Part shown: positions 1 through 64,000 of the stretch, in pieces
How positions within the stretch are numbered: the stretch's first letter is position 1
Layout of the letters: each line of letters starts with the position of its first letter
Origin: Ignavibacteria bacterium
GTDB lineage: Bacteria; Pseudomonadota; Gammaproteobacteria; Burkholderiales; Rhodocyclaceae
Reading direction: 5' to 3'
Length of the DNA: 64,000 bases
Assembly: GCA_050259835.1 (NCBI GenBank)
Contig: JBLNBJ010000212.1
Location: 5,772 to 69,771, forward strand
Notes under the pieces: generated by a model
The model's database searches: none
What the model was told of the DNA's origin: nothing
The model's input: only the letters and a program-made list of their open reading frames with translations
Translations under genes and position numbers: made by a program

Positions 1-468
1 GCCATCCACGGCAACGGCTTCCTGGCCGCGTTCCTCGCCGGCCTGCTGGCGAACTACAACCACGGCAAGGAATTCTTCAGGAAGACGCTGCACACCATGG
101 AGATCAAGATCGAGAGCATCGCCAAGCCGACGATCTTCATGATGGTCGGCCCCTTCGTGTCGCTCGGCGATCTCGGCGATACGGCGCTCATCGGCCTGGC
201 CGTGTCGCTCGTATTCATCTTCGTCGCCCGGCCGGTGGCCGTCATGCTGTCGATGCTGCCAACGGACCTCGACATGAAGGAGAAGCTCTTCCTGAGCGCG
301 GTGCGCGAGACGGGTGTCATCCCGGTAGTGCTGGCCGTCATCTCCGCCGCCCAGTTTCCGGGCTTGGGCCAACTGCTGCCGCTGACGGCCTGGGTGGTGA
401 TCTGGACGCTGACGCTGCTGCCCGCGATCACGCCCTGGTGGTCGCGGAAGCTGGGCCTCGTGCAGTAG
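1..468 (+). CDS. Cation:proton antiporter (Na+/H+ exchanger, CPA1-like), C-terminal part; 5' end outside the window
   Basis: Frame 1 is open from nt 1 (AIHGNGFLAAFLAGLLANYNHGKEFF...) and runs into track ORF 97..468. The sequence is a chain of hydrophobic helices (PTIFMMVGPFVSLGDL, ETGVIPVVLAVISAAQF), as in the C-terminal half of Na+/H+ exchangers. Family call by eye. Confidence 0.5.
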   Translation, partial: AIHGNGFLAAFLAGLLANYNHGKEFFRKTLHTMEIKIESIAKPTIFMMVGPFVSLGDLGDTALIGLAVSLVFIFVARPVAVMLSMLPTDLDMKEKLFLSAVRETGVIPVVLAVISAAQFPGLGQLLPLTAWVVIWTLTLLPAITPWWSRKLGLVQ

Positions 469-472
469 CGGG

Positions 473-835
473 CTAGCGGCCCAGCGCGTACCCGGCCATG
501 GCCTCGATCACGGAAGGAATCATGCCGACCGCGTCCGCGACTTCGAGCGACAGTTCGGGGTAGCGGTCGAGCACGTGCCCGGCGCGCTCGGGCAGGTCCT
601 TGAGCACGTGCTTGCCGGGTGCGAAGAAGATCGGAACGATGCGGATGGCATCGACGCCGCGGCGCACCAGCGCGTCCACGGCTTCCTCGAAGGTCGGCTG
701 CTGCAGCTCGAGGAAGCCGATCTCGATGTTCGCGTCCGCATCGCGCGCTAGCATCGCGTCCTTGATGCGCAGGAAGGGCTGGACGTATTCGGCGTTGCGG
801 GCGCCGTGCCCGAAGAGGAGGATGCCTTGGCTCAT
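473..835 (-). CDS. Small CbiX/SirB-type chelatase-like protein
   Basis: 120-aa ORF. 'LLFGHGAR' near the N-terminus and 'IVPIFFAPGKHV' resemble short CbiX(S)-type sirohydrochlorin chelatases. Confidence 0.6.
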   Translation of the reverse strand: MSQGILLFGHGARNAEYVQPFLRIKDAMLARDADANIEIGFLELQQPTFEEAVDALVRRGVDAIRIVPIFFAPGKHVLKDLPERAGHVLDRYPELSLEVADAVGMIPSVIEAMAGYALGR

Positions 836-844
836 CGGCTGATT

Positions 845-1510
845 CTACTTGGCGGGCGCGTGGCGTTCGGCGACCTCGGGGATGGCGCGCCGGTAGGCGG
901 CCTCGAGTTCCTCGGCGCTGCTCGAGGAGACGTCGAGGTCGAGCAGGCGGCCGTCCTTTAGGCCATAGGCCCAGCCATGCAGCGTGAGGTCCTGGCCGCG
1001 GCGCCAGGCGTCGCCGACCAGGGTGGTGCGGGCGAGGTTGCGCACCTGCTCGATCACGTTAAGGTCGCACAGCGCGCTCCAGCGCGTCTCGCGATCGGGC
1101 AGGGCGTCGAGCAGAGCGGCGTGGCGGTCGGCGACGTCCTGGATGTGGCGCAGCCAGTTGTCGATCAGGCCGAGCGAAGTGCCCTCGAGTGCCGCGCGCA
1201 CGCCGCCGCAACCGTAATGGCCGACGATCATGATGTGCTTGACCTGCAGCACGTCGATCGCGTATTGCACCACCGACAGGCAATTGAGGTCGGTGTGCAC
1301 GACCACGTTGGCGACGTTGCGATGGACGAATACCTCGCCGGGCTTGAGGCCGGTGATCTGGTTGGCGGGCACGCGGCTGTCGGAACAGCCGATCCAGAGA
1401 TACTCGGGGCGCTGGATGGCGGCCAGCTCGGAGAAGAACTCGGGCTCCTCCGCGATGGTTTCCTCGGCCCAGCGGGCGTTGGCTTCGAACAGATGGGAAA
1501 GCGGCTTCAC
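845..1510 (-). CDS. can: Beta-class carbonic anhydrase
   Basis: Motifs 'GCSDSRVP' and 'VGHYGCGGV' (Zn ligands Cys/His/Cys). GTG start at 1510 (VKPLSHLFEAN...), 221 aa. The 644-aa track ORF 845..2779 is a read-through extension. Confidence 0.85.
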   Translation of the reverse strand: MKPLSHLFEANARWAEETIAEEPEFFSELAAIQRPEYLWIGCSDSRVPANQITGLKPGEVFVHRNVANVVVHTDLNCLSVVQYAIDVLQVKHIMIVGHYGCGGVRAALEGTSLGLIDNWLRHIQDVADRHAALLDALPDRETRWSALCDLNVIEQVRNLARTTLVGDAWRRGQDLTLHGWAYGLKDGRLLDLDVSSSSAEELEAAYRRAIPEVAERHAPAK

Positions 1511-1512
1511 GG

Positions 1513-2523
1513 TTATTCGGACCTGCGGTTGGCACGGATGGAACTGCCGAGCGACAGCACGATCAGGGTAGCACCGATCAGGCCGGTGAACGCCTCGGGG
1601 ATGTGCATCGAGACGCCGAGCAGCATCACCATCGCGAGCGCGCCTATCGCCCAGAAAGCGCCGTGCTCGAGGTAGCGGTAGGTGTCGAGCGTGCGGCGTT
1701 CCACCAGCAGCAGCGTGAAGCTGCGCACGAACATCGCGCCGACGCCGAGGCCCAGCACGATGATCAGCAGGTTGTTGGTCATGGCGAAGGCGCCGATGAC
1801 GCCGTCGAAGGAGAAGCTGGCGTCGAGCACCTCGAGGTAGAGGAAGCCGGCGAAACCCTGCCGCACCGCGGCTTGCGGCCCTTCGTGCTCGTCGCCGCCG
1901 AGCAGGCCGGAAAGGCCCTTGACGAAGATGAACACGATCACGCCCCAGACGCCGGCGACGATGAACTCGTGGCGCTCGGCCGTCTCGACGAGCTGCGCCA
2001 TCGCGAGCAGCACGGCCAGCGTCAGCGCACCCTCGATGGCTTCCATCTTGCCCAGCCGCGTGAGCTGCCGTTCGACCAGGCCGAACCAGTGGCGCGTCTT
2101 GTGGCGCGCGACGAAGAACTTGAAGAAGACCATCATCAGGAAGGCCCCGCCGAAGGCGCCGATCTGGTGATGGGCGGACGCCAGGATCTCGCCGTAGCGC
2201 ACCGGGTCGTCGAAGGCGAGCCGGACCGCCTCGATCGGTCCCAGCCGGCCGGCCAGGCCGACGATCAGCAGCGGGAACACCAGCCGCATGCCGAACACGG
2301 CGACCACCATGCCCCACACCAGGAAGCGCCGTTGCCACACCGCATTCCAGTTGGCGAGCACGGTCGCGTTGACCACGGCGTTGTCGAAGGACAGCGAGGC
2401 TTCCAGCACGCCCAGGAACACGACCGTCGCAGCCGCCGGGAAGCCGCCGAGCGGGATGGCGATGGCCACCGCGAGGATGGCGAAGGCGAAGGTGCTGGCG
2501 AAGTGGGCGGTGGCGGGCTTCAT
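1513..2523 (-). CDS. TerC/DUF475-like integral membrane protein
   Basis: 336 aa and multi-spanning. Duplicated 'SFDN'/'SFSFDG' motifs follow TM helices, as in TerC-superfamily (DUF475) proteins. The stop lies 2 nt upstream of the can start codon. Confidence 0.5.
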   Translation of the reverse strand: MKPATAHFASTFAFAILAVAIAIPLGGFPAAATVVFLGVLEASLSFDNAVVNATVLANWNAVWQRRFLVWGMVVAVFGMRLVFPLLIVGLAGRLGPIEAVRLAFDDPVRYGEILASAHHQIGAFGGAFLMMVFFKFFVARHKTRHWFGLVERQLTRLGKMEAIEGALTLAVLLAMAQLVETAERHEFIVAGVWGVIVFIFVKGLSGLLGGDEHEGPQAAVRQGFAGFLYLEVLDASFSFDGVIGAFAMTNNLLIIVLGLGVGAMFVRSFTLLLVERRTLDTYRYLEHGAFWAIGALAMVMLLGVSMHIPEAFTGLIGATLIVLSLGSSIRANRRSE

Positions 2524-2594
2524 CGGAGGCGCGAAGTCTAGGCGGTTCGCCGCGCCGTCGCAAGCATCGCTCGGGCCCTATTCCATCGGTCTGA

Positions 2595-2623
2595 TTGACG
2601 CGGCCGGGGTGCGGAACTAGATT
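2595..2623 (+). promoter_or_regulatory. Candidate sigma70 promoter for the EAL-like/hemerythrin gene
   Basis: TTGACG (2595-2600), 17-nt spacer, TAGATT (2618-2623), about 100 nt upstream of ATG 2728. Confidence 0.45.
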
Positions 2624-2727
2624 GGAATCGCCAGCAGGCTTTCCCGCCCCCCGATACCCGAGCAGCATCGTCCGACATCGCCACCATCCCTCCGGCGCCG
2701 ACCGGCACCGCCTTCGAGGAGAATCGC

Positions 2728-3897
2728 ATGGCATCGAGCACAAGCAGCGGCTGCGTTGCGTCCGGAGCCCCGGCCGCATCGTCGGACGGGAGCGCAGCCT
2801 TCCGGGTGCTGCGCGACGAGATCCTCGACGGCCGCACGCGCATCGTCGGCTACCGGTTTCGGCTGGAGCCGAGCGGTCCCGAAGGAAGGCAGGATGCCGC
2901 GGCCAAGCGGGAGGCGCTGCGTGCGGACAATCTCGCGGCTTTCGTGCATCAGCGCATCGCCATCGTGCCGATCAGCGTCAAGGACTGGCATGCGGCGGAC
3001 TTCCGCGAGTTTGCTTCGCCCAACACGGTGTTCCATCTCGGCCTGGCGCGCGAGGACGATGCGGCGGCCTGGCAGCTCGCCATCGATGCCATCCGGGCGA
3101 GCGGCGCCGCCCTCGCGCTCGACTGGACGCTGGTCGAGTCCGGGCATGGCGATGCGCTGGGATCCGCCGAACTGGTGTTCGTCAGGCCGTCGGAGTACTC
3201 GCCCGAGACGCTGCGCCGCATCGTCGAGGAACTGCATGCGCGCTACCCGGGCACCCGCATCGCGGCCGACGGCATCGGCAGCTGGAGCGAATACCGCGCT
3301 TGCCTCGCCCTGGGCGCCCACTATGGCCTCGGCAGCTTCACCGCGACGCCCTACGTCGACGACGAGATCCAGCGTCAGCAGGTGCTCAACAACGTGCTGG
3401 ACAACAAGCTGGTGCAGTTCTACTGGTATCGCGTGTTCGAGTGCGGCTGCGAATCGATCGATCGCGACCACCAGGCGCTGTTCGCCTTCGCCACGGATCT
3501 GCTCAACGCCATCATGGCGAGCAAGCCGAAGCGGAAGCTCGCTGAAATGGTCGATCAACTCCTCGTCAAGGCGACCGAGCACTTCCAGCACGAGGAGGCG
3601 GTGCTGCTCGCCGCCGGTTACCCGCGTCTCGAACACCATGCCGAGGTCCATCGCGAGCTGGCGGCGCGCGCCGGGCGCCTGGTTGACGACTTCAAGGCCG
3701 GCCGGGCCGAGATCGGCGCGGTGTTCCAGTTCCTGGCCCAGGACCTGATCGTGAACCACATGCTGGGGGCGGACCGCGACTTCTTCCCGCTGTTCCTGCA
3801 GCCGCGCAAGCGCGTCGTCGTCGCGACGCTGGCCAACGGCAAGGGGCCGGCCTGCCCGCTGCCGGCCGCTACGCCGTCGCCGCGCGTGACCCTGTAG
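2728..3897 (+). CDS. Two-domain protein: degenerate EAL-like N-domain fused to a bacteriohemerythrin-like C-domain
   Basis: GAGGAG lies 6 nt before ATG 2728. The N-domain begins like an EAL domain ('RDEILDGRTRIVGYRFRL'), but EAL is replaced by YRF and no DDFG or E-x-x-E motif is visible. The C-domain has 'ESIDRDHQALF', 'HFQHEE', 'HHAEVHREL' and 'VNHMLGADRDF', the hemerythrin His/Glu/Asp ligand pattern. Confidence 0.7.
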   Translation: MASSTSSGCVASGAPAASSDGSAAFRVLRDEILDGRTRIVGYRFRLEPSGPEGRQDAAAKREALRADNLAAFVHQRIAIVPISVKDWHAADFREFASPNTVFHLGLAREDDAAAWQLAIDAIRASGAALALDWTLVESGHGDALGSAELVFVRPSEYSPETLRRIVEELHARYPGTRIAADGIGSWSEYRACLALGAHYGLGSFTATPYVDDEIQRQQVLNNVLDNKLVQFYWYRVFECGCESIDRDHQALFAFATDLLNAIMASKPKRKLAEMVDQLLVKATEHFQHEEAVLLAAGYPRLEHHAEVHRELAARAGRLVDDFKAGRAEIGAVFQFLAQDLIVNHMLGADRDFFPLFLQPRKRVVVATLANGKGPACPLPAATPSPRVTL

Positions 3898-3903
3898 CGG
3901 CGC

Positions 3904-4557
3904 CTACTCGTCGCTGACGACGATGAGGTGCACCCGGTAGGGGCCGTGTGCGCCGAGCACGATGGTCTGCTCGATGTCGCCGGTGCGCGAGGGGCCCGAA
4001 ACGAAGTTGACGGCGCGCGGCAATTCGCCCAGTTCCTGCCGCATCAGGTTCCAGGCGTCTTCCATGCCGGCAACGACACGCGAGGCTTTGACGACTGCAA
4101 TATGGGTTTCGGGCAGCAGGCTGACGGTGGCCGGCGTATCCGCGCCCGACAGCAGCGCCAGGGTGCCGGTCTCGGCGATCGCGCAGAAGCTGCCCGTGAT
4201 GCCGACGAGGTCGGCATCGACGGCGGGGCGTGCCGCCATCGTGATGCCGGCTTGCTCCCAGGGCAGGCCGGCGAGCTGCGGCCAGCAGACCCCCGTCGTC
4301 GTAAGCTGCAGCGAGGCGAGGTAGCGCGCCGCGGCGGCCGGCACCTCCGTCATGCTCGCCACGGTGTCGACGCTGCTGGCCATCCTGAGCGACTTCTCGC
4401 AGAACAGCGCAACGAGATCGCCGCCCACCTCAGGACGCGGCCCTTCCGGATGGCGCGCCAGCCAGCCGTCGATATCGGCACCCGCGGCCGGTGCGTTGGC
4501 GGCGTCGCGGCCGAGGCGGCCGCGCACGCGATTCAGTATGTCGTCTCGGGAATTCAT
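3904..4557 (-). CDS. lutC: Lactate utilisation protein C (LutC/YkgG, LUD domain)
   Basis: 217 aa. The C-terminal 'VSGPSRTGDIEQTIVLGAHGP..VHLIVV' is typical of LUD-domain LutC proteins. ATG 4557 lies 1 nt after the stop of the upstream dehydrogenase gene. Confidence 0.75.
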   Translation of the reverse strand: MNSRDDILNRVRGRLGRDAANAPAAGADIDGWLARHPEGPRPEVGGDLVALFCEKSLRMASSVDTVASMTEVPAAAARYLASLQLTTTGVCWPQLAGLPWEQAGITMAARPAVDADLVGITGSFCAIAETGTLALLSGADTPATVSLLPETHIAVVKASRVVAGMEDAWNLMRQELGELPRAVNFVSGPSRTGDIEQTIVLGAHGPYRVHLIVVSDE

Positions 4558-4558
4558 G

Positions 4559-5518
4559 TCAGGCCACCCGGTTTACGCCTTCGCCGTTTGCGAAAGCCTC
4601 GATATTGTGGATCAACTGGTCGGCCAGCGCCTGCATGGCGTCGCCGGAGGCCCATGCGACATGGGGCGTCAGCAGGAAGTTCGGCAGCGCCAGCACCTCG
4701 GGGGCGAGCAGGGGATTGCCTTCGCGCGGGGGTTCCTTGGACAGCACGTCGAAGCCGGCGCCTGCGATCCAGCCCTCCGTGAGCGCGCGCACCAGCGCGG
4801 TTTCGTCCACCAGGCCGCCGCGCCCGGTGTTGATGAGGATGGCGCTGCGCTTCATGGCGCGCAACTCGGCTTCGCCCACCAGGCCGCGCGTAGCGTCGTT
4901 GAGCGGGCAATGCAGCGATACGACGTCGGCTTCGGCAATGACGGTCTCGAACGGAACGTGGCCGTCGCGCACCGTGGTGGCGCCCTTGCGCTCGCTCCAC
5001 AGGACGCGCATGCCGAAGGCCTGCGCCAGCCGCGCCACGCCCTGCCCGAGCGAGCCCCGTCCGACCAGCCCGAGCGTGGAACCATGCAGGTCGCGGATCG
5101 GATGGTCGAAGAAGCAGAACATCGGCGCTTCCTGCCACTTGCCGGCGACGATGTCGGCCCGATAGGCGAGCAGCTGGCGGCGCAGCGCCAGCATCAGCAT
5201 CATGACGTGCTCGGGCACGGTGCGCGCCGCATAGCCGGGGATGTTGCAGACAGCCACGCCGTGGCTGCGGCACCAGGCGATGTCGATGTTGTCGGTGCCG
5301 GTGGCGGCTTCCGCGATGAGCTGCAGTTGCGGCAGGCGCGCCAGCAGTTCGCCGCGCAGCGCGACCTTGTTGGTGATGGCGATGGTGGCGTCCTGCAGCC
5401 GCTCGAACACCTCGTCGGGCGCGGTCTTCGGGTACTCGCGCCATTCGTGCGCGAAGGCCGGGCGCCGCACCTGGGCGCGGATGGAATCGCTCTCGAGGAA
5501 GACGACGCGATGCGTCAA
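4559..5518 (-). CDS. D-isomer-specific 2-hydroxyacid dehydrogenase (glycerate dehydrogenase/hydroxypyruvate reductase-like)
   Basis: 'GLVGRGSLGQGVARLA' NAD fold, 'INTGRGGLVDE', 'DVLSKEP', 'LLTPHVAWAS'. The only in-frame start giving a full-length protein is TTG at 5518 (LTHRVVFLESD), which overlaps the TGA of the upstream gene (TTGA). Confidence 0.8.
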   Translation of the reverse strand: MTHRVVFLESDSIRAQVRRPAFAHEWREYPKTAPDEVFERLQDATIAITNKVALRGELLARLPQLQLIAEAATGTDNIDIAWCRSHGVAVCNIPGYAARTVPEHVMMLMLALRRQLLAYRADIVAGKWQEAPMFCFFDHPIRDLHGSTLGLVGRGSLGQGVARLAQAFGMRVLWSERKGATTVRDGHVPFETVIAEADVVSLHCPLNDATRGLVGEAELRAMKRSAILINTGRGGLVDETALVRALTEGWIAGAGFDVLSKEPPREGNPLLAPEVLALPNFLLTPHVAWASGDAMQALADQLIHNIEAFANGEGVNRVA

Positions 5519-7869
5519 TGCACGCGGTTCCGGATCATCAGGCCCACCTCGTCGGCTTCGATCGGGCGGCAGAAGAAATAGCCCTGGGCGTCGCAGCAGG
5601 CGTGGTTGCGCAGGAACCAGAGTTGCTTTTCGGTCTCGACGCCTTCGGCGACCACGCGCAGGTTCAGGCTGTTCGCCACCGCGATGATGGCGTTCGAAAT
5701 CGCCTGGTCGTTGGCGTCGGTGTCGAGGCCTTCGACGAAGGAGCGGTCGATCTTCAGCGTATCTACCGGCAGGCGCTTGAGGTAGCTCAGCGACGAGTAG
5801 CCCGTGCCGAAGTCGTCGATCGACAGCCGGATGCCGAGCGACTTGAGCTGCCAGAGGATGTCCATGACCTCCTTGGCGAACTGCATCACCATGCTCTCGG
5901 TTAGCTCGATTTCGAGCCACTGCGGGGCCAGGCCGGTCTCGTCGAGGATTTCGGCGACGCGTTCGGCGAAGCGCGGATTGCGCAGTTGGCGCACGGACAT
6001 GTTGACCGCGACGCGCACCGGCGCGAGGCCCAGCTTCTGCCAGGCCACGTTCTGGCGGCATGCTTCGCGCAGCACCCATTCGCCGATGCTGCCGATGAGG
6101 CCGGAATCCTCGGCCACCGGGATGAAATCCGCCGGCGGGATGTCGCCGCGCGTCGGGTGGTCCCAGCGCAGCAGCGCCTCGAGTGCGACGATGCGGCCGG
6201 TTTCGATCTCGATCTGCGGCTGGTAGACGAGGCGCATTTCGTCGCGCTCCAGCGCGCGGCGCAAGCCGTGCTCGAGCTCGAAGACATCGCGCGGCTGGCC
6301 TTCGTGGCCCGGCCGGTAGAACTGGTAGTTGTTGCGGCCGGCTTCCTTGGCGCGGTACATCGCGATGTCGGCATGCTTGACGAGCGTCTCGACGTCCTCG
6401 CCCGCCAGCGGATAGACGGCGATGCCGATACTGGCGCCGATGACCAACTCCTTGTCCTCGAGATGGAAGCTCCTCGACATGCTGTCGATGATCTTCTCGG
6501 CGACGTTGGCCGCGCCGGCCGGGCCGGCGACTTCAGGCAGGATCACGGTGAATTCGTCGCCGCCCAGGCAGGCCACGGTGTCCTGCTCGCGCACGGCGCC
6601 GCTGATGCGTTCGGCGGCAAGCTGCAGCAACCGGTCGCCGGCGCGGTGGCCGAGCGTGTCGTTGATCAGCTTGAAGCGGTCGAGGTCGAGGAACAGCAGG
6701 CCGACGCCGGTGCCGCTGCGCTTGGCGTGCGCCATCGCGTGGCGCAGACGGTCGGTGAACAGCACGCGGTTGGGCAGTTCGGTCAGCGCGTCGAAATGCG
6801 CGAGGTGGTGGAGGCGCTCCTCGTTTTCCTTGACGACGCTGATGTCGGAGAACACCGCGACGTAATAGACGATGCAGCCGCTGGCGTCGCGCACCGCGCT
6901 GATGTGCAGCCACTCCGGATAAACCTCGCCGTTGCGGCGGCGGTTCCAGATCTCGCCCTGCCACTGACCGGTGACGACCAGCTCGTTCCACATGGCGTCG
7001 TAGAAACTCTCGTCGTGGCGTCCGGATTGCAGGATGCTGGGGTTCTTGCCCATCACCTCCTGCGGCAGGTAGCCGGTCACGGCGGTGAAGGCGGGATTGA
7101 CGGAGATGATGTTGCCCACGCCGTCCGTCACGAGGATGCCTTCCTGCGTGTTCTGGAATACCTTGTCCGAAAGCTGCAGCCGCTGCTCGGCGCGGCGCCG
7201 TTCGCGGATGTCGGTCATCAGGAAGAGCAGGCCATCGGGGCTGCCGTCGCGCGCATTGAGCGGCGCGGCATGCATGGCGACCTCGACGCGTTCGCCGTCC
7301 TTGGTCTGGCGTACGGTCTCGAAATCGGCGACGACGCGGCCGCCGGAGATCTCGCCGGAGAGGCGCTCGAAATCCGGCCACTGGTCGCTGCCGAGCAGCG
7401 GGCAGCGCATGCCGAGGACCTCTTCGGCGCGCCAGCCGAACATGCGCTCGGCGGCCGGGTTCCACAGGCGCACCGTACGGTCGGGCGAAAGCGCGATCAG
7501 CGCGACCGGCAGCGAGTGCACCAGCGAGGCAAGCAGTTCGCCTTCCTTCTGCAGCGCCTGGCGCATGCGCAGCGAGGGCGTGATGTCGCGCAGCACGGCG
7601 ACATAGGCGGGCGCACCGGCCCATTCGGATTGCGCCACCCGCATCTCCGCCAGACCCCAGCCGCCGTCGGCCTGCGGGATCTCGATTTCCGTCGATTCGC
7701 CGGCGGCGACCGGGAAGCCGAAGTTGCTGCCGGTGAGCTCGGTGTCGGCGCAGCCGAACAGCATGCCGCTGGCGCGATTGGCGAAGCGCACGAAGCCGTC
7801 GCCGTCGACGACCACGATGCCGTCGGGCGCGTCTTCGATCCAGCGCAGGGCCGAGGCGGGCAGCGTCAT
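5515..7869 (-). CDS. PAS-PAS-PAS-GGDEF-EAL c-di-GMP turnover protein
   Basis: 784 aa from ATG 7869 (MTLPASALRWIEDAPDGIVVVD). Three PAS-like segments are followed by an intact 'GGDEF', then 'EALLRW', 'DDFGTGYSSL' and 'KIDRSF'. The track ORF start at 8079 would overlap kaiB out of frame. Confidence 0.9.
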   Translation of the reverse strand: MTLPASALRWIEDAPDGIVVVDGDGFVRFANRASGMLFGCADTELTGSNFGFPVAAGESTEIEIPQADGGWGLAEMRVAQSEWAGAPAYVAVLRDITPSLRMRQALQKEGELLASLVHSLPVALIALSPDRTVRLWNPAAERMFGWRAEEVLGMRCPLLGSDQWPDFERLSGEISGGRVVADFETVRQTKDGERVEVAMHAAPLNARDGSPDGLLFLMTDIRERRRAEQRLQLSDKVFQNTQEGILVTDGVGNIISVNPAFTAVTGYLPQEVMGKNPSILQSGRHDESFYDAMWNELVVTGQWQGEIWNRRRNGEVYPEWLHISAVRDASGCIVYYVAVFSDISVVKENEERLHHLAHFDALTELPNRVLFTDRLRHAMAHAKRSGTGVGLLFLDLDRFKLINDTLGHRAGDRLLQLAAERISGAVREQDTVACLGGDEFTVILPEVAGPAGAANVAEKIIDSMSRSFHLEDKELVIGASIGIAVYPLAGEDVETLVKHADIAMYRAKEAGRNNYQFYRPGHEGQPRDVFELEHGLRRALERDEMRLVYQPQIEIETGRIVALEALLRWDHPTRGDIPPADFIPVAEDSGLIGSIGEWVLREACRQNVAWQKLGLAPVRVAVNMSVRQLRNPRFAERVAEILDETGLAPQWLEIELTESMVMQFAKEVMDILWQLKSLGIRLSIDDFGTGYSSLSYLKRLPVDTLKIDRSFVEGLDTDANDQAISNAIIAVANSLNLRVVAEGVETEKQLWFLRNHACCDAQGYFFCRPIEADEVGLMIRNRVH

Positions 7870-8168
7870 TCCTCCACCTCCGCCTTCGCCGGATGCAGCT
7901 CGAGGCCGGCCAGCACCTTGTCGATGTCGGCGAGGTCGCCGATGATGCGCCGCATGGGATGCGGCAGCAGCTTCTCGACCGTCGGCGTCGCCAGGATACG
8001 GTGGGCCTTCGCTTCCTCGGGGCAGGTCAGGACGTCGACGACCTCGAGCTCGTAGCGATCGGGCAGTTGCTCGTCGCACAGGCGCTGCAATTGCGCGAGC
8101 GCCTGGCGCGACCGCAAGGTGTGGTCGGTGACGTATAGCCTGAGATGGTATTGAGCTTCCCTGCGCAT
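7866..8168 (-). CDS. kaiB: KaiB-like protein (thioredoxin-like fold)
   Basis: 100 aa. 'LRLYVTDHT..S', 'LEVVDVL', 'ILATPTVEKLLPHPMRRIIGDLAD..KVLAGLEL' aligns along its whole length with cyanobacterial KaiB. GGGGGAGG RBS. Its TGA overlaps the ATG of the GGDEF-EAL gene (ATGA). Confidence 0.85.
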   Translation of the reverse strand: MRREAQYHLRLYVTDHTLRSRQALAQLQRLCDEQLPDRYELEVVDVLTCPEEAKAHRILATPTVEKLLPHPMRRIIGDLADIDKVLAGLELHPAKAEVEE

Positions 8169-8245
8169 GGCCTCCCCCAGCCTCGTTACTCTTACTTTCG
8201 TCTAGTGATTTTCGCTAGGCGGGATTGTACCGGGACGCGGTGTTT

Positions 8246-9658
8246 TCAGGCGCGCCGGCGGCGGGCGGCGTAACGCTCCCTGAACGTCTTGCCTTCGGGC
8301 GCGGGAAAGTCGCGTCCTGCCGTCCATGCGGGTGCGGCGGCGAGCACCGAAATGCGGTCGCGGCCGCCCGCCAGCCACTTGAGATAACGCGCGGCCAGCC
8401 GGGTGCCCAGGCCATAAAGCGCCGGCCGATTCGCGACCCAGGCCCAGGCCCTGAGCGCGAGGCGCTCGGTCCACGGCCGCAGCTTTTTCTCGATCTGCTG
8501 CTCGCGCAGCTTGCGCATCAGTTCCGGCAGCGGGATCAGCACGGGGCAGACGGCGCTGCACTGTCCGCAGAAGGTGGCGGCGTTGGGCAGTTCGACGGCA
8601 TTCTCGATGCCGACGTAGAGCGGCGTGAGGATCGAGCCCATCGGCCCCGGGTAGACCCAGCCGTAGGCGTGCCCGCCGATCGACTGGTAGACGGGGCAAT
8701 GGTTCATGCAGGCGCCGCAGCGGATGCAGCGCAGCATCTCGTGATAGTCGCTGCCGACGACGTCGGCGCGGCCGTTGTCGACCAGCACGAAATAGAGGTG
8801 TTCCGGTCCGTCGCTGTCGCCGGGCCGCCGCGGCCCGGTGAGCACCGAGAAGTAGTTCGAGATGGACTGGCCGGTGGCGGAGCGCGGCAGCAGGCGCATC
8901 ATCAGCGAGAGATCCTCGAGCGTCGGCAGGACCTTCTCGATGCCGGTGATGACCACGTGCACCTTGGGCAGCGTCGTGACCATGCGGCCGTTGCCCTCGT
9001 TCGTGACAAGCGCAACCGATCCGGTCTCGGCCACGAGGAAGTTGCCGCCCGAGATGCCCATGTCGGCCGACAGGAAGTGGCCGCGCAGCACCTCGCGCGC
9101 CTCGCGCGTGAGCTGCGGTATGTCGGTCTTGCGCGGCTTGTGGTGCGTCCTGGCGAAGAGGTCGGCGACTTCGCCGACGTTCTTGTGCATCACGGGCGCG
9201 ATGATGTGCGACGGCGGTTCGTTGTCGTTGATCTGCAGGATGTACTCGCCAAGGTCGGTTTCGACCGGCTGCACGCCGGCGGCGGCGAGCGCGTGGTTGA
9301 GGCCGGCCTCCTCGGACAGCATGGACTTCGACTTGGTGACCTTCTTCACGCCGTGCCGGCGCGCGATGTCGACGACGTGCCGGCAGATTTCGGCGCCGTC
9401 CTTCGCCCACAGCACCGTGGCGCCGCCGGCGGTGGCCTTCGCCTCGAAGCGCTCGAGCCAGAGGTCGAGGTCCTTCAGCACGCGGTCGCGCACGTCGCGC
9501 GCGGCGCGGCGCGTGGCTTCGAAGTCGTCGAGTTCCTTGATCGCTGCGGCCCGCGTGTCGACGAACTTGCCCTTGGCCGTGCGCAGGTTGCGCTGCAGGG
9601 CGGCGTCCGCCAGCTTGGCGGAGGCGTTGGCCTTGAAGTGCATCGAGCGGATTTCCAT
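8246..9658 (-). CDS. lutB: Lactate utilisation protein B (LutB/YkgF, 4Fe-4S + LUD domain)
   Basis: 470 aa from ATG 9658 (MEIRSMHFKAN). 'CIRCGACMNHCPVY' and 'CGQCSAVCPV' are ferredoxin-type clusters. 'LVTNEGNGRM' is the LUD core. Confidence 0.85.
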   Translation of the reverse strand: MEIRSMHFKANASAKLADAALQRNLRTAKGKFVDTRAAAIKELDDFEATRRAARDVRDRVLKDLDLWLERFEAKATAGGATVLWAKDGAEICRHVVDIARRHGVKKVTKSKSMLSEEAGLNHALAAAGVQPVETDLGEYILQINDNEPPSHIIAPVMHKNVGEVADLFARTHHKPRKTDIPQLTREAREVLRGHFLSADMGISGGNFLVAETGSVALVTNEGNGRMVTTLPKVHVVITGIEKVLPTLEDLSLMMRLLPRSATGQSISNYFSVLTGPRRPGDSDGPEHLYFVLVDNGRADVVGSDYHEMLRCIRCGACMNHCPVYQSIGGHAYGWVYPGPMGSILTPLYVGIENAVELPNAATFCGQCSAVCPVLIPLPELMRKLREQQIEKKLRPWTERLALRAWAWVANRPALYGLGTRLAARYLKWLAGGRDRISVLAAAPAWTAGRDFPAPEGKTFRERYAARRRRA

Positions 9659-10383
9659 CACTCGTCTCCGGCCAGGATCTCGGCGATATGCAGCACCCGG
9701 GTCGTCTCGTCGCCCATGCGCCGCAGCTTGCCCTCGATGTTGAGCAGGCAGCCGAGATCGCCGGCCACCACCGCATCGGCGCCGGCCGCGCGGATGTTGT
9801 CGCACTTCTTGGTCGCGATGGCGGTCGAGATGTCGCCGAACTTGACGGCGAAGGTGCCGCCGAAGCCGCAGCATTCGTCGGCGCCCGTCATTTCCTTCAA
9901 TTCCACGCCCGGCAGTTTCGCGAGCAGCTGGCGCGGCTGGTCCTTGATGCCGAGGCTGCGCAGGCCAGTACAGGAATCGTGATAGGTGACGCTGCCGGCG
10001 AAATCCCCGGGCAGCTTTTCGATCTTCGCGACGTTGACCAGGAAGTCGGTGAGTTCAAACACGCGGCTGGCCAGCGCCACGGCGCGATCGCGCCAGTCGG
10101 GGTCATCGGCGAGCAGGATCGGGTATTCGGTGTGGATCTGGTCGGCGCAGGAGCCCGACGGGGCGACGAGATAGTCGAAGGGTTCGAATTCGGCGATGGT
10201 CTTCTTCGCCAGCGTCTTGGCGGCTTCGCGGTCGCCGCTGTTGTAGGCCGGCTGGCCGCAACACGTCTGTTTCTCGGGAACCACCACCTCGCAGCCGGCG
10301 GCTTCGAGCAGCTTGAGGGTGGCGAAACCGATGCGCGGACGCATCAGGTCGACAACGCAGGTGACGAACAGGGCGATGCGCAT
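9658..10383 (-). CDS. lutA: Lactate utilisation protein A (LutA/YkgE, CCG-domain Fe-S oxidoreductase)
   Basis: Start taken at ATG 10383 (MRIALFVTCVVD). Two CCG motifs are present ('CCGQPAYNSG', 'CCGFGGTF'). The stop overlaps the lutB ATG by 1 nt. Confidence 0.85.
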   Translation of the reverse strand: MRIALFVTCVVDLMRPRIGFATLKLLEAAGCEVVVPEKQTCCGQPAYNSGDREAAKTLAKKTIAEFEPFDYLVAPSGSCADQIHTEYPILLADDPDWRDRAVALASRVFELTDFLVNVAKIEKLPGDFAGSVTYHDSCTGLRSLGIKDQPRQLLAKLPGVELKEMTGADECCGFGGTFAVKFGDISTAIATKKCDNIRAAGADAVVAGDLGCLLNIEGKLRRMGDETTRVLHIAEILAGDE

Positions 10384-10480
10384 GGGGGCCTTCGTTAATG
10401 CACTTGGAATACCGCTTGGCGGCGGCGTTTTTCGCAATGTGGCATACTAGCACCCCGCTGCAAGCCCCGAAGAATCTACT

Positions 10481-11263
10481 GTGCCGAACTCCAAGACCAC
10501 CGTCGAAGCAAAGAGCCCGATCCAGGTGATCGAGCGCATGATGAAGCTGCTCGACGTCCTTTCCTATTACCACGATCCCGTCAGTCTCAAGCAGCTTGCG
10601 CTGGAGACGGGGCTGCATCCTTCGACCGCGCACCGGATTCTCGGTGCCATGTCGGTCAGCGGATTCGTGGAGCGCGCGGAGCCAGGCACCTATCGGCTCG
10701 GCATCCGCCTGCTGGAGCTCGGCAACCTCGTCAAGTCGCGCATCAACATCCGTGATTCGGCCCTGCCGCTGATGCAGGAGCTGCACCAGACCCTCGGCGA
10801 GAGCGTGAACCTCGGCGTGCGCCAGGGCGACGAAATCGTCTACGTGGAGCGCACCTCGAGCGGCCGCTCGTCGGTGCGCGTGGTGCACCTCGTCGGCGCC
10901 CGCGCGCCGCTCCATGTGACCGCGGTGGGCAAGCTCTACCTGGTCGAGGACGGCATCGAGAAGGTTCGGGAATACGCGAAGCGCACCGGCCTGCCGCGCT
11001 ACACGCCGACCTCGATCACCACCGTGCAGGCGCTCGAGAAGGAACTGGAGCGCGTGCGCCGCCACGGCGTTGCCTTCGACAACGAAGAAATCGAGCAGGG
11101 GCTGCGCTGCATCGCCGCACCGGTTCGCGACGACACCGGCGAACTGGTGGCCGGCCTCTCCGTTTCCGCGCCGGCGGACCGCCACAATCCCGACTGGGCC
11201 GCCACCGTGCGTGCGGCCGCCGACCGCATCTCGGCCGCCATCGGATACGCCAAACCCGCCTGA
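10481..11263 (+). CDS. IclR-family transcriptional regulator
   Basis: GTG start. N-terminal wHTH ('IERMMKLLDVL...LSLKQLALETGLHPSTAHRIL') and a C-terminal IclR effector domain ('GLRCIAAPV'). Divergent from lutA. Confidence 0.85.
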   Translation: MPNSKTTVEAKSPIQVIERMMKLLDVLSYYHDPVSLKQLALETGLHPSTAHRILGAMSVSGFVERAEPGTYRLGIRLLELGNLVKSRINIRDSALPLMQELHQTLGESVNLGVRQGDEIVYVERTSSGRSSVRVVHLVGARAPLHVTAVGKLYLVEDGIEKVREYAKRTGLPRYTPTSITTVQALEKELERVRRHGVAFDNEEIEQGLRCIAAPVRDDTGELVAGLSVSAPADRHNPDWAATVRAAADRISAAIGYAKPA

Positions 11264-11483
11264 ATCGGCAGGGCAATAATGCCGGCGTCATGACTCCGGT
11301 AGGCGATTCGGCCTTGATTCTGTAGGGGAAATCCTACCCCTCCCTATACCCATCGTGGTATATGGAATTGCGGCGCTTTGTTATACGATTCCCATAAGCT
11401 GCCAACGGTTGTACGGCGGAGAGGCCCAGCAAAAAGCCCCGCATCGCCGAGCGAGCAGCGCCCCAAGAATACGGAGACCCGCC

Positions 11484-12161
11484 ATGATCCCGAGGGTTGC
11501 AGAGAGACTGTTCGGCCGCAGCGTCGCCATCGCTGCCGCCATGCCGCGTCCGGCAGCGCCGGCGGGCATTCCCACACCCACCGCAGCGCCCAAGCCCGGC
11601 GTGCTGGTCCAGCGCGAAGAGATTCTCGACGGGCGTTCGCGCATCAGCGGCTATCGCTTTCGCGCCGTGGCGCTCGAGGCCGGTACGCCGGCGACGGTGG
11701 CCGGCCGGGCCGCGGCGTTGCGCGATGACAACCTCGCCGCCTTCGCCCAGCGGCGGCTGGCGATCATTCCGCTCAAGGCCGAGGAGTGGCAGAGCGGAGA
11801 ATTCCGGCCCTTCGTCACGTCGAACACGATCTTCGAGGTCGAGGTGCCGTCCCCTGGCGGCGATGTCGCGGCCTGGCAGCAGTGCGTCAGGGACATGAAG
11901 GCCGACGGCGCCCGGGTGGGCTTCGACAGCGTGGTGGCGACGCCGCGGCTCGCCGTGGCACTCGAGCTGGCCGACGCGATCTTCGTCAAACCGGATGATT
12001 ACTCCCAAGAGGGACTGGCGCGCGCGATGACCGGCCTGCGTGAGCGCGACCCCGCGCCCACGATCGTCGTCGACGGCATTCACACCTGGGACGATTTCCG
12101 TTCCTGCGTGGCGATGGGCGCCGAGTACTGCCTGGGCAGCTTCGCCGCCGAGAGCGCGTGA
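11484..12161 (+). CDS. Stand-alone degenerate EAL-like domain protein (paralogue of the N-domain of 2728..3897)
   Basis: ATG 11484 is preceded by GGAG. 'REEILDGRSRISGYRFRA' aligns with 'RDEILDGRTRIVGYRFRL', and the similarity continues for about 190 aa ('LRDDNLAAFAQRRLAIIPL' versus 'LRADNLAAFVHQRIAIVPI'; '...CLGSFAA' versus '...GLGSFTA'). Catalytic EAL residues are absent. Confidence 0.6.
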   Translation: MIPRVAERLFGRSVAIAAAMPRPAAPAGIPTPTAAPKPGVLVQREEILDGRSRISGYRFRAVALEAGTPATVAGRAAALRDDNLAAFAQRRLAIIPLKAEEWQSGEFRPFVTSNTIFEVEVPSPGGDVAAWQQCVRDMKADGARVGFDSVVATPRLAVALELADAIFVKPDDYSQEGLARAMTGLRERDPAPTIVVDGIHTWDDFRSCVAMGAEYCLGSFAAESA

Positions 12162-12168
12162 GCCGGCA

Positions 12169-13110
12169 ATGAGCCTCGTATCCGTCGCCCCGGCCGACCT
12201 CGCCGTCGGCATGCCGCTGCCCTGGATGCTGCAGGATCAGGACGGCAATGTGCTGATGCGCGAGGGTGAGGTGCTGCAGAACGACGAGCAGCTCCAGACT
12301 CTCCTTGCCGCCAATCCCCTGCGCAAGCTGACCTGGAATTCCGGCGCCGCCGATTCGTCGGAAGAGGAAGGCGGCGGCGAGATCGACGAGGCCACCGACG
12401 CGGCCCTCGCTGCGGACGCCAGCGACAGCCAGTTCACCTTCCAGGACATGCGGCTGCGCGTCGGCGACCGGCTGCAATTGCAGCCGCCCGCGACCGTGAG
12501 CCTGGAGCGCTTCGTCGTCAAGCTGATCGGCTGGGTCGATAACGTCAGCGTGCTCGTCACGGCGCCGATGGCAAATGGGCTGCGCGTCCCGCTGCGCGAG
12601 AACGACAGCATCGTCGCGCGCATCTTCGCCGGCCAGAAGGCTTTCGGCTTCAGCAGCACCGTGGAACGCGTCTGCAAGATTCCCTACGACTACCTGCATC
12701 TCTCGTTTCCGGCGAAGGTGCAGGGCTCGGTGATCCGCAAGTCGCCGCGCGTGCGCACCAAGATCATCGCCTCGGTGGCGAATCCCGACGCCAGCGCGGC
12801 GGCGGAGCGCCAATCGGGCATCATCGTGAACCTGAGCGCCGATGGCGCGCTGCTGAAGGCGCGCCAGCCCCTGGGAGAGAAGGGCAACCGGCTGCAGCTG
12901 TCGTTCCGCGTGAGCCTGCACAAGGTGGACGCCTACCTCACCATCAGCGCGGTCGTGCGCAGCGCCTTCCCAGATGAGGAGAAGGAGCGCGACAGCGGGG
13001 TGATGTTCAATCACGGCCTGCAGTTCCAGGACCTGGCCGCGAACGATACGGTGATCCTGCAGAGCCTGATCTACCACCAGATGATCGAGCATCCCCACAC
13101 GCTGACCTGA
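12169..13110 (+). CDS. PilZ-domain c-di-GMP receptor (YcgR-like PilZN + PilZ)
   Basis: ATG 12169, 7 nt after the upstream stop. PilZ signature 'RKSPR' (RxxxR) followed by 'NLSADG' ((D/N)xSxxG). Confidence 0.75.
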   Translation: MSLVSVAPADLAVGMPLPWMLQDQDGNVLMREGEVLQNDEQLQTLLAANPLRKLTWNSGAADSSEEEGGGEIDEATDAALAADASDSQFTFQDMRLRVGDRLQLQPPATVSLERFVVKLIGWVDNVSVLVTAPMANGLRVPLRENDSIVARIFAGQKAFGFSSTVERVCKIPYDYLHLSFPAKVQGSVIRKSPRVRTKIIASVANPDASAAAERQSGIIVNLSADGALLKARQPLGEKGNRLQLSFRVSLHKVDAYLTISAVVRSAFPDEEKERDSGVMFNHGLQFQDLAANDTVILQSLIYHQMIEHPHTLT

Positions 13111-13118
13111 ACGGCGCC

Positions 13119-14297
13119 ATGCTCAAGAAGATCACGGTGGCGCAGCTCAGGACAGGCATGTACGTGCATGACCTGAACTGCGACTGGACGGATCACCCTT
13201 TCCTGCGCAACCAGTTCCTCGTCGAGGACGAGGCCATGCTCGGCAAGATCCTCGCGGCGCCGATACCCGAGGTGTGGATCGACACGGATCGCGGTCTTGA
13301 CGTGGCGCCGACGGCGACCAGCCCGGAGGCGCCCGCCGCTTCGTTCACCTCCCCGGCGGATCCCATCGCCGTGCCCGATCTCTCTGCCGAAGTGCAGCGT
13401 GCGCGCAAGCTCCACCGCGAGGCGAATCGGCTGGTGTCCGACCTGCTCGCCGATGCGCGCATGGGCAAGCAGCTGCAGGTGGAGCGCTGCGAGCCGGTCG
13501 TCGAAGGCATCCTGGACTCGATCTTCCGCAAGCCCGATGCGCTCCTGCCGCTGGCGCAGGTGAAAAGCCGGGACGAATACACCTTCCAGCATTCGGTGGC
13601 CGTGGCGGCCCTGGCGGCCGCGTTCGGGCGCACCCTGGACATGTCGCGCGAGACGATCAAGGAGCTGGCGATCGGCGGGCTGCTGCACGACGTGGGCAAG
13701 GCGCTGGTGCCGGACGCCATCCTCAACAAGCCGGGCAAGCTCTCCGAGGAGGAATTCGCGGTGATGAAGGGCCATGCCAGCCACGGCGCCGAGCTGCTGC
13801 GGCAGACGCCGGGCATCAGCGAGATCGCCTTCGCCGCCGCGGCCGAGCACCACGAGCGCTTCGACGGCACCGGGTATCCGCGCGGCCTCAAGGGCGACGG
13901 CATCAGCATCTACGGGCAGATGCTCGCCATCGTGGACGTCTATGACGCGATCACCTCGTTGCGCGTCTACCACAAGGGGATGCCGCCGACCGAGGCGCTG
14001 CGCAACATGTTCCAGTGGAGCAAATGCCATTTCAGCCCGTCACTGGTGCAGGCTTTCATCAAGGGCATCGGCATCTATCCGGCCGGTTCGCTGGTGCGCA
14101 TGGAGAGCGGGCGCATGGGCATCGTGCGCGAAGTGGTGCCCGAGCAGCTGCTGCAGCCGGTGGTGAAGGTGTTCTTCGACGCCGACAAGCGCTGTTACGT
14201 GCCGCCGGAAATCGTGGCGCTGGCGGCCTCGGGCGACAAGATCGTCGCCCACGAGTCGTTCGAGAAGTGGAACATCGACCAGGCCGACTGGCTGTAG
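13119..14297 (+). CDS. HD-GYP c-di-GMP phosphodiesterase
   Basis: 'LLHDVGK', 'HHERFDGTGYPRGL' and 'DVYDAITS'. The N-terminal 'VAQLRTGMYVHDL' segment is typical of HD-GYP sensory N-domains. Starts 8 nt after the PilZ gene. Confidence 0.9.
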   Translation: MLKKITVAQLRTGMYVHDLNCDWTDHPFLRNQFLVEDEAMLGKILAAPIPEVWIDTDRGLDVAPTATSPEAPAASFTSPADPIAVPDLSAEVQRARKLHREANRLVSDLLADARMGKQLQVERCEPVVEGILDSIFRKPDALLPLAQVKSRDEYTFQHSVAVAALAAAFGRTLDMSRETIKELAIGGLLHDVGKALVPDAILNKPGKLSEEEFAVMKGHASHGAELLRQTPGISEIAFAAAAEHHERFDGTGYPRGLKGDGISIYGQMLAIVDVYDAITSLRVYHKGMPPTEALRNMFQWSKCHFSPSLVQAFIKGIGIYPAGSLVRMESGRMGIVREVVPEQLLQPVVKVFFDADKRCYVPPEIVALAASGDKIVAHESFEKWNIDQADWL

Positions 14298-14315
14298 CCG
14301 TCGGCCGGCGCCGGA

Positions 14316-15245
14316 TCAGCCGGCCGTCGGGCGCGGCGCGAGTTCGGCGCTCTCGACCCAGCGCTTGATGCGGGTGGCGTCGCCGATGCGCGTCATCTTG
14401 CCCCAGGAGTCGAGCAGCACGATGATGGTGGGCTTGTTGTTGATCCAGGTCTGCATGACGAGACACTTGCCGGCCTCGTTGATGTAGCCGGTCTTGGACA
14501 GGCCGATTTCCCAGCTCGGGTTCTTCACCAGGCTGTTGGTGTTGCGGAACATCTGCGGCCGGCCCGCCACCACCACCTGGCGTTCCGTCGTGGTCGTGAA
14601 TTCGCGGATCAGCGGATATTCATAGGCGGCGGCCACCATCCGGGCGAGATCGTGCGCGCTCGAGACGTTGGAAGCAGTGAGCCCGGTCGGATCGGCGAAC
14701 TGCGTGTCGCTCATGCCCAGTTCGCGGGCCTTGCGGTTCATCGCGGCGACGAAGGCTTCGCGGCCGCCCGGGTAGTGGCGCGACAGCGCCGAGGCGGCGC
14801 GGTTTTCCGAGGACATCAGCGCGAGGTTCAGCATCTCCTCGCGCGTCAGCCGCGTGCCGACGCGCAGGCGCGAGTGGGTGCCCTTGAGGGCGTCCACGTC
14901 TTCCTCGCCGATGGTGAGGACTTCGGTCAGGCTGGGCTTGGCATCGAGCGCCACCATGGCCGTCATCAGCTTGCTGATCGAGGCGATGGGCACGACGTTG
15001 GCGGGGTTCTTTTCGTACAGGGCGGCGCCGGTGATCTGGTCCTGCACGAGGGCCGAGGTCGATTGGACCAGCAGGCCCTTGGCGTCCTCGAGCGAGGCGC
15101 TGTGATGGACGTGGCGGACCTTGGTGGCCTTGTGCTTCTTTGCTGCGACCGGCTTTTTCTTGGCCGTGCCCGCGAATGCCTGGTGACTCGCAGGTCCCAG
15201 CGCGAGGCTGACCGCGGCCAACGCGGCGATCCAGTTCCGCTTCAT
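14316..15245 (-). CDS. pbpG: D-alanyl-D-alanine endopeptidase/carboxypeptidase (peptidase S11, PBP7-like)
   Basis: Signal peptide, 'SISKLMT' (SxxK), 'SEN' and 'KTG' motifs in canonical order. Confidence 0.8.
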   Translation of the reverse strand: MKRNWIAALAAVSLALGPASHQAFAGTAKKKPVAAKKHKATKVRHVHHSASLEDAKGLLVQSTSALVQDQITGAALYEKNPANVVPIASISKLMTAMVALDAKPSLTEVLTIGEEDVDALKGTHSRLRVGTRLTREEMLNLALMSSENRAASALSRHYPGGREAFVAAMNRKARELGMSDTQFADPTGLTASNVSSAHDLARMVAAAYEYPLIREFTTTTERQVVVAGRPQMFRNTNSLVKNPSWEIGLSKTGYINEAGKCLVMQTWINNKPTIIVLLDSWGKMTRIGDATRIKRWVESAELAPRPTAG

Positions 15246-15366
15246 AGTCCCTCTCCCGTGCGACTGGCCGGCAGTGTACCACCGGTCCCGACTTATTACA
15301 TATTTGTTAACGGCAGAAGTCGTGAAGAATTAAGGGGCTGGAGGGGAAACCTAAAATTTTCGTCAA

Positions 15367-16512
15367 CTAGCGGTCGGGGCTCAGGAAGGCGGCGACTTCC
15401 TCGCGGCGTGCCAGGGTGTCGGCATAACCCAGGCGGATGAGCGCCTCAGTGTAGGGGCGCTCGAACAGCAGGTAGCTCGTCAGTGCGCCGCCGGTTCGGT
15501 TCGTGGCGCCGAGACCGTGCAACAGGGCCCGCACGGAGCGCGGCAGGGCACGCACATGTTCGGCGGCGAGGTGGTCCAGCCGCTGCGAGGGCGAGATGTG
15601 CAGCAGTTCGATGGGGCGCAGGACCACGCCGTGGGCTTGGCGTGTGTGCTCAGGAATCAGGCTGACCGTCCGGTTGATCCGGACCATGCGTTCGAGGTCG
15701 ACCGACAGGGTGTCGAGGAAGATGCTCGACAGGGCGTGGCCCGCGATCTGCGCGAGCGTCGGGTAGCCCTCCGCATGGGCGCGCTCGCCCTCGGCCGCCA
15801 TGCGGCCGGCGCCGATCACCAGGACGCGGTCGGCGCCGAGGTGGATCGCCGGAGAAAGCGGCGCCAGCTGGCGCATCGAACCGTCGCCGAACCATTCGCG
15901 GTGCAGCTTGACGGCCGGGAACACGAACGGGATCGCCGAGGATGCCAGCAGGTGGTCGATTGTCAGCCGGACATGGGCGCCGAAGCGCTGTGCGCGTCGC
16001 CACGGCTCGAGATCTGCGCGGCCCTGGAAGAAGCTCACGCTCTGGCCCGATTCGTAGCCCGAGCAGGTGATGCTGACCGAATGCAGCGCGTGGCGGGCGA
16101 TGGCGCCTTCGATGCGATCGAGATCGAGCGTGCGCTCCAGCAGCCGCCGCAGCGGCGTGTTGTCGAGCAGCGAGCGCGGGCTGCGGCGCGTAATCCAGCC
16201 GAACGCCAGCGTACCGAGCCAGCGCGCTCCGGCGGCCGCGATGCCGGCCGGGTCGGCGCGATAGACATCGCCGGCGCGAAAACCCGACCAGATGGCTTCG
16301 AGCTGTTGGACGCCGGCGCCGAAGTCTTCGGCCCAGGTCGCCATGGCGGCGGCGTTGATGGCGCCGGCCGAAGTGCCGCACAGGACAGGGAAGGGGTTGC
16401 GGCGCGGGTCGGGCAGCAGTTCGCGCACCGCCTTGAGGACGCCGACCTGATAGGCGGCGCGGGCGCCGCCGCCGGTGAGGATGAGCGCGGTCCTGCCGGC
16501 GGGCCGCTCCAT
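15367..16512 (-). CDS. Patatin-like phospholipase
   Basis: 'LTGGGARAAYQVGVL' oxyanion motif and the 'GTSAG' nucleophile elbow. ATG lies 1 nt after the maeB stop. Confidence 0.85.
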   Translation of the reverse strand: MERPAGRTALILTGGGARAAYQVGVLKAVRELLPDPRRNPFPVLCGTSAGAINAAAMATWAEDFGAGVQQLEAIWSGFRAGDVYRADPAGIAAAGARWLGTLAFGWITRRSPRSLLDNTPLRRLLERTLDLDRIEGAIARHALHSVSITCSGYESGQSVSFFQGRADLEPWRRAQRFGAHVRLTIDHLLASSAIPFVFPAVKLHREWFGDGSMRQLAPLSPAIHLGADRVLVIGAGRMAAEGERAHAEGYPTLAQIAGHALSSIFLDTLSVDLERMVRINRTVSLIPEHTRQAHGVVLRPIELLHISPSQRLDHLAAEHVRALPRSVRALLHGLGATNRTGGALTSYLLFERPYTEALIRLGYADTLARREEVAAFLSPDR

Positions 16513-16513
16513 G

Positions 16514-18790
<2,277 letters not shown>

Positions 18791-18906
18791 GGTCTGTGCT
18801 TCCGAGATGTCCCGTCAGGCGGGGCGGACGAGGGCATTATAATTTTTCCTTGTGGCAACAGAGCAATTGTTGATGCGTTGTTGAGGCGATTGCTCGGGGA
18901 GGTTGG

Positions 18907-20724
18907 ATGGACGCTGCTGCGCCCGATTACATCAGGAGCCCCAAGCTCGTCGCCTGGGTGGCCCGCGTTGCGCATCTGACCAAGCCCGATCGCATCGTCT
19001 GGGCCGACGGCTCGCAGGAAGAGTACGACCGCCTCTGCGCAGAGATGGTGGCGGCGGGAACCCTGATCCGGCTCAACCCGTCTTTGCGCCCCAATTCGTT
19101 CCTGGCGCGCAGCGATCCCTCCGACGTCGCGCGCGTGGAGGACCGCACCTTCATCTGTTCGCGTCGCCAGGAGGACGCGGGCCCCACCAACAATTGGGAA
19201 GATCCGGACAGGATGCGCGAGACCTTGACCGCCCTGTTCGAAGGCTGCATGCGCGGCCGTACCATGTACGTGGTGCCGTTTTCCATGGGGCCGCTCGGGT
19301 CGCCGATGGCTCATATCGGCGTCGAGGTCACCGACAGTCCCTATGTCGTCGTCAGCATGCGCATCATGACGCGCATGGGCCGCGCGGCGGCTGAGGCTCT
19401 GGGCGAGGACGGCGAGTTCGTGCCCTGCCTTCACAGCGTGGGCGCGCCGCTCGCGCCGGGACAGCAGGATGCGCCATGGCCCTGCAATCCCAGGGTCAAG
19501 TACATCGTGCATTTCCCGGAAACGCGCGAGATCTGGTCCTACGGCTCGGGCTACGGCGGCAACGCGCTGCTCGGCAAGAAGTGCTTTGCGCTGCGCATTG
19601 CTTCGGCCATGGCGCGCGACCAAGGCTGGCTGGCCGAGCACATGCTGATCCTCGGCGTGGAGTCGCCTCAGGGGCAGAAGGACTACGTGGCGGCGGCGTT
19701 TCCCTCGGCCTGCGGCAAGACGAATTTCGCCATGCTGATTCCGCCGGCGACTCTTGGCGGCTGGAAGGTGACGACCGTGGGCGACGACATCGCTTGGATC
19801 AAGCCGGGGCCGGACGGGCGCTTCCATGCCATCAACCCGGAAGCCGGATTCTTCGGCGTGGCGCCCGGCACCTCGGAGGCCACGAATCGCAACGCGCTCG
19901 CGACGCTCGGCCACGACGTGATCTTCACCAACGTGGCGCTCACCGACGAGGGCGATGTCTGGTGGGAAGGACTGACCAAGCAGCCGCCGAATCATCTCAT
20001 CGACTGGCAAGGCAAGGACTGGACTCCGGCGGACGGCCGGGCGGGGCGCAAGGCGGCGCATCCCAATTCGCGCTTCACCGCGCCCGCGCGCCAGTGCCCG
20101 TCGATGGACGCCGCCTGGGAGGATCCCCGCGGCGTGCCCATCTCGGCGTTCATCTTCGGCGGCCGGCGCGCCACCACGGTGCCGCTCGTCTACGAGGCCT
20201 TCAACTGGAACTTCGGCGTCTATATGGCGGCGACGCTTGGGTCCGAGACGACCGCCGCCGCCTTCGGCGCGCAGGGCGTGGTACGGCGCGATCCGTTTGC
20301 CATGCTGCCCTTCTGCGGCTATCACATGGGCGATTACTTCAATCATTGGCTGCGCATGGGCCATGCGGTCGAGCAGAGGCCGAAGATCTTCTGCGTGAAT
20401 TGGTTCCGCATGGACGACAAGGGCGAATTCCTCTGGCCCGGTTTCGGCGACAACATGCGGGTGCTGAAGTGGATCGTGGAGCGCGTCAGGCATGTGGTAC
20501 CGGCGCGTGAGACGCCGCTGGGCTGGATGCCGCGCTACCAGGACATCGACTGGTCGGGCGCGGCGATCGGGCGCAAGGAGTTCGAGTCGCTGACGCAGGT
20601 CGATGCGGATGCCTGGAGACGGGAACTGGCCCTGCATCGCGAGTGGTTCGACAAGATGGGCGACAAGCTGCCGCTGCAGTTGGCGCTCAAGCGCGCCTTG
20701 TTTGAACTGGCGTTGGTCGATTGA
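18907..20724 (+). CDS. pckG: Phosphoenolpyruvate carboxykinase (GTP)
   Basis: 605 aa. '[18 protein letters not shown]', 'FPSACGKTN' kinase-1a motif and '[14 protein letters not shown]'. Confidence 0.95.
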
Positions 20725-20787
20725 GCGACACGGAGAGCTAGAATCGTGCGGCCGCCTGCGGGCGGCCGTTTTCATTGGGAGCCCCGA

Positions 20788-21945
20788 ATGCATACCGCCG
20801 CGCGCATGGCCGACATCGGCCCCTTTCACGTGATGGACTTGATGGCGCGCGCCAAGGCGCTCGAAGCGCAAGGCCGCGATGTCGTCCATATGGAGGTCGG
20901 CGAGCCGGACTTCCCGACGCCGGCCCCGATCATCGCGGCGGCGCAGCGGTTCGTCGCCGGCGGCGAAGTCTTCTACACCAATGCGCTCGGCCTGCCCTCG
21001 CTGCGTGAGGCGATCGCGCGGTTCTATGCACAGCGCCACGGCGTGTCGGTCGACCCTGAACGCATCGTCGTGACGGCCGGGGCGTCGGGCGCGTTGCTGC
21101 TCGCGCTGGGTACGCTGATCGATCCCGGCGACGAGGTTCTGCTCGCGGATCCCGGCTATCCCTGCAACCGCCACTTCGTTCGCATGTGCGAAGGCCGGGC
21201 GCGGGCAATTCCCGTTGATGCGGCAAGCGACTACCAGCCGACGCCGGAGCAGGCGGCCGCGCATTGGACGCCCCGGACCCGCGCCCTCATGGTTGCCTCG
21301 CCATCCAATCCGACCGGCACGCTGCTCGACCTGCCGAGGCTGGCCGCGCTACGGGAGGTTGTCCGCCAGCGCGGTGGGGCGCTCATCGTCGACGAGATCT
21401 ATCACGGCCTCACGTACGGGGTGGATGCATCGACCGCATTGGCGCTAGGCGACGACTGCTTCGTCATCAACAGCTTCTCCAAGTACTTCGGCATGACCGG
21501 ATGGCGACTGGGCTGGATGGTGGTGCCGCAAGGCTTCGTTCGCGACGTCGAGAAACTCGCGCAGAACCTCTACATTTCTCCCTCGACGCCGGCACAGCAT
21601 GCGGCACTGGCGGCCTTCGAACCGGCAACGATCAGGCTGCTGGAGGCGCGGCGGGCGGAGTTCCAGGCCAGGCGCGATCTGCTGCTGCCGGGGCTGCGGG
21701 CGCTGGGTTTCGAAGTGGGAGCCGAACCGCTGGGCGCGTTTTACGTCTATGCGGGCATCGGCGGCCTTGCGGACGACAGCTACCGCTTCGCGCTTGATCT
21801 GATAGACCGCGCCGCGGTGGCGGCCACGCCCGGGCTCGACTTCGGCAGCAACGCGCCGGAACGGCACATGCGGTTCGCCTACACCGTGCGGCAGGAGCGC
21901 CTCGCCGAGGGGCTCGAGCGGATCAGGCGGTTCTTGGGGGCGTAG
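20788..21945 (+). CDS. Class I/II PLP-dependent aminotransferase (aspartate/aromatic type)
   Basis: GGGAG lies 6 nt before ATG 20788. 'EVGEPDFPTP', 'NPTGT' and 'SFSKYFGMTGWRLGW' (PLP lysine). Confidence 0.85.
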   Translation: MHTAARMADIGPFHVMDLMARAKALEAQGRDVVHMEVGEPDFPTPAPIIAAAQRFVAGGEVFYTNALGLPSLREAIARFYAQRHGVSVDPERIVVTAGASGALLLALGTLIDPGDEVLLADPGYPCNRHFVRMCEGRARAIPVDAASDYQPTPEQAAAHWTPRTRALMVASPSNPTGTLLDLPRLAALREVVRQRGGALIVDEIYHGLTYGVDASTALALGDDCFVINSFSKYFGMTGWRLGWMVVPQGFVRDVEKLAQNLYISPSTPAQHAALAAFEPATIRLLEARRAEFQARRDLLLPGLRALGFEVGAEPLGAFYVYAGIGGLADDSYRFALDLIDRAAVAATPGLDFGSNAPERHMRFAYTVRQERLAEGLERIRRFLGA

Positions 21946-21993
21946 AAAATAGAAAAGGCACGGCGAGGAACCGCTTAGCGGTATCGCCATGCC
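21946..21993 (-). terminator. Intrinsic terminator downstream of the H1-like gene (may also stop the convergent aminotransferase transcript)
   Basis: Nested hairpin GGCACGGCGA..ACCGC-tta-GCGGT..TCGCCATGCC, followed on the minus strand by UUUUCUAUUUU. Confidence 0.55.
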
Positions 21994-22050
21994 TGGGAAG
22001 CGGACCAGCGGGCAATCTGAGATTGCCCGCCTGGGTCACGCAGCGGCCGC

Positions 22051-22536
22051 TCAGGACGGACGCGAGCCGGTCGGAAACGGCCAAGCGGCAGCCGGATTCA
22101 AGGACGACTTGAGCCCGGGAGCAGCGGCGGTCGACGGGGCCGGGGCAGGAGCAGCCGGCTTCTTCGCGGCAACCTTCTTGGCAGGAGCCTTCTTCGGGGC
22201 AGCCTTCTTCGCGGCAGGCTTCTTGGCAGCAGCCTTCTTCGCGGCGGGCTTCTTCGCGGCAGGCTTCTTGGCAGCAGCCTTCTTCGCGACGGGCTTCTTC
22301 GCGGCGGGCTTCTTGGCAGCAGCCTTCTTGGCGGCCGGCTTCTTGGCGGCAACCTTCTTCGCGGCGGGCTTCTTCGCAGCGACCTTCTTGGCGGCCGGCT
22401 TCTTGGCGGCAACCTTCTTCGCAGCGGGCTTCTTCGCCGGAGCAGCCTTCTTCGCAGCAGGCTTCTTCGCCGGAGCGGCCTTCTTCGCGGCAGGCTTCTT
22501 CGCCGCGGGCTTCTTGGCTTTCTTCTCTTCAGCCAT
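22051..22536 (-). CDS. Histone-H1-like / AlgP-like Lys-Ala-Pro repeat protein
   Basis: 161 aa. About 20 tandem 'KKPAAK'-type hexapeptides are followed by a short non-repeat tail (..[15 protein letters not shown]). GGAGG RBS. Confidence 0.75.
22150..22525. repeat. Tandem 18-nt (6-codon) coding repeats inside the H1-like gene
   Basis: Repeated ggcttcttcgc(g/a)gc(a/g)g-type units give KKPAAK/KKAAAK. They are in frame, with no spacers. Confidence 0.9.
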
Positions 22537-22996
22537 GTTGAACCTCCTTAGAGCAAGATAACAGGAAAGGAAACACCATTTACTGCAAAACCCGTCTGGG
22601 CTAGCACGGATTATCCGTCGCCCTCAAGAATCGAAAGCGATGAATTCCTGACGATTCTCCGTTCATATCGCCGCTCAATAGCGGGCGCCGGAGCTCGTTT
22701 CCAATGACTTTGCTGCTGGGTGGATTCGGTTTGGCTGCCGCCGCGCGTGGGCGGGGGCTGCGGACGGACTCGCGAGAGAGACCGTGGGGAAGCGGAAGGC
22801 GGGGAGAAGCTGGGAAAGCGCGGAACGAATGCGGCAAGCGATGCGGCGGAATGAGAGGAAGCCAGGAGGCGGTCGTCCTCGCCGTCATTTCAATCGGCCC
22901 TCTTTGCGTCGCTGGCGGTGCATCGTGCTTGTCTTCGTCACTCCGCTGAATCCTTCGACCTACTAGATATAGTATGCGAACTCGATTTCGCGACTA

Positions 22997-23025
22997 ATTC
23001 TAGTGGTTGACTTTTGGCGTTGCAA
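22997..23025 (-). promoter_or_regulatory. Near-consensus sigma70 promoter firing toward the 520-nt non-coding region and the H1-like gene
   Basis: On the minus strand: TTGCAA (23025-23020), 17-nt spacer, TAGAAT (23002-22997). Confidence 0.45.
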
Positions 23026-23057
23026 GAGTTTTTTGATGCCAGTGGCACGCGCGACGA

Positions 23058-23645
23058 TTATCGTTGCGCGATTACCACGTCCGAGACACCCGCTGCAAGC
23101 AGCGCAGCGCGCAAGCGTGACCAGTCGAAGTGCGGTCCCGGGTCCGTCTTGCGGCCCGGCGCGATGTCGGAGTGTCCCGCGATTTCGCGCAGCGGATAGC
23201 GCTCGCGCAGCGCCGCGAGGAGCTTGGCGAGGGCCTCGTACTGGGCTTCTTCGAAGGGCCGTTCGTCGCAGCCTTCGAGTTCGACGCCGATCGAGAAATC
23301 GTTGCAGCGTTCGCGTCCGCACCACGACGACGCGCCTGCATGCCATGCCCGCTTGGAACAGGGCACGAATTGCAGGGTCCGCCCGTCTCGCCGCACGAAG
23401 AAGTGCGCCGAGACGCGCAGTCCCTGCAGACCGGCGTAGTACGGATGCGCGTCGGGGTCGAGCCGATTGGTGAACAGCCGCTCGACGTCGCCGCCGCCGA
23501 ACTCCCCGGGCGGCAGGCTGATGGCGTGCACGACGGCCAGGCTGATTTCGGCATCTGCCGGCCGCTCGTCGCAGTTGGGCGACGGCACGAAGTCGATGCC
23601 GCCGAGGATGCCCGCCGCATCGAGCGGACTTTGCGGTGCGGCCAT
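23058..23645 (-). CDS. ampD: 1,6-anhydro-N-acetylmuramyl-L-alanine amidase
   Basis: 'SPNCDERP', 'VVHAISLPPGEFGG', 'SAHFFVRRDG', 'AWHAGAS' and 'NDFSIGVELEG'. ATG 23645 shares one base with the pilR TGA; GTG 23648 is an alternative start. Confidence 0.85.
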   Translation of the reverse strand: MAAPQSPLDAAGILGGIDFVPSPNCDERPADAEISLAVVHAISLPPGEFGGGDVERLFTNRLDPDAHPYYAGLQGLRVSAHFFVRRDGRTLQFVPCSKRAWHAGASSWCGRERCNDFSIGVELEGCDERPFEEAQYEALAKLLAALRERYPLREIAGHSDIAPGRKTDPGPHFDWSRLRAALLAAGVSDVVIAQR

Positions 23646-25003
23646 CACTCGTTCAGGCCCAGGCGCTCCATCCGGTAGCGCAGCGAGCGGAAGGTGACGC
23701 CGAGGAGGCGTGCCGCCGCCGTCCGGTTGAAGCGCGTCTTGTGCAATGCCTCCAGGATGGCCTGGCGCTCGGCCTGATCGAGGTATTCCTGGAGCGGGAT
23801 CTGGCCGGGCGCCGGGAGCTCGATAGAGGCCGCGGGGGGAGCGAGCTGAAGGTCAGCGACATCAATATTGTCGCCGGCCAGCAGCGCGAGGGCGCGCTCC
23901 AGTATGTTCTCGAGTTCGCGCACGTTGCCGGGGAACGGATACTCGCGCAGGGCCGCAAGCGCGGCGGGCTCGATCTGCGGCGCAATCCGGCCGGCAGCGG
24001 TCGCCAGCCGGGAAACGATGTGCTGCGCCAGCACCGGAATGTCGTCGCTGCATTCGCGCAGGCTGGGCATGCGGATCTCGATGACGTTGAGCCGGTAGAA
24101 CAAGTCCTGACGGAAGCGGCCCTGGTCGACCATCGCCTTCAGGTCCTGGTGGGTGGCGCAGATGATACGGACATCGACCGCGTCCTCCTGCGTCGAACCT
24201 ACCTTCCGTACTCGCTTCTCCTGGATCGCCCGCAGCAGCTTCACCTGCATCGGCAAGGGCAAGTCGGCCACCTCGTCGAGGAAGAGCGTCCCGCCGTCGG
24301 CGGCCTGGAAGAATCCGTCCCTGTCCGCGTCGGCTCCGGTGAAGGCGCCCTTGCGATAGCCGAAGAACTCGCTTTCCATCAATGTTTCCGGGATGGCGCC
24401 GCAATTCACGCCGACGAACGGCTTGCCGCCGCGGGCACCCTGTTGGTGGATCAGGCGGGCCGCCAGTTCCTTGCCGCTGCCCGATTCGCCAGATATGTAG
24501 ACCGGTGCCTGGCTGCGCGCGACGCGCTCGATGAGTGACCGGACCAGCTGCAGGGCGGAGGATTCGCCGAGCAGCAGCTGGCCGATGTCGCGGGTCGGAG
24601 CGTCGCTGCCGGCCGGCAGGCGGATGGCGGACTGCACCAGGGCCCGGAGTTGTTCGAGCGAAACCGGCTTCGAGAGATAGTCGAAGGCACCGGCCTTCAG
24701 TGCGCTGACCGCGTTCTCCATGCTGCCATGAGCGGTGATGACCGCAACCGGCAGCTCGGGACGGCATTCGCCGATGTGGCGCACGAGTTCAAGCCCCTCG
24801 CCGTCCGGCAAACGCATGTCGGTGAGGCAGAGCCGGTAGCGCGTGCCCTCCTTGAGCAGCTTCATGGCCTCGCCCACCGAGGCTGCACAGTCCGCGGCCA
24901 GGCCCATGCGGGCGAGCGTCATGTCGAGCAGTTCCCGGATGTCGGCCTCGTCGTCGACGACGAGGACGCGGGAGGCGCCGTCAGCTTCCCGGCGTGCGTT
25001 CAT
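23645..25003 (-). CDS. pilR: Sigma54-dependent response regulator, PilR-like (NtrC family)
   Basis: REC domain ('VLVVDDE', 'LCLTDMRLPDG'), AAA+ sigma54 domain ('GESGSGKE', 'GAFTGA', 'ESEFFGY') and a C-terminal Fis-type HTH. ATGA overlap with pilS. Confidence 0.8.
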   Translation of the reverse strand: MNARREADGASRVLVVDDEADIRELLDMTLARMGLAADCAASVGEAMKLLKEGTRYRLCLTDMRLPDGEGLELVRHIGECRPELPVAVITAHGSMENAVSALKAGAFDYLSKPVSLEQLRALVQSAIRLPAGSDAPTRDIGQLLLGESSALQLVRSLIERVARSQAPVYISGESGSGKELAARLIHQQGARGGKPFVGVNCGAIPETLMESEFFGYRKGAFTGADADRDGFFQAADGGTLFLDEVADLPLPMQVKLLRAIQEKRVRKVGSTQEDAVDVRIICATHQDLKAMVDQGRFRQDLFYRLNVIEIRMPSLRECSDDIPVLAQHIVSRLATAAGRIAPQIEPAALAALREYPFPGNVRELENILERALALLAGDNIDVADLQLAPPAASIELPAPGQIPLQEYLDQAERQAILEALHKTRFNRTAAARLLGVTFRSLRYRMERLGLNE

Positions 25004-26550
25004 TGATGTCCCTTGGCGATGATTGCGAAATGGGCGCCCGGCGCATTGTCGAGCAGCTCGAGCCGCGCAGCGTTGGCCTCACAAAGCTCCTTCGCGATAT
25101 AGAGTCCGAGGCCCGTTCCGCTGCCATGCGTGGTGAAGAACGGCTCGAACACCTGCCCCCGCAGAGATTCGCCGATTCCGGGACCGTCGTCAACAATATG
25201 GATCTCAGTGACACCCGCCGTTCGCCGCACCGAGAGCCGGACGGCCGCCGCCCCGCCGCTGCAATGGCGCAGGGCATTGATGAGGAGGTTCCACAGCACC
25301 CGATGCAGGTGAGCCCGGTCGAAGAGGATTGCGGGATCGCCCTCGGACTGGACGGTGATGCGCTCGCGCACCGCCGGGTCGTTCACCGCGAAGTCGTCGA
25401 TGAACTGCCCGATATAGCTGGCGAGTCGGATCGATTCCACTTCGGCGCGGTCGCGTCGGCCCAGTTCGAGCACTTCGGCGACGAGCCGGTTGAGACGCCG
25501 TGTGTTGTCACCGATGATCCTGATCAGCCGGGCCTGCCCGTCGGCCTCCTGCTCTTCGGCCAGCAACTCTGCCGCGTGGCTGATGGCCGAGAGCGGGTTG
25601 CGAATCTCATGCGCCATGTTCGCGGTAAGCCGCCCGAGCGCCGCGAGCTTGAGCTGCTGCGCCTGCTCCTGCACGCGGCCCATGTCTTCGAGGTAGATGA
25701 GCGCCAACTCGCCCTCGCCCGGCGGCAGCAGCCGGACGCGCAGCGTTCGCTGCGTTCCCGCGACCCGGACATAGGCTTCGGTCTCCACCGGGTTGGCAAT
25801 CCAGCCGGCAAAGCGCTCGGACAATGCGACGGAATAGCTGGCCAGGTCGGCGCCTTCGCCGGGACGCGCTTCGAGGAGCGCTTCGGCTTGCGGGTTGTGC
25901 TGCCGCACGCGCCGGTCGGCATCGACCACGAGCACGCCGTCCTGCATGTCGCGGATCACGCGCTGGCTGATCTGCAGTTGGTTCGCGAGTTCCACCCCGC
26001 GCTGCCTGGCCAGCGCTTCGTTGGCCACGATGCGCCGCGCCAGCAGGCGAGCGGCGATGGCGATGGCGAAGAAGCCGATGCTGGTCAGGCCGGCCGGAAA
26101 GAAGCTGCCCGCATCTTCCTCGAACCGCAGGAAGCGATAGGCCTGCTCGCCGAGGATTGCCAGCGTGGCGAGCGCCGCGTAGAAGAGCGCCATGCGTCCC
26201 TGGCCCACCAGCCCGGCACCGGCGAGAACGACGAAGATCATCACCCCGATGCCGCTCTTCGCTCCGCCGCTTGCGTGCATCAGGAGCGTGAGCGCGACGA
26301 TGTCCACCACGACCTGTATGGTGAGCTGCAGATTGAAGGCGCGGCGAAGCTGCAGGACGATCCATAGCAGGCCGACGCCCGTCAGCAGGTAGGCGCTGCT
26401 GATCATCCTCAGCAGCCGGACGTTTTCGTGCTCCAGATTCGGGGTGCCGCCGTAGAGCGCCGCCGCAAAGAAGAAGACGCCCGCGACGATCAGGCGATAG
26501 GCGGAAAAGAACTTGAGCGAACGCCAGTAGCTATCCGGCAGTTCCGGCAT
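25000..26550 (-). CDS. pilS: Sensor histidine kinase, PilS-like
   Basis: About six N-terminal TM helices, H-box 'HEIRNPLSAI' and ATP-lid 'DDGPGI', 'GTGLGL'. The start is uncertain: ATG 26550 (MPELPDSYW) or TTG 26589. Confidence 0.7.
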   Translation of the reverse strand: MPELPDSYWRSLKFFSAYRLIVAGVFFFAAALYGGTPNLEHENVRLLRMISSAYLLTGVGLLWIVLQLRRAFNLQLTIQVVVDIVALTLLMHASGGAKSGIGVMIFVVLAGAGLVGQGRMALFYAALATLAILGEQAYRFLRFEEDAGSFFPAGLTSIGFFAIAIAARLLARRIVANEALARQRGVELANQLQISQRVIRDMQDGVLVVDADRRVRQHNPQAEALLEARPGEGADLASYSVALSERFAGWIANPVETEAYVRVAGTQRTLRVRLLPPGEGELALIYLEDMGRVQEQAQQLKLAALGRLTANMAHEIRNPLSAISHAAELLAEEQEADGQARLIRIIGDNTRRLNRLVAEVLELGRRDRAEVESIRLASYIGQFIDDFAVNDPAVRERITVQSEGDPAILFDRAHLHRVLWNLLINALRHCSGGAAAVRLSVRRTAGVTEIHIVDDGPGIGESLRGQVFEPFFTTHGSGTGLGLYIAKELCEANAARLELLDNAPGAHFAIIAKGHQ

Positions 26551-26575
26551 GCCGGGCTTTGCTCCGGATGCGGTC

Positions 26576-26797
26576 TTATCCGCGGCCAAGGCGTCGATGC
26601 TCCTCGCAGCAGTAGCGGCGGCCCCCTTCCGACAGGCTCTCGCTGAGCGGAAGATGCACGTGGCAGTGCGCGCACTGGATCATCTGTTCCGGTGCCTGGG
26701 CCTGAGCGGCGGTGGACGCGGTAGAACGGCGGCTGCCGCGCTTGAGCAGTAGATAGACGACTGCGGCGAAGACGATCAGAAGGAATAGTTTGCCCAT
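26576..26797 (-). CDS. Small membrane-anchored Cys/His-cluster protein (PP0621-like)
   Basis: 73 aa. N-terminal TM helix, then 'CAHCHVHLP....RYCCEEH'. It occupies the position directly upstream of pilS, as PP0621-family genes do. Confidence 0.5.
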   Translation of the reverse strand: MGKLFLLIVFAAVVYLLLKRGSRRSTASTAAQAQAPEQMIQCAHCHVHLPLSESLSEGGRRYCCEEHRRLGRG

Positions 26798-26952
26798 CGC
26801 CGCGCATCATACGCGCACCGGAATCGTTGCAAACGGTGCGGAAAGGCGCCGGCATCGGGGGACGCCGGCGGCCGCTTTCGCGGCGCGCTTGTCTCTACGG
26901 CTGAATTGCACCGATGGCGACCCATCGGGCGGCGACCTACCAAGATTGGATT

Positions 26953-27029
<77 letters not shown>

Positions 27030-27044
27030 ACGCTGCTGGCCGCC

Positions 27045-28013
27045 TCAATACCGGCGGGCAACTGCGAAAGCGCACAATTGTACCAGAGCATCCTTGTAGT
27101 TTGAAGGGGGAAGTGCATCAAGCGATGCGACGGCTGCTTCGGCCTCCGCTTCCGCCTGCCGCCGCGCGGCCTCCAGCGCCCCGGTGGCCCGCACGGCAGC
27201 GAGCACTTCGGCGAACTGATCGCGTCCACCTTCCTCGATGGCGCGGCGCACGCACGTTGATTGTTCCGGGTTGCCGTGCTGCATGGCATGGATCAGGGGC
27301 AGCGTCGGCTTGCCTTCGGCGAGGTCGTCGCCCAGGTGCTTGCCGGTTTCGGCTTCTTCGCCGGAGTAATCAAGCACGTCGTCGATGAGCTGGAAGGCCG
27401 TGCCCAGGTGCATACCGTAATTGGCGAGCCCGGCCTCAATGGCCTTGTCCGCCCCGCCGACGAGGGCGCCGATCTGGCCGGCCGCCTCGAACAGCTTGGC
27501 CGTCTTGTAGCGGATGACCTGAAGGTAGTCGTCGATCTCGATGTCGGCGTTGTTGCAGTTCATCAGTTGCAGGACTTCGCCTTCCGCGATCACGTTCGTT
27601 GCCGCGGCGAGCACGGCCATGATCGGCATGCTGCCGACCGAAACCATCATCTGGAAGGCGCGCGAATAGAGGAAATCGCCAACCAGAACGCTGGCGGCGT
27701 TGCCGAACATTGCATTGGCGGTCTCGCGCCCGCGCCGCAGGTCGGAGGCGTCGACGACGTCGTCGTGCAGCAGGGTCGCGGTATGGATGAACTCGACCAC
27801 CGCGGCCAGTTCATGGTGCTGCGTCCCGCGGTAGCCGACCGCACCTGCCGCCAGCAGCACCAGTGCCGGACGCATGCGCTTGCCGCCGCCGCCGACGATG
27901 TATTCCGCGACCTGCCGGACGAGCACGACGTCGGAATGCAATTGCCGGCGGATGACGGCATCGACGGCGTGCATGTCGTCGGCGATCAGGGCATAGAGGG
28001 CGTCGGTGCTCAC
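27045..28013 (-). CDS. ispB: Octaprenyl-diphosphate synthase
   Basis: 'LLHDDVVDASDLRRG' and 'QLIDDVLD' aspartate-rich motifs. GTG start. Confidence 0.9.
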   Translation of the reverse strand: MSTDALYALIADDMHAVDAVIRRQLHSDVVLVRQVAEYIVGGGGKRMRPALVLLAAGAVGYRGTQHHELAAVVEFIHTATLLHDDVVDASDLRRGRETANAMFGNAASVLVGDFLYSRAFQMMVSVGSMPIMAVLAAATNVIAEGEVLQLMNCNNADIEIDDYLQVIRYKTAKLFEAAGQIGALVGGADKAIEAGLANYGMHLGTAFQLIDDVLDYSGEEAETGKHLGDDLAEGKPTLPLIHAMQHGNPEQSTCVRRAIEEGGRDQFAEVLAAVRATGALEAARRQAEAEAEAAVASLDALPPSNYKDALVQLCAFAVARRY

Positions 28014-28096
28014 GTCTTACTTTGGTTTGGGAAAGGCGCGATAGTAGGCGCCGCTCCGGTGGCCGTCAATGACAGGCAGCAAATTCAATGAGTTGA

Positions 28097-28125
28097 TTGA
28101 CCGATACCCAACTCTCGGTTAGAAT
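28097..28125 (+). promoter_or_regulatory. Sigma70 promoter of rplU-rpmA(-obg-proB)
   Basis: TTGACC, 17-nt spacer, TAGAAT. The -10 box ends 42 nt before the rplU ATG. Confidence 0.6.
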
Positions 28126-28167
28126 GCGCGGTTCCTCGTAACACCCTTTAACTCACGGAGTCCACAA

Positions 28168-28479
28168 ATGTATGCGGTCATAAAAACCGGCGGCAAGCAG
28201 TATCGCGTCGCGGCCGGCGAGAAGATCAAGGTAGAACAGATACCGGCAGAAGTGGGCGCGGAGATCACGCTGGACCAGGTGCTCATGGTCGGCGAAGGCG
28301 AGTCGGTGAAAGTCGGCGCGCCCATCGTCGCAGGTGCCAAGGTGACAGCCAAGGTAATCGCGCAAGGCCGGCATCCGAAGATCAACATCTTCAAGATGCG
28401 TCGTCGCAAGCACTATCGCAAGAACCAGGGCCACCGCCAGAATTTCACCGAGATCCAGATCGGTGAGATCACGGCCTAA
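28168..28479 (+). CDS. rplU: 50S ribosomal protein L21
   Basis: '[15 protein letters not shown]' is the canonical L21 N-terminus. Confidence 0.97.
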
Positions 28480-28494
28480 CAGGAGTCCAGAACC

Positions 28495-28758
28495 ATGGCA
28501 CACAAAAAGGCAGGCGGCAGTTCGCGTAACGGCCGCGACTCGGAAGCCAAACGACTTGGCGTCAAGCGTTTCGGCGGCGAACTGATCAACGCCGGCAGCA
28601 TCATCGTGCGTCAGCGCGGCACCCAGTTCCACGCAGGCGAGAACGTCGGCATGGGCAAGGACCACACGCTGTTCGCCAAGGTGACGGGCACCGTCCAGTT
28701 CCTGGTCAAGGGCGCCGAAAAGCGCAAGACGATTAGCATCGTCCCGGCTGCCGCCTAA
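28495..28758 (+). CDS. rpmA: 50S ribosomal protein L27
   Basis: '[22 protein letters not shown]' is the canonical L27 N-terminus. Confidence 0.97.
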
Positions 28759-28782
28759 GCGGGCTGTCGGGTCGTTCAGCGG

Positions 28783-28818
28783 AAGCCCTATCCAGCGCGA
28801 TAGGGCTTTCGCATTTCT
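28783..28818 (+). terminator. Hairpin/attenuator between rpmA and obg
   Basis: Perfect 10-bp stem AAGCCCTATC/GATAGGGCTT with a 6-nt loop, followed by tcgcatttct. Confidence 0.55.
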
Positions 28819-28820
28819 GA

Positions 28821-30957
<2,137 letters not shown>

Positions 30958-30975
30958 CGCTCCCCGAAAACAGTC

Positions 30976-31009
30976 AAAAAAAAAAGCCCCGGCGCTGTGG
31001 CGCCAGGGC
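30976..31009 (-). terminator. Intrinsic terminator (minus strand, possibly bidirectional) between proB and the phasin gene
   Basis: GCCCCGGCGC-tgtg-GCGCCAGGGC stem with one mismatch. It is flanked by A10 on the plus strand, which is U10 after the hairpin on the minus strand. Confidence 0.65.
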
Positions 31010-31046
31010 TGAATCCAGCCAGTAGGGGGCTGGAGGAGGAGGAGGT

Positions 31047-31066
31047 ACAAAAAGGCCGAAGGGCCT
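31047..31066 (-). terminator. Short intrinsic terminator immediately after the phasin stop
   Basis: Minus-strand AGGCC-cuuc-GGCCU followed by UUUUUG. Confidence 0.45.
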
Positions 31067-31071
31067 CGCGC

Positions 31072-31632
31072 TTAGGCGGCCTTCTTCGCCTTGGGCGCAG
31101 CGCTCGCGCCGACGGCCTTCACGGTCGCGCTGGTCGCGGCGGCCACATTGGCCTCCGTGATTTCGGCGACTTGCTTGGCGGCCTTGGTGATCGTGTCGTA
31201 GGCGGAGTTGGCGGCAGCGATGGCGGACTTGACGGCGGCAACCGCGACGTCCGAGCCGGCCGGAGCGTTCTTGGCGGCCTTGTCCAGCGCGCTGGCGACG
31301 TTCTTGTTCATCTCGGCGAACTGCGCTTCGAAGACCTTGCCGAATTCTTCCTGGGTCTGCGAGGCGATTTCGTAGAGGCTGCGCGAGTAGGCGATCGCCT
31401 TGTCGAGGGCCGGCTGGGCCAGCGAGCTCTGCAGGCTGACGAGTTCCTGCGCGTCCTTGGCGCCCATCAGCGTCTTGGCCGTGGACACGGCTTCTTCGAG
31501 GAGCGTGCGGGCGGTATTGAGATTCAGGGCGGCGATGCGCTCGGCGCTGGCGAAAGCGGTGTTGGCGAGCGTCAGGGCGGTCTCGACGTTGGCCTTGTTG
31601 GCGGCGGCGAACTGTTCGGGCGTGTAGTTCAT
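31072..31632 (-). CDS. phaP: Phasin (PHA granule-associated protein)
   Basis: 186 aa, Ala-rich and helical. 'EQFAAANKANVETALTLANTAF...ERIAALNLNTART' is typical of betaproteobacterial phasins. Confidence 0.8.
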   Translation of the reverse strand: MNYTPEQFAAANKANVETALTLANTAFASAERIAALNLNTARTLLEEAVSTAKTLMGAKDAQELVSLQSSLAQPALDKAIAYSRSLYEIASQTQEEFGKVFEAQFAEMNKNVASALDKAAKNAPAGSDVAVAAVKSAIAAANSAYDTITKAAKQVAEITEANVAAATSATVKAVGASAAPKAKKAA

Positions 31633-31721
31633 GGCATGTCTCCGGAGTTAGGTTCGAACGTACTTGGTATTAGCTGCGGGGGCGCTTCCAAGCCAGCGAC
31701 AGAACGGCTCCGAAGCGAATA

Positions 31722-31770
31722 TTGCACTGCAACACGATTTTGATTATAGGGACGGAGCCGGCGAAGTCAA
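31722..31770 (-). promoter_or_regulatory. Consensus sigma70 promoter plus palindromic operator candidate upstream of the phasin gene
   Basis: On the minus strand: TTGACT (31770-31765), 16-nt spacer, TATAAT (31748-31743). About 10 nt downstream lies the inverted repeat TTGCA-g-TGCAA (31732-31722). Confidence 0.55.
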
Positions 31771-31901
31771 CAGTTTTTTGTTGCGGCGCACCAAATCGAT
31801 CCCGATTCACATGCTTCACGTGGCATATCAATTAGATAGGGCGAGACTTATCACGGCCCGCATGGCCGTTGGCTCGTTGCTATTGTGCGCTGCGGTGGGG
31901 G

Positions 31902-32678
31902 CTAGCGGCCGCGGAAGTCCGGCTTGCGCTTTTCCAGGAAGGCCGTCATGCCTTCCTTCTGGTCTGCCAGGCCGAATGCGGCGTGGAAGCTGCGCCGCTC
32001 GAAGAGCAGGCCTTCCGAGAGTGAGGATTCGAAAGCCCGGTTGACGGCTTCCTTGATCATCATGACGACGGGCAGCGAGAATCCCGCAATGGCTTCGGCC
32101 GCGGCGAGCGTTTCCTCGAGCAGCTTGTCCGCGGGGATCACGCGCGCCACGAGCCCGCAACGTTCGGCTTCGGCAGCGTCCATGAAGCGGGCGGTCAGGC
32201 AAAGATCCATCGCCTTGGCCTTGCCAACGGCGCGCGGCAGGCGCTGGGTGCCGCCGGCGCCCGGCAGGATGCCGAGTTTGACCTCGGGTTGCCCGAATTT
32301 GGCCGTATCGGCGGCGTAGATCATGTCGCACATCATCGCCAGTTCGCACCCGCCGCCAAGCGCAAAACCGGCCACCGCCGCGATGACCGGCTTGCGGCAA
32401 CGCGCGACGCTCTCCCAGTTCCGGGTGATGTAGTCGCCGAGATAGGCGTCCATGTGGGAGAAGTCCTTCATGGCCGCAATGTCGGCGCCGGCGGCAAAGG
32501 CCTTCTCGGAGCCGGTGATGACGATGCAGCCGATCGCCGCGTCGCCCTCGAAGCGGGCAAGCGCATCGCCCACCTCGTCGACGAGCGCATCGCTGAGGGC
32601 GTTCAGCGCCTTGGGCCGGTCGAGCGTGACGAGACCGACCTTGCCGCGGACTTCGGCGCGGATGTTCTCATAGTCCAT
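31902..32678 (-). CDS. Enoyl-CoA hydratase (crotonase family)
   Basis: 258 aa. '[14 protein letters not shown]' and '[11 protein letters not shown]' are the crotonase oxyanion motifs. Confidence 0.9.
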
Positions 32679-32681
32679 GGG

Positions 32682-33320
32682 CTACTCCTCTCGGCGCGGA
32701 TGCGCGATTTCGGGCGCGGGTTTGAGCGGCGCACCGGATGGCTGCCCGGACGCCCCCTGGGGTGCCGGCGTCTCGGGCCCGTTGCGCGGCTGAATGATCA
32801 CGTGCACTCGGCCCGGCTTGCCCTTCGCTGCCGCGACGGTACCGTTCGGGCCGCTCGTTACGACGTAGTTCTCGGTGGTCCCGTTGTACTGGATGTACTG
32901 CCCGCGCACCTCGTCCAGGCCGCTCTTGACGTAGGCGCGGGTGAAGAGTTGCGTGATGTCGGTCTTGGCGTCGTGCTCCAGGCGTTCCGCTTCGCCTTCG
33001 ACGTATTCGTCCTTGCCTTCGCGTTTCTGCCGGAAATGCGCCAAGCCGTTGGCGCCGCCGTAAGCCACGCCCTTCTGATAGCCGTCGGCGTCCTGCGTGA
33101 CCACGAGCTTGTCCGTCCGGATGACCAGCGTGCCGCGTACCAACTGGACGTTACCCTCGAGGATATGAACCTTCTGGGCATCGTCGACCGTGATGCGGTC
33201 AGCCTCGAGGTTGACCGGCTTGTCCTTGTCGGCCTTTTCCGCATGCGCCGCGGAAGCCGCAAGGGCGAGCGCCAGGAGGGTTGCGCGCAGAGCGCCGCAG
33301 GTCGAATCAGTTTTTCCCAT
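32682..33320 (-). CDS. lptA: LPS transport periplasmic protein LptA
   Basis: ATG 33320 (MGKTDSTCGALRATLLALALAASAAHA, a signal peptide). OstA-like fold with 'DKDKPVNLEADRITVD', 'LEGNVQLVRGTL' and 'GEAERLEHD'. Confidence 0.85.
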   Translation of the reverse strand: MGKTDSTCGALRATLLALALAASAAHAEKADKDKPVNLEADRITVDDAQKVHILEGNVQLVRGTLVIRTDKLVVTQDADGYQKGVAYGGANGLAHFRQKREGKDEYVEGEAERLEHDAKTDITQLFTRAYVKSGLDEVRGQYIQYNGTTENYVVTSGPNGTVAAAKGKPGRVHVIIQPRNGPETPAPQGASGQPSGAPLKPAPEIAHPRREE

Positions 33321-33900
33321 GAGAGACGCTCGCCTTCTGGTCCTTCTGGAAGATCGTGCCGGTCGCGCGGCCATAGAGGATGGAGATCTTCGACTTGTCG
33401 TTCGTTTCCATGCCGGTGCCGTGCATCACGGAAAGCCCCTGGGTGATGACGACCGGCGCGTTCGTATGCGCGAAGCTGTCGTCGGGCACGGCGTAAATCA
33501 CGCTCGTCGCGATGTCCGTCGGCGGGTCTCCGTTCAAGCCCTCGCGCACGACATGCACGTCGCCTTCGAGCTTCACGTGCTTGCCGTCCTTGTCGAGCCA
33601 CGCCTTCTTCGACGTGACATGGACGGGCGGCGTGCGGAAATACGTCAGGCGCGGCGCAAGCACCTCGGTGCTGTCGTCGTCGGGGTAATGTAGCATCTTT
33701 TCTCCGACGAGAAAGTGCTGCAGCTTGCCGGTCTCGTCGAAGCGCCGGACAGTGAAGTGGTCGACGAAATAGTCGGGATCATGGCGCTGCTTGCCGACGC
33801 GGCCATCCCCGATTTCCGTGGCCCGGTTGAGCCAGAACGTCCCTGCCGCGAGCAGGCTCAGCACCGCGATCGGGAAAAGGGCGGTGCTGCCGTGCTTCAT
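33307..33900 (-). CDS. lptC: LPS export protein LptC
   Basis: ATG 33900 (MKHGSTALFPIAVLSLLAAGTFWL, a TM anchor). 'DPDYFVDHFTVRRFDETG' is a typical LptC start. Positioned between kdsC and lptA; ATGA overlap with kdsC. Confidence 0.7.
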   Translation of the reverse strand: MKHGSTALFPIAVLSLLAAGTFWLNRATEIGDGRVGKQRHDPDYFVDHFTVRRFDETGKLQHFLVGEKMLHYPDDDSTEVLAPRLTYFRTPPVHVTSKKAWLDKDGKHVKLEGDVHVVREGLNGDPPTDIATSVIYAVPDDSFAHTNAPVVITQGLSVMHGTGMETNDKSKISILYGRATGTIFQKDQKASVSHGKN

Positions 33901-34421
33901 GACAGGTAGCGCGCCAGGACCGTATCGAGTTTGCCCTGCGCTTGCAGCAGCATCTCGCACACTTCGCGTACGGCGCCGCCGCCGGCCGGCTGGCGCGCCA
34001 CGTAATCGGCGCAGCGCCGCGCTGCGGCGTGGCCGTCCGGCACCGTCGCCGAGAATCCGCAGGCCTTCATGACCGCGACGTCGACGACGTCGTCCCCCAT
34101 GTAGCCGGCCTGGGCAAAACCGAGGCCACGCTGCGCCAGAAGTTCGGCCATTGCCGTGCGCTTGTCATCGACGTTCTGGCGCACGAGTTCGATGCCAAGG
34201 TTGGCCGCACGCTGCGCCACGATCTCGGAGTCGCGTCCCGTGATGATCGCCACCTCGATGCCGGCGCGCTGCAGGAGCTTGATGCCGAGGCCGTCGCGCG
34301 TGAAGAACGCCTTCATCTCATCGCCGCGCGGGCTGAAATACAGCCGTCCGTCCGTCATGACGCCGTCGATGTCGAAGCCCATCAGCCTGACGCCGGCCGC
34401 CTTTTCCAACGCGCCCGCCAT
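33897..34421 (-). CDS. kdsC: KDO-8-phosphate phosphatase
   Basis: 174 aa. HAD motifs 'GFDIDGVMTDG' and 'GDDVVD'. Confidence 0.85.
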   Translation of the reverse strand: MAGALEKAAGVRLMGFDIDGVMTDGRLYFSPRGDEMKAFFTRDGLGIKLLQRAGIEVAIITGRDSEIVAQRAANLGIELVRQNVDDKRTAMAELLAQRGLGFAQAGYMGDDVVDVAVMKACGFSATVPDGHAAARRCADYVARQPAGGGAVREVCEMLLQAQGKLDTVLARYLS

Positions 34422-35398
34422 CAGACCACCTTGGCCCTGAACAGGTCGTGCATGTTGAGCGCGCCGACCAGCGTGCCACCGGTATCCACCACGAGCAACT
34501 GAGTGATGCGGTAGCGCTCCATCATTTCGACGGCCTCGACCGCAAGGCGCTGCGGCTCGATGGTGCGCGGACCGGGCGTCATCACCTCGGCCACCGGAAT
34601 GCCGCGCAGGTCGCCGCGCTTCTCCATGGCACGGCGCAGGTCGCCGTCCGTGAATATACCGCTCAGACGGCCCGCGGCGTCGCGCACGGCCGTCATGCCG
34701 AGGCCGCCGCGGCTCACCGTCAGCAGCGCTTCGACCACGGGCGTCTGCTCGGTGACGCAGGGAACCTGTTCGCCGCCGCGCATCACGTCCGAGACGTGGG
34801 TCAGCAGTTTGCGCCCGAGCGCGCCGCCGGGATGCGAGCGCGCGAAATCTTCGGCGCCGAAGCCGCGCGCGTCGAGCAGCGCGACAGCCAACGCGTCGCC
34901 GAGGGCAAGGGCCGCGGTGGTGCTGGCGGTCGGCGCGAGATTGAGCGGACACGCTTCCTCGCGCACTCGGGCGTCCAGATGGACGTCCGCCTCCTGGGCC
35001 AGCGAGGACGCCGCGTTGCCGGTGATGGCGATCAGCCGTCCGCCCTGCCGCTTGATGAGCGGCACGATGGTGAGCAGCTCGTCGTTCTCGCCGGAATTCG
35101 AGATCGCGATGACCACGTCTTCGTGCGTGATCATGCCAAGGTCCCCGTGCACCGCCTCTGCCGCGTGCACGAAGTAAGCGGGCGTTCCCGTGCTCGCCAT
35201 GGTGGCGGCGATCTTGCGCGCGATGTGGCCCGATTTGCCGATGCCGCTGACGATGACGCGGCCGCGGCTGGAAAGGATCAGCTCGACCGCCGCACGGAAG
35301 TCGGCATCGAGCCGCTCCGCCAGCGCCGTCACTGCTTCCGCCTCGATCGTCAGGACGCGCTTCGCCATCGCGATGGCGCGGGAAGAGTCTGGAGTCAT
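34421..35398 (-). CDS. kdsD: Arabinose-5-phosphate isomerase (SIS + tandem CBS)
   Basis: 'VSGIGKSGHIARKIAATMASTGTPA', 'SNSGE', and two C-terminal CBS repeats. Confidence 0.9.
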   Translation of the reverse strand: MTPDSSRAIAMAKRVLTIEAEAVTALAERLDADFRAAVELILSSRGRVIVSGIGKSGHIARKIAATMASTGTPAYFVHAAEAVHGDLGMITHEDVVIAISNSGENDELLTIVPLIKRQGGRLIAITGNAASSLAQEADVHLDARVREEACPLNLAPTASTTAALALGDALAVALLDARGFGAEDFARSHPGGALGRKLLTHVSDVMRGGEQVPCVTEQTPVVEALLTVSRGGLGMTAVRDAAGRLSGIFTDGDLRRAMEKRGDLRGIPVAEVMTPGPRTIEPQRLAVEAVEMMERYRITQLLVVDTGGTLVGALNMHDLFRAKVV

Positions 35399-35443
35399 GG
35401 GGCTATCGTTTATGATTGCCTGGAATTATAACGTCTGCCCTTC

Positions 35444-37435
35444 ATGAACACCCTGCAACTCGTCCTGCTGCTGCTTGGCGCATCGGTCGTCGTGGTCGCG
35501 GTGTTCCGGGCGCTCAGCCTGCCCCCGATCCTGGGCTATCTGCTGGTCGGCGCGCTCACCGGCCCGCATGCCTTCGGCCTGCTGCCCGCGGACGAAGGGG
35601 CCCGCCAGCTGGCCGAGTTCGGCGTCGTGTTCCTGATGTTCACCATCGGACTCGAATTCTCGCTGCCGCGGCTGTTCGCGATGAAGCGCATCGTGTTCGG
35701 GCTCGGCATGGCGCAGATCGTCGCCACCATGGGTGCCACGGCGGTCGTCGCGGTGGCTTTCGGCCTTTCCTGGTTCGCCGGCATCGCGCTCGGCGGCCTG
35801 CTGGCGATGTCCTCGACGGCGATACTCTCCAAGCTGCTGGCCGAGCGCATCGAGCTCGATTCGCCGCACGGCCGCGAGGTGATGGGCGTGCTGCTGTTCC
35901 AGGACCTCGCCGTGGTGCCGTTGCTGATCGTCATCCCGGCGCTGTCCGAGTCCGTCAAGGAGCTGGCGCGCGAACTGGCCGTCGCCGGCATCAAGGCGAG
36001 CGTCGTGCTGAGCCTGGTTCTGTTCCTCGGGCAGCGCCTGATGGGCGCGTGGTTCTACGTCGTGGCGCGGCGCAAGTCGGGCGAGCTCTTCATGCTCAAC
36101 GTGCTGCTGGTGACGCTCGCGCTGGCCTGGCTGACCGAGCTGGCCGGCCTGTCGCTCGCGCTCGGCGCCTTCATCGCCGGCATGCTGATCTCGGAGACGG
36201 AGTTCCGCTACCAGGTGGAGGAGGACATCAAGCCCTTCCGCGACGTGCTGCTGGGCCTGTTCTTCATCTCCATCGGCATGATGCTCGACCTGCATGCGCT
36301 GGTCCAGAACTGGCAGCAGGTCCTGCTCGTGCTGGCACTGCTCCTGTTCGGCAAGCTCGCCGTCACGACTTTGCTGTCGCGGGTGTTCGGCGCTTCGCCC
36401 GGCACCGCCCTGCGCACCGGCCTGTGGCTGTGCGGCGGCGGCGAATTCGGCTTCGTGCTGCTGGCGGAAGCATCCAACGCCGGCGTGCTGGGCGGCCAGG
36501 TGGTGCAGCCGGTGCTCGCCGCGCTGGTGCTCTCGCTGGTGCTGGCCCCGCTGATCGTGCAATTCTCCGATCGCATCGTGCTGCGCTTCGTCGCCTCGGA
36601 ATGGCTGCTGCGCTCGATGCAGCTCACGCAGATCGCAGCCCGCACGGTAACCGCCGAGAAGCACGCCATCCTCTGCGGCTATGGACGCACGGGACAGCAC
36701 CTGGCGCGCTTCCTGGAAAGCGAAGGCATTTCCTATGTGGCGCTGGACAACGATCCCGAGCGGGTGCACGCGGCCGCCGCCGCCGGCGAGCCGGTGGTGT
36801 TCGGCGACTGCACGCGCAGCGAGATCCTGCTCGCCGCCGGCCTCAAGCGTGCCAGCGTCGTGGTCGTCACCTTCGCGGACCTCGATGCCTCGCTGCGCAC
36901 GCTCGACCGGCTGCGCAGCATCCGCAGCGACATCCCCATCGTGGCCCGCTCGCGCGAGCAGGACGATGCCGAACGCCTGTTCGCGGCGGGCGCCGCGGAG
37001 GTGGTGCCCGAGGCGCTGGAATCGAGCGTGATGCTCGCCACCCATGCGCTGGCCCTGCTCGGCGTGCCGTTGCACCGCGTCATCAAGCGCCTGCGCGAAC
37101 TGCGCGAGAAGCACTACGAGTTGCTGCGCGGATTTTTCGTCGGCGCCAGCGACGCCGGCGACCACCTGCACGATGCGCAGCAGCCTCGACTGCGCGCTGT
37201 CTCGATCGCCCCGGGCGCCTATGCGGTCGGCCGCACGCTAGCGGAGCTGCAACTGGAAGCGCTCGGCGCCCGCGTCTCGGCCGTGCGGCGGCGCAGCCGG
37301 CCGGGGCTGGCGGCGGAACCTGAACTTGCGCTCGAAGCCGACGACGTGGTCGTCCTGCTCGGCATGCGCGAAGCCCTGACGAAGTGCGAGGAGCAGCTGT
37401 TGCGTGGCGGTCAGAAGCCCATGCAGAGCGTGTAG
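35444..37435 (+). CDS. CPA2 monovalent cation:proton antiporter / K+ efflux protein with RCK (TrkA-N, TrkA-C) domains
   Basis: 663 aa. 12-13 TM helices, then 'ILCGYGRTGQHLARFL' (Rossmann fold) and a TrkA-C-like tail. Resembles KefB/YbaL. Confidence 0.85.
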   Translation: MNTLQLVLLLLGASVVVVAVFRALSLPPILGYLLVGALTGPHAFGLLPADEGARQLAEFGVVFLMFTIGLEFSLPRLFAMKRIVFGLGMAQIVATMGATAVVAVAFGLSWFAGIALGGLLAMSSTAILSKLLAERIELDSPHGREVMGVLLFQDLAVVPLLIVIPALSESVKELARELAVAGIKASVVLSLVLFLGQRLMGAWFYVVARRKSGELFMLNVLLVTLALAWLTELAGLSLALGAFIAGMLISETEFRYQVEEDIKPFRDVLLGLFFISIGMMLDLHALVQNWQQVLLVLALLLFGKLAVTTLLSRVFGASPGTALRTGLWLCGGGEFGFVLLAEASNAGVLGGQVVQPVLAALVLSLVLAPLIVQFSDRIVLRFVASEWLLRSMQLTQIAARTVTAEKHAILCGYGRTGQHLARFLESEGISYVALDNDPERVHAAAAAGEPVVFGDCTRSEILLAAGLKRASVVVVTFADLDASLRTLDRLRSIRSDIPIVARSREQDDAERLFAAGAAEVVPEALESSVMLATHALALLGVPLHRVIKRLRELREKHYELLRGFFVGASDAGDHLHDAQQPRLRAVSIAPGAYAVGRTLAELQLEALGARVSAVRRRSRPGLAAEPELALEADDVVVLLGMREALTKCEEQLLRGGQKPMQSV

Positions 37436-38082
37436 GGCGCGTCGTTGTCGATGCCGTTGGCCCCAGCGGCCGGAACGCCGGCCGTCGCGCTTGCCGCTGC
37501 GGCCGGCATTGCCTGGATCACCCCCGTCGCCGGGTTGCCGTCATCGAGGGCGATGTCGATCTGCTTGGCGAACTTTCCCGCAATGCCGCGCGAACAGACG
37601 AAGTGCGTTCCGCGCAGCGTCGCGATCGGCGCGATGCCGCTGATGCCGATCTGCCCGCCCACGGCGTTGCGCGGCAGGTAATCGGGATCGGCGACGTCCG
37701 TGGGGCCGGCGGCCAGGCCGCCCAGTCGCACCTGCTGCCAGAAGCGGAACGACTCGTCGCCGCGCGCCGAACTGTTCCAGACGCCCTCGATGATGCCGTT
37801 GCCCTGCACCTGGTCGGCGCTCGTCGCCTTGCAGCCGGCCGGGCAAAGCTTGGCGCCGAGATGCGCGTCGGCAGCGGCGTCGTCGCCGGGAATCGCCTTG
37901 AATTTGTCCTGGTAGGCGTAGACGTAGAGCGGCACGTTGCGGAAATCGGCCGCCAGGTTCTTCGCCTTGGCGTTGTCGATCAGTTCCTGCCCCTTCATCA
38001 CGCCGCCGAGCAACAGGCCGATGATGATCAGCACGATGGCGATCTCGACGAGCGTGAAACCGGTCTGTGTCCTTGTTGCCAT
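37411..38082 (-). CDS. Prepilin-type protein (candidate major pilin/pseudopilin of the MSHA-like system)
   Basis: 223 aa. Class III signal 'MATRTQTG/FTLVEIAIVLIIIGLLLGG' (Gly-1, Phe+1, Glu+5). GGAGGAAAT RBS. The 3' end overlaps the convergent CPA2 gene by 25 nt. Confidence 0.8.
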   Translation of the reverse strand: MATRTQTGFTLVEIAIVLIIIGLLLGGVMKGQELIDNAKAKNLAADFRNVPLYVYAYQDKFKAIPGDDAAADAHLGAKLCPAGCKATSADQVQGNGIIEGVWNSSARGDESFRFWQQVRLGGLAAGPTDVADPDYLPRNAVGGQIGISGIAPIATLRGTHFVCSRGIAGKFAKQIDIALDDGNPATGVIQAMPAAAASATAGVPAAGANGIDNDAPYTLCMGF

Positions 38083-38123
38083 ATTTCCTCCGTCAGAAAT
38101 ATATCCGTTCTGCCTGCGGCGCG

Positions 38124-38927
38124 TCAGGGAAGCATCCCGGCCGCCACCATTCGCTGCATCAGGATGGGGATCGGCACCCAGGCGAACTGGTCGTCGATGC
38201 TGGCGCTGCTGACGAAGGTGTCGTCACCGTCCGCGTTCTCGAGTTCGTCGGCGTCTGCCGCGCCGCTCGCGAGGCGCGTGCCTTGCGGCGTGAAGGCGCC
38301 GGCCCCGTTGCGCCCGTGCGAGACCACCAGCGCCGGCACACCGCCGCTCACCAGACTCGCGCCGCCCGCCGCCGCCGTGCGCAGATCGACGCTGCCCGGC
38401 GAGCACAGGGCGAAGCCGGCGAATTGCGGATTCATGCTGACGGCGCAACCGAAGGTGTCCTGACCGCGATCGCGGCCGTACAGGGTGCTGACGGCGTAGG
38501 TGTAGCGGCGGCCCCAGGCGTCTGTTTCCGGCAGCGCGAGGCTGGCCCAGGGCAGGACCCCGACGGCCGTCGTTCCCGCGCAGGGAGCACCGGCGGCGCT
38601 TGCCGCGTTACCCCCGCCGGCGCAACTGCATGCGCCGTTCTGGCGTGCCTCGAGGCCGGCGCTGGCGTTGCCGCTGGGCGTCAAAGCCGGCGCCGGGCAG
38701 GGCAGCCGGCCCTTCACCAGCGCAAAGCCGATCAAGGCTTCGCGGATGTCGGCAAGCGCCCGGTCGGTTTCCCGCCGCGCCTTGATCTCGGTCTGCGCGG
38801 TCAATGGCACCATCAGGCCGCCGAGCAGGAGCCCCATGACGACGAGCGCCACCGCCAGTTCGACCAGGTTGAAGCCGCCCTGGGGACTGCGCCTCGCGGT
38901 CTTGCGGCAGGCTACGGCGCCAGACAT
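38124..38927 (-). CDS. Prepilin-type minor pseudopilin with Cys-rich globular domain
   Basis: ATG 38927. 'QGG/FNLVELAVALVVMGLLLGG' is the class III signal. 'GRLPCPAP' and 'GVLPWASLALPETDAWG' motifs are present. Confidence 0.7.
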   Translation of the reverse strand: MSGAVACRKTARRSPQGGFNLVELAVALVVMGLLLGGLMVPLTAQTEIKARRETDRALADIREALIGFALVKGRLPCPAPALTPSGNASAGLEARQNGACSCAGGGNAASAAGAPCAGTTAVGVLPWASLALPETDAWGRRYTYAVSTLYGRDRGQDTFGCAVSMNPQFAGFALCSPGSVDLRTAAAGGASLVSGGVPALVVSHGRNGAGAFTPQGTRLASGAADADELENADGDDTFVSSASIDDQFAWVPIPILMQRMVAAGMLP

Positions 38928-40030
38928 AGGACCATGTCGGCTGCGCGCGCGACGGCCGAGGAATTGTCGAAGAGGGCTGCCTCGGCGGCGCACGGTTCGG
39001 ACGTACTGCCCTGAATCCACGCGAGCGCCGCTTCGAAGTAATCCGCCGGCGAACGCTGAGAGCTCGGTCGCGGCGCGCCGCTGCGCGCACGGCCGCCGAA
39101 CAGCAGCACGGCATTGTGGCGATCGCCGGCGCCATCGAGATAGCAGCCGGCCTTCGCGCAGCGCACATAGCGGAATTGGTCCTTCCAGCCCTCGTAGAAG
39201 CTGTAGCTCGAGGTCTGGCGGCCGAAGGGATTGGCGGGCAGCGCGTTCCCGGCGGTGTTGCGCTGGGTGCCGAGCTTCGAGCGGACCGCGGCGATGCCTT
39301 CGCTCATGAAGGACGCAAAGTCGGCGCGCTTGACGACCGCGTCGAAGATCTCCCTGGAACCGATCGGCACGACACGGTCGTTCGCGACAGGCATGCCGTT
39401 GCCATCGCTGATCACGCCGTCGACGAAGGCCGCATTGTCGCGCTCGACATAGTTGCCGGCGTCGGACGCCGAACTGCTGGTGCGGCGCTGGCCGGAGAGC
39501 GCAGGGCCGGGCGCGATGACGACGGCCGCTGCGCCGCCGGTGGAGTCGTCGGGAGCCGCGAGCACCGAGCCCTCGGCCGAGCGCACAGTGAGTTGCCCTT
39601 GCGTGTCCCAGTTGAAGGGGAAGCTCTTGGGATTCGTCTTGAACGAGCCCGACACCGCGTACCAGAGCAGGTTGCCGTCCGCGTCGCGCAATTCGGGCAG
39701 GCCGAGTGTCTTGTAGGGCAGCAAGCCGATGGCGACCGCGCCGGACTTGCCGCAAGGCGTCTGCTCGACGCCCTGGCCTGCGGCGTCGGGACAGGGCAGA
39801 TGGCCGAAGTTCTCGGTGGGATGAACGTCCCGGTAGGCGACGGCGTACCCGAGCAGGGCCGTCTTGGCCAGTTGCAGCGTGGCGCCGGTTTCGCGGGTGC
39901 GGCGCGCCCGTTCCGCGGTTGCGTCGAAGCGATCCAGCATTCCCGCGAGGCCCGCCGCCGTCGCCGCGAGCACGACCACCAGCAGGGCATGGCCGCCCTG
40001 ACGGCCGCGCTCAGTGCGGGTCTTCGCCAT
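38912..40030 (-). CDS. Pilus-associated hypothetical protein, paralogous to 38124..38927 but with a non-canonical leader
   Basis: ATG 40030 (MAKTRTERGRQGGHALLVVVLAATAAG); ATG 40060 is an alternative. Shares 'GHLPCPD' and 'GLLPYKTLGLPELRDADG..WYAVS' with the neighbouring pseudopilin. There is no Glu at +5. Confidence 0.55.
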   Translation of the reverse strand: MAKTRTERGRQGGHALLVVVLAATAAGLAGMLDRFDATAERARRTRETGATLQLAKTALLGYAVAYRDVHPTENFGHLPCPDAAGQGVEQTPCGKSGAVAIGLLPYKTLGLPELRDADGNLLWYAVSGSFKTNPKSFPFNWDTQGQLTVRSAEGSVLAAPDDSTGGAAAVVIAPGPALSGQRRTSSSASDAGNYVERDNAAFVDGVISDGNGMPVANDRVVPIGSREIFDAVVKRADFASFMSEGIAAVRSKLGTQRNTAGNALPANPFGRQTSSYSFYEGWKDQFRYVRCAKAGCYLDGAGDRHNAVLLFGGRARSGAPRPSSQRSPADYFEAALAWIQGSTSEPCAAEAALFDNSSAVARAADMVLCLAP

Positions 40031-40352
40031 GGCGAACGACGCTGCCCGGAGGAAGGGCATCGATCTTCTCGCGGGTGACCGGGTCGACCGACTCGCCGAC
40101 TCGCAGTGCCGCCGCTTCCCGAGGAAGTTCGGCGGTGGGCTGCCCGTTGATCCAATGCGTCGGCCGGCTTCCTGAACGCCAGGCGATGCCGTCGAGGCGG
40201 ATGCCGCGCTCGGCCTGCGCGCTCTGGCGGTGCTGGCGTTCGAGCAGCTGCCGCTGTTCCGGCGTGAAGAAGAGCCGGCCCAGCGCCTCGACGTCCGTCG
40301 CGCCCGCCGGACCGGCGGCGCAGGCCAGCAGCAGGACGGCAAGCGGCTTCAC
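40011..40352 (-). CDS. Small lipoprotein (PilP/MshK-like by position)
   Basis: GTG 40352 is preceded by AGGAGG. The lipobox 'LLLAC' is followed by a 90-aa soluble part. GTGA overlap with the upstream gene. Confidence 0.5.
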   Translation of the reverse strand: MKPLAVLLLACAAGPAGATDVEALGRLFFTPEQRQLLERQHRQSAQAERGIRLDGIAWRSGSRPTHWINGQPTAELPREAAALRVGESVDPVTREKIDALPPGSVVRHGEDPH

Positions 40353-40924
40353 GCGCCCTCCTGGACGGTGACCCAGTCGATGCTGCATTCGGCCTTGAGG
40401 CGCTCGCCCGGTTCGGCGTCACGCGCCAGCGTGCAGGCGCGGACCCGCAGGATCGCCGAGACCGAGCCGTCGAGGTCGCCGAGAAAGCGGAGCAGGTCGC
40501 CTTCATGCAGGACCCGGGCTTGAAGCACCATCCGGCTCGCCGCGAATCGATACGGGCCATTGCCGGCCTGGATGTCCTCGATACCCTGCTGTTGGGCTTC
40601 CAGTTCATAGCTCAAGCCTTCCAGCCGATGCTTGCGCTCCAGGCGGGCGAGCTGCTCGGCCCAGTCGACGCGGTGTTCGGGGCCGATGATATTCCGCCGC
40701 GTCAGGTCGCGATGGGTGGCCTCCCAGGCGGCGATGCTGGGGGCGGATGCGGCTGGCTGCGCGGCGGTCAGGGCGTCGCGGCGGTTCTCTTCGCGTGCAA
40801 GAGCGGCGGCGGCATCGTCCGCCATCCGATGGGCTGCAAGGGCCGCGCCGAGCCCGAGCCCCGTCAGGGCAGCTCCGCGCGCCAGGCTTCTTCGCAACGC
40901 GGCGGGCGGCCGCGGCAGCGCCAT
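40349..40924 (-). CDS. Bitopic inner-membrane pilus assembly protein (PilO/MshJ-like)
   Basis: 191 aa. One TM segment (GAALTGLGLGAALAA), a coiled-coil segment, then a C-terminal 'VLHEGDLLRFLGDLD' region resembling PilO/GspM-type domains. Confidence 0.45.
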   Translation of the reverse strand: MALPRPPAALRRSLARGAALTGLGLGAALAAHRMADDAAAALAREENRRDALTAAQPAASAPSIAAWEATHRDLTRRNIIGPEHRVDWAEQLARLERKHRLEGLSYELEAQQQGIEDIQAGNGPYRFAASRMVLQARVLHEGDLLRFLGDLDGSVSAILRVRACTLARDAEPGERLKAECSIDWVTVQEGA

Positions 40925-42369
40925 TACAGTCGCTCTCCCATGCGCAGCAGAAAGCTGCGCGGTTCACCCAGGTCGGCGCTCCTCAACGTGCCTCGGGATT
41001 CGGCGCCGAGCGGAGCCTTGACCATGAGCACGCGGATCGAATCGCCTGCGACGCCGGCAGCGAGTTGCTCCGCCGCGCGCTGCTGGCTGCGCGGATCGGC
41101 GCCGGCGGCGAAGGAGCCGTGGACGTCGAGAACGGCAAAATGACCTTGAGCGCCGTCGAATTCCCCGGCGAGTCGCCACTCCAGGCGTTCGAGTTCAATC
41201 GCGGCGACATCGTCCAGCGCGCGGCTCAGCCGGACCAGCAGCGGCAACGGACCGGGAGACGCGCGCAGCAGTTCTTCGTGCGTCTGCATCAGCACCTGCA
41301 GCCCGCGATTCCAGACGGGACCAGGCGCGACGCGCAGTGCTGCTTCGTTCTGCGCGTTGCGGGATGCCAGCTGGTCGGCCGACGCCTGCCGCGAGAACGC
41401 TTGGGAAACCTGCACGCCGGCGAAGAGCAGGCCCGCGACGCAGGCCGCCAGGCCGGCCCGCTCGATGGCGCGGCCGGCTCGTGCCAACTGCCAGCGATGA
41501 CGTGCGGAAGCCGGAGCGAATTGTGCGGTGGGCGGCTTGCGCGCCAGCATCCAGGCGAAAAGCGGATCGGCGCCGTGCTCGACCGGCATCGCACGGAGGC
41601 TCCGGCGGCGCGCTTCCGCGGCGAGATCGAGATATTGGAAGCGCAGCCCTGCGTCGTCGCGGCAATGGTGCGCGAAGGCGGAGCGTTGCGCCGGATCGGC
41701 GAGGATCAGGACCGCCAGCGGGACGTCGCGTTTCGTCATGCGCTGCGCCCAGAGATAGCGCAGCATGGTGGCGGCTTCGGCGGCGCACGCGGCAGCCGTT
41801 TCCTCCGGCGTCGCGTCGGCCAGCGGCGTAAGGCGAGAAAAACGCAGATGCCCGTCCGTGACGAAGGTCTGCCGCAGGTCCGCGCGCGAGCAGCTCACCA
41901 GCACGGCCGGGGAAGGGTCATTGGCGGCGACCAGCTGCGCCGCCAGTTGCGGCAGCGAGTGGATGCCGCTCAACAGGGCGCCGCTGCGTTCGATCGCTTG
42001 CAGCCACGGCTCGATGGCGGCGCGCGCGAGCGTGGCGAAGAGGTAGCGATCGTCGCGGCGCCCCTCCGTCCGTCGTCCCTGGCGCAGGGCGGCGCAAAAG
42101 GGGCTGCCGTGCGCGTGCCGGACGCGCTTGCGCGCCACCATCGCCTTGCCGCCCGGCCCGCGAACGTGCGGCAGATCCTCGGCTGCGAAGCTCTCGTCGG
42201 CGAGGTTGGCGAGCAGCGCGCAGGCTTCGTCCGGATGCGCCTGGAGATGCGCAGCCAGCGCGGCTTGCGCGCCGGGCGGGAAATGCGCCTCGACGAGCAC
42301 CTCCAGCCGACTGCACGCATAGGAAGTCACGCCGGCAGCGTCGAGCACGAGGATGCGTGTCGGCTTCAC
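40924..42369 (-). CDS. Pilus assembly protein, PilM-PilN-like fusion (MshI-like by size, topology and position)
   Basis: 481 aa with a GTG start. A cytoplasmic N-terminal half of about 300 aa, one central TM segment (GLAACVAGLLFAGVQV) and a periplasmic C-terminal part. I read no definite motif. Confidence 0.4.
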   Translation of the reverse strand: MKPTRILVLDAAGVTSYACSRLEVLVEAHFPPGAQAALAAHLQAHPDEACALLANLADESFAAEDLPHVRGPGGKAMVARKRVRHAHGSPFCAALRQGRRTEGRRDDRYLFATLARAAIEPWLQAIERSGALLSGIHSLPQLAAQLVAANDPSPAVLVSCSRADLRQTFVTDGHLRFSRLTPLADATPEETAAACAAEAATMLRYLWAQRMTKRDVPLAVLILADPAQRSAFAHHCRDDAGLRFQYLDLAAEARRRSLRAMPVEHGADPLFAWMLARKPPTAQFAPASARHRWQLARAGRAIERAGLAACVAGLLFAGVQVSQAFSRQASADQLASRNAQNEAALRVAPGPVWNRGLQVLMQTHEELLRASPGPLPLLVRLSRALDDVAAIELERLEWRLAGEFDGAQGHFAVLDVHGSFAAGADPRSQQRAAEQLAAGVAGDSIRVLMVKAPLGAESRGTLRSADLGEPRSFLLRMGERL

Positions 42370-42373
42370 GGCG

Positions 42374-43567
42374 TCAGACGCCCAGCCCGGCGATCAGGTC
42401 GTACACCGGGCCGAGCACGGACACGACGATCCAGACCATCATCCCGCCGATGACGAGGACCGCGGCGGGTTCGGCGAGCGCCTGCAAGCGGTCCACGCCT
42501 TCGCGGACGTCGCGATGGAAGAAGTAGCTGACGTTGGCGAGCGCCCGGTCGAGCTCCCCCGTGCCTTCGCCCACGCGCAGCATGCGGACCACTAGCGGTG
42601 GAAACAGGCCGACGCGATCGAAACCGCCATGGACGGTGTCGCCGGCCGCAATGAATCGCGCGGCGCGCCGCAGGCCGCGCGCGATTTCGCCATTGCCGAC
42701 CACCTTCTCGGCCGTGCGGATGGCGTCGAGCACGGGGATGCCGGCGCCGTAGAGCAGGGCGAACACCGTCGCGAAGCGCGCCAGCAGCAGCTTGCGCAGG
42801 ATGCCGCCGAAAACCGGGAGGCGCAGCTTGGCGGAATCCCACAGCACGCGCGCGCGGGTGTTGCGACGCAAGGCGACGACCGCGGCGGCGGCCACCGCCG
42901 CCGGTCCGCCGAGCGCCAGGGCCCAATGGTCGGTCAGTGCATGCGACGCGGATTCCAGCATCGCCGCATGCCAGGGCAGCGTGCGCCCCATGCCCTTCAT
43001 GAGTGCCGCAAAGCGTGGAACCAGATAGACGAGCATGAACAGGATCAGGCCGAGCGTCACGGCGGCAAGGACGGCCGGATAGGTGGCGAGCCGCCGCGCT
43101 TGTGCGGCCAGTTCGTCCTGCCACTTCAGCGAGGCGACGAGATCGGCCAGCACCTCGGGCAGGCGGCCGCTGTCCTCGCCGGCGCGAACGAGGTTGACGA
43201 CGATGGGATCGAAGGCCCGCGGGCAGGCCGCCATCGCCTCTGAAAGGCGCTTGCCGCCCTGCACGTTCTCCACCAGCGCGGCCAGCGTGTCTCGCAACTC
43301 CCACCGCGTGGCGCTGTCGCGCAGGTCCGCCAGGCTGTCGGTCAGCGGCACGCCGGCGCGCACGAGTTGTTCGAGATGGAAGCAGAAATGGATGAGCTCG
43401 CGGCGCGGCATGCGTTTGCCCGCGTGCCGCGGCAGCGGGTGGCCTTCGATCAGGTCGAGGCCCAGGCGCAGCAGCCGCGCTTCGAGATCGGCCAGGTTCC
43501 CGGCGTCGATGCGTCCCGCGACGATGGTGCCGGCCGAGTCCATGGCCCGATAGCGAAACAGCGGCAT
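42374..43567 (-). CDS. Type II secretion/type IV pilus platform protein (GspF/PilC/MshG family)
   Basis: 'MPLFRYRAMDSAGTIVAGRIDA' is a typical family N-terminus. Duplicated T2SSF domains and three TM segments. Confidence 0.85.
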   Translation of the reverse strand: MPLFRYRAMDSAGTIVAGRIDAGNLADLEARLLRLGLDLIEGHPLPRHAGKRMPRRELIHFCFHLEQLVRAGVPLTDSLADLRDSATRWELRDTLAALVENVQGGKRLSEAMAACPRAFDPIVVNLVRAGEDSGRLPEVLADLVASLKWQDELAAQARRLATYPAVLAAVTLGLILFMLVYLVPRFAALMKGMGRTLPWHAAMLESASHALTDHWALALGGPAAVAAAAVVALRRNTRARVLWDSAKLRLPVFGGILRKLLLARFATVFALLYGAGIPVLDAIRTAEKVVGNGEIARGLRRAARFIAAGDTVHGGFDRVGLFPPLVVRMLRVGEGTGELDRALANVSYFFHRDVREGVDRLQALAEPAAVLVIGGMMVWIVVSVLGPVYDLIAGLGV

Positions 43568-45282
43568 CACGACCTCCCGGACAGGTCGACCACGCGGGCC
43601 AGCTCGGCGAGCGACGTCGTGCCGTCGAGCACGCGTTGCATGCCTTCAGATGCCAAGCTGCGGAAGCCCTGGCTTGCCGCCGTGCGGCGAATCTCGCCGG
43701 CCGTCGCGCGGCGGGCGATCAGCTCGTCGATCCGCTCGTCGATGCGCAGGATCTCCATGATGGCCAGCCGGCCCCGATAGCCGCTGAAGCCGCAATGCTC
43801 GCAGCCGCTCTCGCGGTAAAGCAGCGGCGCCGGCCGGGCTGCGTCGTGGCCGAGCAACTGGAGCTCCCTCGTTTCGGGGGGGTGTGGCTTGCGGCAGTGC
43901 GGACAGAGGCGCCGCACCAGGCGCTGTGCGACGATGCCGACCAGGTTGCCGGCCATGATCTCGGGACAAACGCCGATGTCGACCAGGCGGGGAATCGCGC
44001 CGATCGCCGAGTTGGTGTGCAGCGTCGAGAACACCTGGTGTCCCGTCATCGCGGCGCGGAAGGCCATCGACGCGGTGTCGGCGTCGCGGATTTCGCCGAC
44101 CAGGATGGCGTCGGGATCCTGGCGCATCATCGCGCGTACCCCGTTGGCAAAATCGAGCTTGGCCGCCTCGGCCACCGAGGTCTGGCGCAGCATCGGCAGC
44201 GGGTACTCGACGGGGTCTTCGAGCGTCATGATGTTGATGCGCTCGGAGTTGATCTGGTTCAGCAGCGAGTAGAGCGTCGTGGTCTTGCCGCTGCCGGTGG
44301 GGCCGGTGACGAGCAGGATGCCTTCCGGGCGGGCCACCATCTCCCTGAGCAGGTCGAGTTGCTGCTCGCGAAAGCCCAGGCGCGCCAGCGGGACGATGCC
44401 TTTCTGGCGATCCAGGATGCGCAGCACGACGTTCTCGCCGTGCACCGTCGGCTGGGTCGCGACGCGGAAGTCGACGGGACGGCCGCTGACGCTCAGCGAG
44501 AAGCGGCCATCCTGCGGCGCGCGCGTTTCCGCGATGTTCATGCCCCCGATCACCTTGAGGCGGACGGCCATCGCCGACCAGTAGGACTTGTGCAGCGCGC
44601 GGACCTGGCGCAGCAGGCCGTCGACGCGGTAGCGGATGCGCAGGAAATGGGCTTCGGGCTCGAAGTGCATGTCGGACGCCTCCCGCTTCACGGCGTCTGT
44701 GATGAGGGCGTCGATCAGGCGGACCACGGGGTGGCTGTAGGACTCGGTCGCCGCGCCTGCGGCACTGCCATCGGGGATTCCGGTTTCGATTTCCTGCAGG
44801 ATGCCGTCGATCGAGAGCTCATGGCCGTAGCAGCGATCGATGGCGCGCGCGATGTCCGCCTCGCCCGCCAGCAAGGCCTCGATCCGGGTTTGCGTCGGCA
44901 CGATGGCGCGCAGCCGGTCCAGCGCCACCAGATCCGTCGTGTCGGCGAGAGCGACGGTGAACCTCCGGTCCGTCGGCTGGTAGTCGAGCGGCAGCATCCG
45001 GTGGCGTTCGGCTACCTCGCGCGGCACCAACGCCAGCGCCTTGGGGTCGACCACGGTTTGGGCGAGGTCCACCGCCTTTTGGCCGAGGCATTCGCTCAGG
45101 GCGTCGCGCAGGATGGCTTCGGAAATGAAGCCGAGCCCAACCAGCAGACGGCCGAGCAGTTGATAGGAGCGCGCCTGCTCGAGCAGCGCGATGCGCAACT
45201 GGTCTTCGCTGACGACGCCCTGGCTCAGCAGCACCTGGCCGATGAGGCGGCGCGCCGGGGGTGCCTGGACCTCGGTCGGCAT
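43567..45282 (-). CDS. GspE/PilB-family assembly ATPase with MshEN-like N-terminal domain
   Basis: ATG 45282 (MPTEVQAPP). Walker A 'GPTGSGKTTT', Asp box, Walker B 'ILVGEIRD', and a tetracysteine motif 'CPHC...CEHC'. The N-terminus carries two tandem 24-aa MshEN-like motifs. Confidence 0.85.
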   Translation of the reverse strand: MPTEVQAPPARRLIGQVLLSQGVVSEDQLRIALLEQARSYQLLGRLLVGLGFISEAILRDALSECLGQKAVDLAQTVVDPKALALVPREVAERHRMLPLDYQPTDRRFTVALADTTDLVALDRLRAIVPTQTRIEALLAGEADIARAIDRCYGHELSIDGILQEIETGIPDGSAAGAATESYSHPVVRLIDALITDAVKREASDMHFEPEAHFLRIRYRVDGLLRQVRALHKSYWSAMAVRLKVIGGMNIAETRAPQDGRFSLSVSGRPVDFRVATQPTVHGENVVLRILDRQKGIVPLARLGFREQQLDLLREMVARPEGILLVTGPTGSGKTTTLYSLLNQINSERINIMTLEDPVEYPLPMLRQTSVAEAAKLDFANGVRAMMRQDPDAILVGEIRDADTASMAFRAAMTGHQVFSTLHTNSAIGAIPRLVDIGVCPEIMAGNLVGIVAQRLVRRLCPHCRKPHPPETRELQLLGHDAARPAPLLYRESGCEHCGFSGYRGRLAIMEILRIDERIDELIARRATAGEIRRTAASQGFRSLASEGMQRVLDGTTSLAELARVVDLSGRS

Positions 45283-45290
45283 GACGGCGC

Positions 45291-46004
45291 TCACGGCGTC
45301 AGCTCCCGCAGCCGCGCCGTTGCGAGCGCCAGGTCGAACGCGGCCGGACGTCTGGCTGCTGCGGCCAGCGCCTTTTCGTAGAAGCGCCGCGCCGCCTTCG
45401 GCTGGCGCAAATGATCGAGGCTGACGGCCAGGTTGAACAGGTAGTCCGGCTGTTCCGGCGCGGCAGCGTAGGCGCTGAAGAACGCGTCCTGCGCGTCGCG
45501 CCAACGGCTCGAGGCGGCGTAGAGATTGCCGAGAGCGAAATGCAGGGAGGCTTCGTCGGGCTGCGCCGCGATCAGCGACTTGAGGCGGGTTTCGGCCGAC
45601 GCGTCGGGATAGCCGTTGAGCGCGGCCAGCCCCGCGATGGCGAACCCGTCGCGCGGATCGGCTGCGGCGGCACGGCGGTAGAAATCTTCGGCTCGCGTCC
45701 GGTCGTTCCTGCGCAGGGCGACCACGGCGGCGCCGTGCAGCGCGTCGCGGCAGTTCGGCGAGGATTTCAGCGCCCCCGCGTATTCGCGCTCGGCCGCCTC
45801 CAGGTTCCCGGCTGTCAGGGCATCGAAGCCGCGCTGCAGCGCCGGGTCGAGCCTGGCAGGCGTGCGGGTGACGCGCAGTTCGGGCTCCGCGTGCGCCGGG
45901 GAAATCGGCAATGCCGACGGCAGCCCCGCCATGACGGCTGAGAGACAACACGCGAACCGGATCAGTGCGCTCGGCGTGCGGCTGGCGGTCGCCGCCCGAC
46001 TCAT
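45291..46004 (-). CDS. Secreted TPR-repeat protein (MshN-like)
   Basis: 237 aa. Signal peptide, then about five TPR-like units (e.g. 'ALGNLYAASSRWRDAQDAFFSAY'). ATGA overlap with the secretin gene. Confidence 0.65.
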   Translation of the reverse strand: MSRAATASRTPSALIRFACCLSAVMAGLPSALPISPAHAEPELRVTRTPARLDPALQRGFDALTAGNLEAAEREYAGALKSSPNCRDALHGAAVVALRRNDRTRAEDFYRRAAAADPRDGFAIAGLAALNGYPDASAETRLKSLIAAQPDEASLHFALGNLYAASSRWRDAQDAFFSAYAAAPEQPDYLFNLAVSLDHLRQPKAARRFYEKALAAAARRPAAFDLALATARLRELTP

Positions 46005-47824
46005 CGCGCCTGGCCCTCGTCGTTTGCGGCAAGCGGCGCCGCGCGCGGAAGAAAGGCGCGGTAGTGGGCGAGGTCGCCCGAAAGGGAGGCGTCCTTCAGA
46101 ACGAGCGGGCGCAGGAAGATGACCAGCTCCGTCCGGCTGCGAGAGTCGTCGCGGTTCTCGAACAGGCGTCCGACCAGCGGCAGCGAGGACAATCCCGGCA
46201 CTGACTCCGTCGTCTGGTTGGCGCCGTCCTCCATCAAGCCGCCCATCACCACGATGTTTCCGCTATCGACCCTGATCACCGACTCCATCTCGCGCGTGCG
46301 GATGACGGGGATGCGGTTCCGGATGTTGAGCCGCTGCAGGTCGGGGTTGGGATCCTCGATGCTGCCGTATTGCCGCGAGATGCTGGGACGCAGGTTGAGC
46401 AGCACGGTGTCGTTGGCGGCGATTTGCGGCGTGACGTTCATGACGAGCCCGACCGGAACCGAATACAGGTTCGTCGTGTAGGTGGTCACGGTGGTGGTCT
46501 GGTTCGCGGTCGTATCCGCCTTGACGGTGAAGTAGACGAGGTTGTCGACCACCTTCAGGACGGCTGTCTGGTTGTTCACGACGGACAGCTTCGGGCTGGA
46601 AATCACCTTCACCTTGCCAAAGGTCTCCAGCAGCGAAAGCGTGGCTGAAATGCCGAGTCCCGGCGCGACGTAGTTGAGCAGGAAGGCGTTGCCCGTGGCG
46701 GCGAAGGGATCGAGCGGCTTGCCGGCAGCGTCGAATCCGGCGGGGCTCTCCGCCACCGAGACCCCGGCGCTCGGCGGCCCCGGACGCAGGCTGCGCAGGC
46801 TTTGCCAGTGGACGCCCTGCTGGTAGCGGTCGCTGAGCGTGACCTCCGCGATCGTGGCCTCGATCAGCACCTGCCGGTGGGCGCTGAGGGAAACGTGGTC
46901 GAGGAATTCCTGGACCTTTTCGTGCTGGCGGCCGGTGGCGCGGACGCTGACGATGCCGGCCTCCGGATTCACGATGACGGAGGCCGCCTCGCGGAAGGTC
47001 GTGCGCCGGACGACCGTGGTGCCCGACTGCTGCGCCGTGGTCGGCATCGCGGCCGCGGGGGCGGGCCTGCGTGCCGCGGCGCTGTTGCGTGCGTGCGACT
47101 GCGAGGGCGACGGAGTCGGGGCCACGGTGCCGGTCTGCTGGTCCTGATGCTCGAAGACCGTTTCGTTGGTGCCCTCGGGCAGGATCTTGTCCGTTTCCCG
47201 CAGCAGGTCCTTGAGGTTCCGTTCCAGCGTTTCCCAGAAGCGATGCTGGGCCTTGTTCTCGATCTTGGTCAGCGAGTTGTTGCCGCCGCTGCCCGGTGTC
47301 CCGGTGGCGAGGGACTCGGCGCCCGCGGCCGTGGCGATCTGCGTCGTCACGGCCACCGCGCCGCTGGTGTCGCGCGCCATGTTCACGTAGTCGACGCGGT
47401 ACGTACGCAGGAATGGCGAGTCGGGCATCACGGCGAGCGTCGTGCCGTCCAGTTCCCATCGCATATCCACCTGCCTGGCGATGCGCGTCAGCAGTTGCGG
47501 CAGGGTCTGGTCGACGGCGTTCAGCGTCACCGTGCCATTGATGCCCGGGTGGACGTCCACGTTGAGCTTGGCATCGCGCGCGAGCACGAACAGAAGTTCC
47601 TGGGCCGGCACGTTGTTCACCACGACGCTGTAGGTCTCGATGCGGGGTGCCGCCTTGGGGCCCGGCAGCGCCGAACTGACGAGCACCGGCGGCGGAATGC
47701 TGCCCGCAGTGGCGGGGACGTCCTGCGCGTCGAGATGTCCGGTGCCAGTGGAAGGCGTGGTGGGGTGTGCGCACGCGGCCACCAGGGTGACAAGAAGGAT
47801 CGCCGCAGGACGGGTGCTCTTCAT
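46001..47824 (-). CDS. Secretin lipoprotein (MshL/PilQ/GspD family)
   Basis: Lipobox 'LVAAC'. The C-terminal secretin domain has 'VVMGGLMED', 'VPGLSSLPLVGRLF' and 'ELVIFLRPLV'. Confidence 0.85.
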   Translation of the reverse strand: MKSTRPAAILLVTLVAACAHPTTPSTGTGHLDAQDVPATAGSIPPPVLVSSALPGPKAAPRIETYSVVVNNVPAQELLFVLARDAKLNVDVHPGINGTVTLNAVDQTLPQLLTRIARQVDMRWELDGTTLAVMPDSPFLRTYRVDYVNMARDTSGAVAVTTQIATAAGAESLATGTPGSGGNNSLTKIENKAQHRFWETLERNLKDLLRETDKILPEGTNETVFEHQDQQTGTVAPTPSPSQSHARNSAAARRPAPAAAMPTTAQQSGTTVVRRTTFREAASVIVNPEAGIVSVRATGRQHEKVQEFLDHVSLSAHRQVLIEATIAEVTLSDRYQQGVHWQSLRSLRPGPPSAGVSVAESPAGFDAAGKPLDPFAATGNAFLLNYVAPGLGISATLSLLETFGKVKVISSPKLSVVNNQTAVLKVVDNLVYFTVKADTTANQTTTVTTYTTNLYSVPVGLVMNVTPQIAANDTVLLNLRPSISRQYGSIEDPNPDLQRLNIRNRIPVIRTREMESVIRVDSGNIVVMGGLMEDGANQTTESVPGLSSLPLVGRLFENRDDSRSRTELVIFLRPLVLKDASLSGDLAHYRAFLPRAAPLAANDEGQAR

Positions 47825-47860
47825 GCTGCGCAGACAGGCTCCGGAGAATGGGCGGGCGTG

Positions 47861-47889
47861 ACATTAGCATAACGATATTGCGAGTACAA
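47861..47889 (-). promoter_or_regulatory. Candidate sigma70 promoter of the pilus cluster
   Basis: On the minus strand: TTGTAC, 17-nt spacer, TAATGT. It lies in the only AT-rich stretch upstream of the secretin gene. Confidence 0.35.
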
Positions 47890-48056
47890 CATGCTGATTT
47901 GTAGGCATTACCTTGGTAATAATACGCTTTCGTCATATAACGTCAGGCGCCGCGGGCCGCTGTGTCTGACGCACGCCGAGGGCGCGCGCGTCCTTCGACG
48001 ATCGTCCAACTTTCGTTTCCGCTAGAATCGGACGATCCACCTACGAAGGAAGCTCC

Positions 48057-48329
48057 ATGGCGCGTACCGTCAAATGCATCAAGCTCGGCCGCGAGGCCGA
48101 GGGCCTCGATTTCCCGCCCATGCCCGGCGAAATGGGCAAGCGCATCTTCGAGAACGTTTCGAAGGAAGCGTGGCAGCAGTGGATTCGGCTGCAGACGATG
48201 ATCATCAACGAGAACCGCCTGAACCTGGCCGATCCGCAGCACCGCAAATACCTGGCCGAACAGGTCGAGAAGCACTTCTTCGGCGAGGGCGCCGAGCAGG
48301 TGCAGGGTTACGTGCCGCCGCGCAGCTGA
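48057..48329 (+). CDS. yggX: Fe(2+)-trafficking/oxidative-damage protection protein YggX
   Basis: '[42 protein letters not shown]' is the canonical YggX sequence. Confidence 0.9.
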
Positions 48330-48343
48330 TCTGCGGGTGCCGC

Positions 48344-48379
48344 AAAACAAAAGGGCCGCTTGCGCGGCCCTTGTTGTTT
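48344..48379. terminator. Bidirectional intrinsic terminator between yggX and rpiA
   Basis: AAAACAAAAGGGCCGC-ttgc-GCGGCCCTTGTTGTTT: a GC stem flanked by an A-run and a T-run. Confidence 0.75.
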
Positions 48380-48395
48380 GCGGCGAAGAAAACCC

Positions 48396-49067
48396 TCAGC
48401 GCTGGCTGGTCTTCACGCCGTCCGGCGTGCCGAGCAGCAGCACGTCGGCGCCGCGCTGGGCGAACAGGCCATTGGTGACGACGCCGACGATTTGATTGAG
48501 TTGGGCTTCCAAGCCCTTCGGGTCGGTGATCGACAGGCCGTGCACGTCGAGGATCACGTTGCCGTTGTCGGTCGTGAAGCCTTCGCGCAGCTTCGGCTTG
48601 CCGCCGAGCTTCTCGATCTCGCGCGCCACGTAGGCGCGCGCCATCGGGATCACCTCCACGGGCAGCGGAAACTTGCCCATCACCGGCACCAGCTTGCTGG
48701 CGTCGCAGATGCAGACGAAGGTGTGCGCCACCGCGGCGACGATCTTCTCGCGCGTCAGCGCGCCGCCGCCGCCCTTGATCATGGAAAAGCCGCCGTCGAT
48801 CTCGTCGGCGCCGTCGACGTAGATCGACATGCTGCCGACGTCGTTGAGGTCGAAGATGCGGATGCCGTGGCCTTCGAGGCGCTTGCGGGTTGCCTCGGAG
48901 CTGGCGACGGCGCCGCCGATCTTGTACTTGATCGCCACCAGTTCGTCGATGAAGAAATTCGCCGTCGAGCCGGTGCCGACGCCGAGGATGCCATCATTCG
49001 GCAGGTGGGCCGCCACGTATTCGCAGGCGGCGCGCGCCACGGCCTGCTTGAGTTCGTCCTGGGTCAT
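48396..49067 (-). CDS. rpiA: Ribose-5-phosphate isomerase A
   Basis: '[15 protein letters not shown]', 'DGADE', '[11 protein letters not shown]'. Confidence 0.95.
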
Positions 49068-49218
49068 TGTGCTGCTTTCCAGATAATCGGGAGGGAAATT
49101 CTAGCCTTTCTCCCACGGCCATCCGCGCCGCGTTATGCGGCAGGGTACCGGGGCAGTTGATTGGTATGGCCCGATCCGGCCGTTCGCCTTGGCTACCGGA
49201 ACCCAATTTCTCCGCTGG

Positions 49219-52200
49219 TTAGTGTCCCATGGCCTTTATGGCCTTGGTGCGCACGACCTGCGTGACGTCATCTGCGCAGCCATTCTGCTCGGCCTTATCA
49301 AGAATACCGACGGCCTCGCTGGCCCTGTTCTGCGAAATCAGCCAGCGAGCTTCGTCGTTGTAGAACGCGGGATTCCGGCTGTTGGCGGAGATGCGTTCGC
49401 GCCGTAGGCGAGAGGCAGTCTCGCCGTCGCCAAGTTGTTCGAGGGCTATCGCTCGGACGGAGAGCGTAGAGTCGGTGGCGCTGCCCACTTGTTCCACTTG
49501 ATCGAGAATGGTGATTGCTTCAGAAGGTTTGCCTCGGTCTATGAGCCAGCGCGCTTCGTCATTGAAGAGCGCAGCATGGCGGCTGCCGGCGCTAATGCGT
49601 TCGCGCCGTAAGCGGGATGCGGCCTCGCCGTTTCCGAGGCGCTCAAGGGCAGTTACTCGGACGGTGTGCGTGAAGTCGTTGACGCAGCCGGCCCGTTCAG
49701 CCTGATCGAGAACCGCTGATGCTTCGCCGCTCTTGCCCTGATCGATGAGCCAGCGGGCATGGTCGTTGTAGAACGCGACGTGGCGGCTACCCGCTGCAAT
49801 ACGGTTGAGCCGCAAGCGCGAAGCTGCCTCTCCATCGCCAAGTTGCTCGAGACAGCTTGCTTGCACCGTCAAGACATGGTCGTTCAGCGCACTGGGGTTG
49901 CTCTCGGCTGCGACAGTTAGGGCATCGAGGAACTCTCGAATTGCCACTTCACCGGCCTCTTGGCTGGCACGTCCCCAGTCGGCCCAATAGGGGGGGAACC
50001 CAGGGTCAAGCATGCAAGCGCGGGCGAAGCACTCGCGGGCACGCGGACTAGCCCAGCTCTCCTCCTTGGCCCAGCATTCGCCGAGGAATCGCAGAACTCG
50101 ATGGTTGTCAGGCTGAAGTCGCGACCAGTAGTCGAGTACGATCCGGTTCTTGCGGTGTTCTCCGGCTTGTTGCAGATAAGCGGATAACCGGCCGAGTCTT
50201 TGTACTACACCACCCAGATTGCTACCAAGCAGTTCCTGCGCGATTTCGGATAGCCGCTCCGATTCGCCCGCAGCAGCAAGGTGGTGCAGCGCTTCGAGCG
50301 CGCGTTCGATGTTCGGTTGGGTTACCGTGTGGCGGCTCGCGAGTTGATCGAGCCAGCATTTGGCGATGAGGCTATGCGTTGCGGTAAGCGGCGAAACGCC
50401 AGCGGCGTCGTCGTCCAGCGACGTATCGCGGAGTTGGAGGCGACGCCATTCGGAGACGAATCCGTGCAGATAGAAGCGTTCCTGGCGGGCGTCAGTAGAA
50501 AGCAGGCAGCGCCGGAACAAGCTTTGCCAAGCCCCTGCGGCGTCGAGTTCCCTTTCAAGCCTCTCGATGTGGTCGTTAGGCAGCGCATGGCGGTAGAGCG
50601 CCACCGCATCGAGGAAACGGCGTTCCCCCTCAGTCAGCACGTTATCGTAGAGATCGGCGAGCAAGCCCTTTTCAACCTCCGCGACAGCTTCCTGGCGATG
50701 GCGCTTGAAGGTTTCCAGCGGCGATTCCTTGCGACCGAGGGCGACCTGCACCAGCAGGCGGCTTGCCAGGGGGTGGGCCTGGCCGCCGTGGTCGACGCCA
50801 AGCCAGCCGTGGAGCGCGCGCAGGTCGTTGCCGCCGTAGCGCCACAGTGCCGCCTCTCCGGGCGGCGCTTGGCTTTCCAGGTAGCGTGCGAGGCTCTCCC
50901 GCTTCAGGCCCGAAATCTCGCATTCCACTGTATCGCGGCCGAGCAACCCGGGCGGAGGACGCTCCCGCATTTCCAGCACGATTCGCCAGCGGCCGCCCCA
51001 AGCCTTCAAAATGCCAAGCAGCAGAGCGGACAAGGCCGTATCTCGCCAGACGCCGTTGTGCAACAAATGCTGGGCGTTCTCGATCCAAAGCCAGAGTGGC
51101 TGTGGATTCGGATAGCGCCGCTGAAGTTCGGCGGCGGTGGCTGCTGGGGTCTCCACGGTTGGAACGTCGGGAAGCTCCTCAGTTGCGCCCATTGTGTGCG
51201 CAAGGCTGCGAAATAGGTTGGAGGCTGTGGTGTCCGGCCAGGCCGATAGACGTATGGAGTCCGACCCTGCCAAGGGGGCGAGCCGCCCGAGTTCGGCAAT
51301 CACTGTGCTCTTACCGATGCCTCGCATGCCATAGATGACGGCCGCCGTTGCATTCGTCAGGTCTTGCGATACTCGCCCGAGCAACTCGTCGCGTCCGAAG
51401 ATGCCTCTGCTTTCCGGGCTGGCGGGGTTTTCCGGTGGCGTCGCAGGCGCGGCAACCGGCGCAGCCGCATTCGGAAAAGTGGCGTACGAACGCGGGTCGT
51501 CCGCAAGTCGACTCGCAATGCGGCGCGGCAGCGGAACCGGCCACACTCCACGTGGGGCATGTTCAGCTACTGAAGCCATCTTCCAGCCGCCCTCTGCGTG
51601 GTCGAAACGATGCAGATGTACTTTGCCAACCCCTACCAGGTCAAGGCGCACCAAGTTGAAGCCGAATTCCGGTGGTGTATCCGCGCAGAGTGCGCCAGCG
51701 CGAATGATGGCATGGTTAACCCCGGGCTGTACCCACGCATCATGGCTGTGACCGTGGAGCCAGAAATCGAAGCGCGTGGTCATGCGCTTTTCCACAATCT
51801 CCCGTTCGTATTCGTTAAACCAGTCGAACGGATGGTGGATGAGTCCGATGCGCACTTGGGCTTGCTGTATCGGCTCGGCCAAGCGGTTGAATTGCCATTC
51901 GGCGCCTAACCACAGATGGCGGTCATCCTCGGGACCGGCACAAGACCAGGCCGAGTTGAAGCCGGCAATGCCGACATCCAGGCCGCTGAGGTGGACGGTG
52001 CGCTCGTACACATGCCGACCTTCGGGGTCATTCAGATGTGGAAAATGTTCAGCAACAAAGGTGCCGTAAGCATCAAGGCGGGGAATGATGGTTTCCCATG
52101 TTCGGTTGCGGCGCTCGATGGCGGCGTCCAGCCCGGCGTGCTGTTTCCGGCAGTCCTTGGCCCAATTCCTCAAGGCGCTTTGCTGCAATGCCTCGACCTG

Positions 52201-52506
52201 GGTGCGGTCGATGTCATGGTTGCCCGGTACCAAGAACATACGCTTTTTGTCGCAACCGCAAACCTGGGCCAGCCGGGTGAAGAACTTGCCGGCAGTCTCG
52301 TACTGCAGCTTCAGCGATTCTTTCTCGGAGATCTCACCGAAGGCAATGTCACCCGTGCAGAACACCAAGTCCGGCTTCGTGCCCAGATGATTGAGTTCCC
52401 CAGTCAGGTAGTCGAGGAAGCGATCCTGAATGGCATTGTCCCGCCATGCATTGGCGGGACGGAAATGGATGTCCGACAGGTGCAGCCAAGTGAGTTCCGT
52501 CTTCAT
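49219..52506 (-). CDS. Calcineurin-like metallophosphoesterase - STAND P-loop NTPase - TPR-repeat protein (1095 aa)
   Basis: - ATG 52506 (MKTELTWLHLSDIHF); in-frame ATGs at 52554 and 52578 fall inside a hairpin and are less likely.
- Five phosphoesterase motifs in order: 'LSDIHF', 'GDIAFG', 'GNHD', 'HHPFDW', 'GHSHDAW'.
- Walker A 'GMRGIGKST'; Walker-B-like 'LWLWIEN'; NB-ARC-like 'ISGLKRESLARYL'.
- The C-terminal 400 aa are TPR-like and include three 68-aa tandem repeats.
- The upstream part of track ORF 49219..54429 is an out-of-frame read-through of lpdA. Confidence 0.8.
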   Translation of the reverse strand: MKTELTWLHLSDIHFRPANAWRDNAIQDRFLDYLTGELNHLGTKPDLVFCTGDIAFGEISEKESLKLQYETAGKFFTRLAQVCGCDKKRMFLVPGNHDIDRTQVEALQQSALRNWAKDCRKQHAGLDAAIERRNRTWETIIPRLDAYGTFVAEHFPHLNDPEGRHVYERTVHLSGLDVGIAGFNSAWSCAGPEDDRHLWLGAEWQFNRLAEPIQQAQVRIGLIHHPFDWFNEYEREIVEKRMTTRFDFWLHGHSHDAWVQPGVNHAIIRAGALCADTPPEFGFNLVRLDLVGVGKVHLHRFDHAEGGWKMASVAEHAPRGVWPVPLPRRIASRLADDPRSYATFPNAAAPVAAPATPPENPASPESRGIFGRDELLGRVSQDLTNATAAVIYGMRGIGKSTVIAELGRLAPLAGSDSIRLSAWPDTTASNLFRSLAHTMGATEELPDVPTVETPAATAAELQRRYPNPQPLWLWIENAQHLLHNGVWRDTALSALLLGILKAWGGRWRIVLEMRERPPPGLLGRDTVECEISGLKRESLARYLESQAPPGEAALWRYGGNDLRALHGWLGVDHGGQAHPLASRLLVQVALGRKESPLETFKRHRQEAVAEVEKGLLADLYDNVLTEGERRFLDAVALYRHALPNDHIERLERELDAAGAWQSLFRRCLLSTDARQERFYLHGFVSEWRRLQLRDTSLDDDAAGVSPLTATHSLIAKCWLDQLASRHTVTQPNIERALEALHHLAAAGESERLSEIAQELLGSNLGGVVQRLGRLSAYLQQAGEHRKNRIVLDYWSRLQPDNHRVLRFLGECWAKEESWASPRARECFARACMLDPGFPPYWADWGRASQEAGEVAIREFLDALTVAAESNPSALNDHVLTVQASCLEQLGDGEAASRLRLNRIAAGSRHVAFYNDHARWLIDQGKSGEASAVLDQAERAGCVNDFTHTVRVTALERLGNGEAASRLRRERISAGSRHAALFNDEARWLIDRGKPSEAITILDQVEQVGSATDSTLSVRAIALEQLGDGETASRLRRERISANSRNPAFYNDEARWLISQNRASEAVGILDKAEQNGCADDVTQVVRTKAIKAMGH
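49250..49865. repeat. Three tandem 204-nt (68-aa) coding repeats in the STAND protein C-terminus
   Basis: Anchor strings atgcgttcgcgccgtaggcg (49391), atgcgttcgcgccgtaagcg (49595) and atacggttgagccgcaagcg (49799) are exactly 204 nt apart. The peptide unit is ..LE.LG.GEAASRLRRERISAGSR.AAFYNDEARWLID.GK.SEA..ILDQ.E..G... Confidence 0.85.
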
Positions 52507-52548
52507 GGCGAGGGCGTGATTCAGATTGCCGTCGATGATGCCATGAAA

Positions 52549-52583
52549 CGCCATGACGGCGAGATGGCTCGCCGCCATGACCG
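52549..52583 (-). terminator. Hairpin between the lpdA stop and the STAND gene start (possible PDH-operon terminator/attenuator)
   Basis: Arms cgccatgacggcgag / ctcgccgccatgaccg form about 11 bp with one mismatch and a 4-nt loop. The trailing U-tract on the minus strand is weak (GUUUCAU). Confidence 0.3.
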
Positions 52584-52592
52584 CCAAGCACG

Positions 52593-54383
52593 CTACTTCT
52601 TCCGCGGCGGCGGCAGGTCGGTGCAGCTGCCTTCCGCCACTTCGGCCGTGAGGCCGATGGACTCGCCCAGCGTGGGGTGGGGGTGGATAGTCTTGCCGAT
52701 GTCGACGGCATCGCAGCCCATCTCGATCGCCAGCGCCACTTCGCCGATCATGTCGCCGGCGTTGGGGCCGACGATGCTGCCGCCGACGACGCGATGCGTC
52801 TCCTCGTCGAACACCAGCTTGGTGAAGCCGTATTCGGCGCCGTTGGCGATGGCGCGCCCGGAGGCCGCCCAGGGGAACTTCGCCGCGCTGACCTTGCGGC
52901 CCTGCGCCTTCGCCTCGTCCTCGCCCAGTCCGACCCAGGCGACTTCGGGGTTCGTGTAAGCGACGCCGGGGATCACCTGCGCATCGAAATGGCTCTTCTC
53001 GCCGGCCGCAGCTTCGGCGGCGACATGCGCCTCGTGCACCGCCTTGTGCGCCAGCATCGGGTTGCCGACGATGTCGCCGATGGCGAAGATGTGCGGGACG
53101 TTCGTGCGCATCTGGCTGTCTACGCCGATGAAGCCGCGCTCGTCCACCGCCACGCCCGCCTTGTCGGCGTCGATCTTGCGGCCGTTGGGGCTGCGCCCGG
53201 CGGACTGCAGGATCATGTCGTAGCGCTGCGGCTCGGCCGGGGCGTTCTCGCCTTCGAACTTCACCCAGAGGCCGTCGTCCTTCGCATCCACGGCGACGGT
53301 CTTGGTCTTGAGCATGATCTTGTCGAAGCGATGAGCGTTCTGCTTCTCCCAGACCTTCACCAGGTCGCGATCCGGTCCCTGCATCAGGCGGTTGAGCATC
53401 TCGACGACGTCGACCTTGGCGCCGAGGGTCGAATAGACCGTCGCCATTTCCAGGCCGATGATGCCGCCGCCGATGACCAGCAGTCGTTGCGGCTTGCCGC
53501 GCAGTTCCAGCGCACCGGTGGAATCGACGATACGCGGGTCTTTGGGCAGGAAGGGCAGATGCACGGCCGCGGAGCCCGCGGCGATGATGCACTTCTGGAA
53601 GCGCACCACCTTCTTCGCGCCGGTCTTCTCCTGCGCGCCGCCCGTCGTCTCCTCGACTTCGAGATGACGGGCATCGAGGAAGTGGCCGTAACCGCGCACC
53701 ACATCCACCTTGCGCGCCTTCGCCATGCCGGCGAGACCGCCGGTGAGCTTGCCGACGACCCTGGCCTTGTGGGCGCGCAGCTTGTCGATATCGACTTGCG
53801 GCGCGGCGAACGAAACGCCGAGATCGGCCATGTGCGCCGTCTCGTCCATCACCGCGGTCACGTGCAGCAGCGCCTTCGAGGGAATGCAGCCGACGTTGAG
53901 GCAAACGCCGCCCAGCGTCCCGTAGCGCTCGACCAGCACCGTCTTCATGCCGAGGTCGGCGCTGCGAAACGCAGCCGAGTAGCCGCCGGGACCGGCGCCG
54001 AGCACCAGCATGTCGGTCTCGATGTCGGCCTTGCCGGAATAGCTGCCGGCCGCCATGGGAGCCGGCGGGCGCGCTGCGGGCGTCGGCGCCGACAGCGGTG
54101 CCGTGGCCGGCTGCGGCCTGGCCTCGGGCGCGGCGGGCGCGGCTGCGGCGCCGGCGGCGTCGAGCACCACGATGACGCTGCCTTCGGAGACCTTGTCGCC
54201 CAGCTTGACCTTCACTTCCTTCACCGTGCCGGCGGAGGGCGCCGGCACGTCCATGGTCGCCTTGTCCGATTCCAGCGTGACGAGCGAATCCTCGGCATTG
54301 ACCGCGTCGCCCGGCTTGACGTGGATCTCGATGACCGGGACTTCCTTGAAGTCGCCGATGTCCGGTACCTTGACTTCGCTCAT
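52593..54383 (-). CDS. lpdA: Dihydrolipoyl dehydrogenase (E3) with N-terminal lipoyl domain
   Basis: ATG 54383 ([12 protein letters not shown]...[12 protein letters not shown], a lipoyl domain). Then '[10 protein letters not shown]', the redox disulfide '[13 protein letters not shown]', and 'HPHPTLGE'. ATGA overlap with aceF. Confidence 0.95.
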
Positions 54384-55777
54384 AGCTCGGTCCTCCGGAA
54401 GTCGGCCAGCAACTGCGCGAGGTAGGCATTGAAGCGCGTCGCCAGCGCGCCGTCGACGACGCGGTGGTCGGCGGAGAGCGACAGCGGCACCATCAGGCGC
54501 GGCACGAAAGCCTTGCCGTCCCACACCGGCTTCATCGCCGAGCGCGAGACTCCGAGGATGGCGACTTCAGGCGCGTTGACGATGGGCGAGAAGGCGGTGC
54601 CGCCCAAGCCGCCGACGCTGGAGATCGTGAAGCTCGCGCCCTGCATCTCGGCCGGACCGAGCTTGCCGTCGCGTGCCTTCTTCGACAGCTCCGCCGTCTC
54701 CTTGGCGATCTCGAGCACGCCCTTCTGGTCGGCGTTCTTCAGCACCGGCACGACCAGGCCGTTCGGCGTGTCGGCGGCGAAACCGATGTGCCAATAGCGC
54801 TTGAGCACCAGTTCGTCGCCGTCGAGCGAACTGTTGAGTTCGGGGAATTTCTTGAGCGCGGCGACCACCGCCTTGATGATGAAGGCGAGCATGGTCAGCT
54901 TGATGCCGGCCTTCTCGTTCTCCTTGTTGAGCTGGACGCGGAAGGCTTCCAGCTCGGTGATGTCGGCCTCCTCGTGATACGTGACCGCCGGGATCATCAC
55001 CCAGTTGCGCGCCAGGTTCGGTCCGGAAAGCTTCTTGATGCGCGACAGCGGCTGGCGTTCGATGGCGCCGAACTTGGCGAAGTCCACCTGGGGCCAGGGC
55101 AGAAGATTGAATCCGCCGCCGAGCGGGGCGCCGGCGGCCGGTGCAGCGGTGCCGCCGGACAGCACGCCCTTGACGTAGGCCTGCACGTCGGCTTGGGTGA
55201 TGCGGTTCTTCGGGCCGGTGCCCTTGACCTTGGCGACGTCGACGCCGAGTTCGCGCGCGAACCGGCGCACCGAGGGGCTCGCGTGCGATTTGCGTCCGTC
55301 GCTCGCTTCGATCAGTTCGGCGGGCGAAGGCATGTGGATGTCGGGCGGCGCGACCGTCGGTTCGGATTCGGTCGGCCGGAAGTCCTCCTGCAGTCGCGGC
55401 GCCGCCTGGGGTGCCGCCGCGACGGCCGCGCGCGCGGCCTCCGGGGACGGCGTCGCGGGCGGGGGCACCGCGGGCGCGGCGGCCTGCCTCGGGGCTTCCG
55501 CCGCCTTGGCGGGTTCGGCGGCGACAGCCCGCGCACCGGCCGCTTCCAGCAGGACGATCACTGCGCCCTCGGAGACCTTGTCGCCGATCTTGACCTTCAC
55601 TTCCTTCACGACGCCGGCGGACGGCGCCGGCACGTCCATCGTGGCCTTGTCCGACTCCAGCGTGACCAGCGAGTCCTCCGCGTTCACGCTGTCGCCGGGC
55701 TTGATCTGGATCTCGATGACGGGGACATCCTTGAAGTCGCCGATGTCGGGTACTTTCACCTCCGTAATGGCGGCCAT
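54380..55777 (-). CDS. aceF: Dihydrolipoamide acetyltransferase (PDH E2)
   Basis: Lipoyl domain ('[13 protein letters not shown]'), E3-binding domain ('[15 protein letters not shown]') and the catalytic 'SADHRVVDG'. Confidence 0.95.
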
Positions 55778-55780
55778 GGT

Positions 55781-58480
55781 TTACACCTTCAAGGGGTTGG
55801 GCTTATTGGGATCAAGGCCGTACTTGCTCACGGCTTCGGCTGCCTTGCTCTTGTCGATCTGGCCCTCGCTCGCCAGCGCGCGCAGCGCGGCGACCGTGAT
55901 CCAGCGACGGTCCACCTCGAAGAAGTGCCGCAGGTTCTCGCGCGTGTCCGAACGGCCGAAGCCGTCGGTGCCAAGCACGGTGTAGCGACCTGGCACGTAG
56001 GGGCGCACCTGCTCGGCGAACAGCCGCATGTAGTCGGTCGACGCGATCACCGGGCCGGTCGTGTCCTTGAGCAGCGTCGTGATGTGCGGCACCCGCGGCG
56101 GATCGGCCGGGTGTAGCAGATTCCAGCGCTCGCAGTCCTGGCCGTTGCGCGCGAGCTCGGTGAAGCTGGGGCACGACCACAGGTCGGCCTCCACGCCCCA
56201 ATCGTTCTTCAGCAGCTCGGCGGCCGCCATGGCCTCGCGGAAGATCACGCCCGAACCGAGCAGCTGCACGCGCGGGCCCTTGCTCTCGCCGCCCTTGCGG
56301 AACGAATACATGCCCTTGAGGATCGCCTGCTCGACGCTCCCGTTGTCAGATGAGGGCATGGCGGGATGCTCGTAGTTCTCGTTCATCACCGTCAGGTAGT
56401 AGAAGACGTCCTCCTGTTCGGCGATCATCCGGCGCAGGCCGTCCTGCACGATGACGGCGACCTCGTAGGCGAAGCTCGGGTCGTAGGAAACGCAATTCGG
56501 CACGGCGGCCGAGAGCACGTGCGAATGGCCGTCTTCGTGCTGCAGACCCTCTCCGTTGAGCGTGGTGCGCCCGGCGGTGCCGCCGATCAGGAAGCCGCGC
56601 GCGCGCTGGTCAGCGGCGGCCCAGACGAGGTCCATCGTTCGCTGCAGACCGAACATGGAGTAGAAGACGTAGACCGGAATGGTCTGCACGCCGTGGGTCG
56701 AATAGGACGTCGCGGCGGCGATCCAGTCGGCCATGGCGCCGGCTTCGTTGATGCCTTCCTGCAGGATCTGACCGGTCTTCATCTCCTTGTAGAACATCAG
56801 CTGGTCGGCGTCCTGCGGCACGTACTTCTGGCCTTCCTGGTTCCAGATGCCGATCTGGCGGAACAGGCCTTCCATGCCGAAGGTGCGCGATTCGTCGACG
56901 ACGATCGGCACCATGCGCTTGCCTAGATGTTTGTCGCGCAGCAGCGTGCTGAGGATGCGCACGAAGGCCATCGTGGTGGAGAACTCGCGGCCTTCGCCGG
57001 AAGCCTTCAACTGCGCGTCGAACGCCGAGAGATCGGGCACCGGCAGCGGTTCGACCTTGCGGCGGCGCGACGGCAGGTAGCCGCCGAGCGCCATGCGCCG
57101 CTCGCGCAGGTAGTTGAGCTCAGGCGAGCCTTCCTCGAACTTCAGATAGGGCAGCTTTTCGAGATCGGCGTCCGAGATCGGCAGCTTGAAGCGGTCGCGG
57201 AAGGCGGCCACCGAGGTCGTGCCCATCTTCTTCTGCTGGTGGGTGATGTTCTGCGCTTCGCCCGAGACGCCCATGCCGTAGCCTTTGATCGTCTTGGCGA
57301 GGATCACCGTCGGCTGGCCCTTGTGCTTGACCGCGGCATCATAGGCCGCGTAGATCTTGTGCGGATCGTGGCCGCCGCGATTGAGGCGCCAGATGTCGTC
57401 GTCCGACCAGTTGGCGACCATGGCCTTGAGTTCCGGCGTGTTGAAGAAGTGCTCGCGCACGTAGGCGCCGTCCTTCGACTTGAAGGTCTGGTAGTCGCCG
57501 TCGATGCACTCCATCATGCGGCGACGCAGGTGGCCGTTCTTGTCCTGCGCCAGCAGCGGATCCCAGTAGCCGCCCCAGATCAGCTTGATCACGTTCCAGC
57601 CCGCGCCGCGGAAATCCGATTCGAGTTCCTGGATGATCTTCCCGTTGCCGCGCACCGGCCCGTCGAGCCGCTGCAGGTTGCAGTTGACGACCAGGATCAG
57701 GTTGTCGAGCTTCTCGCGCCCGGCCATGCCGATCGCGCCCATCGACTCGGGTTCGTCCATCTCGCCGTCGCCGGTGTACATCCAGACCTTGCGGCCTTCG
57801 GTGTTCGCCAGCCCGCGGTCGTGCAGGTACTTCATGTAGCGCGCCTGGTAGATCGCCTGGATCGGGCCGAGGCCCATCGACACCGTAGGGAACTGCCAGA
57901 AGTCGGGCATCAGCCAGGGATGCGGATAGGAAGGCACGCCGCGGCCCGCGGTTTCGCGGCGGAAGTTGTCGAGCTGCTCTTCGGTGAGGCGGCCGAGCAG
58001 GAAGGCGCGGGCGTAGATGCCAGGCGACGAATGGCCCTGGAAGAATACGAGGTCGCCGCCGTGCTCGTCGGACGGGGCATGCCAGAAGTGATTGAAGCCG
58101 ACGTCGTAGAGCGTCGCCGCCGAGGCGAAGCTCGCGATGTGGCCGCCGAGATGCGAGTCGTCCTGGTTCGCGCGCAGCACCATCGCCATGGCGTTCCAGC
58201 GGATGTAGGCGCGGATGCGGTTCTCGATCTGGTAATCGCCGGGTGCCCGCACCTGGCGGTCGGCCGGGATCGTATTGACGTAGTCGGTGGTCGCGCTGTA
58301 CGGCATGTTGATGCCGGCGCGCCGCGCCTGGTCGATCAGGCTTTCGATGAGGGAATGGGCGCGCTCGGCGCCTTCTTCGGTGATCACCGCATCGAGGGCG
58401 TCGAGCCACTCGCGGGTTTCCTGGGGATCGGGATCCTGGTCAGGCGCGGCCGTGTCCAGGCCGGGGGGCTGGGCAGACAT
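55781..58480 (-). CDS. aceE: Pyruvate dehydrogenase E1 component (homodimeric type)
   Basis: ATG 58480 is preceded by GGAGGAG. 'ETREWLDALDAV', 'GGHIASFASAA', 'GDGEMDEPES'. 899 aa. Confidence 0.95.
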   Translation of the reverse strand: MSAQPPGLDTAAPDQDPDPQETREWLDALDAVITEEGAERAHSLIESLIDQARRAGINMPYSATTDYVNTIPADRQVRAPGDYQIENRIRAYIRWNAMAMVLRANQDDSHLGGHIASFASAATLYDVGFNHFWHAPSDEHGGDLVFFQGHSSPGIYARAFLLGRLTEEQLDNFRRETAGRGVPSYPHPWLMPDFWQFPTVSMGLGPIQAIYQARYMKYLHDRGLANTEGRKVWMYTGDGEMDEPESMGAIGMAGREKLDNLILVVNCNLQRLDGPVRGNGKIIQELESDFRGAGWNVIKLIWGGYWDPLLAQDKNGHLRRRMMECIDGDYQTFKSKDGAYVREHFFNTPELKAMVANWSDDDIWRLNRGGHDPHKIYAAYDAAVKHKGQPTVILAKTIKGYGMGVSGEAQNITHQQKKMGTTSVAAFRDRFKLPISDADLEKLPYLKFEEGSPELNYLRERRMALGGYLPSRRRKVEPLPVPDLSAFDAQLKASGEGREFSTTMAFVRILSTLLRDKHLGKRMVPIVVDESRTFGMEGLFRQIGIWNQEGQKYVPQDADQLMFYKEMKTGQILQEGINEAGAMADWIAAATSYSTHGVQTIPVYVFYSMFGLQRTMDLVWAAADQRARGFLIGGTAGRTTLNGEGLQHEDGHSHVLSAAVPNCVSYDPSFAYEVAVIVQDGLRRMIAEQEDVFYYLTVMNENYEHPAMPSSDNGSVEQAILKGMYSFRKGGESKGPRVQLLGSGVIFREAMAAAELLKNDWGVEADLWSCPSFTELARNGQDCERWNLLHPADPPRVPHITTLLKDTTGPVIASTDYMRLFAEQVRPYVPGRYTVLGTDGFGRSDTRENLRHFFEVDRRWITVAALRALASEGQIDKSKAAEAVSKYGLDPNKPNPLKV

Positions 58481-58670
58481 TTGTCGTCTCCTCCGTTGAG
58501 GCACGTCCGGAAACCGCCGGATGACGGCGGAATTCCAGAACGTCCTGCGTTGTTATTAAGGCCCGCTGTTGGCGGACCGGTTCCCACAGATTAGACCGGC
58601 AGGGTAAGCCGGCTGACCTGTGTCATTCCGCATTGTAAGAGAACGCACCACAATGCGCAATACCTCGGGC

Positions 58671-60710
58671 TCAAGCGGCCGGGCTGACGCGATAGCGGCG
58701 GACCTCGTCCTGCAGGCCCATGGCCAGTCGCTCGAGTTTCTGCGCGGTGGTCGCGGTCTGGGCGATCGCCGTGTGGCTTTCGTCGGCCATCTGCGCGATG
58801 CGTTCCACGTTGGCCGCGATCTCGTTGCTGGCCGCGCCTTGCTCGCCGAGCGCGCGCGAAATCTCGTTGATGGAGTCGACGACCCGGGCCGTGCCCGCCC
58901 GGACCTTCTCCATGGCGGCACCGGCGGACTGTGCCAGTTCGACCCCGCCGGCCACTCGCGTCACGCCGTCCTGCATGCTCGCGACCGCGTCGGCCGTGCC
59001 GCTCTGGATTGCCGCGATCATGGTCGAAATGTCGTGCGTCGAGCTGCTGGTGCGCTCAGCCAGCTTGCGCACTTCGTCGGCGACGACCGCGAAGCCGCGA
59101 CCCTGTTCGCCGGCGCGTGCCGCCTCGATGGCCGCATTCAGGGCAAGCAGGTTGGTCTGGTCGGCGATCTCCCGGATCACGTTGACGATCGCCGAAATGC
59201 TGTCGGACTGTTGCCCGAGCTCTTCGATAAGCTGCGCTGCCTGCTTCACCGTGGTGGAAATCCCTCGCATCTCCTCCACCGTGCGGTTGACGATCTCGCT
59301 GCCCTGGTCCGACAGCCGGCCGGCCTCGGACGACATCGCCTGCGCGTCGCGGGCGAAGTCCGCGATGTGGTTGATGCCGACCGTCGACTGCTCGATGGCC
59401 GCCGCCATCGACGCGGCCGCCTCGCTCTGCCTCTGCGAGCCTTCGTTGATGCGGGACGACGAATCCGCCATCTGGGAAGCGGCGGAAGAAACCTCGCCGG
59501 CGCTCGCCTGGATCTTGCCGATGAGCCCGGCGAGCGCGACGGCCATCGCGTTGAAGCCCTCGCCGGCGCGCGTCAGTTCGTCGCGGCTGTCGACCACGAG
59601 GCGGGTCGTCAGATCGCCGGCGGCGATGCGGGCTGCGCTGCCGGAAAGCTTCTGCACGCCGTCGAGCGTCGCGAGGTAGAACCCGACGGACAGGTAGGCG
59701 AAGGCCAGCACCAGCGCTGCCGCGATGCCGAGGTTGAGATAGAGCGTCGCCTCGTGGCGCGACACCCGGTCGCCGATCAGCCGCTCGATGGTCGGAAACA
59801 CGGACCGCGCCAGTTCGCCGTAGCCGCTTTCGGTGGCGCCGCTCGCCTTGGCGAGGAAGGATGCAGGCGTCGACTGAAGGTTGCCCGAGACGATCTCGTT
59901 CTCGACGACGGCGACAACCTCGTCGGTGTGGCCGGAGAACTTCTGCTGGAAGTCCTCGAGCTGAGGCTTGATGGCCTCGTTGTAGCGCCCCGAACGGGTG
60001 ATACCGGACAGCAGCTCCGCCCTCATCTTGTCGAGCCCGCCGAGATCGCGCGTGAAGTCGCCGCGCACGGTTTCCGTCACGGCGCCGCCGCGGGTCAGCA
60101 CGCTGATTCCCGCCGCACCGAGCTTGCCGAGGCGCTCGAGAATGTCGGGCATCGTCGCGGTGGCGGTGCCGACGAGGTAATAGGAATCGAGCGACGGATC
60201 GACGACCAGCCCGCTGGCGTCGGCAACGCTGTTGTTCAGTTGCAGCGCATGCTCGATCAGCGCGTTGTGCGCATTGAGGCTCGCCATGCCGGTCAGGTCG
60301 CTCCACTCGCCGGCGAGATCGGACCATTCCTTCTTGACGGCTTGCCACTCCTCGGCGATGCCGAATGCTGCGCCGTGGGCGTCGAGTGCGTCGTCTACGG
60401 CTTTCAGCGCTGCGGCCAGCTGCGTTTCCTGCGCCGGAATCTTGTCCTTGACCTCCGCGTTGCCGGCCGCGATGCTCGCCGCCAGCATGCGATGCTGCTG
60501 CAGCGCGTGGATGGCGACCAGCAGCGGCTTGGCGACTTCGATGCCGGCGAGCTCGCGCCGGCCGCGTTCGATCTCGCCGCGCTGGTTGGCGATCATGCTC
60601 AACAGCAGGAATCCGACGGCCACGGCACTCACCAGGCCGATGAGCGCAAACTTGTACGAATACCTGAGCCGCTTCATCAGCGCGGCCGCGGGCGCGAAAA
60701 ACGTCAGCAT
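58671..60710 (-). CDS. Methyl-accepting chemotaxis protein with a large (about 290-aa) helical periplasmic sensor domain
   Basis: GGAGGAG RBS. Two TM segments, a HAMP domain, and the highly conserved signalling hairpin '[40 protein letters not shown]'. Confidence 0.9.
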
Positions 60711-61058
60711 CTCATCTCCTCCATCCCTCTGGTTCTTCTTTTATGTCCGACGGCTTTGCCGCCGGTTGCGGCCCGGAAAGGGGCGCTACTGCTCTTGTCG
60801 AGTCAGCATGTTGAGACAAGGCATCAGAGGCCGATATATCGGATTTCCGCAATAGCGGTTGCGGGATGCAAAAAGCCGTCCCATAATGCGCAATGCGCGC
60901 CGTCGGTTTGACTCGGTGGTGCGGCGCCGCGAACATGAGCTAAAAAGAGGAGGGTTCTCCTCGACCAAGCCCCGGCTCCGGTCAGGGTTGTCGTCGGAAG
61001 TTAACGCTGTCACCGCGCGGACGAGGAACACTAGAATCGTCTGCAAAGGAGGATGGAT

Positions 61059-61637
61059 ATGTTCCAAGTCCGCATACACGGCCGCGGCGGCCAAGGCGTC
61101 GTCACCGCTGCCGAAATGCTCTCCATCGCCGCGTTCGAGGAAGGCCGCCATGCGCAGGCCTTCCCCAGCTTCGGCTCCGAACGCACCGGCGCTCCCGTCA
61201 TCGCCTTCTGCCGCATCGCCGATCAGGAGATCCGGCTGCGCGAGCCGATCATGGAGCCCGACGCCCTGATCATCCAGGACCCGACGCTGCTGCACCAGGT
61301 CGACGTCTTCTCGGGCCTCAAGCGCGACGGCTACGTGCTGATCAACACCAGCAAGAGCTTCGAGGAACTGGGGCTCGGCGACTTTCTCAAGGACCGCGAC
61401 CCGCGGCGCCTTTGCACCGTTCCCGCCACCGACATCGCGATGAAGTGCGTCGGCCGGCCGGTGCCCAACGTGCCGCTGCTCGGCGGCTTCGCCGCGGTGT
61501 CCAGGCTGCTGAAGCTCGAGTCCGTCATCAAGGCGATCCACGACAAGTTTTCCGGCAAGGTGGCGGATGGCAACGTCGCCGCCGCGACCGAGGCCTACAA
61601 GGCCGTGCTGCGCGAGATGGAGGCGGCCCATGCTTAA
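61059..61637 (+). CDS. porG: Pyruvate/2-oxoacid:ferredoxin oxidoreductase, gamma subunit
   Basis: 'MFQVRIHGRGGQGVVTAAEML'. AAGGAGG ends 6 nt before ATG 61059; the track start 61053 abuts the RBS. Confidence 0.85.
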   Translation: MFQVRIHGRGGQGVVTAAEMLSIAAFEEGRHAQAFPSFGSERTGAPVIAFCRIADQEIRLREPIMEPDALIIQDPTLLHQVDVFSGLKRDGYVLINTSKSFEELGLGDFLKDRDPRRLCTVPATDIAMKCVGRPVPNVPLLGGFAAVSRLLKLESVIKAIHDKFSGKVADGNVAAATEAYKAVLREMEAAHA

Positions 61638-62883
61638 ACAGACCGAAGGTTCACATGCCGTTGCGGAAGCCGTTGCGCTCTGCCGGCCGGAAGTCATCTG
61701 TGCCTACCCGATCTCGCCGCAGACCCACATCGTAGAAGGACTCGGCGAACTGGTGAAGAGCGGGGAATTGCAGAACTGCGAGTTCATCAACGTCGAATCC
61801 GAGTTTGCCGCCATGTCGGTGGCGATCGGCTCCTCGGCCGCCGGCGCGCGCACCTACACCGCGACGGCGTCGCAAGGCCTGCTGTTCATGGCCGAAGCGG
61901 TGTACAACGCTTCCGGCCTCGGCCTGCCGATCGTGATGACGGTTGCCAACCGCGCCATCGGCGCCCCGATCAACATCTGGAACGACCATACCGACGCGCT
62001 GTCGCAGCGCGACTCAGGCTGGATCCAGCTGTTCGCAGAGACCAACCAGGAAGCGCTCGACCTGCACATCCAGGCCTTCCGGCTCGGGGAGGAGCTCTCC
62101 CTGCCCGTCATGGTGTGCATGGACGGCTTCATCCTGACCCACGCCTACGAGCGCGTCGACATGCCGAGTCAGGAGCAGGTCGACGCCTACCTGCCACCCT
62201 ACGAGCCCCGCCAGGTGCTGGACGTGAATTCGCCGGTCTCGATCGGCGCCATGGTGGGCCCCGAAGCCTTCATGGAGGTGCGCTACCTCGCGCACGCCAA
62301 GCAGATGCAGGCGCTCGAGCGCATCCCTGCCTACGCGGCGGAGTTCAAGGACATCTTCGGCCGCGACTCCGGCGGCTTGTGCCACTGCTACAAGTGCGAC
62401 GACGCCGACACCATCGTCGTCGCCATGGGCTCGGTGCTGGGCACGATCAAGGACACCGTGGACGAGATGCGCGCGGCGGGCCACAAGATCGGTGTGCTCG
62501 GCATCACCCTGTTCCGTCCGTTCCCGATCAACCAGGTGCGCGCCGCGCTGCATGGCGCGAAGCGCGTGGTGGTGCTCGAGAAGAGCCTCGCGGTCGGCCT
62601 CGGCGGCATTGTCTCGACCAATGTGCGCATGGCGCTTTCGGCGCTTCCGATCGACGTTTATACGGTAGTCGCGGGCCTCGGCGGCCGCCCGATCACCATG
62701 AAGTCGCTGCATGCGCTGTTCCGCAAGGCCGAGAAGGACGACCTCGATCCGGTCACCTTCCTCGACCTCAACAAGGAGGTCGTCGAGAAGCAACTGGCGC
62801 GCGAGAAGCAGATGCGGCGCTCCGGCCCGATCGCCGAAAACCTGCTGCGCGACGTCGGCCTCGTCGCCGCGAAGATCGCCTGA
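61630..62883 (+). CDS. porA: Pyruvate/2-oxoacid:ferredoxin oxidoreductase, alpha subunit
   Basis: ATG 61630 (MLKQTEGSHAVAEAVALCRPEVICAYPISPQT) overlaps the gamma subunit gene by 8 nt. 'ESEFAAMSVAIGSSAAGARTYTATASQGL'. Confidence 0.9.
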   Translation: MLKQTEGSHAVAEAVALCRPEVICAYPISPQTHIVEGLGELVKSGELQNCEFINVESEFAAMSVAIGSSAAGARTYTATASQGLLFMAEAVYNASGLGLPIVMTVANRAIGAPINIWNDHTDALSQRDSGWIQLFAETNQEALDLHIQAFRLGEELSLPVMVCMDGFILTHAYERVDMPSQEQVDAYLPPYEPRQVLDVNSPVSIGAMVGPEAFMEVRYLAHAKQMQALERIPAYAAEFKDIFGRDSGGLCHCYKCDDADTIVVAMGSVLGTIKDTVDEMRAAGHKIGVLGITLFRPFPINQVRAALHGAKRVVVLEKSLAVGLGGIVSTNVRMALSALPIDVYTVVAGLGGRPITMKSLHALFRKAEKDDLDPVTFLDLNKEVVEKQLAREKQMRRSGPIAENLLRDVGLVAAKIA

Positions 62884-62892
62884 GGAGCAGAT

Positions 62893-62973
62893 ATGGTCCC
62901 CCACGCTCACATTCGTTCGCTGCCTCCCACGGGGGGGCGCACGCCCCTTCGGGGCGGCCCTTCGGAGGCGTAA
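62893..62973 (+). repeat. Intergenic element between porA and porB: REP-like hairpin sequence that also reads as a 26-codon sORF
   Basis: GGAG lies 5 nt before ATG 62893. The sORF (MVPHAHIRSLPPTGGRTPLRGGPSEA) ends 2 nt before the porB ATG. It contains GCCCC-ttcg-GGGC hairpins. Its first 19 nt recur (16/19) at 63978. Confidence 0.4.
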
Positions 62974-62975
62974 TC

Positions 62976-63974
62976 ATGCCCTTCCAACCCGTCAAGTTCT
63001 ACCAGACCGGCACCTTCACCGTCGGCAACCGCCTGCTGGCGCCCGAAGAACGCAGCGTGCAGGCTTCCCAGAAACGCTACAACTCGCTCAACTCCGGCCA
63101 CCGCGCCTGCCAGGGCTGCGGCGAGGCGCTCGGCGCCCGCTATGCGGTGGACGCCGCGATGGAAGCCACGCACGGCAACCTGATCGCCGCCAACGCCACC
63201 GGCTGCCTAGAGGTGTTCTCGACGCCTTATCCCGAAACCTCCTGGCAGATCCCGTGGGTGCATTCGCTGTTCGGCAATACCGCCGCCGTCGCCACCGGCA
63301 TAGCCGCTGCGCTCAAGGTGAAAGGCAAGAAGGAGGTGCGCGTGCTGGCCCAGGGCGGCGACGGCGGCACCACCGACATCGGCTTCGGCTGTCTCTCGGG
63401 CATGTTCGAGCGCAACGACGACGTGCTCTACATCTGCTACGACAACGGCGGCTACATGAACACCGGCATCCAGCGCTCGTCGGCCACGCCGCCGGCGGCG
63501 CGCACGGCTACCACCATGGCTGTCGGCGACGAGCCCGGCAATCCTTTTGGGCAGGGCAAATTCCTGCCCGCCATCGCCATGGCGCACGAGATTCCCTACG
63601 TCGCCACCGCCACCGTGGCGGACCTGCGCGACCTTGAAGCCAAGGTGCGCCGCGCGATGGAGGTGCACGGCGCGCGCTACATCCACATCCTCGTGCCTTG
63701 CCCGCTCGGCTGGGGCACGCAATCGAACGAGACCATCAAGATGGCGCGGCTCGCCAAGGAGACCGGGTTCTTCCCGGTGTTCGCCGCGGAGCATGGCGAG
63801 ATCGTCAGCCGCCTGCAGATCCGCAAGAAGCTTCCCGTCGAGGAATTCCTGCGGCCCCAGAAGCGCTATGCGCACCTGTTCGGCAAGACGCCGCGCATCG
63901 ACGTGATTGCCCGCCTGCAGGCGATGGCCGACCGCAACATCCGCAAGTACGGCCTGCTGGCGGAGGAGCACTGA
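62976..63974 (+). CDS. porB: Pyruvate/2-oxoacid:ferredoxin oxidoreductase, beta subunit (TPP-binding)
   Basis: GGAGG RBS. 'GHRACQGCGE', 'GGDGGTTDIGFG' (TPP motif) and 'CYDNGGYMNTGIQ'. Confidence 0.9.
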   Translation: MPFQPVKFYQTGTFTVGNRLLAPEERSVQASQKRYNSLNSGHRACQGCGEALGARYAVDAAMEATHGNLIAANATGCLEVFSTPYPETSWQIPWVHSLFGNTAAVATGIAAALKVKGKKEVRVLAQGGDGGTTDIGFGCLSGMFERNDDVLYICYDNGGYMNTGIQRSSATPPAARTATTMAVGDEPGNPFGQGKFLPAIAMAHEIPYVATATVADLRDLEAKVRRAMEVHGARYIHILVPCPLGWGTQSNETIKMARLAKETGFFPVFAAEHGEIVSRLQIRKKLPVEEFLRPQKRYAHLFGKTPRIDVIARLQAMADRNIRKYGLLAEEH

Positions 63975-63977
63975 GAA

Positions 63978-64000
63978 ATGGCCCTCCACGCTCGCAACAT
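63978..64000 (+). repeat. Second copy of the ATGGyCCyCCACGCTCrCA element, truncated by the window end
   Basis: atggccctccacgctcgca versus atggtcccccacgctcaca at 62893. It starts 3 nt after the porB stop. Confidence 0.35.

Follow-up and report, generated by a model that had tools for sequence, protein, structure and literature searches.

A kaiB-like gene paired with a PAS-GGDEF-EAL gene in a lactate-utilization operon with no nearby kaiC in Rhodocyclaceae-like bacteria

KaiB is a textbook metamorphic protein that, to our knowledge, has so far been understood only as a partner of KaiC. In Synechococcus elongatus PCC 7942, the multi-PAS GGDEF-EAL protein KidA (Synpcc7942_1859) binds fold-switched KaiB, with its domains PAS-A to PAS-C as the direct binders; it works together with KaiC-bound KaiB and makes the KaiABC oscillator run with a shorter period (Kim et al. 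2022, PMC9478674). GGDEF/EAL genes directly after kaiBC were described from non-cyanobacteria in 2011 (De Luca et al., PMC3164672), and a survey in 2017 found KaiB restricted to genomes with full-length KaiC (PMC5520375). Here, we analyze a 64-kb stretch of DNA (the window) in which a kaiB-like gene adjoins the gene of a PAS-GGDEF-EAL enzyme (PGE). The preliminary description of this DNA held such wiring to be uncharacterized, which is outdated in view of KidA and the 2011 synteny. Its reading of a KaiB-GGDEF/EAL coupling loses that claim of novelty and keeps its genomic basis, a tight, conserved pair with no nearby kaiC in the window and ~17 lineages.

The kaiB-like gene (7866..8168, minus strand) encodes a 100-aa protein, assigned by Pfam, PDB matches, and a clade alignment. 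The Pfam KaiB profile PF07689 matches over its whole length (positions 1-81 of 82) with 87 bits against a gathering cut-off of 27 (E 7e-25), and the protein aligns without gaps to the solved KaiBs 8FWJ (KaiB-RS), 1WWJ, 1R5P, and 4KSO (E 5e-20 to 1e-19), which bears out its first recognition as KaiB-like. By sequence, it is a KaiB-family member but a non-canonical one, because it scores below the cut-offs of the NCBIfam circadian KaiB equivalog models TIGR02654 / NF006798 (76.8 vs 145.3, 81.5 vs 110). It belongs to a monophyletic clade (NJ tree) of ~17 lineages with 64-100% identity, which is carried by Rhodocyclaceae-like bacteria and includes MAGs GCA_030247725.1 and GCA_040754195.1. The window protein bears the clade signature YVTDHTLRSRQA and has C31; it retains G88, and its D90 is replaced by E. 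The clade alignment has 28 invariant columns, and where thioredoxins have their active site it shows neither a CxxC nor another redox motif. The kaiB reading frame is unbroken in all clade lineages, the gene recurs in many independent samples, and the median pairwise dN/dS is 0.18 at dS ~1.1; these substitution rates indicate that purifying selection acts on kaiB.

As first reported, kaiB and the PGE gene share an ATGA junction (7866..7869, minus strand), in which the TGA of the former runs into the ATG of the latter, and a Shine-Dalgarno-like run, GGAGGTGGAGGA, lies within the 3' end of kaiB. Besides the window, all readable orthologous junctions (11/11) are either this ATGA overlap or gaps of 0-3 nt. 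The other operon junctions are likewise tight or start-stop overlapping, so the ATGA overlap is no specific evidence for a partnership. This gene pair, with its junction, is found again in independent metagenomes and MAGs, which is far beyond chance.

PGE (5515..7869, minus strand; 784 aa) has the Pfam architecture PAS1-PAS2-PAS3-GGDEF-EAL. Its best NCBIfam match is DibA-type, below the cut-off, and its best PDB matches are MorA 4RNH, DosP, and RbdA. PAS1 (7534..7869, minus strand; residues 1-112) is a short PAS of the type that opens genes downstream of kaiB-kaiC, and a PDB search found no close solved relative of it. While PAS1 is present in every PGE ortholog, the ortholog alignment shows PAS2 (7174..7545, minus strand; residues ~109-232) to be dispensable, as it is missing from the 657-658-aa orthologs of L007, L009, L027, L105, and L107. 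PAS3 (6820..7185, minus strand; residues ~229-350) resembles the FAD-binding, redox-sensing PAS domains of MmoS and NifL, judging from PDB matches (3EWK, 95 bits; NifL 9QQ6 and 2GJ3, 66-67 bits) and an NCBIfam nifL_nitrog match to residues 244-355; the LOV cysteine is absent. The GGDEF domain (6328..6801, minus strand; residues 357-514; Pfam 168 bits) has the active-site motif, the metal/GTP-binding D..N, and an RxxD I-site, and this set, LFLDLDRFKLIND and REQDTVACLGGDEF, is conserved in all orthologs. The EAL domain (5563..6264, minus strand; residues 536-769; Pfam 258 bits) has a complete catalytic motif set (EAL, N, ELTE, DDFGTGYS, KIDRSF, EGVE, QG) that is invariant across orthologs. Pfam and the motif check thus agree with the original account of three PAS domains with intact GGDEF and EAL, and PGE has the motifs of both a diguanylate cyclase and a c-di-GMP phosphodiesterase, its predicted activities.

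The pair sits in a minus-strand operon that begins with lutA (9658..10437; CCG domains) and lutB (8246..9661; LUD, 4Fe-4S, and LutB_C), the latter directly upstream of kaiB, and ends with lutC (3904..4557; LUD domain), so that the three components of a LutABC system are encoded together. Between PGE and lutC is a gene for a D-isomer-specific 2-hydroxyacid dehydrogenase (hdh; 4559..5518, minus strand), whose likely TTG start overlaps the PGE stop (TTGA). These genes were assigned by Pfam and synteny, with junction sequence in the case of hdh, and the order lutA-lutB-[kaiB-PGE-hdh]-lutC is conserved in relatives. The lutB-kaiB spacer (8169..8245, minus strand; 77 nt) has a Shine-Dalgarno-like run and a TAnAAT-like hexamer at 8224-8229 that is weakly conserved in an eight-lineage alignment; a consensus scan of the spacer found no promoter or terminator. 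Beside the operon is a conserved, divergent gene for an IclR-family regulator (10481..11263, plus strand; Pfam), which most relatives share, among them L018, a lineage without lutAB at this place. The preliminary description did not mention the lutA-lutB-kaiB-enzyme-2-hydroxyacid dehydrogenase-lutC operon around the pair.

A tblastn search of the window for three KaiC sequences turned up no kaiC (best E 0.15), and a Pfam scan of ~40 ORFs returned no match to PF06745 or KaiA, consistent with what was first noted. Across the ~17 clade lineages, no kaiC lies within 6-10 kb of kaiB. The label "orphan" given to the gene therefore holds locally, over these distances, while genome-wide the 2017 survey runs counter to it (PMC5520375). 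Among sister KaiBs (47-60% identity), kaiC is adjacent wherever the contig is long enough to tell; KaiC is 74-82% identical across phyla. The pair is conserved: PGE directly follows kaiB, with a 0-3 nt gap or an overlap, in ~16/17 clade lineages. In the exception (L016/L017/L029), the PGE gene has been lost and kaiB persists in the lut operon; KaiB must therefore be of some use even with no PGE gene beside it. Conversely, the pair occurs without lut genes in L009/L021 and beside iclR without lutAB in L018, and therefore travels as a unit; that it has moved to an unrelated setting in L009 speaks for a functional link.

PAS1 connects the pair to kaiBC loci. In sister lineages with the kaiB-kaiC order, a PAS1-like domain opens the next signaling gene in 16/17 loci that have at least 900 nt of sequence after kaiC. 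The window PAS1 matches these post-kaiC PAS domains at 59-101 bits and 35-50% identity (tblastn). The genes that begin in this way encode hybrid histidine kinases and, in L022, PAS1-GGDEF-EAL (Pfam), so that L022 holds all three genes in one kaiB-kaiC-PAS1-GGDEF-EAL operon. PAS1 does not mark Kai loci exclusively: with 2,147 cluster representatives at E<=1e-10, PAS1-like domains make up a large family that occurs in varied architectures. From these sequence relationships, the ancestral arrangement was likely kaiB-kaiC-[PAS1-output], from which kaiC was then lost. This loss may have been repeated: on the short contigs of L047 and L092, which show no kaiC, a PAS1 kinase gene directly adjoins kaiB.

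The clade KaiBs differ from their sisters by G15D, Q16H, P18L, L52E, and D90A/E, and K57 is replaced by H or R. D90 is 99% conserved among the KaiC-linked sisters and is A or E in the window clade. The acidic 54-56 patch is also lost, which together with L52E alters the predicted alpha2 helix, while G88 is retained. We take K57/58, G88/89, and D90/91 to be the residues that stabilize the ground state in metamorphic KaiB. An AF2 model from the clade alignment (pLDDT 74.8) has only the fold-switched topology, beta-alpha-beta-alpha-beta-beta-alpha, and a KaiC-linked KaiB control was uninformative. Its top Foldseek matches are fsKaiB, KaiC-bound KaiB-RS, and Legionella KaiB, and the ground-state structure 4KSO aligns only partially. 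This suggests, at moderate confidence, that the KaiB-like protein has a thioredoxin-like, fold-switched-type fold; AF2 is known to be unreliable for the balance of KaiB fold states. The C-terminal half is highly conserved in the clade and similar to canonical KaiB; in solved complexes, this half makes the KaiC contacts (PMC6378743).

We propose, with about even confidence, that a proteobacterial KaiBC output cassette lost its kaiC and gave rise to a sensory module of two proteins, KaiB and PGE, in which KaiB would gate PGE via PAS1. The KaiB-like protein would be co-produced with PGE, probably at a fixed ratio, would take the thioredoxin-like fold, and would bind the N-terminal, Kai-type PAS1 as KidA's N-terminal PAS domains are bound by fold-switched KaiB. 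We infer this physical binding, the KaiB fold state, the direction of the KaiB effect on PGE, and the independence of KaiB from any KaiC. Binding would tip the balance of PGE between making c-di-GMP (GGDEF) and hydrolyzing it (EAL), and PAS3, as a putative flavin-type domain, would provide a redox input as well. As the module lies inside the lut operon, it would be transcribed with it and hence made during lactate/hydroxyacid oxidation, which would tie c-di-GMP signaling to that state. More tentatively, and in our view somewhat short of an even prospect, there may be no KaiC at all in these bacteria, which would make this KaiB the first of its family to do something without KaiC, namely to serve as a free-standing fold-switch/thioredoxin-fold adaptor that gates a c-di-GMP enzyme via a Kai-type PAS. 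In that case, it might work as a slow conformational timer once the lactate operon has been induced.

The KaiB-like protein could instead form a KaiBC hourglass with a KaiC encoded elsewhere, with PGE as its input or output, as for KidA or the L022 enzyme. This would fit the survey that finds KaiB only alongside full-length KaiC (PMC5520375), the joint action of KidA with KaiC-bound KaiB (PMC9478674), the togetherness of kaiB, kaiC, and PAS1-GGDEF-EAL in L022, and the strong conservation of the KaiC-binding C-terminal half with G88 kept. We nevertheless consider it rather unlikely: the 64-kb window has no kaiC, nor do the 6-10 kb around kaiB in ~17 lineages, whereas kaiC is adjacent in sisters where the contig suffices, and the clade has lost D90, near-invariant in KaiC-linked KaiBs, and altered alpha2 (L52E, acidic 54-56 gone).

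Two further explanations detach KaiB from PGE. LutABC systems generally function without KaiB, which is one reason to think it improbable that the KaiB-like protein is a thioredoxin-fold accessory subunit or regulator of the lactate-utilization/2-hydroxyacid dehydrogenase enzymes, with PGE an independent passenger. That kaiB follows lutB and precedes the dehydrogenase/lutC genes in ~14 lineages, and persists in the lut operon of L016/L017/L029 without PGE, would agree with such a role; the pair away from lut genes in L009/L021 and the lack of a CxxC/redox motif at the thioredoxin active-site position do not, and the kinship of PAS1 with kaiBC-neighbor PAS domains would be left unexplained. That the gene is a decaying remnant whose adjacency is meaningless is strongly disfavored and very improbable indeed, as the frame is intact in all lineages with 28 invariant columns and dN/dS 0.18 at dS ~1.1, and the junction is conserved in a gene found in many independent samples, even if kaiC was evidently lost from the locus and the protein scores under the NCBIfam equivalog cut-offs.

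As a minimal two-protein system, the kaiB-PGE pair lends itself to studying what the KaiB-PAS contact found with KidA does to enzyme activity. The clade, with no kaiC beside kaiB, also offers a natural experiment on fold-switching once the KaiC partner is removed, and in non-photosynthetic Betaproteobacteria it would link Kai-derived signaling to redox/lactate metabolism and to the control of biofilms or motility. Should a distal kaiC exist, the locus would still be a clear genomic instance, outside the cyanobacteria, of KaiB wired to c-di-GMP output.

Among described proteins, the GGDEF-EAL tandem of PGE, intact at both of its catalytic sites, aligns with MorA/RbdA/DosP-type enzymes at 290-468 bits (4RNH, 9BGV) and with RbdA 5XGB at 208 bits. 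The sensory inputs of the MorA/RbdA/DosP type differ (membrane, heme), and we know of no KaiB-family partner for them. The SasA N-terminal domain, Legionella Lpp1115 (4KUN), and KaiB-TV4 (8UBH) are protein-binding modules of the KaiB family that keep to the thioredoxin-like fold, and the AF2 model of the window KaiB matches the latter two at TM 0.64-0.71. The SasA domain forms one protein with a kinase and has KaiC as its binding partner, whereas the window KaiB is free-standing, with a predicted fold and a PAS domain as its proposed target; Legionella KaiB is encoded with kaiC, whereas this locus has none.

The non-cyanobacterial kaiB-kaiC operons (L022, L034-L075; PMC3164672) encode KaiBs of the same subfamily (47-60% identity), and their downstream PAS histidine kinase or GGDEF/EAL gene starts PAS1-like, as PGE does. 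In contrast, the window has no kaiC between kaiB and the PAS1 gene, its KaiB carries the clade substitutions, and its output gene lies in a metabolic operon and has acquired a NifL-type PAS. KidA and PGE are alike in their multi-PAS, GGDEF, and EAL domains with conserved catalytic residues, and KidA has a further PAS predicted to bind flavin, as PAS3 of PGE is similar to the FAD-binding PAS of MmoS/NifL. We liken PAS1 to PAS-A to PAS-C of KidA by its N-terminal position in a shared architecture. The kidA gene is apart from kaiB and its product acts on a full KaiABC oscillator, whereas the PGE gene overlaps kaiB in a lactate-utilization operon with no nearby kaiC or kaiA. What is new here is the KaiC-less, tightly coupled form, its lutAB-kaiB-enzyme-dehydrogenase-lutC placement, and the clade-specific KaiB changes, including the loss of D90. 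The KaiC-less pair is a further form of the link from KaiB to a c-di-GMP enzyme that is known from cyanobacteria in KidA.

The minus-strand ORF at 7866-8168 encodes a 100-aa protein with an end-to-end match to the KaiB domain of Pfam (87 bits, E 7e-25) and a gap-free alignment to the solved KaiBs of Rhodobacter, Synechocystis, Anabaena, and Synechococcus (E ~1e-19), which together confirm the full-length KaiB family assignment of the preliminary description. It scores below the NCBIfam equivalog thresholds for circadian KaiB. The overlap reported there with a PAS-GGDEF-EAL gene is likewise present: in the ATGA at 7866-7869, the kaiB TGA overlaps the start ATG of the 784-aa PAS1-PAS2-PAS3-GGDEF-EAL gene (here PGE; 5515-7869, minus strand), and a purine-rich, Shine-Dalgarno-like run of the ribosome-binding type lies within the 3′ end of kaiB. 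Neither kaiC nor kaiA was found in the window, as originally stated; tblastn with three KaiC queries gave a best E of 0.15, and Pfam scans of ~40 window ORFs yielded no KaiC or KaiA domains.

The two genes belong to a tightly packed, minus-strand string that runs from lutA (9658-10437) and lutB (8246-9661) through the kaiB-like gene and PGE to a D-2-hydroxyacid dehydrogenase gene (4559-5518; likely TTG start overlapping the PGE stop) and lutC (3904-4557), with an IclR-type regulator gene divergent from lutA. The kaiB-PGE module thus interrupts a lactate-utilisation operon between its lutB and lutC genes. Overlapping or nearly abutting gene ends are not confined to kaiB-PGE; other junctions of the operon show them too. 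A promoter/terminator consensus scan of the operon found neither element between lutB and kaiB. The lutB-kaiB spacer does contain a TAnAAT-like hexamer (8224-8229, minus strand; ~56 nt ahead of the kaiB ATG) that is weakly conserved across eight lineages, has no visible -35 partner, and could be an internal -10 element. Rfam and tRNA scans detected no c-di-GMP riboswitch, and their sole match was a distant tRNA-Pro. At one related locus (L107), upstream of kaiB and PGE, lutA and lutB are separated by a gene for a 137-aa BLUF (blue-light, FAD) protein (4093-4506, plus strand); short proteins of the BLUF type are known to partner with EAL enzymes. Convergent with lutC in the window is a gene for a 389-aa protein (2728-3897, plus strand) that ends in a hemerythrin domain; its N-terminal 240-aa region has no significant match in Pfam, and an ortholog of 50% identity adjoins lutC at locus L019.

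PGE has the GGDEF motif, an RxxD inhibitory site, and the complete EAL catalytic set, and its GGDEF-EAL part is nearest MorA, DosP, and RbdA; by these motifs, both the GGDEF and the EAL site look competent. PAS3 has its best matches in the FAD-binding PAS domains of MmoS and NifL and is missing the LOV cysteine; the likeness to these flavin domains points to a redox input. Among solved structures, PAS1 has no close relative. Just past iclR are genes for a PilZNR+PilZ c-di-GMP receptor (12040-13110, plus strand) and a DUF3391+HD-GYP phosphodiesterase (13119-14297, plus strand), which together with PGE form a small c-di-GMP island in the window. Relatives have a Peptidase_S11 gene at this position instead, so the PilZ/HD-GYP pair is, judged from gene order, a lineage-specific insertion. 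Farther along, a 1,736-aa protein with calcineurin-like metallophosphatase and nSTAND6 NTPase domains (49219-54429, minus strand) may belong to the STAND proteins of conflict or defence type.

We gathered 108 kaiB loci, including five MAG loci from a scan of genome contigs, used a metagenome scan for KaiB contexts, and annotated the loci by tblastn with the window proteins and three KaiCs. These loci fall into two cleanly separate groups. The window protein belongs to a monophyletic clade (neighbor-joining tree; 64-100% identity; signature YVTDHTLRSRQA) in which no member has an adjacent kaiC, whereas the sister KaiBs, at 47-60% identity, have kaiC alongside wherever the contig reaches far enough. 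The co-occurrence of kaiB with GGDEF/EAL genes, which the preliminary description had proposed to survey, is clear in the clade: a PGE ortholog lies directly downstream of kaiB in ~16/17 lineages, invariably with an ATGA overlap or a 0-3 nt gap. The relatives of the window KaiB all come from Rhodocyclaceae or Sterolibacteriaceae MAGs or metagenomes. At NCBI, the exact KaiB protein (MGE5468905.1) carries the label "Ignavibacteria bacterium"; given this close kinship and a GC content of 63-70% over the first 16 kb profiled, the contig was probably mis-binned or mislabelled.

Most clade members share the context lutAB-kaiB-PGE-dehydrogenase-lutC. Exceptions include a kaiB-PGE pair in an unrelated neighbourhood (L009/L021), a pair beside iclR without lutAB (L018), and a locus missing the dehydrogenase gene (L025). 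In one lineage (L016/L017/L029), the order is lutAB-kaiB-dehydrogenase-lutC; the kaiB-like gene (3243-3542 in L016) is kept between lutB and the dehydrogenase gene, and PGE is cleanly gone. This lineage branches first in the neighbor-joining tree, which suggested that kaiB was ancestral in the lut operon and PGE was acquired later. In its flanking genes and downstream synteny it most resembles the PGE-bearing L105 (LutB 92% identical), which disfavours that history, and PGE was probably lost secondarily. The KaiB of this lineage carries unusual changes, among them R73Q (R73 is conserved in 100% of KaiC-linked sisters and 93% of the clade), and its dN/dS is still ~0.2.

Across the clade, kaiB is under purifying selection (median pairwise dN/dS 0.18), and 28 positions are invariant. 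Compared with the KaiC-linked sisters, the clade has fixed G15D, Q16H, and P18L in the beta1-alpha1 loop; in the alpha2 segment, a helix in the AlphaFold2 model, it has L52E, loss of the acidic 54-56 patch, and H or R for K57. S80A and L87A are also fixed. G88 is kept, and D90, 99% conserved in the sisters, is A or E in the clade; G88 and D90 (D91 in Thermosynechococcus) are the two residues changed together in mutants that lock KaiB in its fold-switched form (PMC9478674, PMC6378743). At the positions aligned to KaiB-RS I68R/V83D/N84A, clade members have I/M, A, and G, a combination that looks like neither a locked fold-switched state nor a clear ground state and was given no weight. From the clade alignment, AlphaFold2 built a thioredoxin-like beta-alpha-beta-alpha-beta-beta-alpha topology (mean pLDDT 74.8), for which the top Foldseek ranks were fold-switched KaiB, KaiC-bound KaiB-RS, Legionella KaiB, and KaiB-TV4; ground-state KaiB aligned over the N-terminal 61 columns only. 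The control, KaiC-linked KaiB P0067 with a three-sequence alignment, gave a C-terminal half at pLDDT 35-50 with no recognisable state and so does not calibrate the fold call. Because this control is uninformative and the preference of AlphaFold2 between KaiB states is disputed in the literature, we infer with moderate strength that the protein is predominantly fold-switched-like.

Sister loci connect KaiB to PAS1 (PGE residues 1-112). Among sister loci in kaiB-kaiC order whose sequence runs 900 nt or more past kaiC, 16 of 17 have a post-kaiC signalling gene whose first PAS is PAS1-like (35-50% identity to window PAS1, 59-101 bits by tblastn); PAS2 (~109-232) and PAS3 (~229-350) gave no comparable matches. 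The products are PAS1-HisKA-HATPase-REC or REC-PAS1-kinase proteins and, in an Oxalobacteraceae MAG (L022), PAS1-GGDEF-EAL. All PGE orthologs retain PAS1, and the 657-658-aa forms are missing PAS2. Most simply, these loci would go back to a kaiB-kaiC-[PAS1-output] cassette in the ancestor, and a deletion of kaiC would have placed kaiB next to the PAS1 gene. Kai loci are enriched in PAS1, but PAS1-like domains also occur elsewhere; a representative-library search, which gives sequences without gene context, returned 2,147 representatives of varied architectures (E≤1e-10). A homolog search with gene context gave no candidates. KaiB-PAS fusions were also considered and rejected, as PAS1-like proteins whose PAS starts at about residue 90-100 carry N-terminal receiver or further PAS domains, not KaiB. 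On two short contigs of other KaiB lineages (51-58% identity; L047 1-2110, L092 1-1148), the gene after kaiB encodes a REC-PAS1-HisKA or PAS1 protein and neither contig has kaiC, which hints that kaiC may have been lost repeatedly and independently. An unannotated ~116-aa ORF precedes kaiB in both; by eye it resembled a KaiA C-terminal/RsbU_N-type domain, and Pfam and PDB gave no match.

Altogether, the reading we favour, at about even odds, is a mechanism in which the kaiB-like protein would bind PAS1 of its co-translated enzyme, as fsKaiB binds KidA, and so modulate c-di-GMP turnover by PGE; the flavin PAS would contribute redox sensing, and the lut operon would set the timing of kaiB-PGE production. 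The main rival, which we hold to be possible though less probable, is that a kaiC elsewhere in the genome is the true KaiB partner and PGE its output. The C-terminal half of KaiB contacts KaiC in solved complexes (PMC6378743) and is still very similar to canonical KaiB in the clade, a similarity compatible alike with structural constraint and with a surviving KaiC-type partner. The 120 matches listed by a KaiC homolog search (74-82% identity, many phyla) include none named Rhodocyclaceae, a result that says nothing on absence. It is unlikely that the kaiB-like protein instead serves the Lut or dehydrogenase enzymes: the PGE-less lineage keeps kaiB in the lut operon, but the kaiB-PGE pair also occurs away from lut genes, and the protein has no redox motif. 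That the gene is a decaying remnant is contradicted by kaiB conservation and seems very improbable. If KaiC is truly absent from clade genomes, the clade would offer the first case of a KaiB protein that works independently of KaiC.

The proposal that the kaiB-like protein may act as a partner-switch regulator of c-di-GMP turnover, rather than as part of a KaiC oscillator, is partly supported by the conserved, tightly coupled kaiB-PGE pair with no kaiC nearby. The claim that such wiring is uncharacterised does not stand. KidA of S. elongatus, a 4xPAS-GGDEF-EAL protein, ranked first, KaiC aside, among the interactors recovered with fold-switch-locked KaiB; direct binding to fsKaiB and a shortened clock period were traced to its first three PAS domains, and the authors of that work, who already remarked on kai-adjacent PAS genes in other bacteria, proposed that clock state may be relayed to c-di-GMP (PMC9478674). 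De Luca et al. (2011) noted that a histidine kinase or GGDEF/EAL gene almost always follows non-cyanobacterial kaiC-kaiB clusters (PMC3164672). In the 2017 survey of Schmelling et al., KaiB occurred only where the genome also encoded a full-length KaiC (PMC5520375). Response-regulator-HD-GYP (HD_5) genes also recur in the canonical kaiBC loci gathered here (L012 3244-4467; upstream of kaiB in L066, L069, and L076), so c-di-GMP-type outputs seem common around non-cyanobacterial Kai systems. Given KidA and the clusters of De Luca et al., the KaiB-to-PAS-GGDEF-EAL connection is already known in kind. Like KidA, PGE combines multiple PAS domains with GGDEF and EAL, with three PAS domains to the four of KidA; what is new is a clade with kaiC absent from the locus, the two genes coupled, KaiB diverged at defined positions, and a metabolic-operon setting.

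Follow-up and report, generated by a model that had tools for sequence, protein, structure and literature searches.

A lone gene between lpdA and rpiA

The window, meaning the whole 64-kb stretch of DNA analysed here, carries at 49219..52506 on the minus strand a complete gene for a protein with a metallophosphoesterase (MPE) domain, an nSTAND6 NTPase and a TPR region. The product of 1095 residues plus stop is 100% identical to P0001. Translation of the open reading frame places the start ATG at 52506 and the stop codon at 49219-49221. It is flanked by aceE, aceF and lpdA at one end and by rpiA at the other, and all four share its orientation, in agreement with the original prediction of a 1095-residue frame between lpdA and rpiA that reads in the same direction as both. 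The public annotation of P0001 uses an alternative ATG at 52578, giving 1119 residues; the N-terminal consensus across 45 homologues, xxxxLTWLHLSDIHF, favours the start at 52506. A 1736-residue frame (49219-54429) was rejected as an artefact, since the same frame stays open through the GC-rich lpdA, and its lpdA part translates to Arg/Gly/Pro-rich junk. Full-length homologues of the 1095-residue protein score E = 0, so this frame is real and not a chance occurrence. The gene lies directly downstream of lpdA in 4/4 independent Logan assemblies, and rpiA follows it in all three of those that extend far enough, so the locus is not a chimera. Its sequence does not vary across four metagenome assemblies.

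A spacer of 86 nt (52507..52592, minus strand) separates the gene start from the lpdA stop, and a sequence scan found in it no terminator and no sigma-70-like promoter. With no terminator after lpdA, the gene is probably co-transcribed with the metabolic operon. On the other side, a 151-nt spacer (49068..49218, minus strand) leads to rpiA, and in a comparison with relatives similarity restarts only a few bases ahead of the rpiA start. There is no tRNA within 40-64 kb of the window and, as first noted, no integrase or transposase among the flanking ORFs that were Pfam-scanned on both sides of the gene.

The composition of the gene sets it apart from its surroundings. Its GC content is 0.615 and its GC3 0.689, compared with a GC3 of 0.845-0.924 for six neighbouring genes and of 0.89-0.92 for those that flank it directly. 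Among 608 sliding windows of 3288 bp along the 64 kb, the one lowest in GC is the gene itself; the lower GC originally counted by hand holds, and the contrast is stronger when measured in this way. The gene is missing from 80/80 related species loci. In five relatives the junction is only 17-76 bp long, and these include the closest one (L024; LpdA 91.5% and RpiA 89% identical), whose empty junction bears a hairpin and a T-run. In other species the lpdA-rpiA junction carries assorted cargo. The GC3 contrast, the absence from the loci of 80 relatives and the empty junctions together mark the gene as foreign DNA, a horizontally acquired single-gene insertion in a Rhodocyclaceae genome. This is what had been predicted, the gene being neither conserved at the junction (0/80 loci) nor native in composition.

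Domain anatomy of the encoded protein

Residues 1-335 (51502..52506, minus strand) form a calcineurin-like metallophosphoesterase domain, the putative effector, which is recognised by Pfam Metallophos (residues 8-256, 35 bits vs a cutoff of 21.5, E 2.5e-8) as well as by PADLOC and NCBIfam models. It contains the motifs LSDIHF (residues 10-15), GDIAFG (52-57), GNHD (95-98), HHP (224-226) and GHSH (252-255), is modelled with a pLDDT of 93, and has a three-helix insert at about residues 106-154. Among 45 full-length homologues with an overall identity of only 33-45%, residues H9, D12, H14, D53, N96, H97, H224, H225, H253 and H255 are invariant in 45/45. A disordered Pro/Ala-rich linker follows (residues 336-368; 51403..51501, minus strand; pLDDT <50 at 338-366), and then a P-loop nucleotide-binding domain of the nSTAND6 clade (residues 369-530; 50917..51402, minus strand), which matches Pfam nSTAND6 (PF25201) over residues 369-517 with 140 bits vs a cutoff of 27.7 (E 6e-41). 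Motif mapping on the minus strand locates Walker A, GMRGIGKST, at 51304-51330 (residues 393-401) and the Walker B-like LWLWIE at 51079-51096 (LWLWIEN, residues 471-477); G393, G396, G398 and K399 are invariant in the same 45 homologues. The five MPE motifs, the P-loop and LWLWIEN therefore occur in the order originally described, mapped to residues 10-477, and the Pfam comparison both recovers Metallophos and assigns the NTPase to nSTAND6.

The remainder of the protein is predicted to be helical. Residues 531-705 (50392..50916, minus strand) form a helical or winged-helix-like STAND arm according to the AlphaFold2 secondary structure, and their fold matches that of the Pyrococcus STAND-TPR protein 6mfv; neither the arm nor the NTPase has a sequence relative in the PDB. 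Residues 706-1095 (49222..50391, minus strand) form a TPR-like alpha-solenoid, the presumed sensor. In the AlphaFold2 model, with a mean pLDDT of 85.7, residues 706-1092 are a continuous array of about 26 paired helices with pLDDT >90, the family profile matches consensus-TPR (CTPR) structures at E 2e-45 and also OGT and PPR structures, and the Foldseek matches of the solenoid are TPR proteins. The predicted TPR-like C terminus is borne out by this, as is the overall layout of effector, STAND NTPase and TPR sensor. Neither the Pfam scan nor the model contains an HTH or other DNA-binding or transcriptional output domain, so it is not a regulator of the MalT/AfsR type, which leaves the protein, as anticipated, outside the transcription-type STANDs.

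The solenoid ends in three tandem repeats of 68 residues (204 nt; residues 886-1089; 49240..49851, minus strand; repeat families D1/D2). The repeats are 71-73% identical at the nucleotide level, and their protein identity is 62% among themselves vs 38% for equal repeat positions in homologues. Judged from these identities, the C-terminal repeats evolve in concert, which is not the pattern that a sensor shaped to fit a single asymmetric protein should show.

Relatives and exchange of modules

Several models of defence proteins match the MPE domain, namely PADLOC PDC-S60 (E 8e-32), the PADLOC 'Effector/Endonuclease' model PDLC00736 (E 2e-26), and NCBIfam DS8_antiphage (residues 9-303, E 1.5e-30) and DS9_1 (E 1.4e-12). 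The proposed PADLOC comparison thus bears fruit for this domain only, as no AVAST model matches at E <= 1 and PADLOC v2 has no model that matches the NTPase or sensor part. BLASTP gives E 4e-9 against the DS-8 protein. The similarity to MisA is weak, a partial MisA sequence aligning over 90 residues with 26% identity (E 7e-4). The top structural match is by far YydB (Foldseek E 2.7e-22, TM 0.79 on the query), and the best solved enzymes are the cNMP phosphodiesterase Rv0805 (E 3e-11, TM 0.68 on the target) and then GpdQ. Mre11 and SMPDL3A/B are about level at ~1e-7, with first ranks of 17 and 16, respectively. The structural matches do not single out one substrate.

Both halves of the protein occur in other combinations. 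Proteins 32-42% identical over residues ~350-1090 bear different N-terminal domains on the nSTAND6-TPR chassis: TIR (P0245, P0257, P0276, P0345), SIR2 (P0280, P0287, P0289, P0347), bSEFIR (P0256), a PNP_UDP phosphorylase (P0251), a REase-like DUF4365 (P0250) and a nucleotide cyclase (P0261). These alternative effectors, which are mostly NAD+- or nucleotide-consuming (TIR, SIR2, SEFIR, PNP), match the PADLOC defence models ThsA, ThsB, LmuA, Dsr2 and Ago-associated. For the SIR2-nSTAND6 relatives the defence matches cover SIR2 only, plus the marginal candidate PDC-S27 (E 6e-4), and no AVAST or Avs5 model is among them. In the other direction, MPE domains 30-50% identical to that of the query sit on NACHT (with or without an FGE-sulfatase), on NB-ARC/nSTAND1 with TPR_12 and on Roc-COR, and are fused to a Septu PtuA-like ATPase (E 7e-143; P0283), to the adaptor domains EAD1, EAD7, bDLD1 and GAAD, and to NUDIX. 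Since both halves are swappable and common to known defence proteins, the gene is best read as having an anti-phage role of the Avs/NLR-like kind.

The nearest homologues do not exceed 45% identity, and their hosts are dispersed among the Gamma-, Beta- and Deltaproteobacteria and the Gemmatimonadota. In 8/8 chromosomal contexts examined the homologue stands alone among housekeeping genes, with only toxin-antitoxin pairs (ParE, HicA; two of the eight) close by. This small sample thus shows no enrichment in defence islands, and the expected proximity of homologues to defence genes comes close to being absent altogether. Two Pseudomonas species carry a homologue at the same chromosomal site, which points to stable vertical inheritance there. 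A 15-kb IMG/VR element that encodes a P4-type primase, a contig that is viral or a satellite, carries one full-length homologue (36% identity) as cargo. No homologue was found among 50,697 phage genomes, and in the plasmid search the MPE domain alone matches, at 22-30% identity. The literature searched yielded no experiment on any nSTAND6 protein and no paper naming nSTAND6.

Proposed function and relation to known systems

Taken together, the gene probably encodes a single-protein, Avs/NLR-like anti-phage sensor-effector that was horizontally acquired into the lpdA-rpiA junction. The support for a defence role is good but indirect: module swapping makes the anti-phage function originally proposed the best account, whereas enrichment in defence islands was not seen in the eight contexts examined. 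For trigger, oligomerisation, substrate and phenotype we infer a scheme by analogy with Avs and bNACHT proteins. At rest, the TPR solenoid and the nSTAND6 NTPase would keep the protein an inactive monomer. Binding of a ligand from the phage, most likely one of its proteins, to the TPR array would permit nucleotide-dependent oligomerisation of the NTPase module, and the oligomers would gather the N-terminal MPE domains and switch them on. The active dinuclear-metal phosphodiesterase could then destroy an essential phosphodiester- or pyrophosphate-linked metabolite, aborting the infection. The metallophosphatase of DS-9A/MisA is a NAD+ diphosphatase that converts NAD+ to NMN + AMP and does not act on ATP (bioRxiv 10.1101/2025.11.05.686725), so that this MPE type can kill by such a reaction. 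Given a defence role, NAD+ or a related nucleotide, cleaved MisA-style to NMN + AMP, is our tentative first choice of substrate; DNA or RNA is a weaker candidate, and a cyclic nucleotide a weaker one still.

A nuclease on the same defence architecture, Mre11/SbcD-like or Septu-like and degrading phage or host DNA or RNA, is rather unlikely overall. Such an activity would fit the 'Endonuclease' label of PDLC00736 (E 2e-26), the REase-like DUF4365 in the equivalent slot of one nSTAND6 protein, the significant fold matches to Mre11 structures (E 1e-7), and the fusion of the same MPE domain to a PtuA-like ATPase; in Septu, the usual partner of PtuA is an HNH nuclease. However, Mre11 (TM about 0.46) is outranked by YydB, Rv0805, GpdQ and purple acid phosphatases, which reduces the Mre11/SbcD analogy of the original prediction to a weak, distant fold match, and the protein has neither an Mre11 capping or DNA-binding domain nor a Rad50/SbcC partner. 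In addition, most alternative effectors on the chassis are NADases or nucleosidases, and MisA, which acts on NAD+, is the one defence MPE of this type whose biochemistry has been characterised. Cleavage of NAD+ or another nucleotide is therefore more likely than Mre11-like DNA cutting as the effector activity.

The protein might also act outside immunity, with the TPR region responding to a ligand from the cell itself or from its environment and the MPE domain tuning second messengers as a cAMP, cGMP or c-di-NMP phosphodiesterase, in parallel to the adenylate-cyclase/STAND/TPR proteins of actinobacteria. The match to Rv0805, a class III cNMP phosphodiesterase, the cyclase-bearing relative P0261, the homologues alone among housekeeping genes with a shared site in two Pseudomonas species, and the position 86 nt past lpdA without a terminator are all consistent with this. 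Such a role is nonetheless improbable for a compositionally foreign gene that is missing at the junction in every relative and has no partner cyclase or receptor gene nearby, the more so as the death effectors otherwise borne by the chassis are of the TIR, SIR2, SEFIR, PNP and REase types, the MPE domain is joined elsewhere to EAD and death-like adaptors of a kind typical in conflict systems, and the DS-8/PDC-S60 models (E 1e-30) far outscore generic Metallophos (E 2.5e-8). A decaying or inert passenger, at present without function in its host, is a very improbable reading of the gene: foreign composition, the lack of a recognisable promoter of its own and a junction with assorted cargo elsewhere would suit a passenger, but the 3288-nt frame is intact, all family-invariant catalytic and nucleotide-binding residues are present, and four metagenome assemblies carry the identical sequence.

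Among the known systems closest to the anti-phage sensor-effector proposed here is DS-8 (E. coli WP_032203427.1, NCBIfam NF053861), which probably forms one family with the PADLOC candidate PDC-S60. It is a phage-validated single-protein metallophosphatase + NACHT system whose metallophosphatase and Walker-A mutants lose defence (PMC13092281). Each of the two systems consists of one protein, which starts with a calcineurin-like metallophosphatase, homologous between them, and continues with a STAND-type P-loop NTPase and a C-terminal region. Neither is located in a classical defence island, and the defence-essential D52, N84 and K375 of DS-8 correspond, by alignment and common motifs, to D53, N96 and K399. 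Unlike DS-8, however, the query has an nSTAND6 rather than a NACHT NTPase and a TPR solenoid ending in 68-residue repeats as its sensor; the common domain is only about 23% identical, the DS-8 model (105.7 bits vs a cutoff of 790) has no match beyond residue ~303, and DS-8 is experimentally validated while the query is a candidate known from sequence. MisA/DS-9A (type I Metis, NCBIfam NF053862) has the same defence-associated MPE type, with motifs I-III in common, including the 'W-L-SDIHF' start, and it shows that a domain of this kind can serve as an abortive-infection effector. The activator of MisA is m6dAMP, which acts through a PUA-like domain at the N terminus, and its partner is the HAD phosphatase MisB, whereas the query has no PUA domain and no HAD partner, has a STAND-TPR module in the regulatory role, and scores 47 bits vs a cutoff of 420 with the MisA/DS-9 model. 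With Avs/AVAST proteins (Avs1-5; Avs7-21, PMC13581612) it shares the order of an exchangeable effector at the N terminus, a STAND NTPase in the middle and a TPR-like sensor at the C terminus, all in a single, patchy, horizontally transferred gene, and the chassis effectors (TIR, SIR2, nuclease, PNP) are the repertoire of Avs families. Its NTPase, unlike theirs, belongs to the separately defined nSTAND6 clade (PF25201, novel STAND NTPase 6), of which it is a bona fide member, matching positions 1-148 of 148 with 140 bits; the clade, defined computationally from comparative-genomic catalogues of conflict systems, covers the NTPase domain only. YydB of B. subtilis (PDB integrative model 9a6c), 18% identical to the query MPE domain, pairs with the ATPase YydD, which parallels the MPE/PtuA-like fusion P0283; it differs in being part of a two-protein pair with an ABC/SMC-like rather than a STAND ATPase, and no paper on YydB/YydD function was found in the literature searched. 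The original view of an uncharacterised MPE effector and an undescribed family is outdated by the validation of DS-8 and the NAD+ diphosphatase activity of MisA, and the NTPase already has a Pfam family. As the query is not a member of DS-8, MisA or PADLOC-AVAST, it would represent a new variant in which an nSTAND6-TPR chassis carries an MPE effector, and is most likely a candidate relative of recently validated anti-phage proteins rather than a wholly new kind of system.

Domain architecture and active sites

The gene under study runs on the minus strand from an ATG at 52506 to a stop codon at 49219–49221 and encodes a metallophosphoesterase (MPE)/nSTAND6 NTPase/TPR protein of 1095 aa. In the public annotation the identical protein (P0001) starts 24 codons further upstream and is 1119 aa long, and an exact-sequence look-up matched this longer version, with no match for the 1095-aa version. 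We favour the start at 52506 and regard the 1119-aa start as less likely, because the N-termini of 45 homologues lie about four residues ahead of LTWLHLSDIHF. A still longer ORF of 1736 aa (49219–54429, minus strand) was rejected: its 640 upstream codons are an alternative, non-coding frame of lpdA with an Arg/Gly/Pro-rich translation, a high-GC artefact that could mislead gene callers on the start. The genes aceE, aceF and lpdA lie upstream and rpiA downstream, all in the same orientation as the gene, so that the ORF does sit between lpdA and rpiA and co-oriented with both, as originally predicted.

Profile searches support the proposed layout. Pfam assigns residues 8–256 to Metallophos (PF00149; 35.0 bits vs. 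a cutoff of 21.5, E 2.5e-8) and residues 369–517 to nSTAND6 (PF25201; positions 1–148 of the 148-position model, 140.4 bits vs. a cutoff of 27.7, E 6e-41), both above the gathering thresholds, with weak TPR matches C-terminal of nSTAND6. Every motif listed in the original prediction was found, in the order given there. The MPE metal-ligand motifs DxH, GDxx, GNH[DE], H and GHxH are all present (D12/H14, D53, N96/H97, H224/H225 and H253/H255). The NTPase shows the features that define STAND proteins, i.e. a Walker A motif (GMRGIGKST, residues 393–401), a hydrophobic strand ending in D/E (the Walker B-like LWLWIE, residues 471–476) and a helical/winged-helix arm that leads into a repeat sensor. 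In an alignment of 45 homologues with 33–45% identity, H9, D12, H14, D53, N96, H97, H224, H225, H253 and H255 of the MPE domain are invariant, as are G393, G396, G398 and K399 of the P-loop; because of this invariance, both enzymatic modules are evidently under selection as active sites.

An AlphaFold2 model built with the 45 homologues as input (mean pLDDT 85.7) consists of an MPE sandwich that contains a three-helix insert (residues 1–335), a disordered linker (338–366), a P-loop domain (~369–530), a helical arm (531–705) and a TPR-like array of ~26 paired helices (706–1092). The whole model is explained by these five parts, and together with Pfam it confirms the effector/STAND NTPase/TPR order. 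The family profile matches consensus-TPR structures (E 2e-45), and Foldseek retrieves the STAND-TPR protein 6mfv (E 1.7e-10); no PDB sequence matched the NTPase and helical module even at E ≤ 10. A DNA-binding output domain, which would have pointed to a transcription-type STAND protein, was looked for in Pfam and in the model and none was found; Pfam listed no HTH or other family that binds DNA at E ≤ 1. A MalT/AfsR-type regulator was rejected, since neither a LuxR-type HTH nor an OmpR/SARP output domain showed up in Pfam or the model.

The last 204 residues comprise three tandem 68-aa repeats (residues 886–1089; window 49240–49851). Within this protein the repeats share 62% identity, and in 36 homologues the corresponding value is 57% on average and up to 88%, whereas the same repeat position compared between proteins shows only 38% identity. 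Since identity within proteins exceeds that between them, the terminal repeats are homogenised within each gene and evolve in concert. Such repeats could, for example, help to bind a ligand that is itself repetitive or oligomeric, or they could have a structural or autoinhibitory role.

The lpdA–rpiA slot

The composition of the gene differs from that of its surroundings, in line with the low GC content noted originally: GC3 is 0.689, vs. 0.845–0.924 in six neighbouring genes, and the gene is the lowest-GC 3288-bp stretch in the whole window. By its LpdA (best matches 90–92% identical) the host belongs to the Rhodocyclaceae, and an LpdA search recovered 80 species loci, none of which carries the gene. 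The lpdA–rpiA gap is 17–76 bp in five species, among them the closest relative (L024, 63 bp), so that the check proposed originally finds an empty junction in these relatives. About 17 other species have 0.9–5 kb of unrelated cargo between lpdA and rpiA, examples being a thiolase-like ORF, a ~560-aa protein and an LpxH-like plus glycosyltransferase-like pair, with assignments judged by ORF length and N-terminal sequence alone. Because the gene is absent from all 80 loci, and the gaps between adjoining lpdA and rpiA are empty or hold other cargo, we treat the junction (window 49068–52592) as a generally variable slot in Rhodocyclaceae and relatives and not as a defence island, and the gene is a lineage-specific insertion. 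We also considered whether the junction might be a defence hotspot and rejected this, as the cargo elsewhere looks metabolic or unrelated and, by ORF length and N-terminal sequence only, none of it looks defence-like. In the second-closest relative (L005) the gap measures 476 bp and a different, small element has inserted there, a 105-aa ORF on the opposite strand (L005:2901–3218, minus strand of the locus) whose N-terminus is hydrophobic and membrane-like.

No integrase or transposase was found among the flanking ORFs scanned with Pfam, consistent with the original reading of the neighbourhood; the window has no tRNA between its positions 40 and 64 kb, and no target-site duplication or terminal inverted repeat at the insertion borders. 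Four independent assemblies have the gene, in each case immediately 3' of lpdA, and rpiA comes next in the three that extend that far. The junction of the closest relative (L024:1590–1665) has a terminator-like hairpin and T-run directly after lpdA. This element is missing from the window, where the gene begins 86 nt after lpdA. Since there is neither a terminator nor a recognisable promoter between the two, the arrangement suggests that the gene may be expressed by read-through from the PDH operon.

At NCBI the identical protein (P0001; loci L001–L004) bears the label 'MAG: Ignavibacteria bacterium'. Because the flanking genes are 90–92% identical to those of Rhodocyclaceae and GC is ~67%, the contig has probably been mis-binned under this label. 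Beyond rpiA (window 43567–47824) there is a yggX-like gene on the opposite strand (PF04362 in locus L001), past which secretin, TPR protein and PilB/GspE-like ATPase ORFs look MSHA/type IV pilus-like; the composition of this region is native (GC3 0.85–0.89).

Distribution of the family and exchange of modules

A word-indexed search returned 437 full-length homologues with at most 45% identity, from Methylomonas, Massilia, Nitrosomonas, Lysobacter, Rheinheimera, Rhodoferax, Pseudomonas, Burkholderia, Desulfobulbus and Longimicrobiaceae, and an exhaustive search gave 557 clusters (50% identity) at E < 1e-30 for full-length and single-module relatives together. In eight of eight chromosomal contexts (Methylomonas, Massilia, Nitrosomonas, two Pseudomonas, Rhodoferax, Lysobacter and one 8.4-Mb contig of an ENA/NCBI assembly) the homologue is solitary among housekeeping genes, and the two Pseudomonas species have it at one common site. 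ParE and HicA toxin–antitoxin pairs adjoin the homologue in two of these contexts. No known defence system lies next to a homologue in the eight, a sample too small for statistics. One full-length homologue (36% identity) is located at one end of an IMG/VR element of 15 kb (IMGVR_UViG_2636415743_000002; L091:717–3689 and 4983–9983), together with genes for a split P4-type DNA primase/helicase and a tail-assembly-like protein, and this contig may be a satellite or prophage with the gene as cargo. The phage genomes searched contained no homologue, and the plasmids searched gave only distant MPE-domain matches. As to the original question whether homologues sit in defence islands, those in the eight chromosomal contexts lie outside such islands, and one further homologue lies in the primase-bearing viral or satellite contig; the case for a defence role draws on domain logic and homology and takes nothing from genomic neighbourhood. 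The finding illustrates how such genes, solitary in junctions between housekeeping genes, escape discovery based on islands.

The nSTAND6–TPR part of the protein, here called the chassis, also carries other N-termini. Among 17 sampled relatives with 32–42% identity over residues ~350–1090, TIR and SIR2 domains occur in four each and a divergent MPE in three, the remainder being single cases of bSEFIR, PNP_UDP, a DUF4365 REase-like domain, a nucleotide cyclase, an nSTAND5 tandem and an N-terminus without assignment. The TIR, SIR2, SEFIR and REase-like domains match the PADLOC ThsB, ThsA/LmuA/Dsr2, bSEFIR and Ago-associated models. The NTPase regions gave no PADLOC match apart from a marginal one (P0280, one of the chassis relatives; PDC-S27, E 6e-4), and no AVAST model was among the PADLOC matches of the 16 chassis and effector relatives scanned. 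A further protein (P0052, 1244 aa) has TIR_2 and Metallophos on one nSTAND6 protein according to a precomputed Pfam list, and may be a double-effector variant.

The exchange is reciprocal. The same MPE domain (30–50% identity) is found on NACHT, with or without an FGE-sulfatase domain, on NB-ARC/nSTAND1 plus TPR_12, and on Roc-COR, and it is joined to the adaptors EAD1, EAD7, bDLD1 and GAAD and to NUDIX. In P0283 (841 aa) it is fused to a Septu PtuA-like ATPase (PADLOC PtuA, E 7e-143); this protein may be an uncharacterised Septu-like system with an MPE in place of the HNH nuclease. The fusion resembles the two-gene B. subtilis YydB/YydD pair (PDB 9a6c), for which our literature search found no functional account. 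Such two-way shuffling between effector and sensor-switch modules is the hallmark of Avs/NLR-like conflict systems (Kaur et al. 2021, PMC8195603; PMC13581612), and exchangeable effectors across close homologues, the architecture that characterises Avs proteins, are what the chassis relatives display. On these sequence grounds the gene product is best read as a candidate Avs-like sensor–effector, a reading we consider fairly probable.

Effector chemistry and known systems

The MPE-domain model has a beta-sandwich fold (pLDDT 93), and its best Foldseek match is B. subtilis YydB in an integrative YydD–YydB model (E 2.7e-22, TM 0.79), followed by the cNMP phosphodiesterase Rv0805 (E 3e-11) and then by GpdQ and purple acid phosphatases. 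For SMPDL3A/B and for Mre11 the value is ~1e-7, with Mre11 at rank 17 or lower (TM ~0.46). With E-values between 1e-11 and 1e-7 for cNMP phosphodiesterase, GpdQ, purple acid phosphatase, SMPDL3 and Mre11 alike, these matches do not discriminate the substrate class. The structure thus points to a phosphodiesterase, not specifically to an Mre11-like nuclease, and the Mre11/SbcD analogy drawn originally loses ground, with Mre11 placed behind YydB, Rv0805, GpdQ and purple acid phosphatases. The protein also differs from Mre11/SbcD in being without the nuclease capping domain and without an SbcC-like neighbour. A nuclease activity is nevertheless a reading we keep alive, given the fusion of the MPE to a PtuA-like ATPase elsewhere and a matching PADLOC model labelled 'endonuclease'. 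By analogy we favour cleavage of NAD+ or a nucleotide, because this is the sole activity shown for a defence MPE of the same type and because the other effectors on the chassis are mostly NAD+ or nucleotide consumers. The defence MPE in question is DS-9A, the MisA protein of Metis, whose calcineurin-like domain is an m6dAMP-activated NAD+ diphosphatase that converts NAD+ to NMN and AMP, a chemistry predicted by the authors to be common among defence systems (bioRxiv 10.1101/2025.11.05.686725).

These elements can be combined into a more specific scenario, which we think unlikely to hold in full: MPE/nSTAND6/TPR proteins would form a distinct, widespread Avs-like family that kills by NAD+ diphosphatase cleavage (to NMN and AMP), would be predicted to be immune to NAD+ rebuilding by phage NARP1, would use the 68-aa repeats to recognise a repetitive or oligomeric phage structure instead of a single asymmetric surface, and would operate as lone chromosomal genes away from defence islands. 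Confirmation of the sensor–effector reading itself would add a large, taxonomically broad nSTAND6 clade, found in many metagenomes as well, to the experimentally supported bacterial NLR-like sensors, and would make the MPE effector, so far validated only in E. coli DS-8 and Metis, a general plug-in for at least four ATPase chassis. Two questions would then be directly testable, namely what DS-8-type metallophosphatases hydrolyse and which ligand is bound by a TPR sensor with homogenised terminal repeats.

How does the protein compare with characterised systems? The MPE domain matches NCBIfam DS8_antiphage (E 1.5e-30), PADLOC PDC-S60 (E 8e-32), PADLOC 'Effector/Endonuclease' (E 2e-26) and NCBIfam DS9_1 (E 1.4e-12), and so scores much better on defence-specific models than on generic Metallophos (E 2.5e-8). 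The two PADLOC matches are the only ones in PADLOC-DB v2.0.0 and both are confined to the MPE domain; the PADLOC check proposed originally returns matches for the effector only, and no AVAST (Avs1–5) model is matched. No paper naming nSTAND6 was found in our literature search, and a STAND survey (Nature 2026) counts 198 defence-associated clades. MisA shares little beyond the catalytic domain (NF053862; 47.2 bits vs. a cutoff of 420, over residues 7–114 only): it has an N-terminal PUA-like m6dAMP sensor, for which there is no room here since the MPE starts at residue 4, and in Metis the HAD phosphatase MisB is adjacent, whereas the neighbours here are lpdA and rpiA. Closer is DS-8, a single E. 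coli protein with a metallophosphatase and a NACHT module (PMC13092281), whose defence is lost in D52A, N84A or K375A mutants (PMC13092281, supplement). The N-terminal metallophosphatases are homologous, with BLASTP pairing the GDIAF and GNHD motifs such that D52 and N84 correspond to D53 and N96 here, and the Walker A lysine K375 is K399 by motif. DS-8 nevertheless differs in its switch, which is NACHT there and nSTAND6 here, without a NACHT match, and the equivalog model (NF053861) gives 105.7 bits vs. a cutoff of 790, aligning only residues 9–303 with positions 1–281 of 994. The original prediction of an undescribed effector family is therefore superseded: DS-8 metallophosphatase–STAND defence and MisA chemistry were published in 2025–2026 and Pfam already includes the NTPase clade. 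The Avs-like sensor–effector stays the best reading, by domain logic and homology, but would not be a new principle. Metallophosphatase–STAND defence itself is known; what is new is the MPE effector on an uncharacterised nSTAND6–TPR chassis, an incremental extension of a well-established paradigm.
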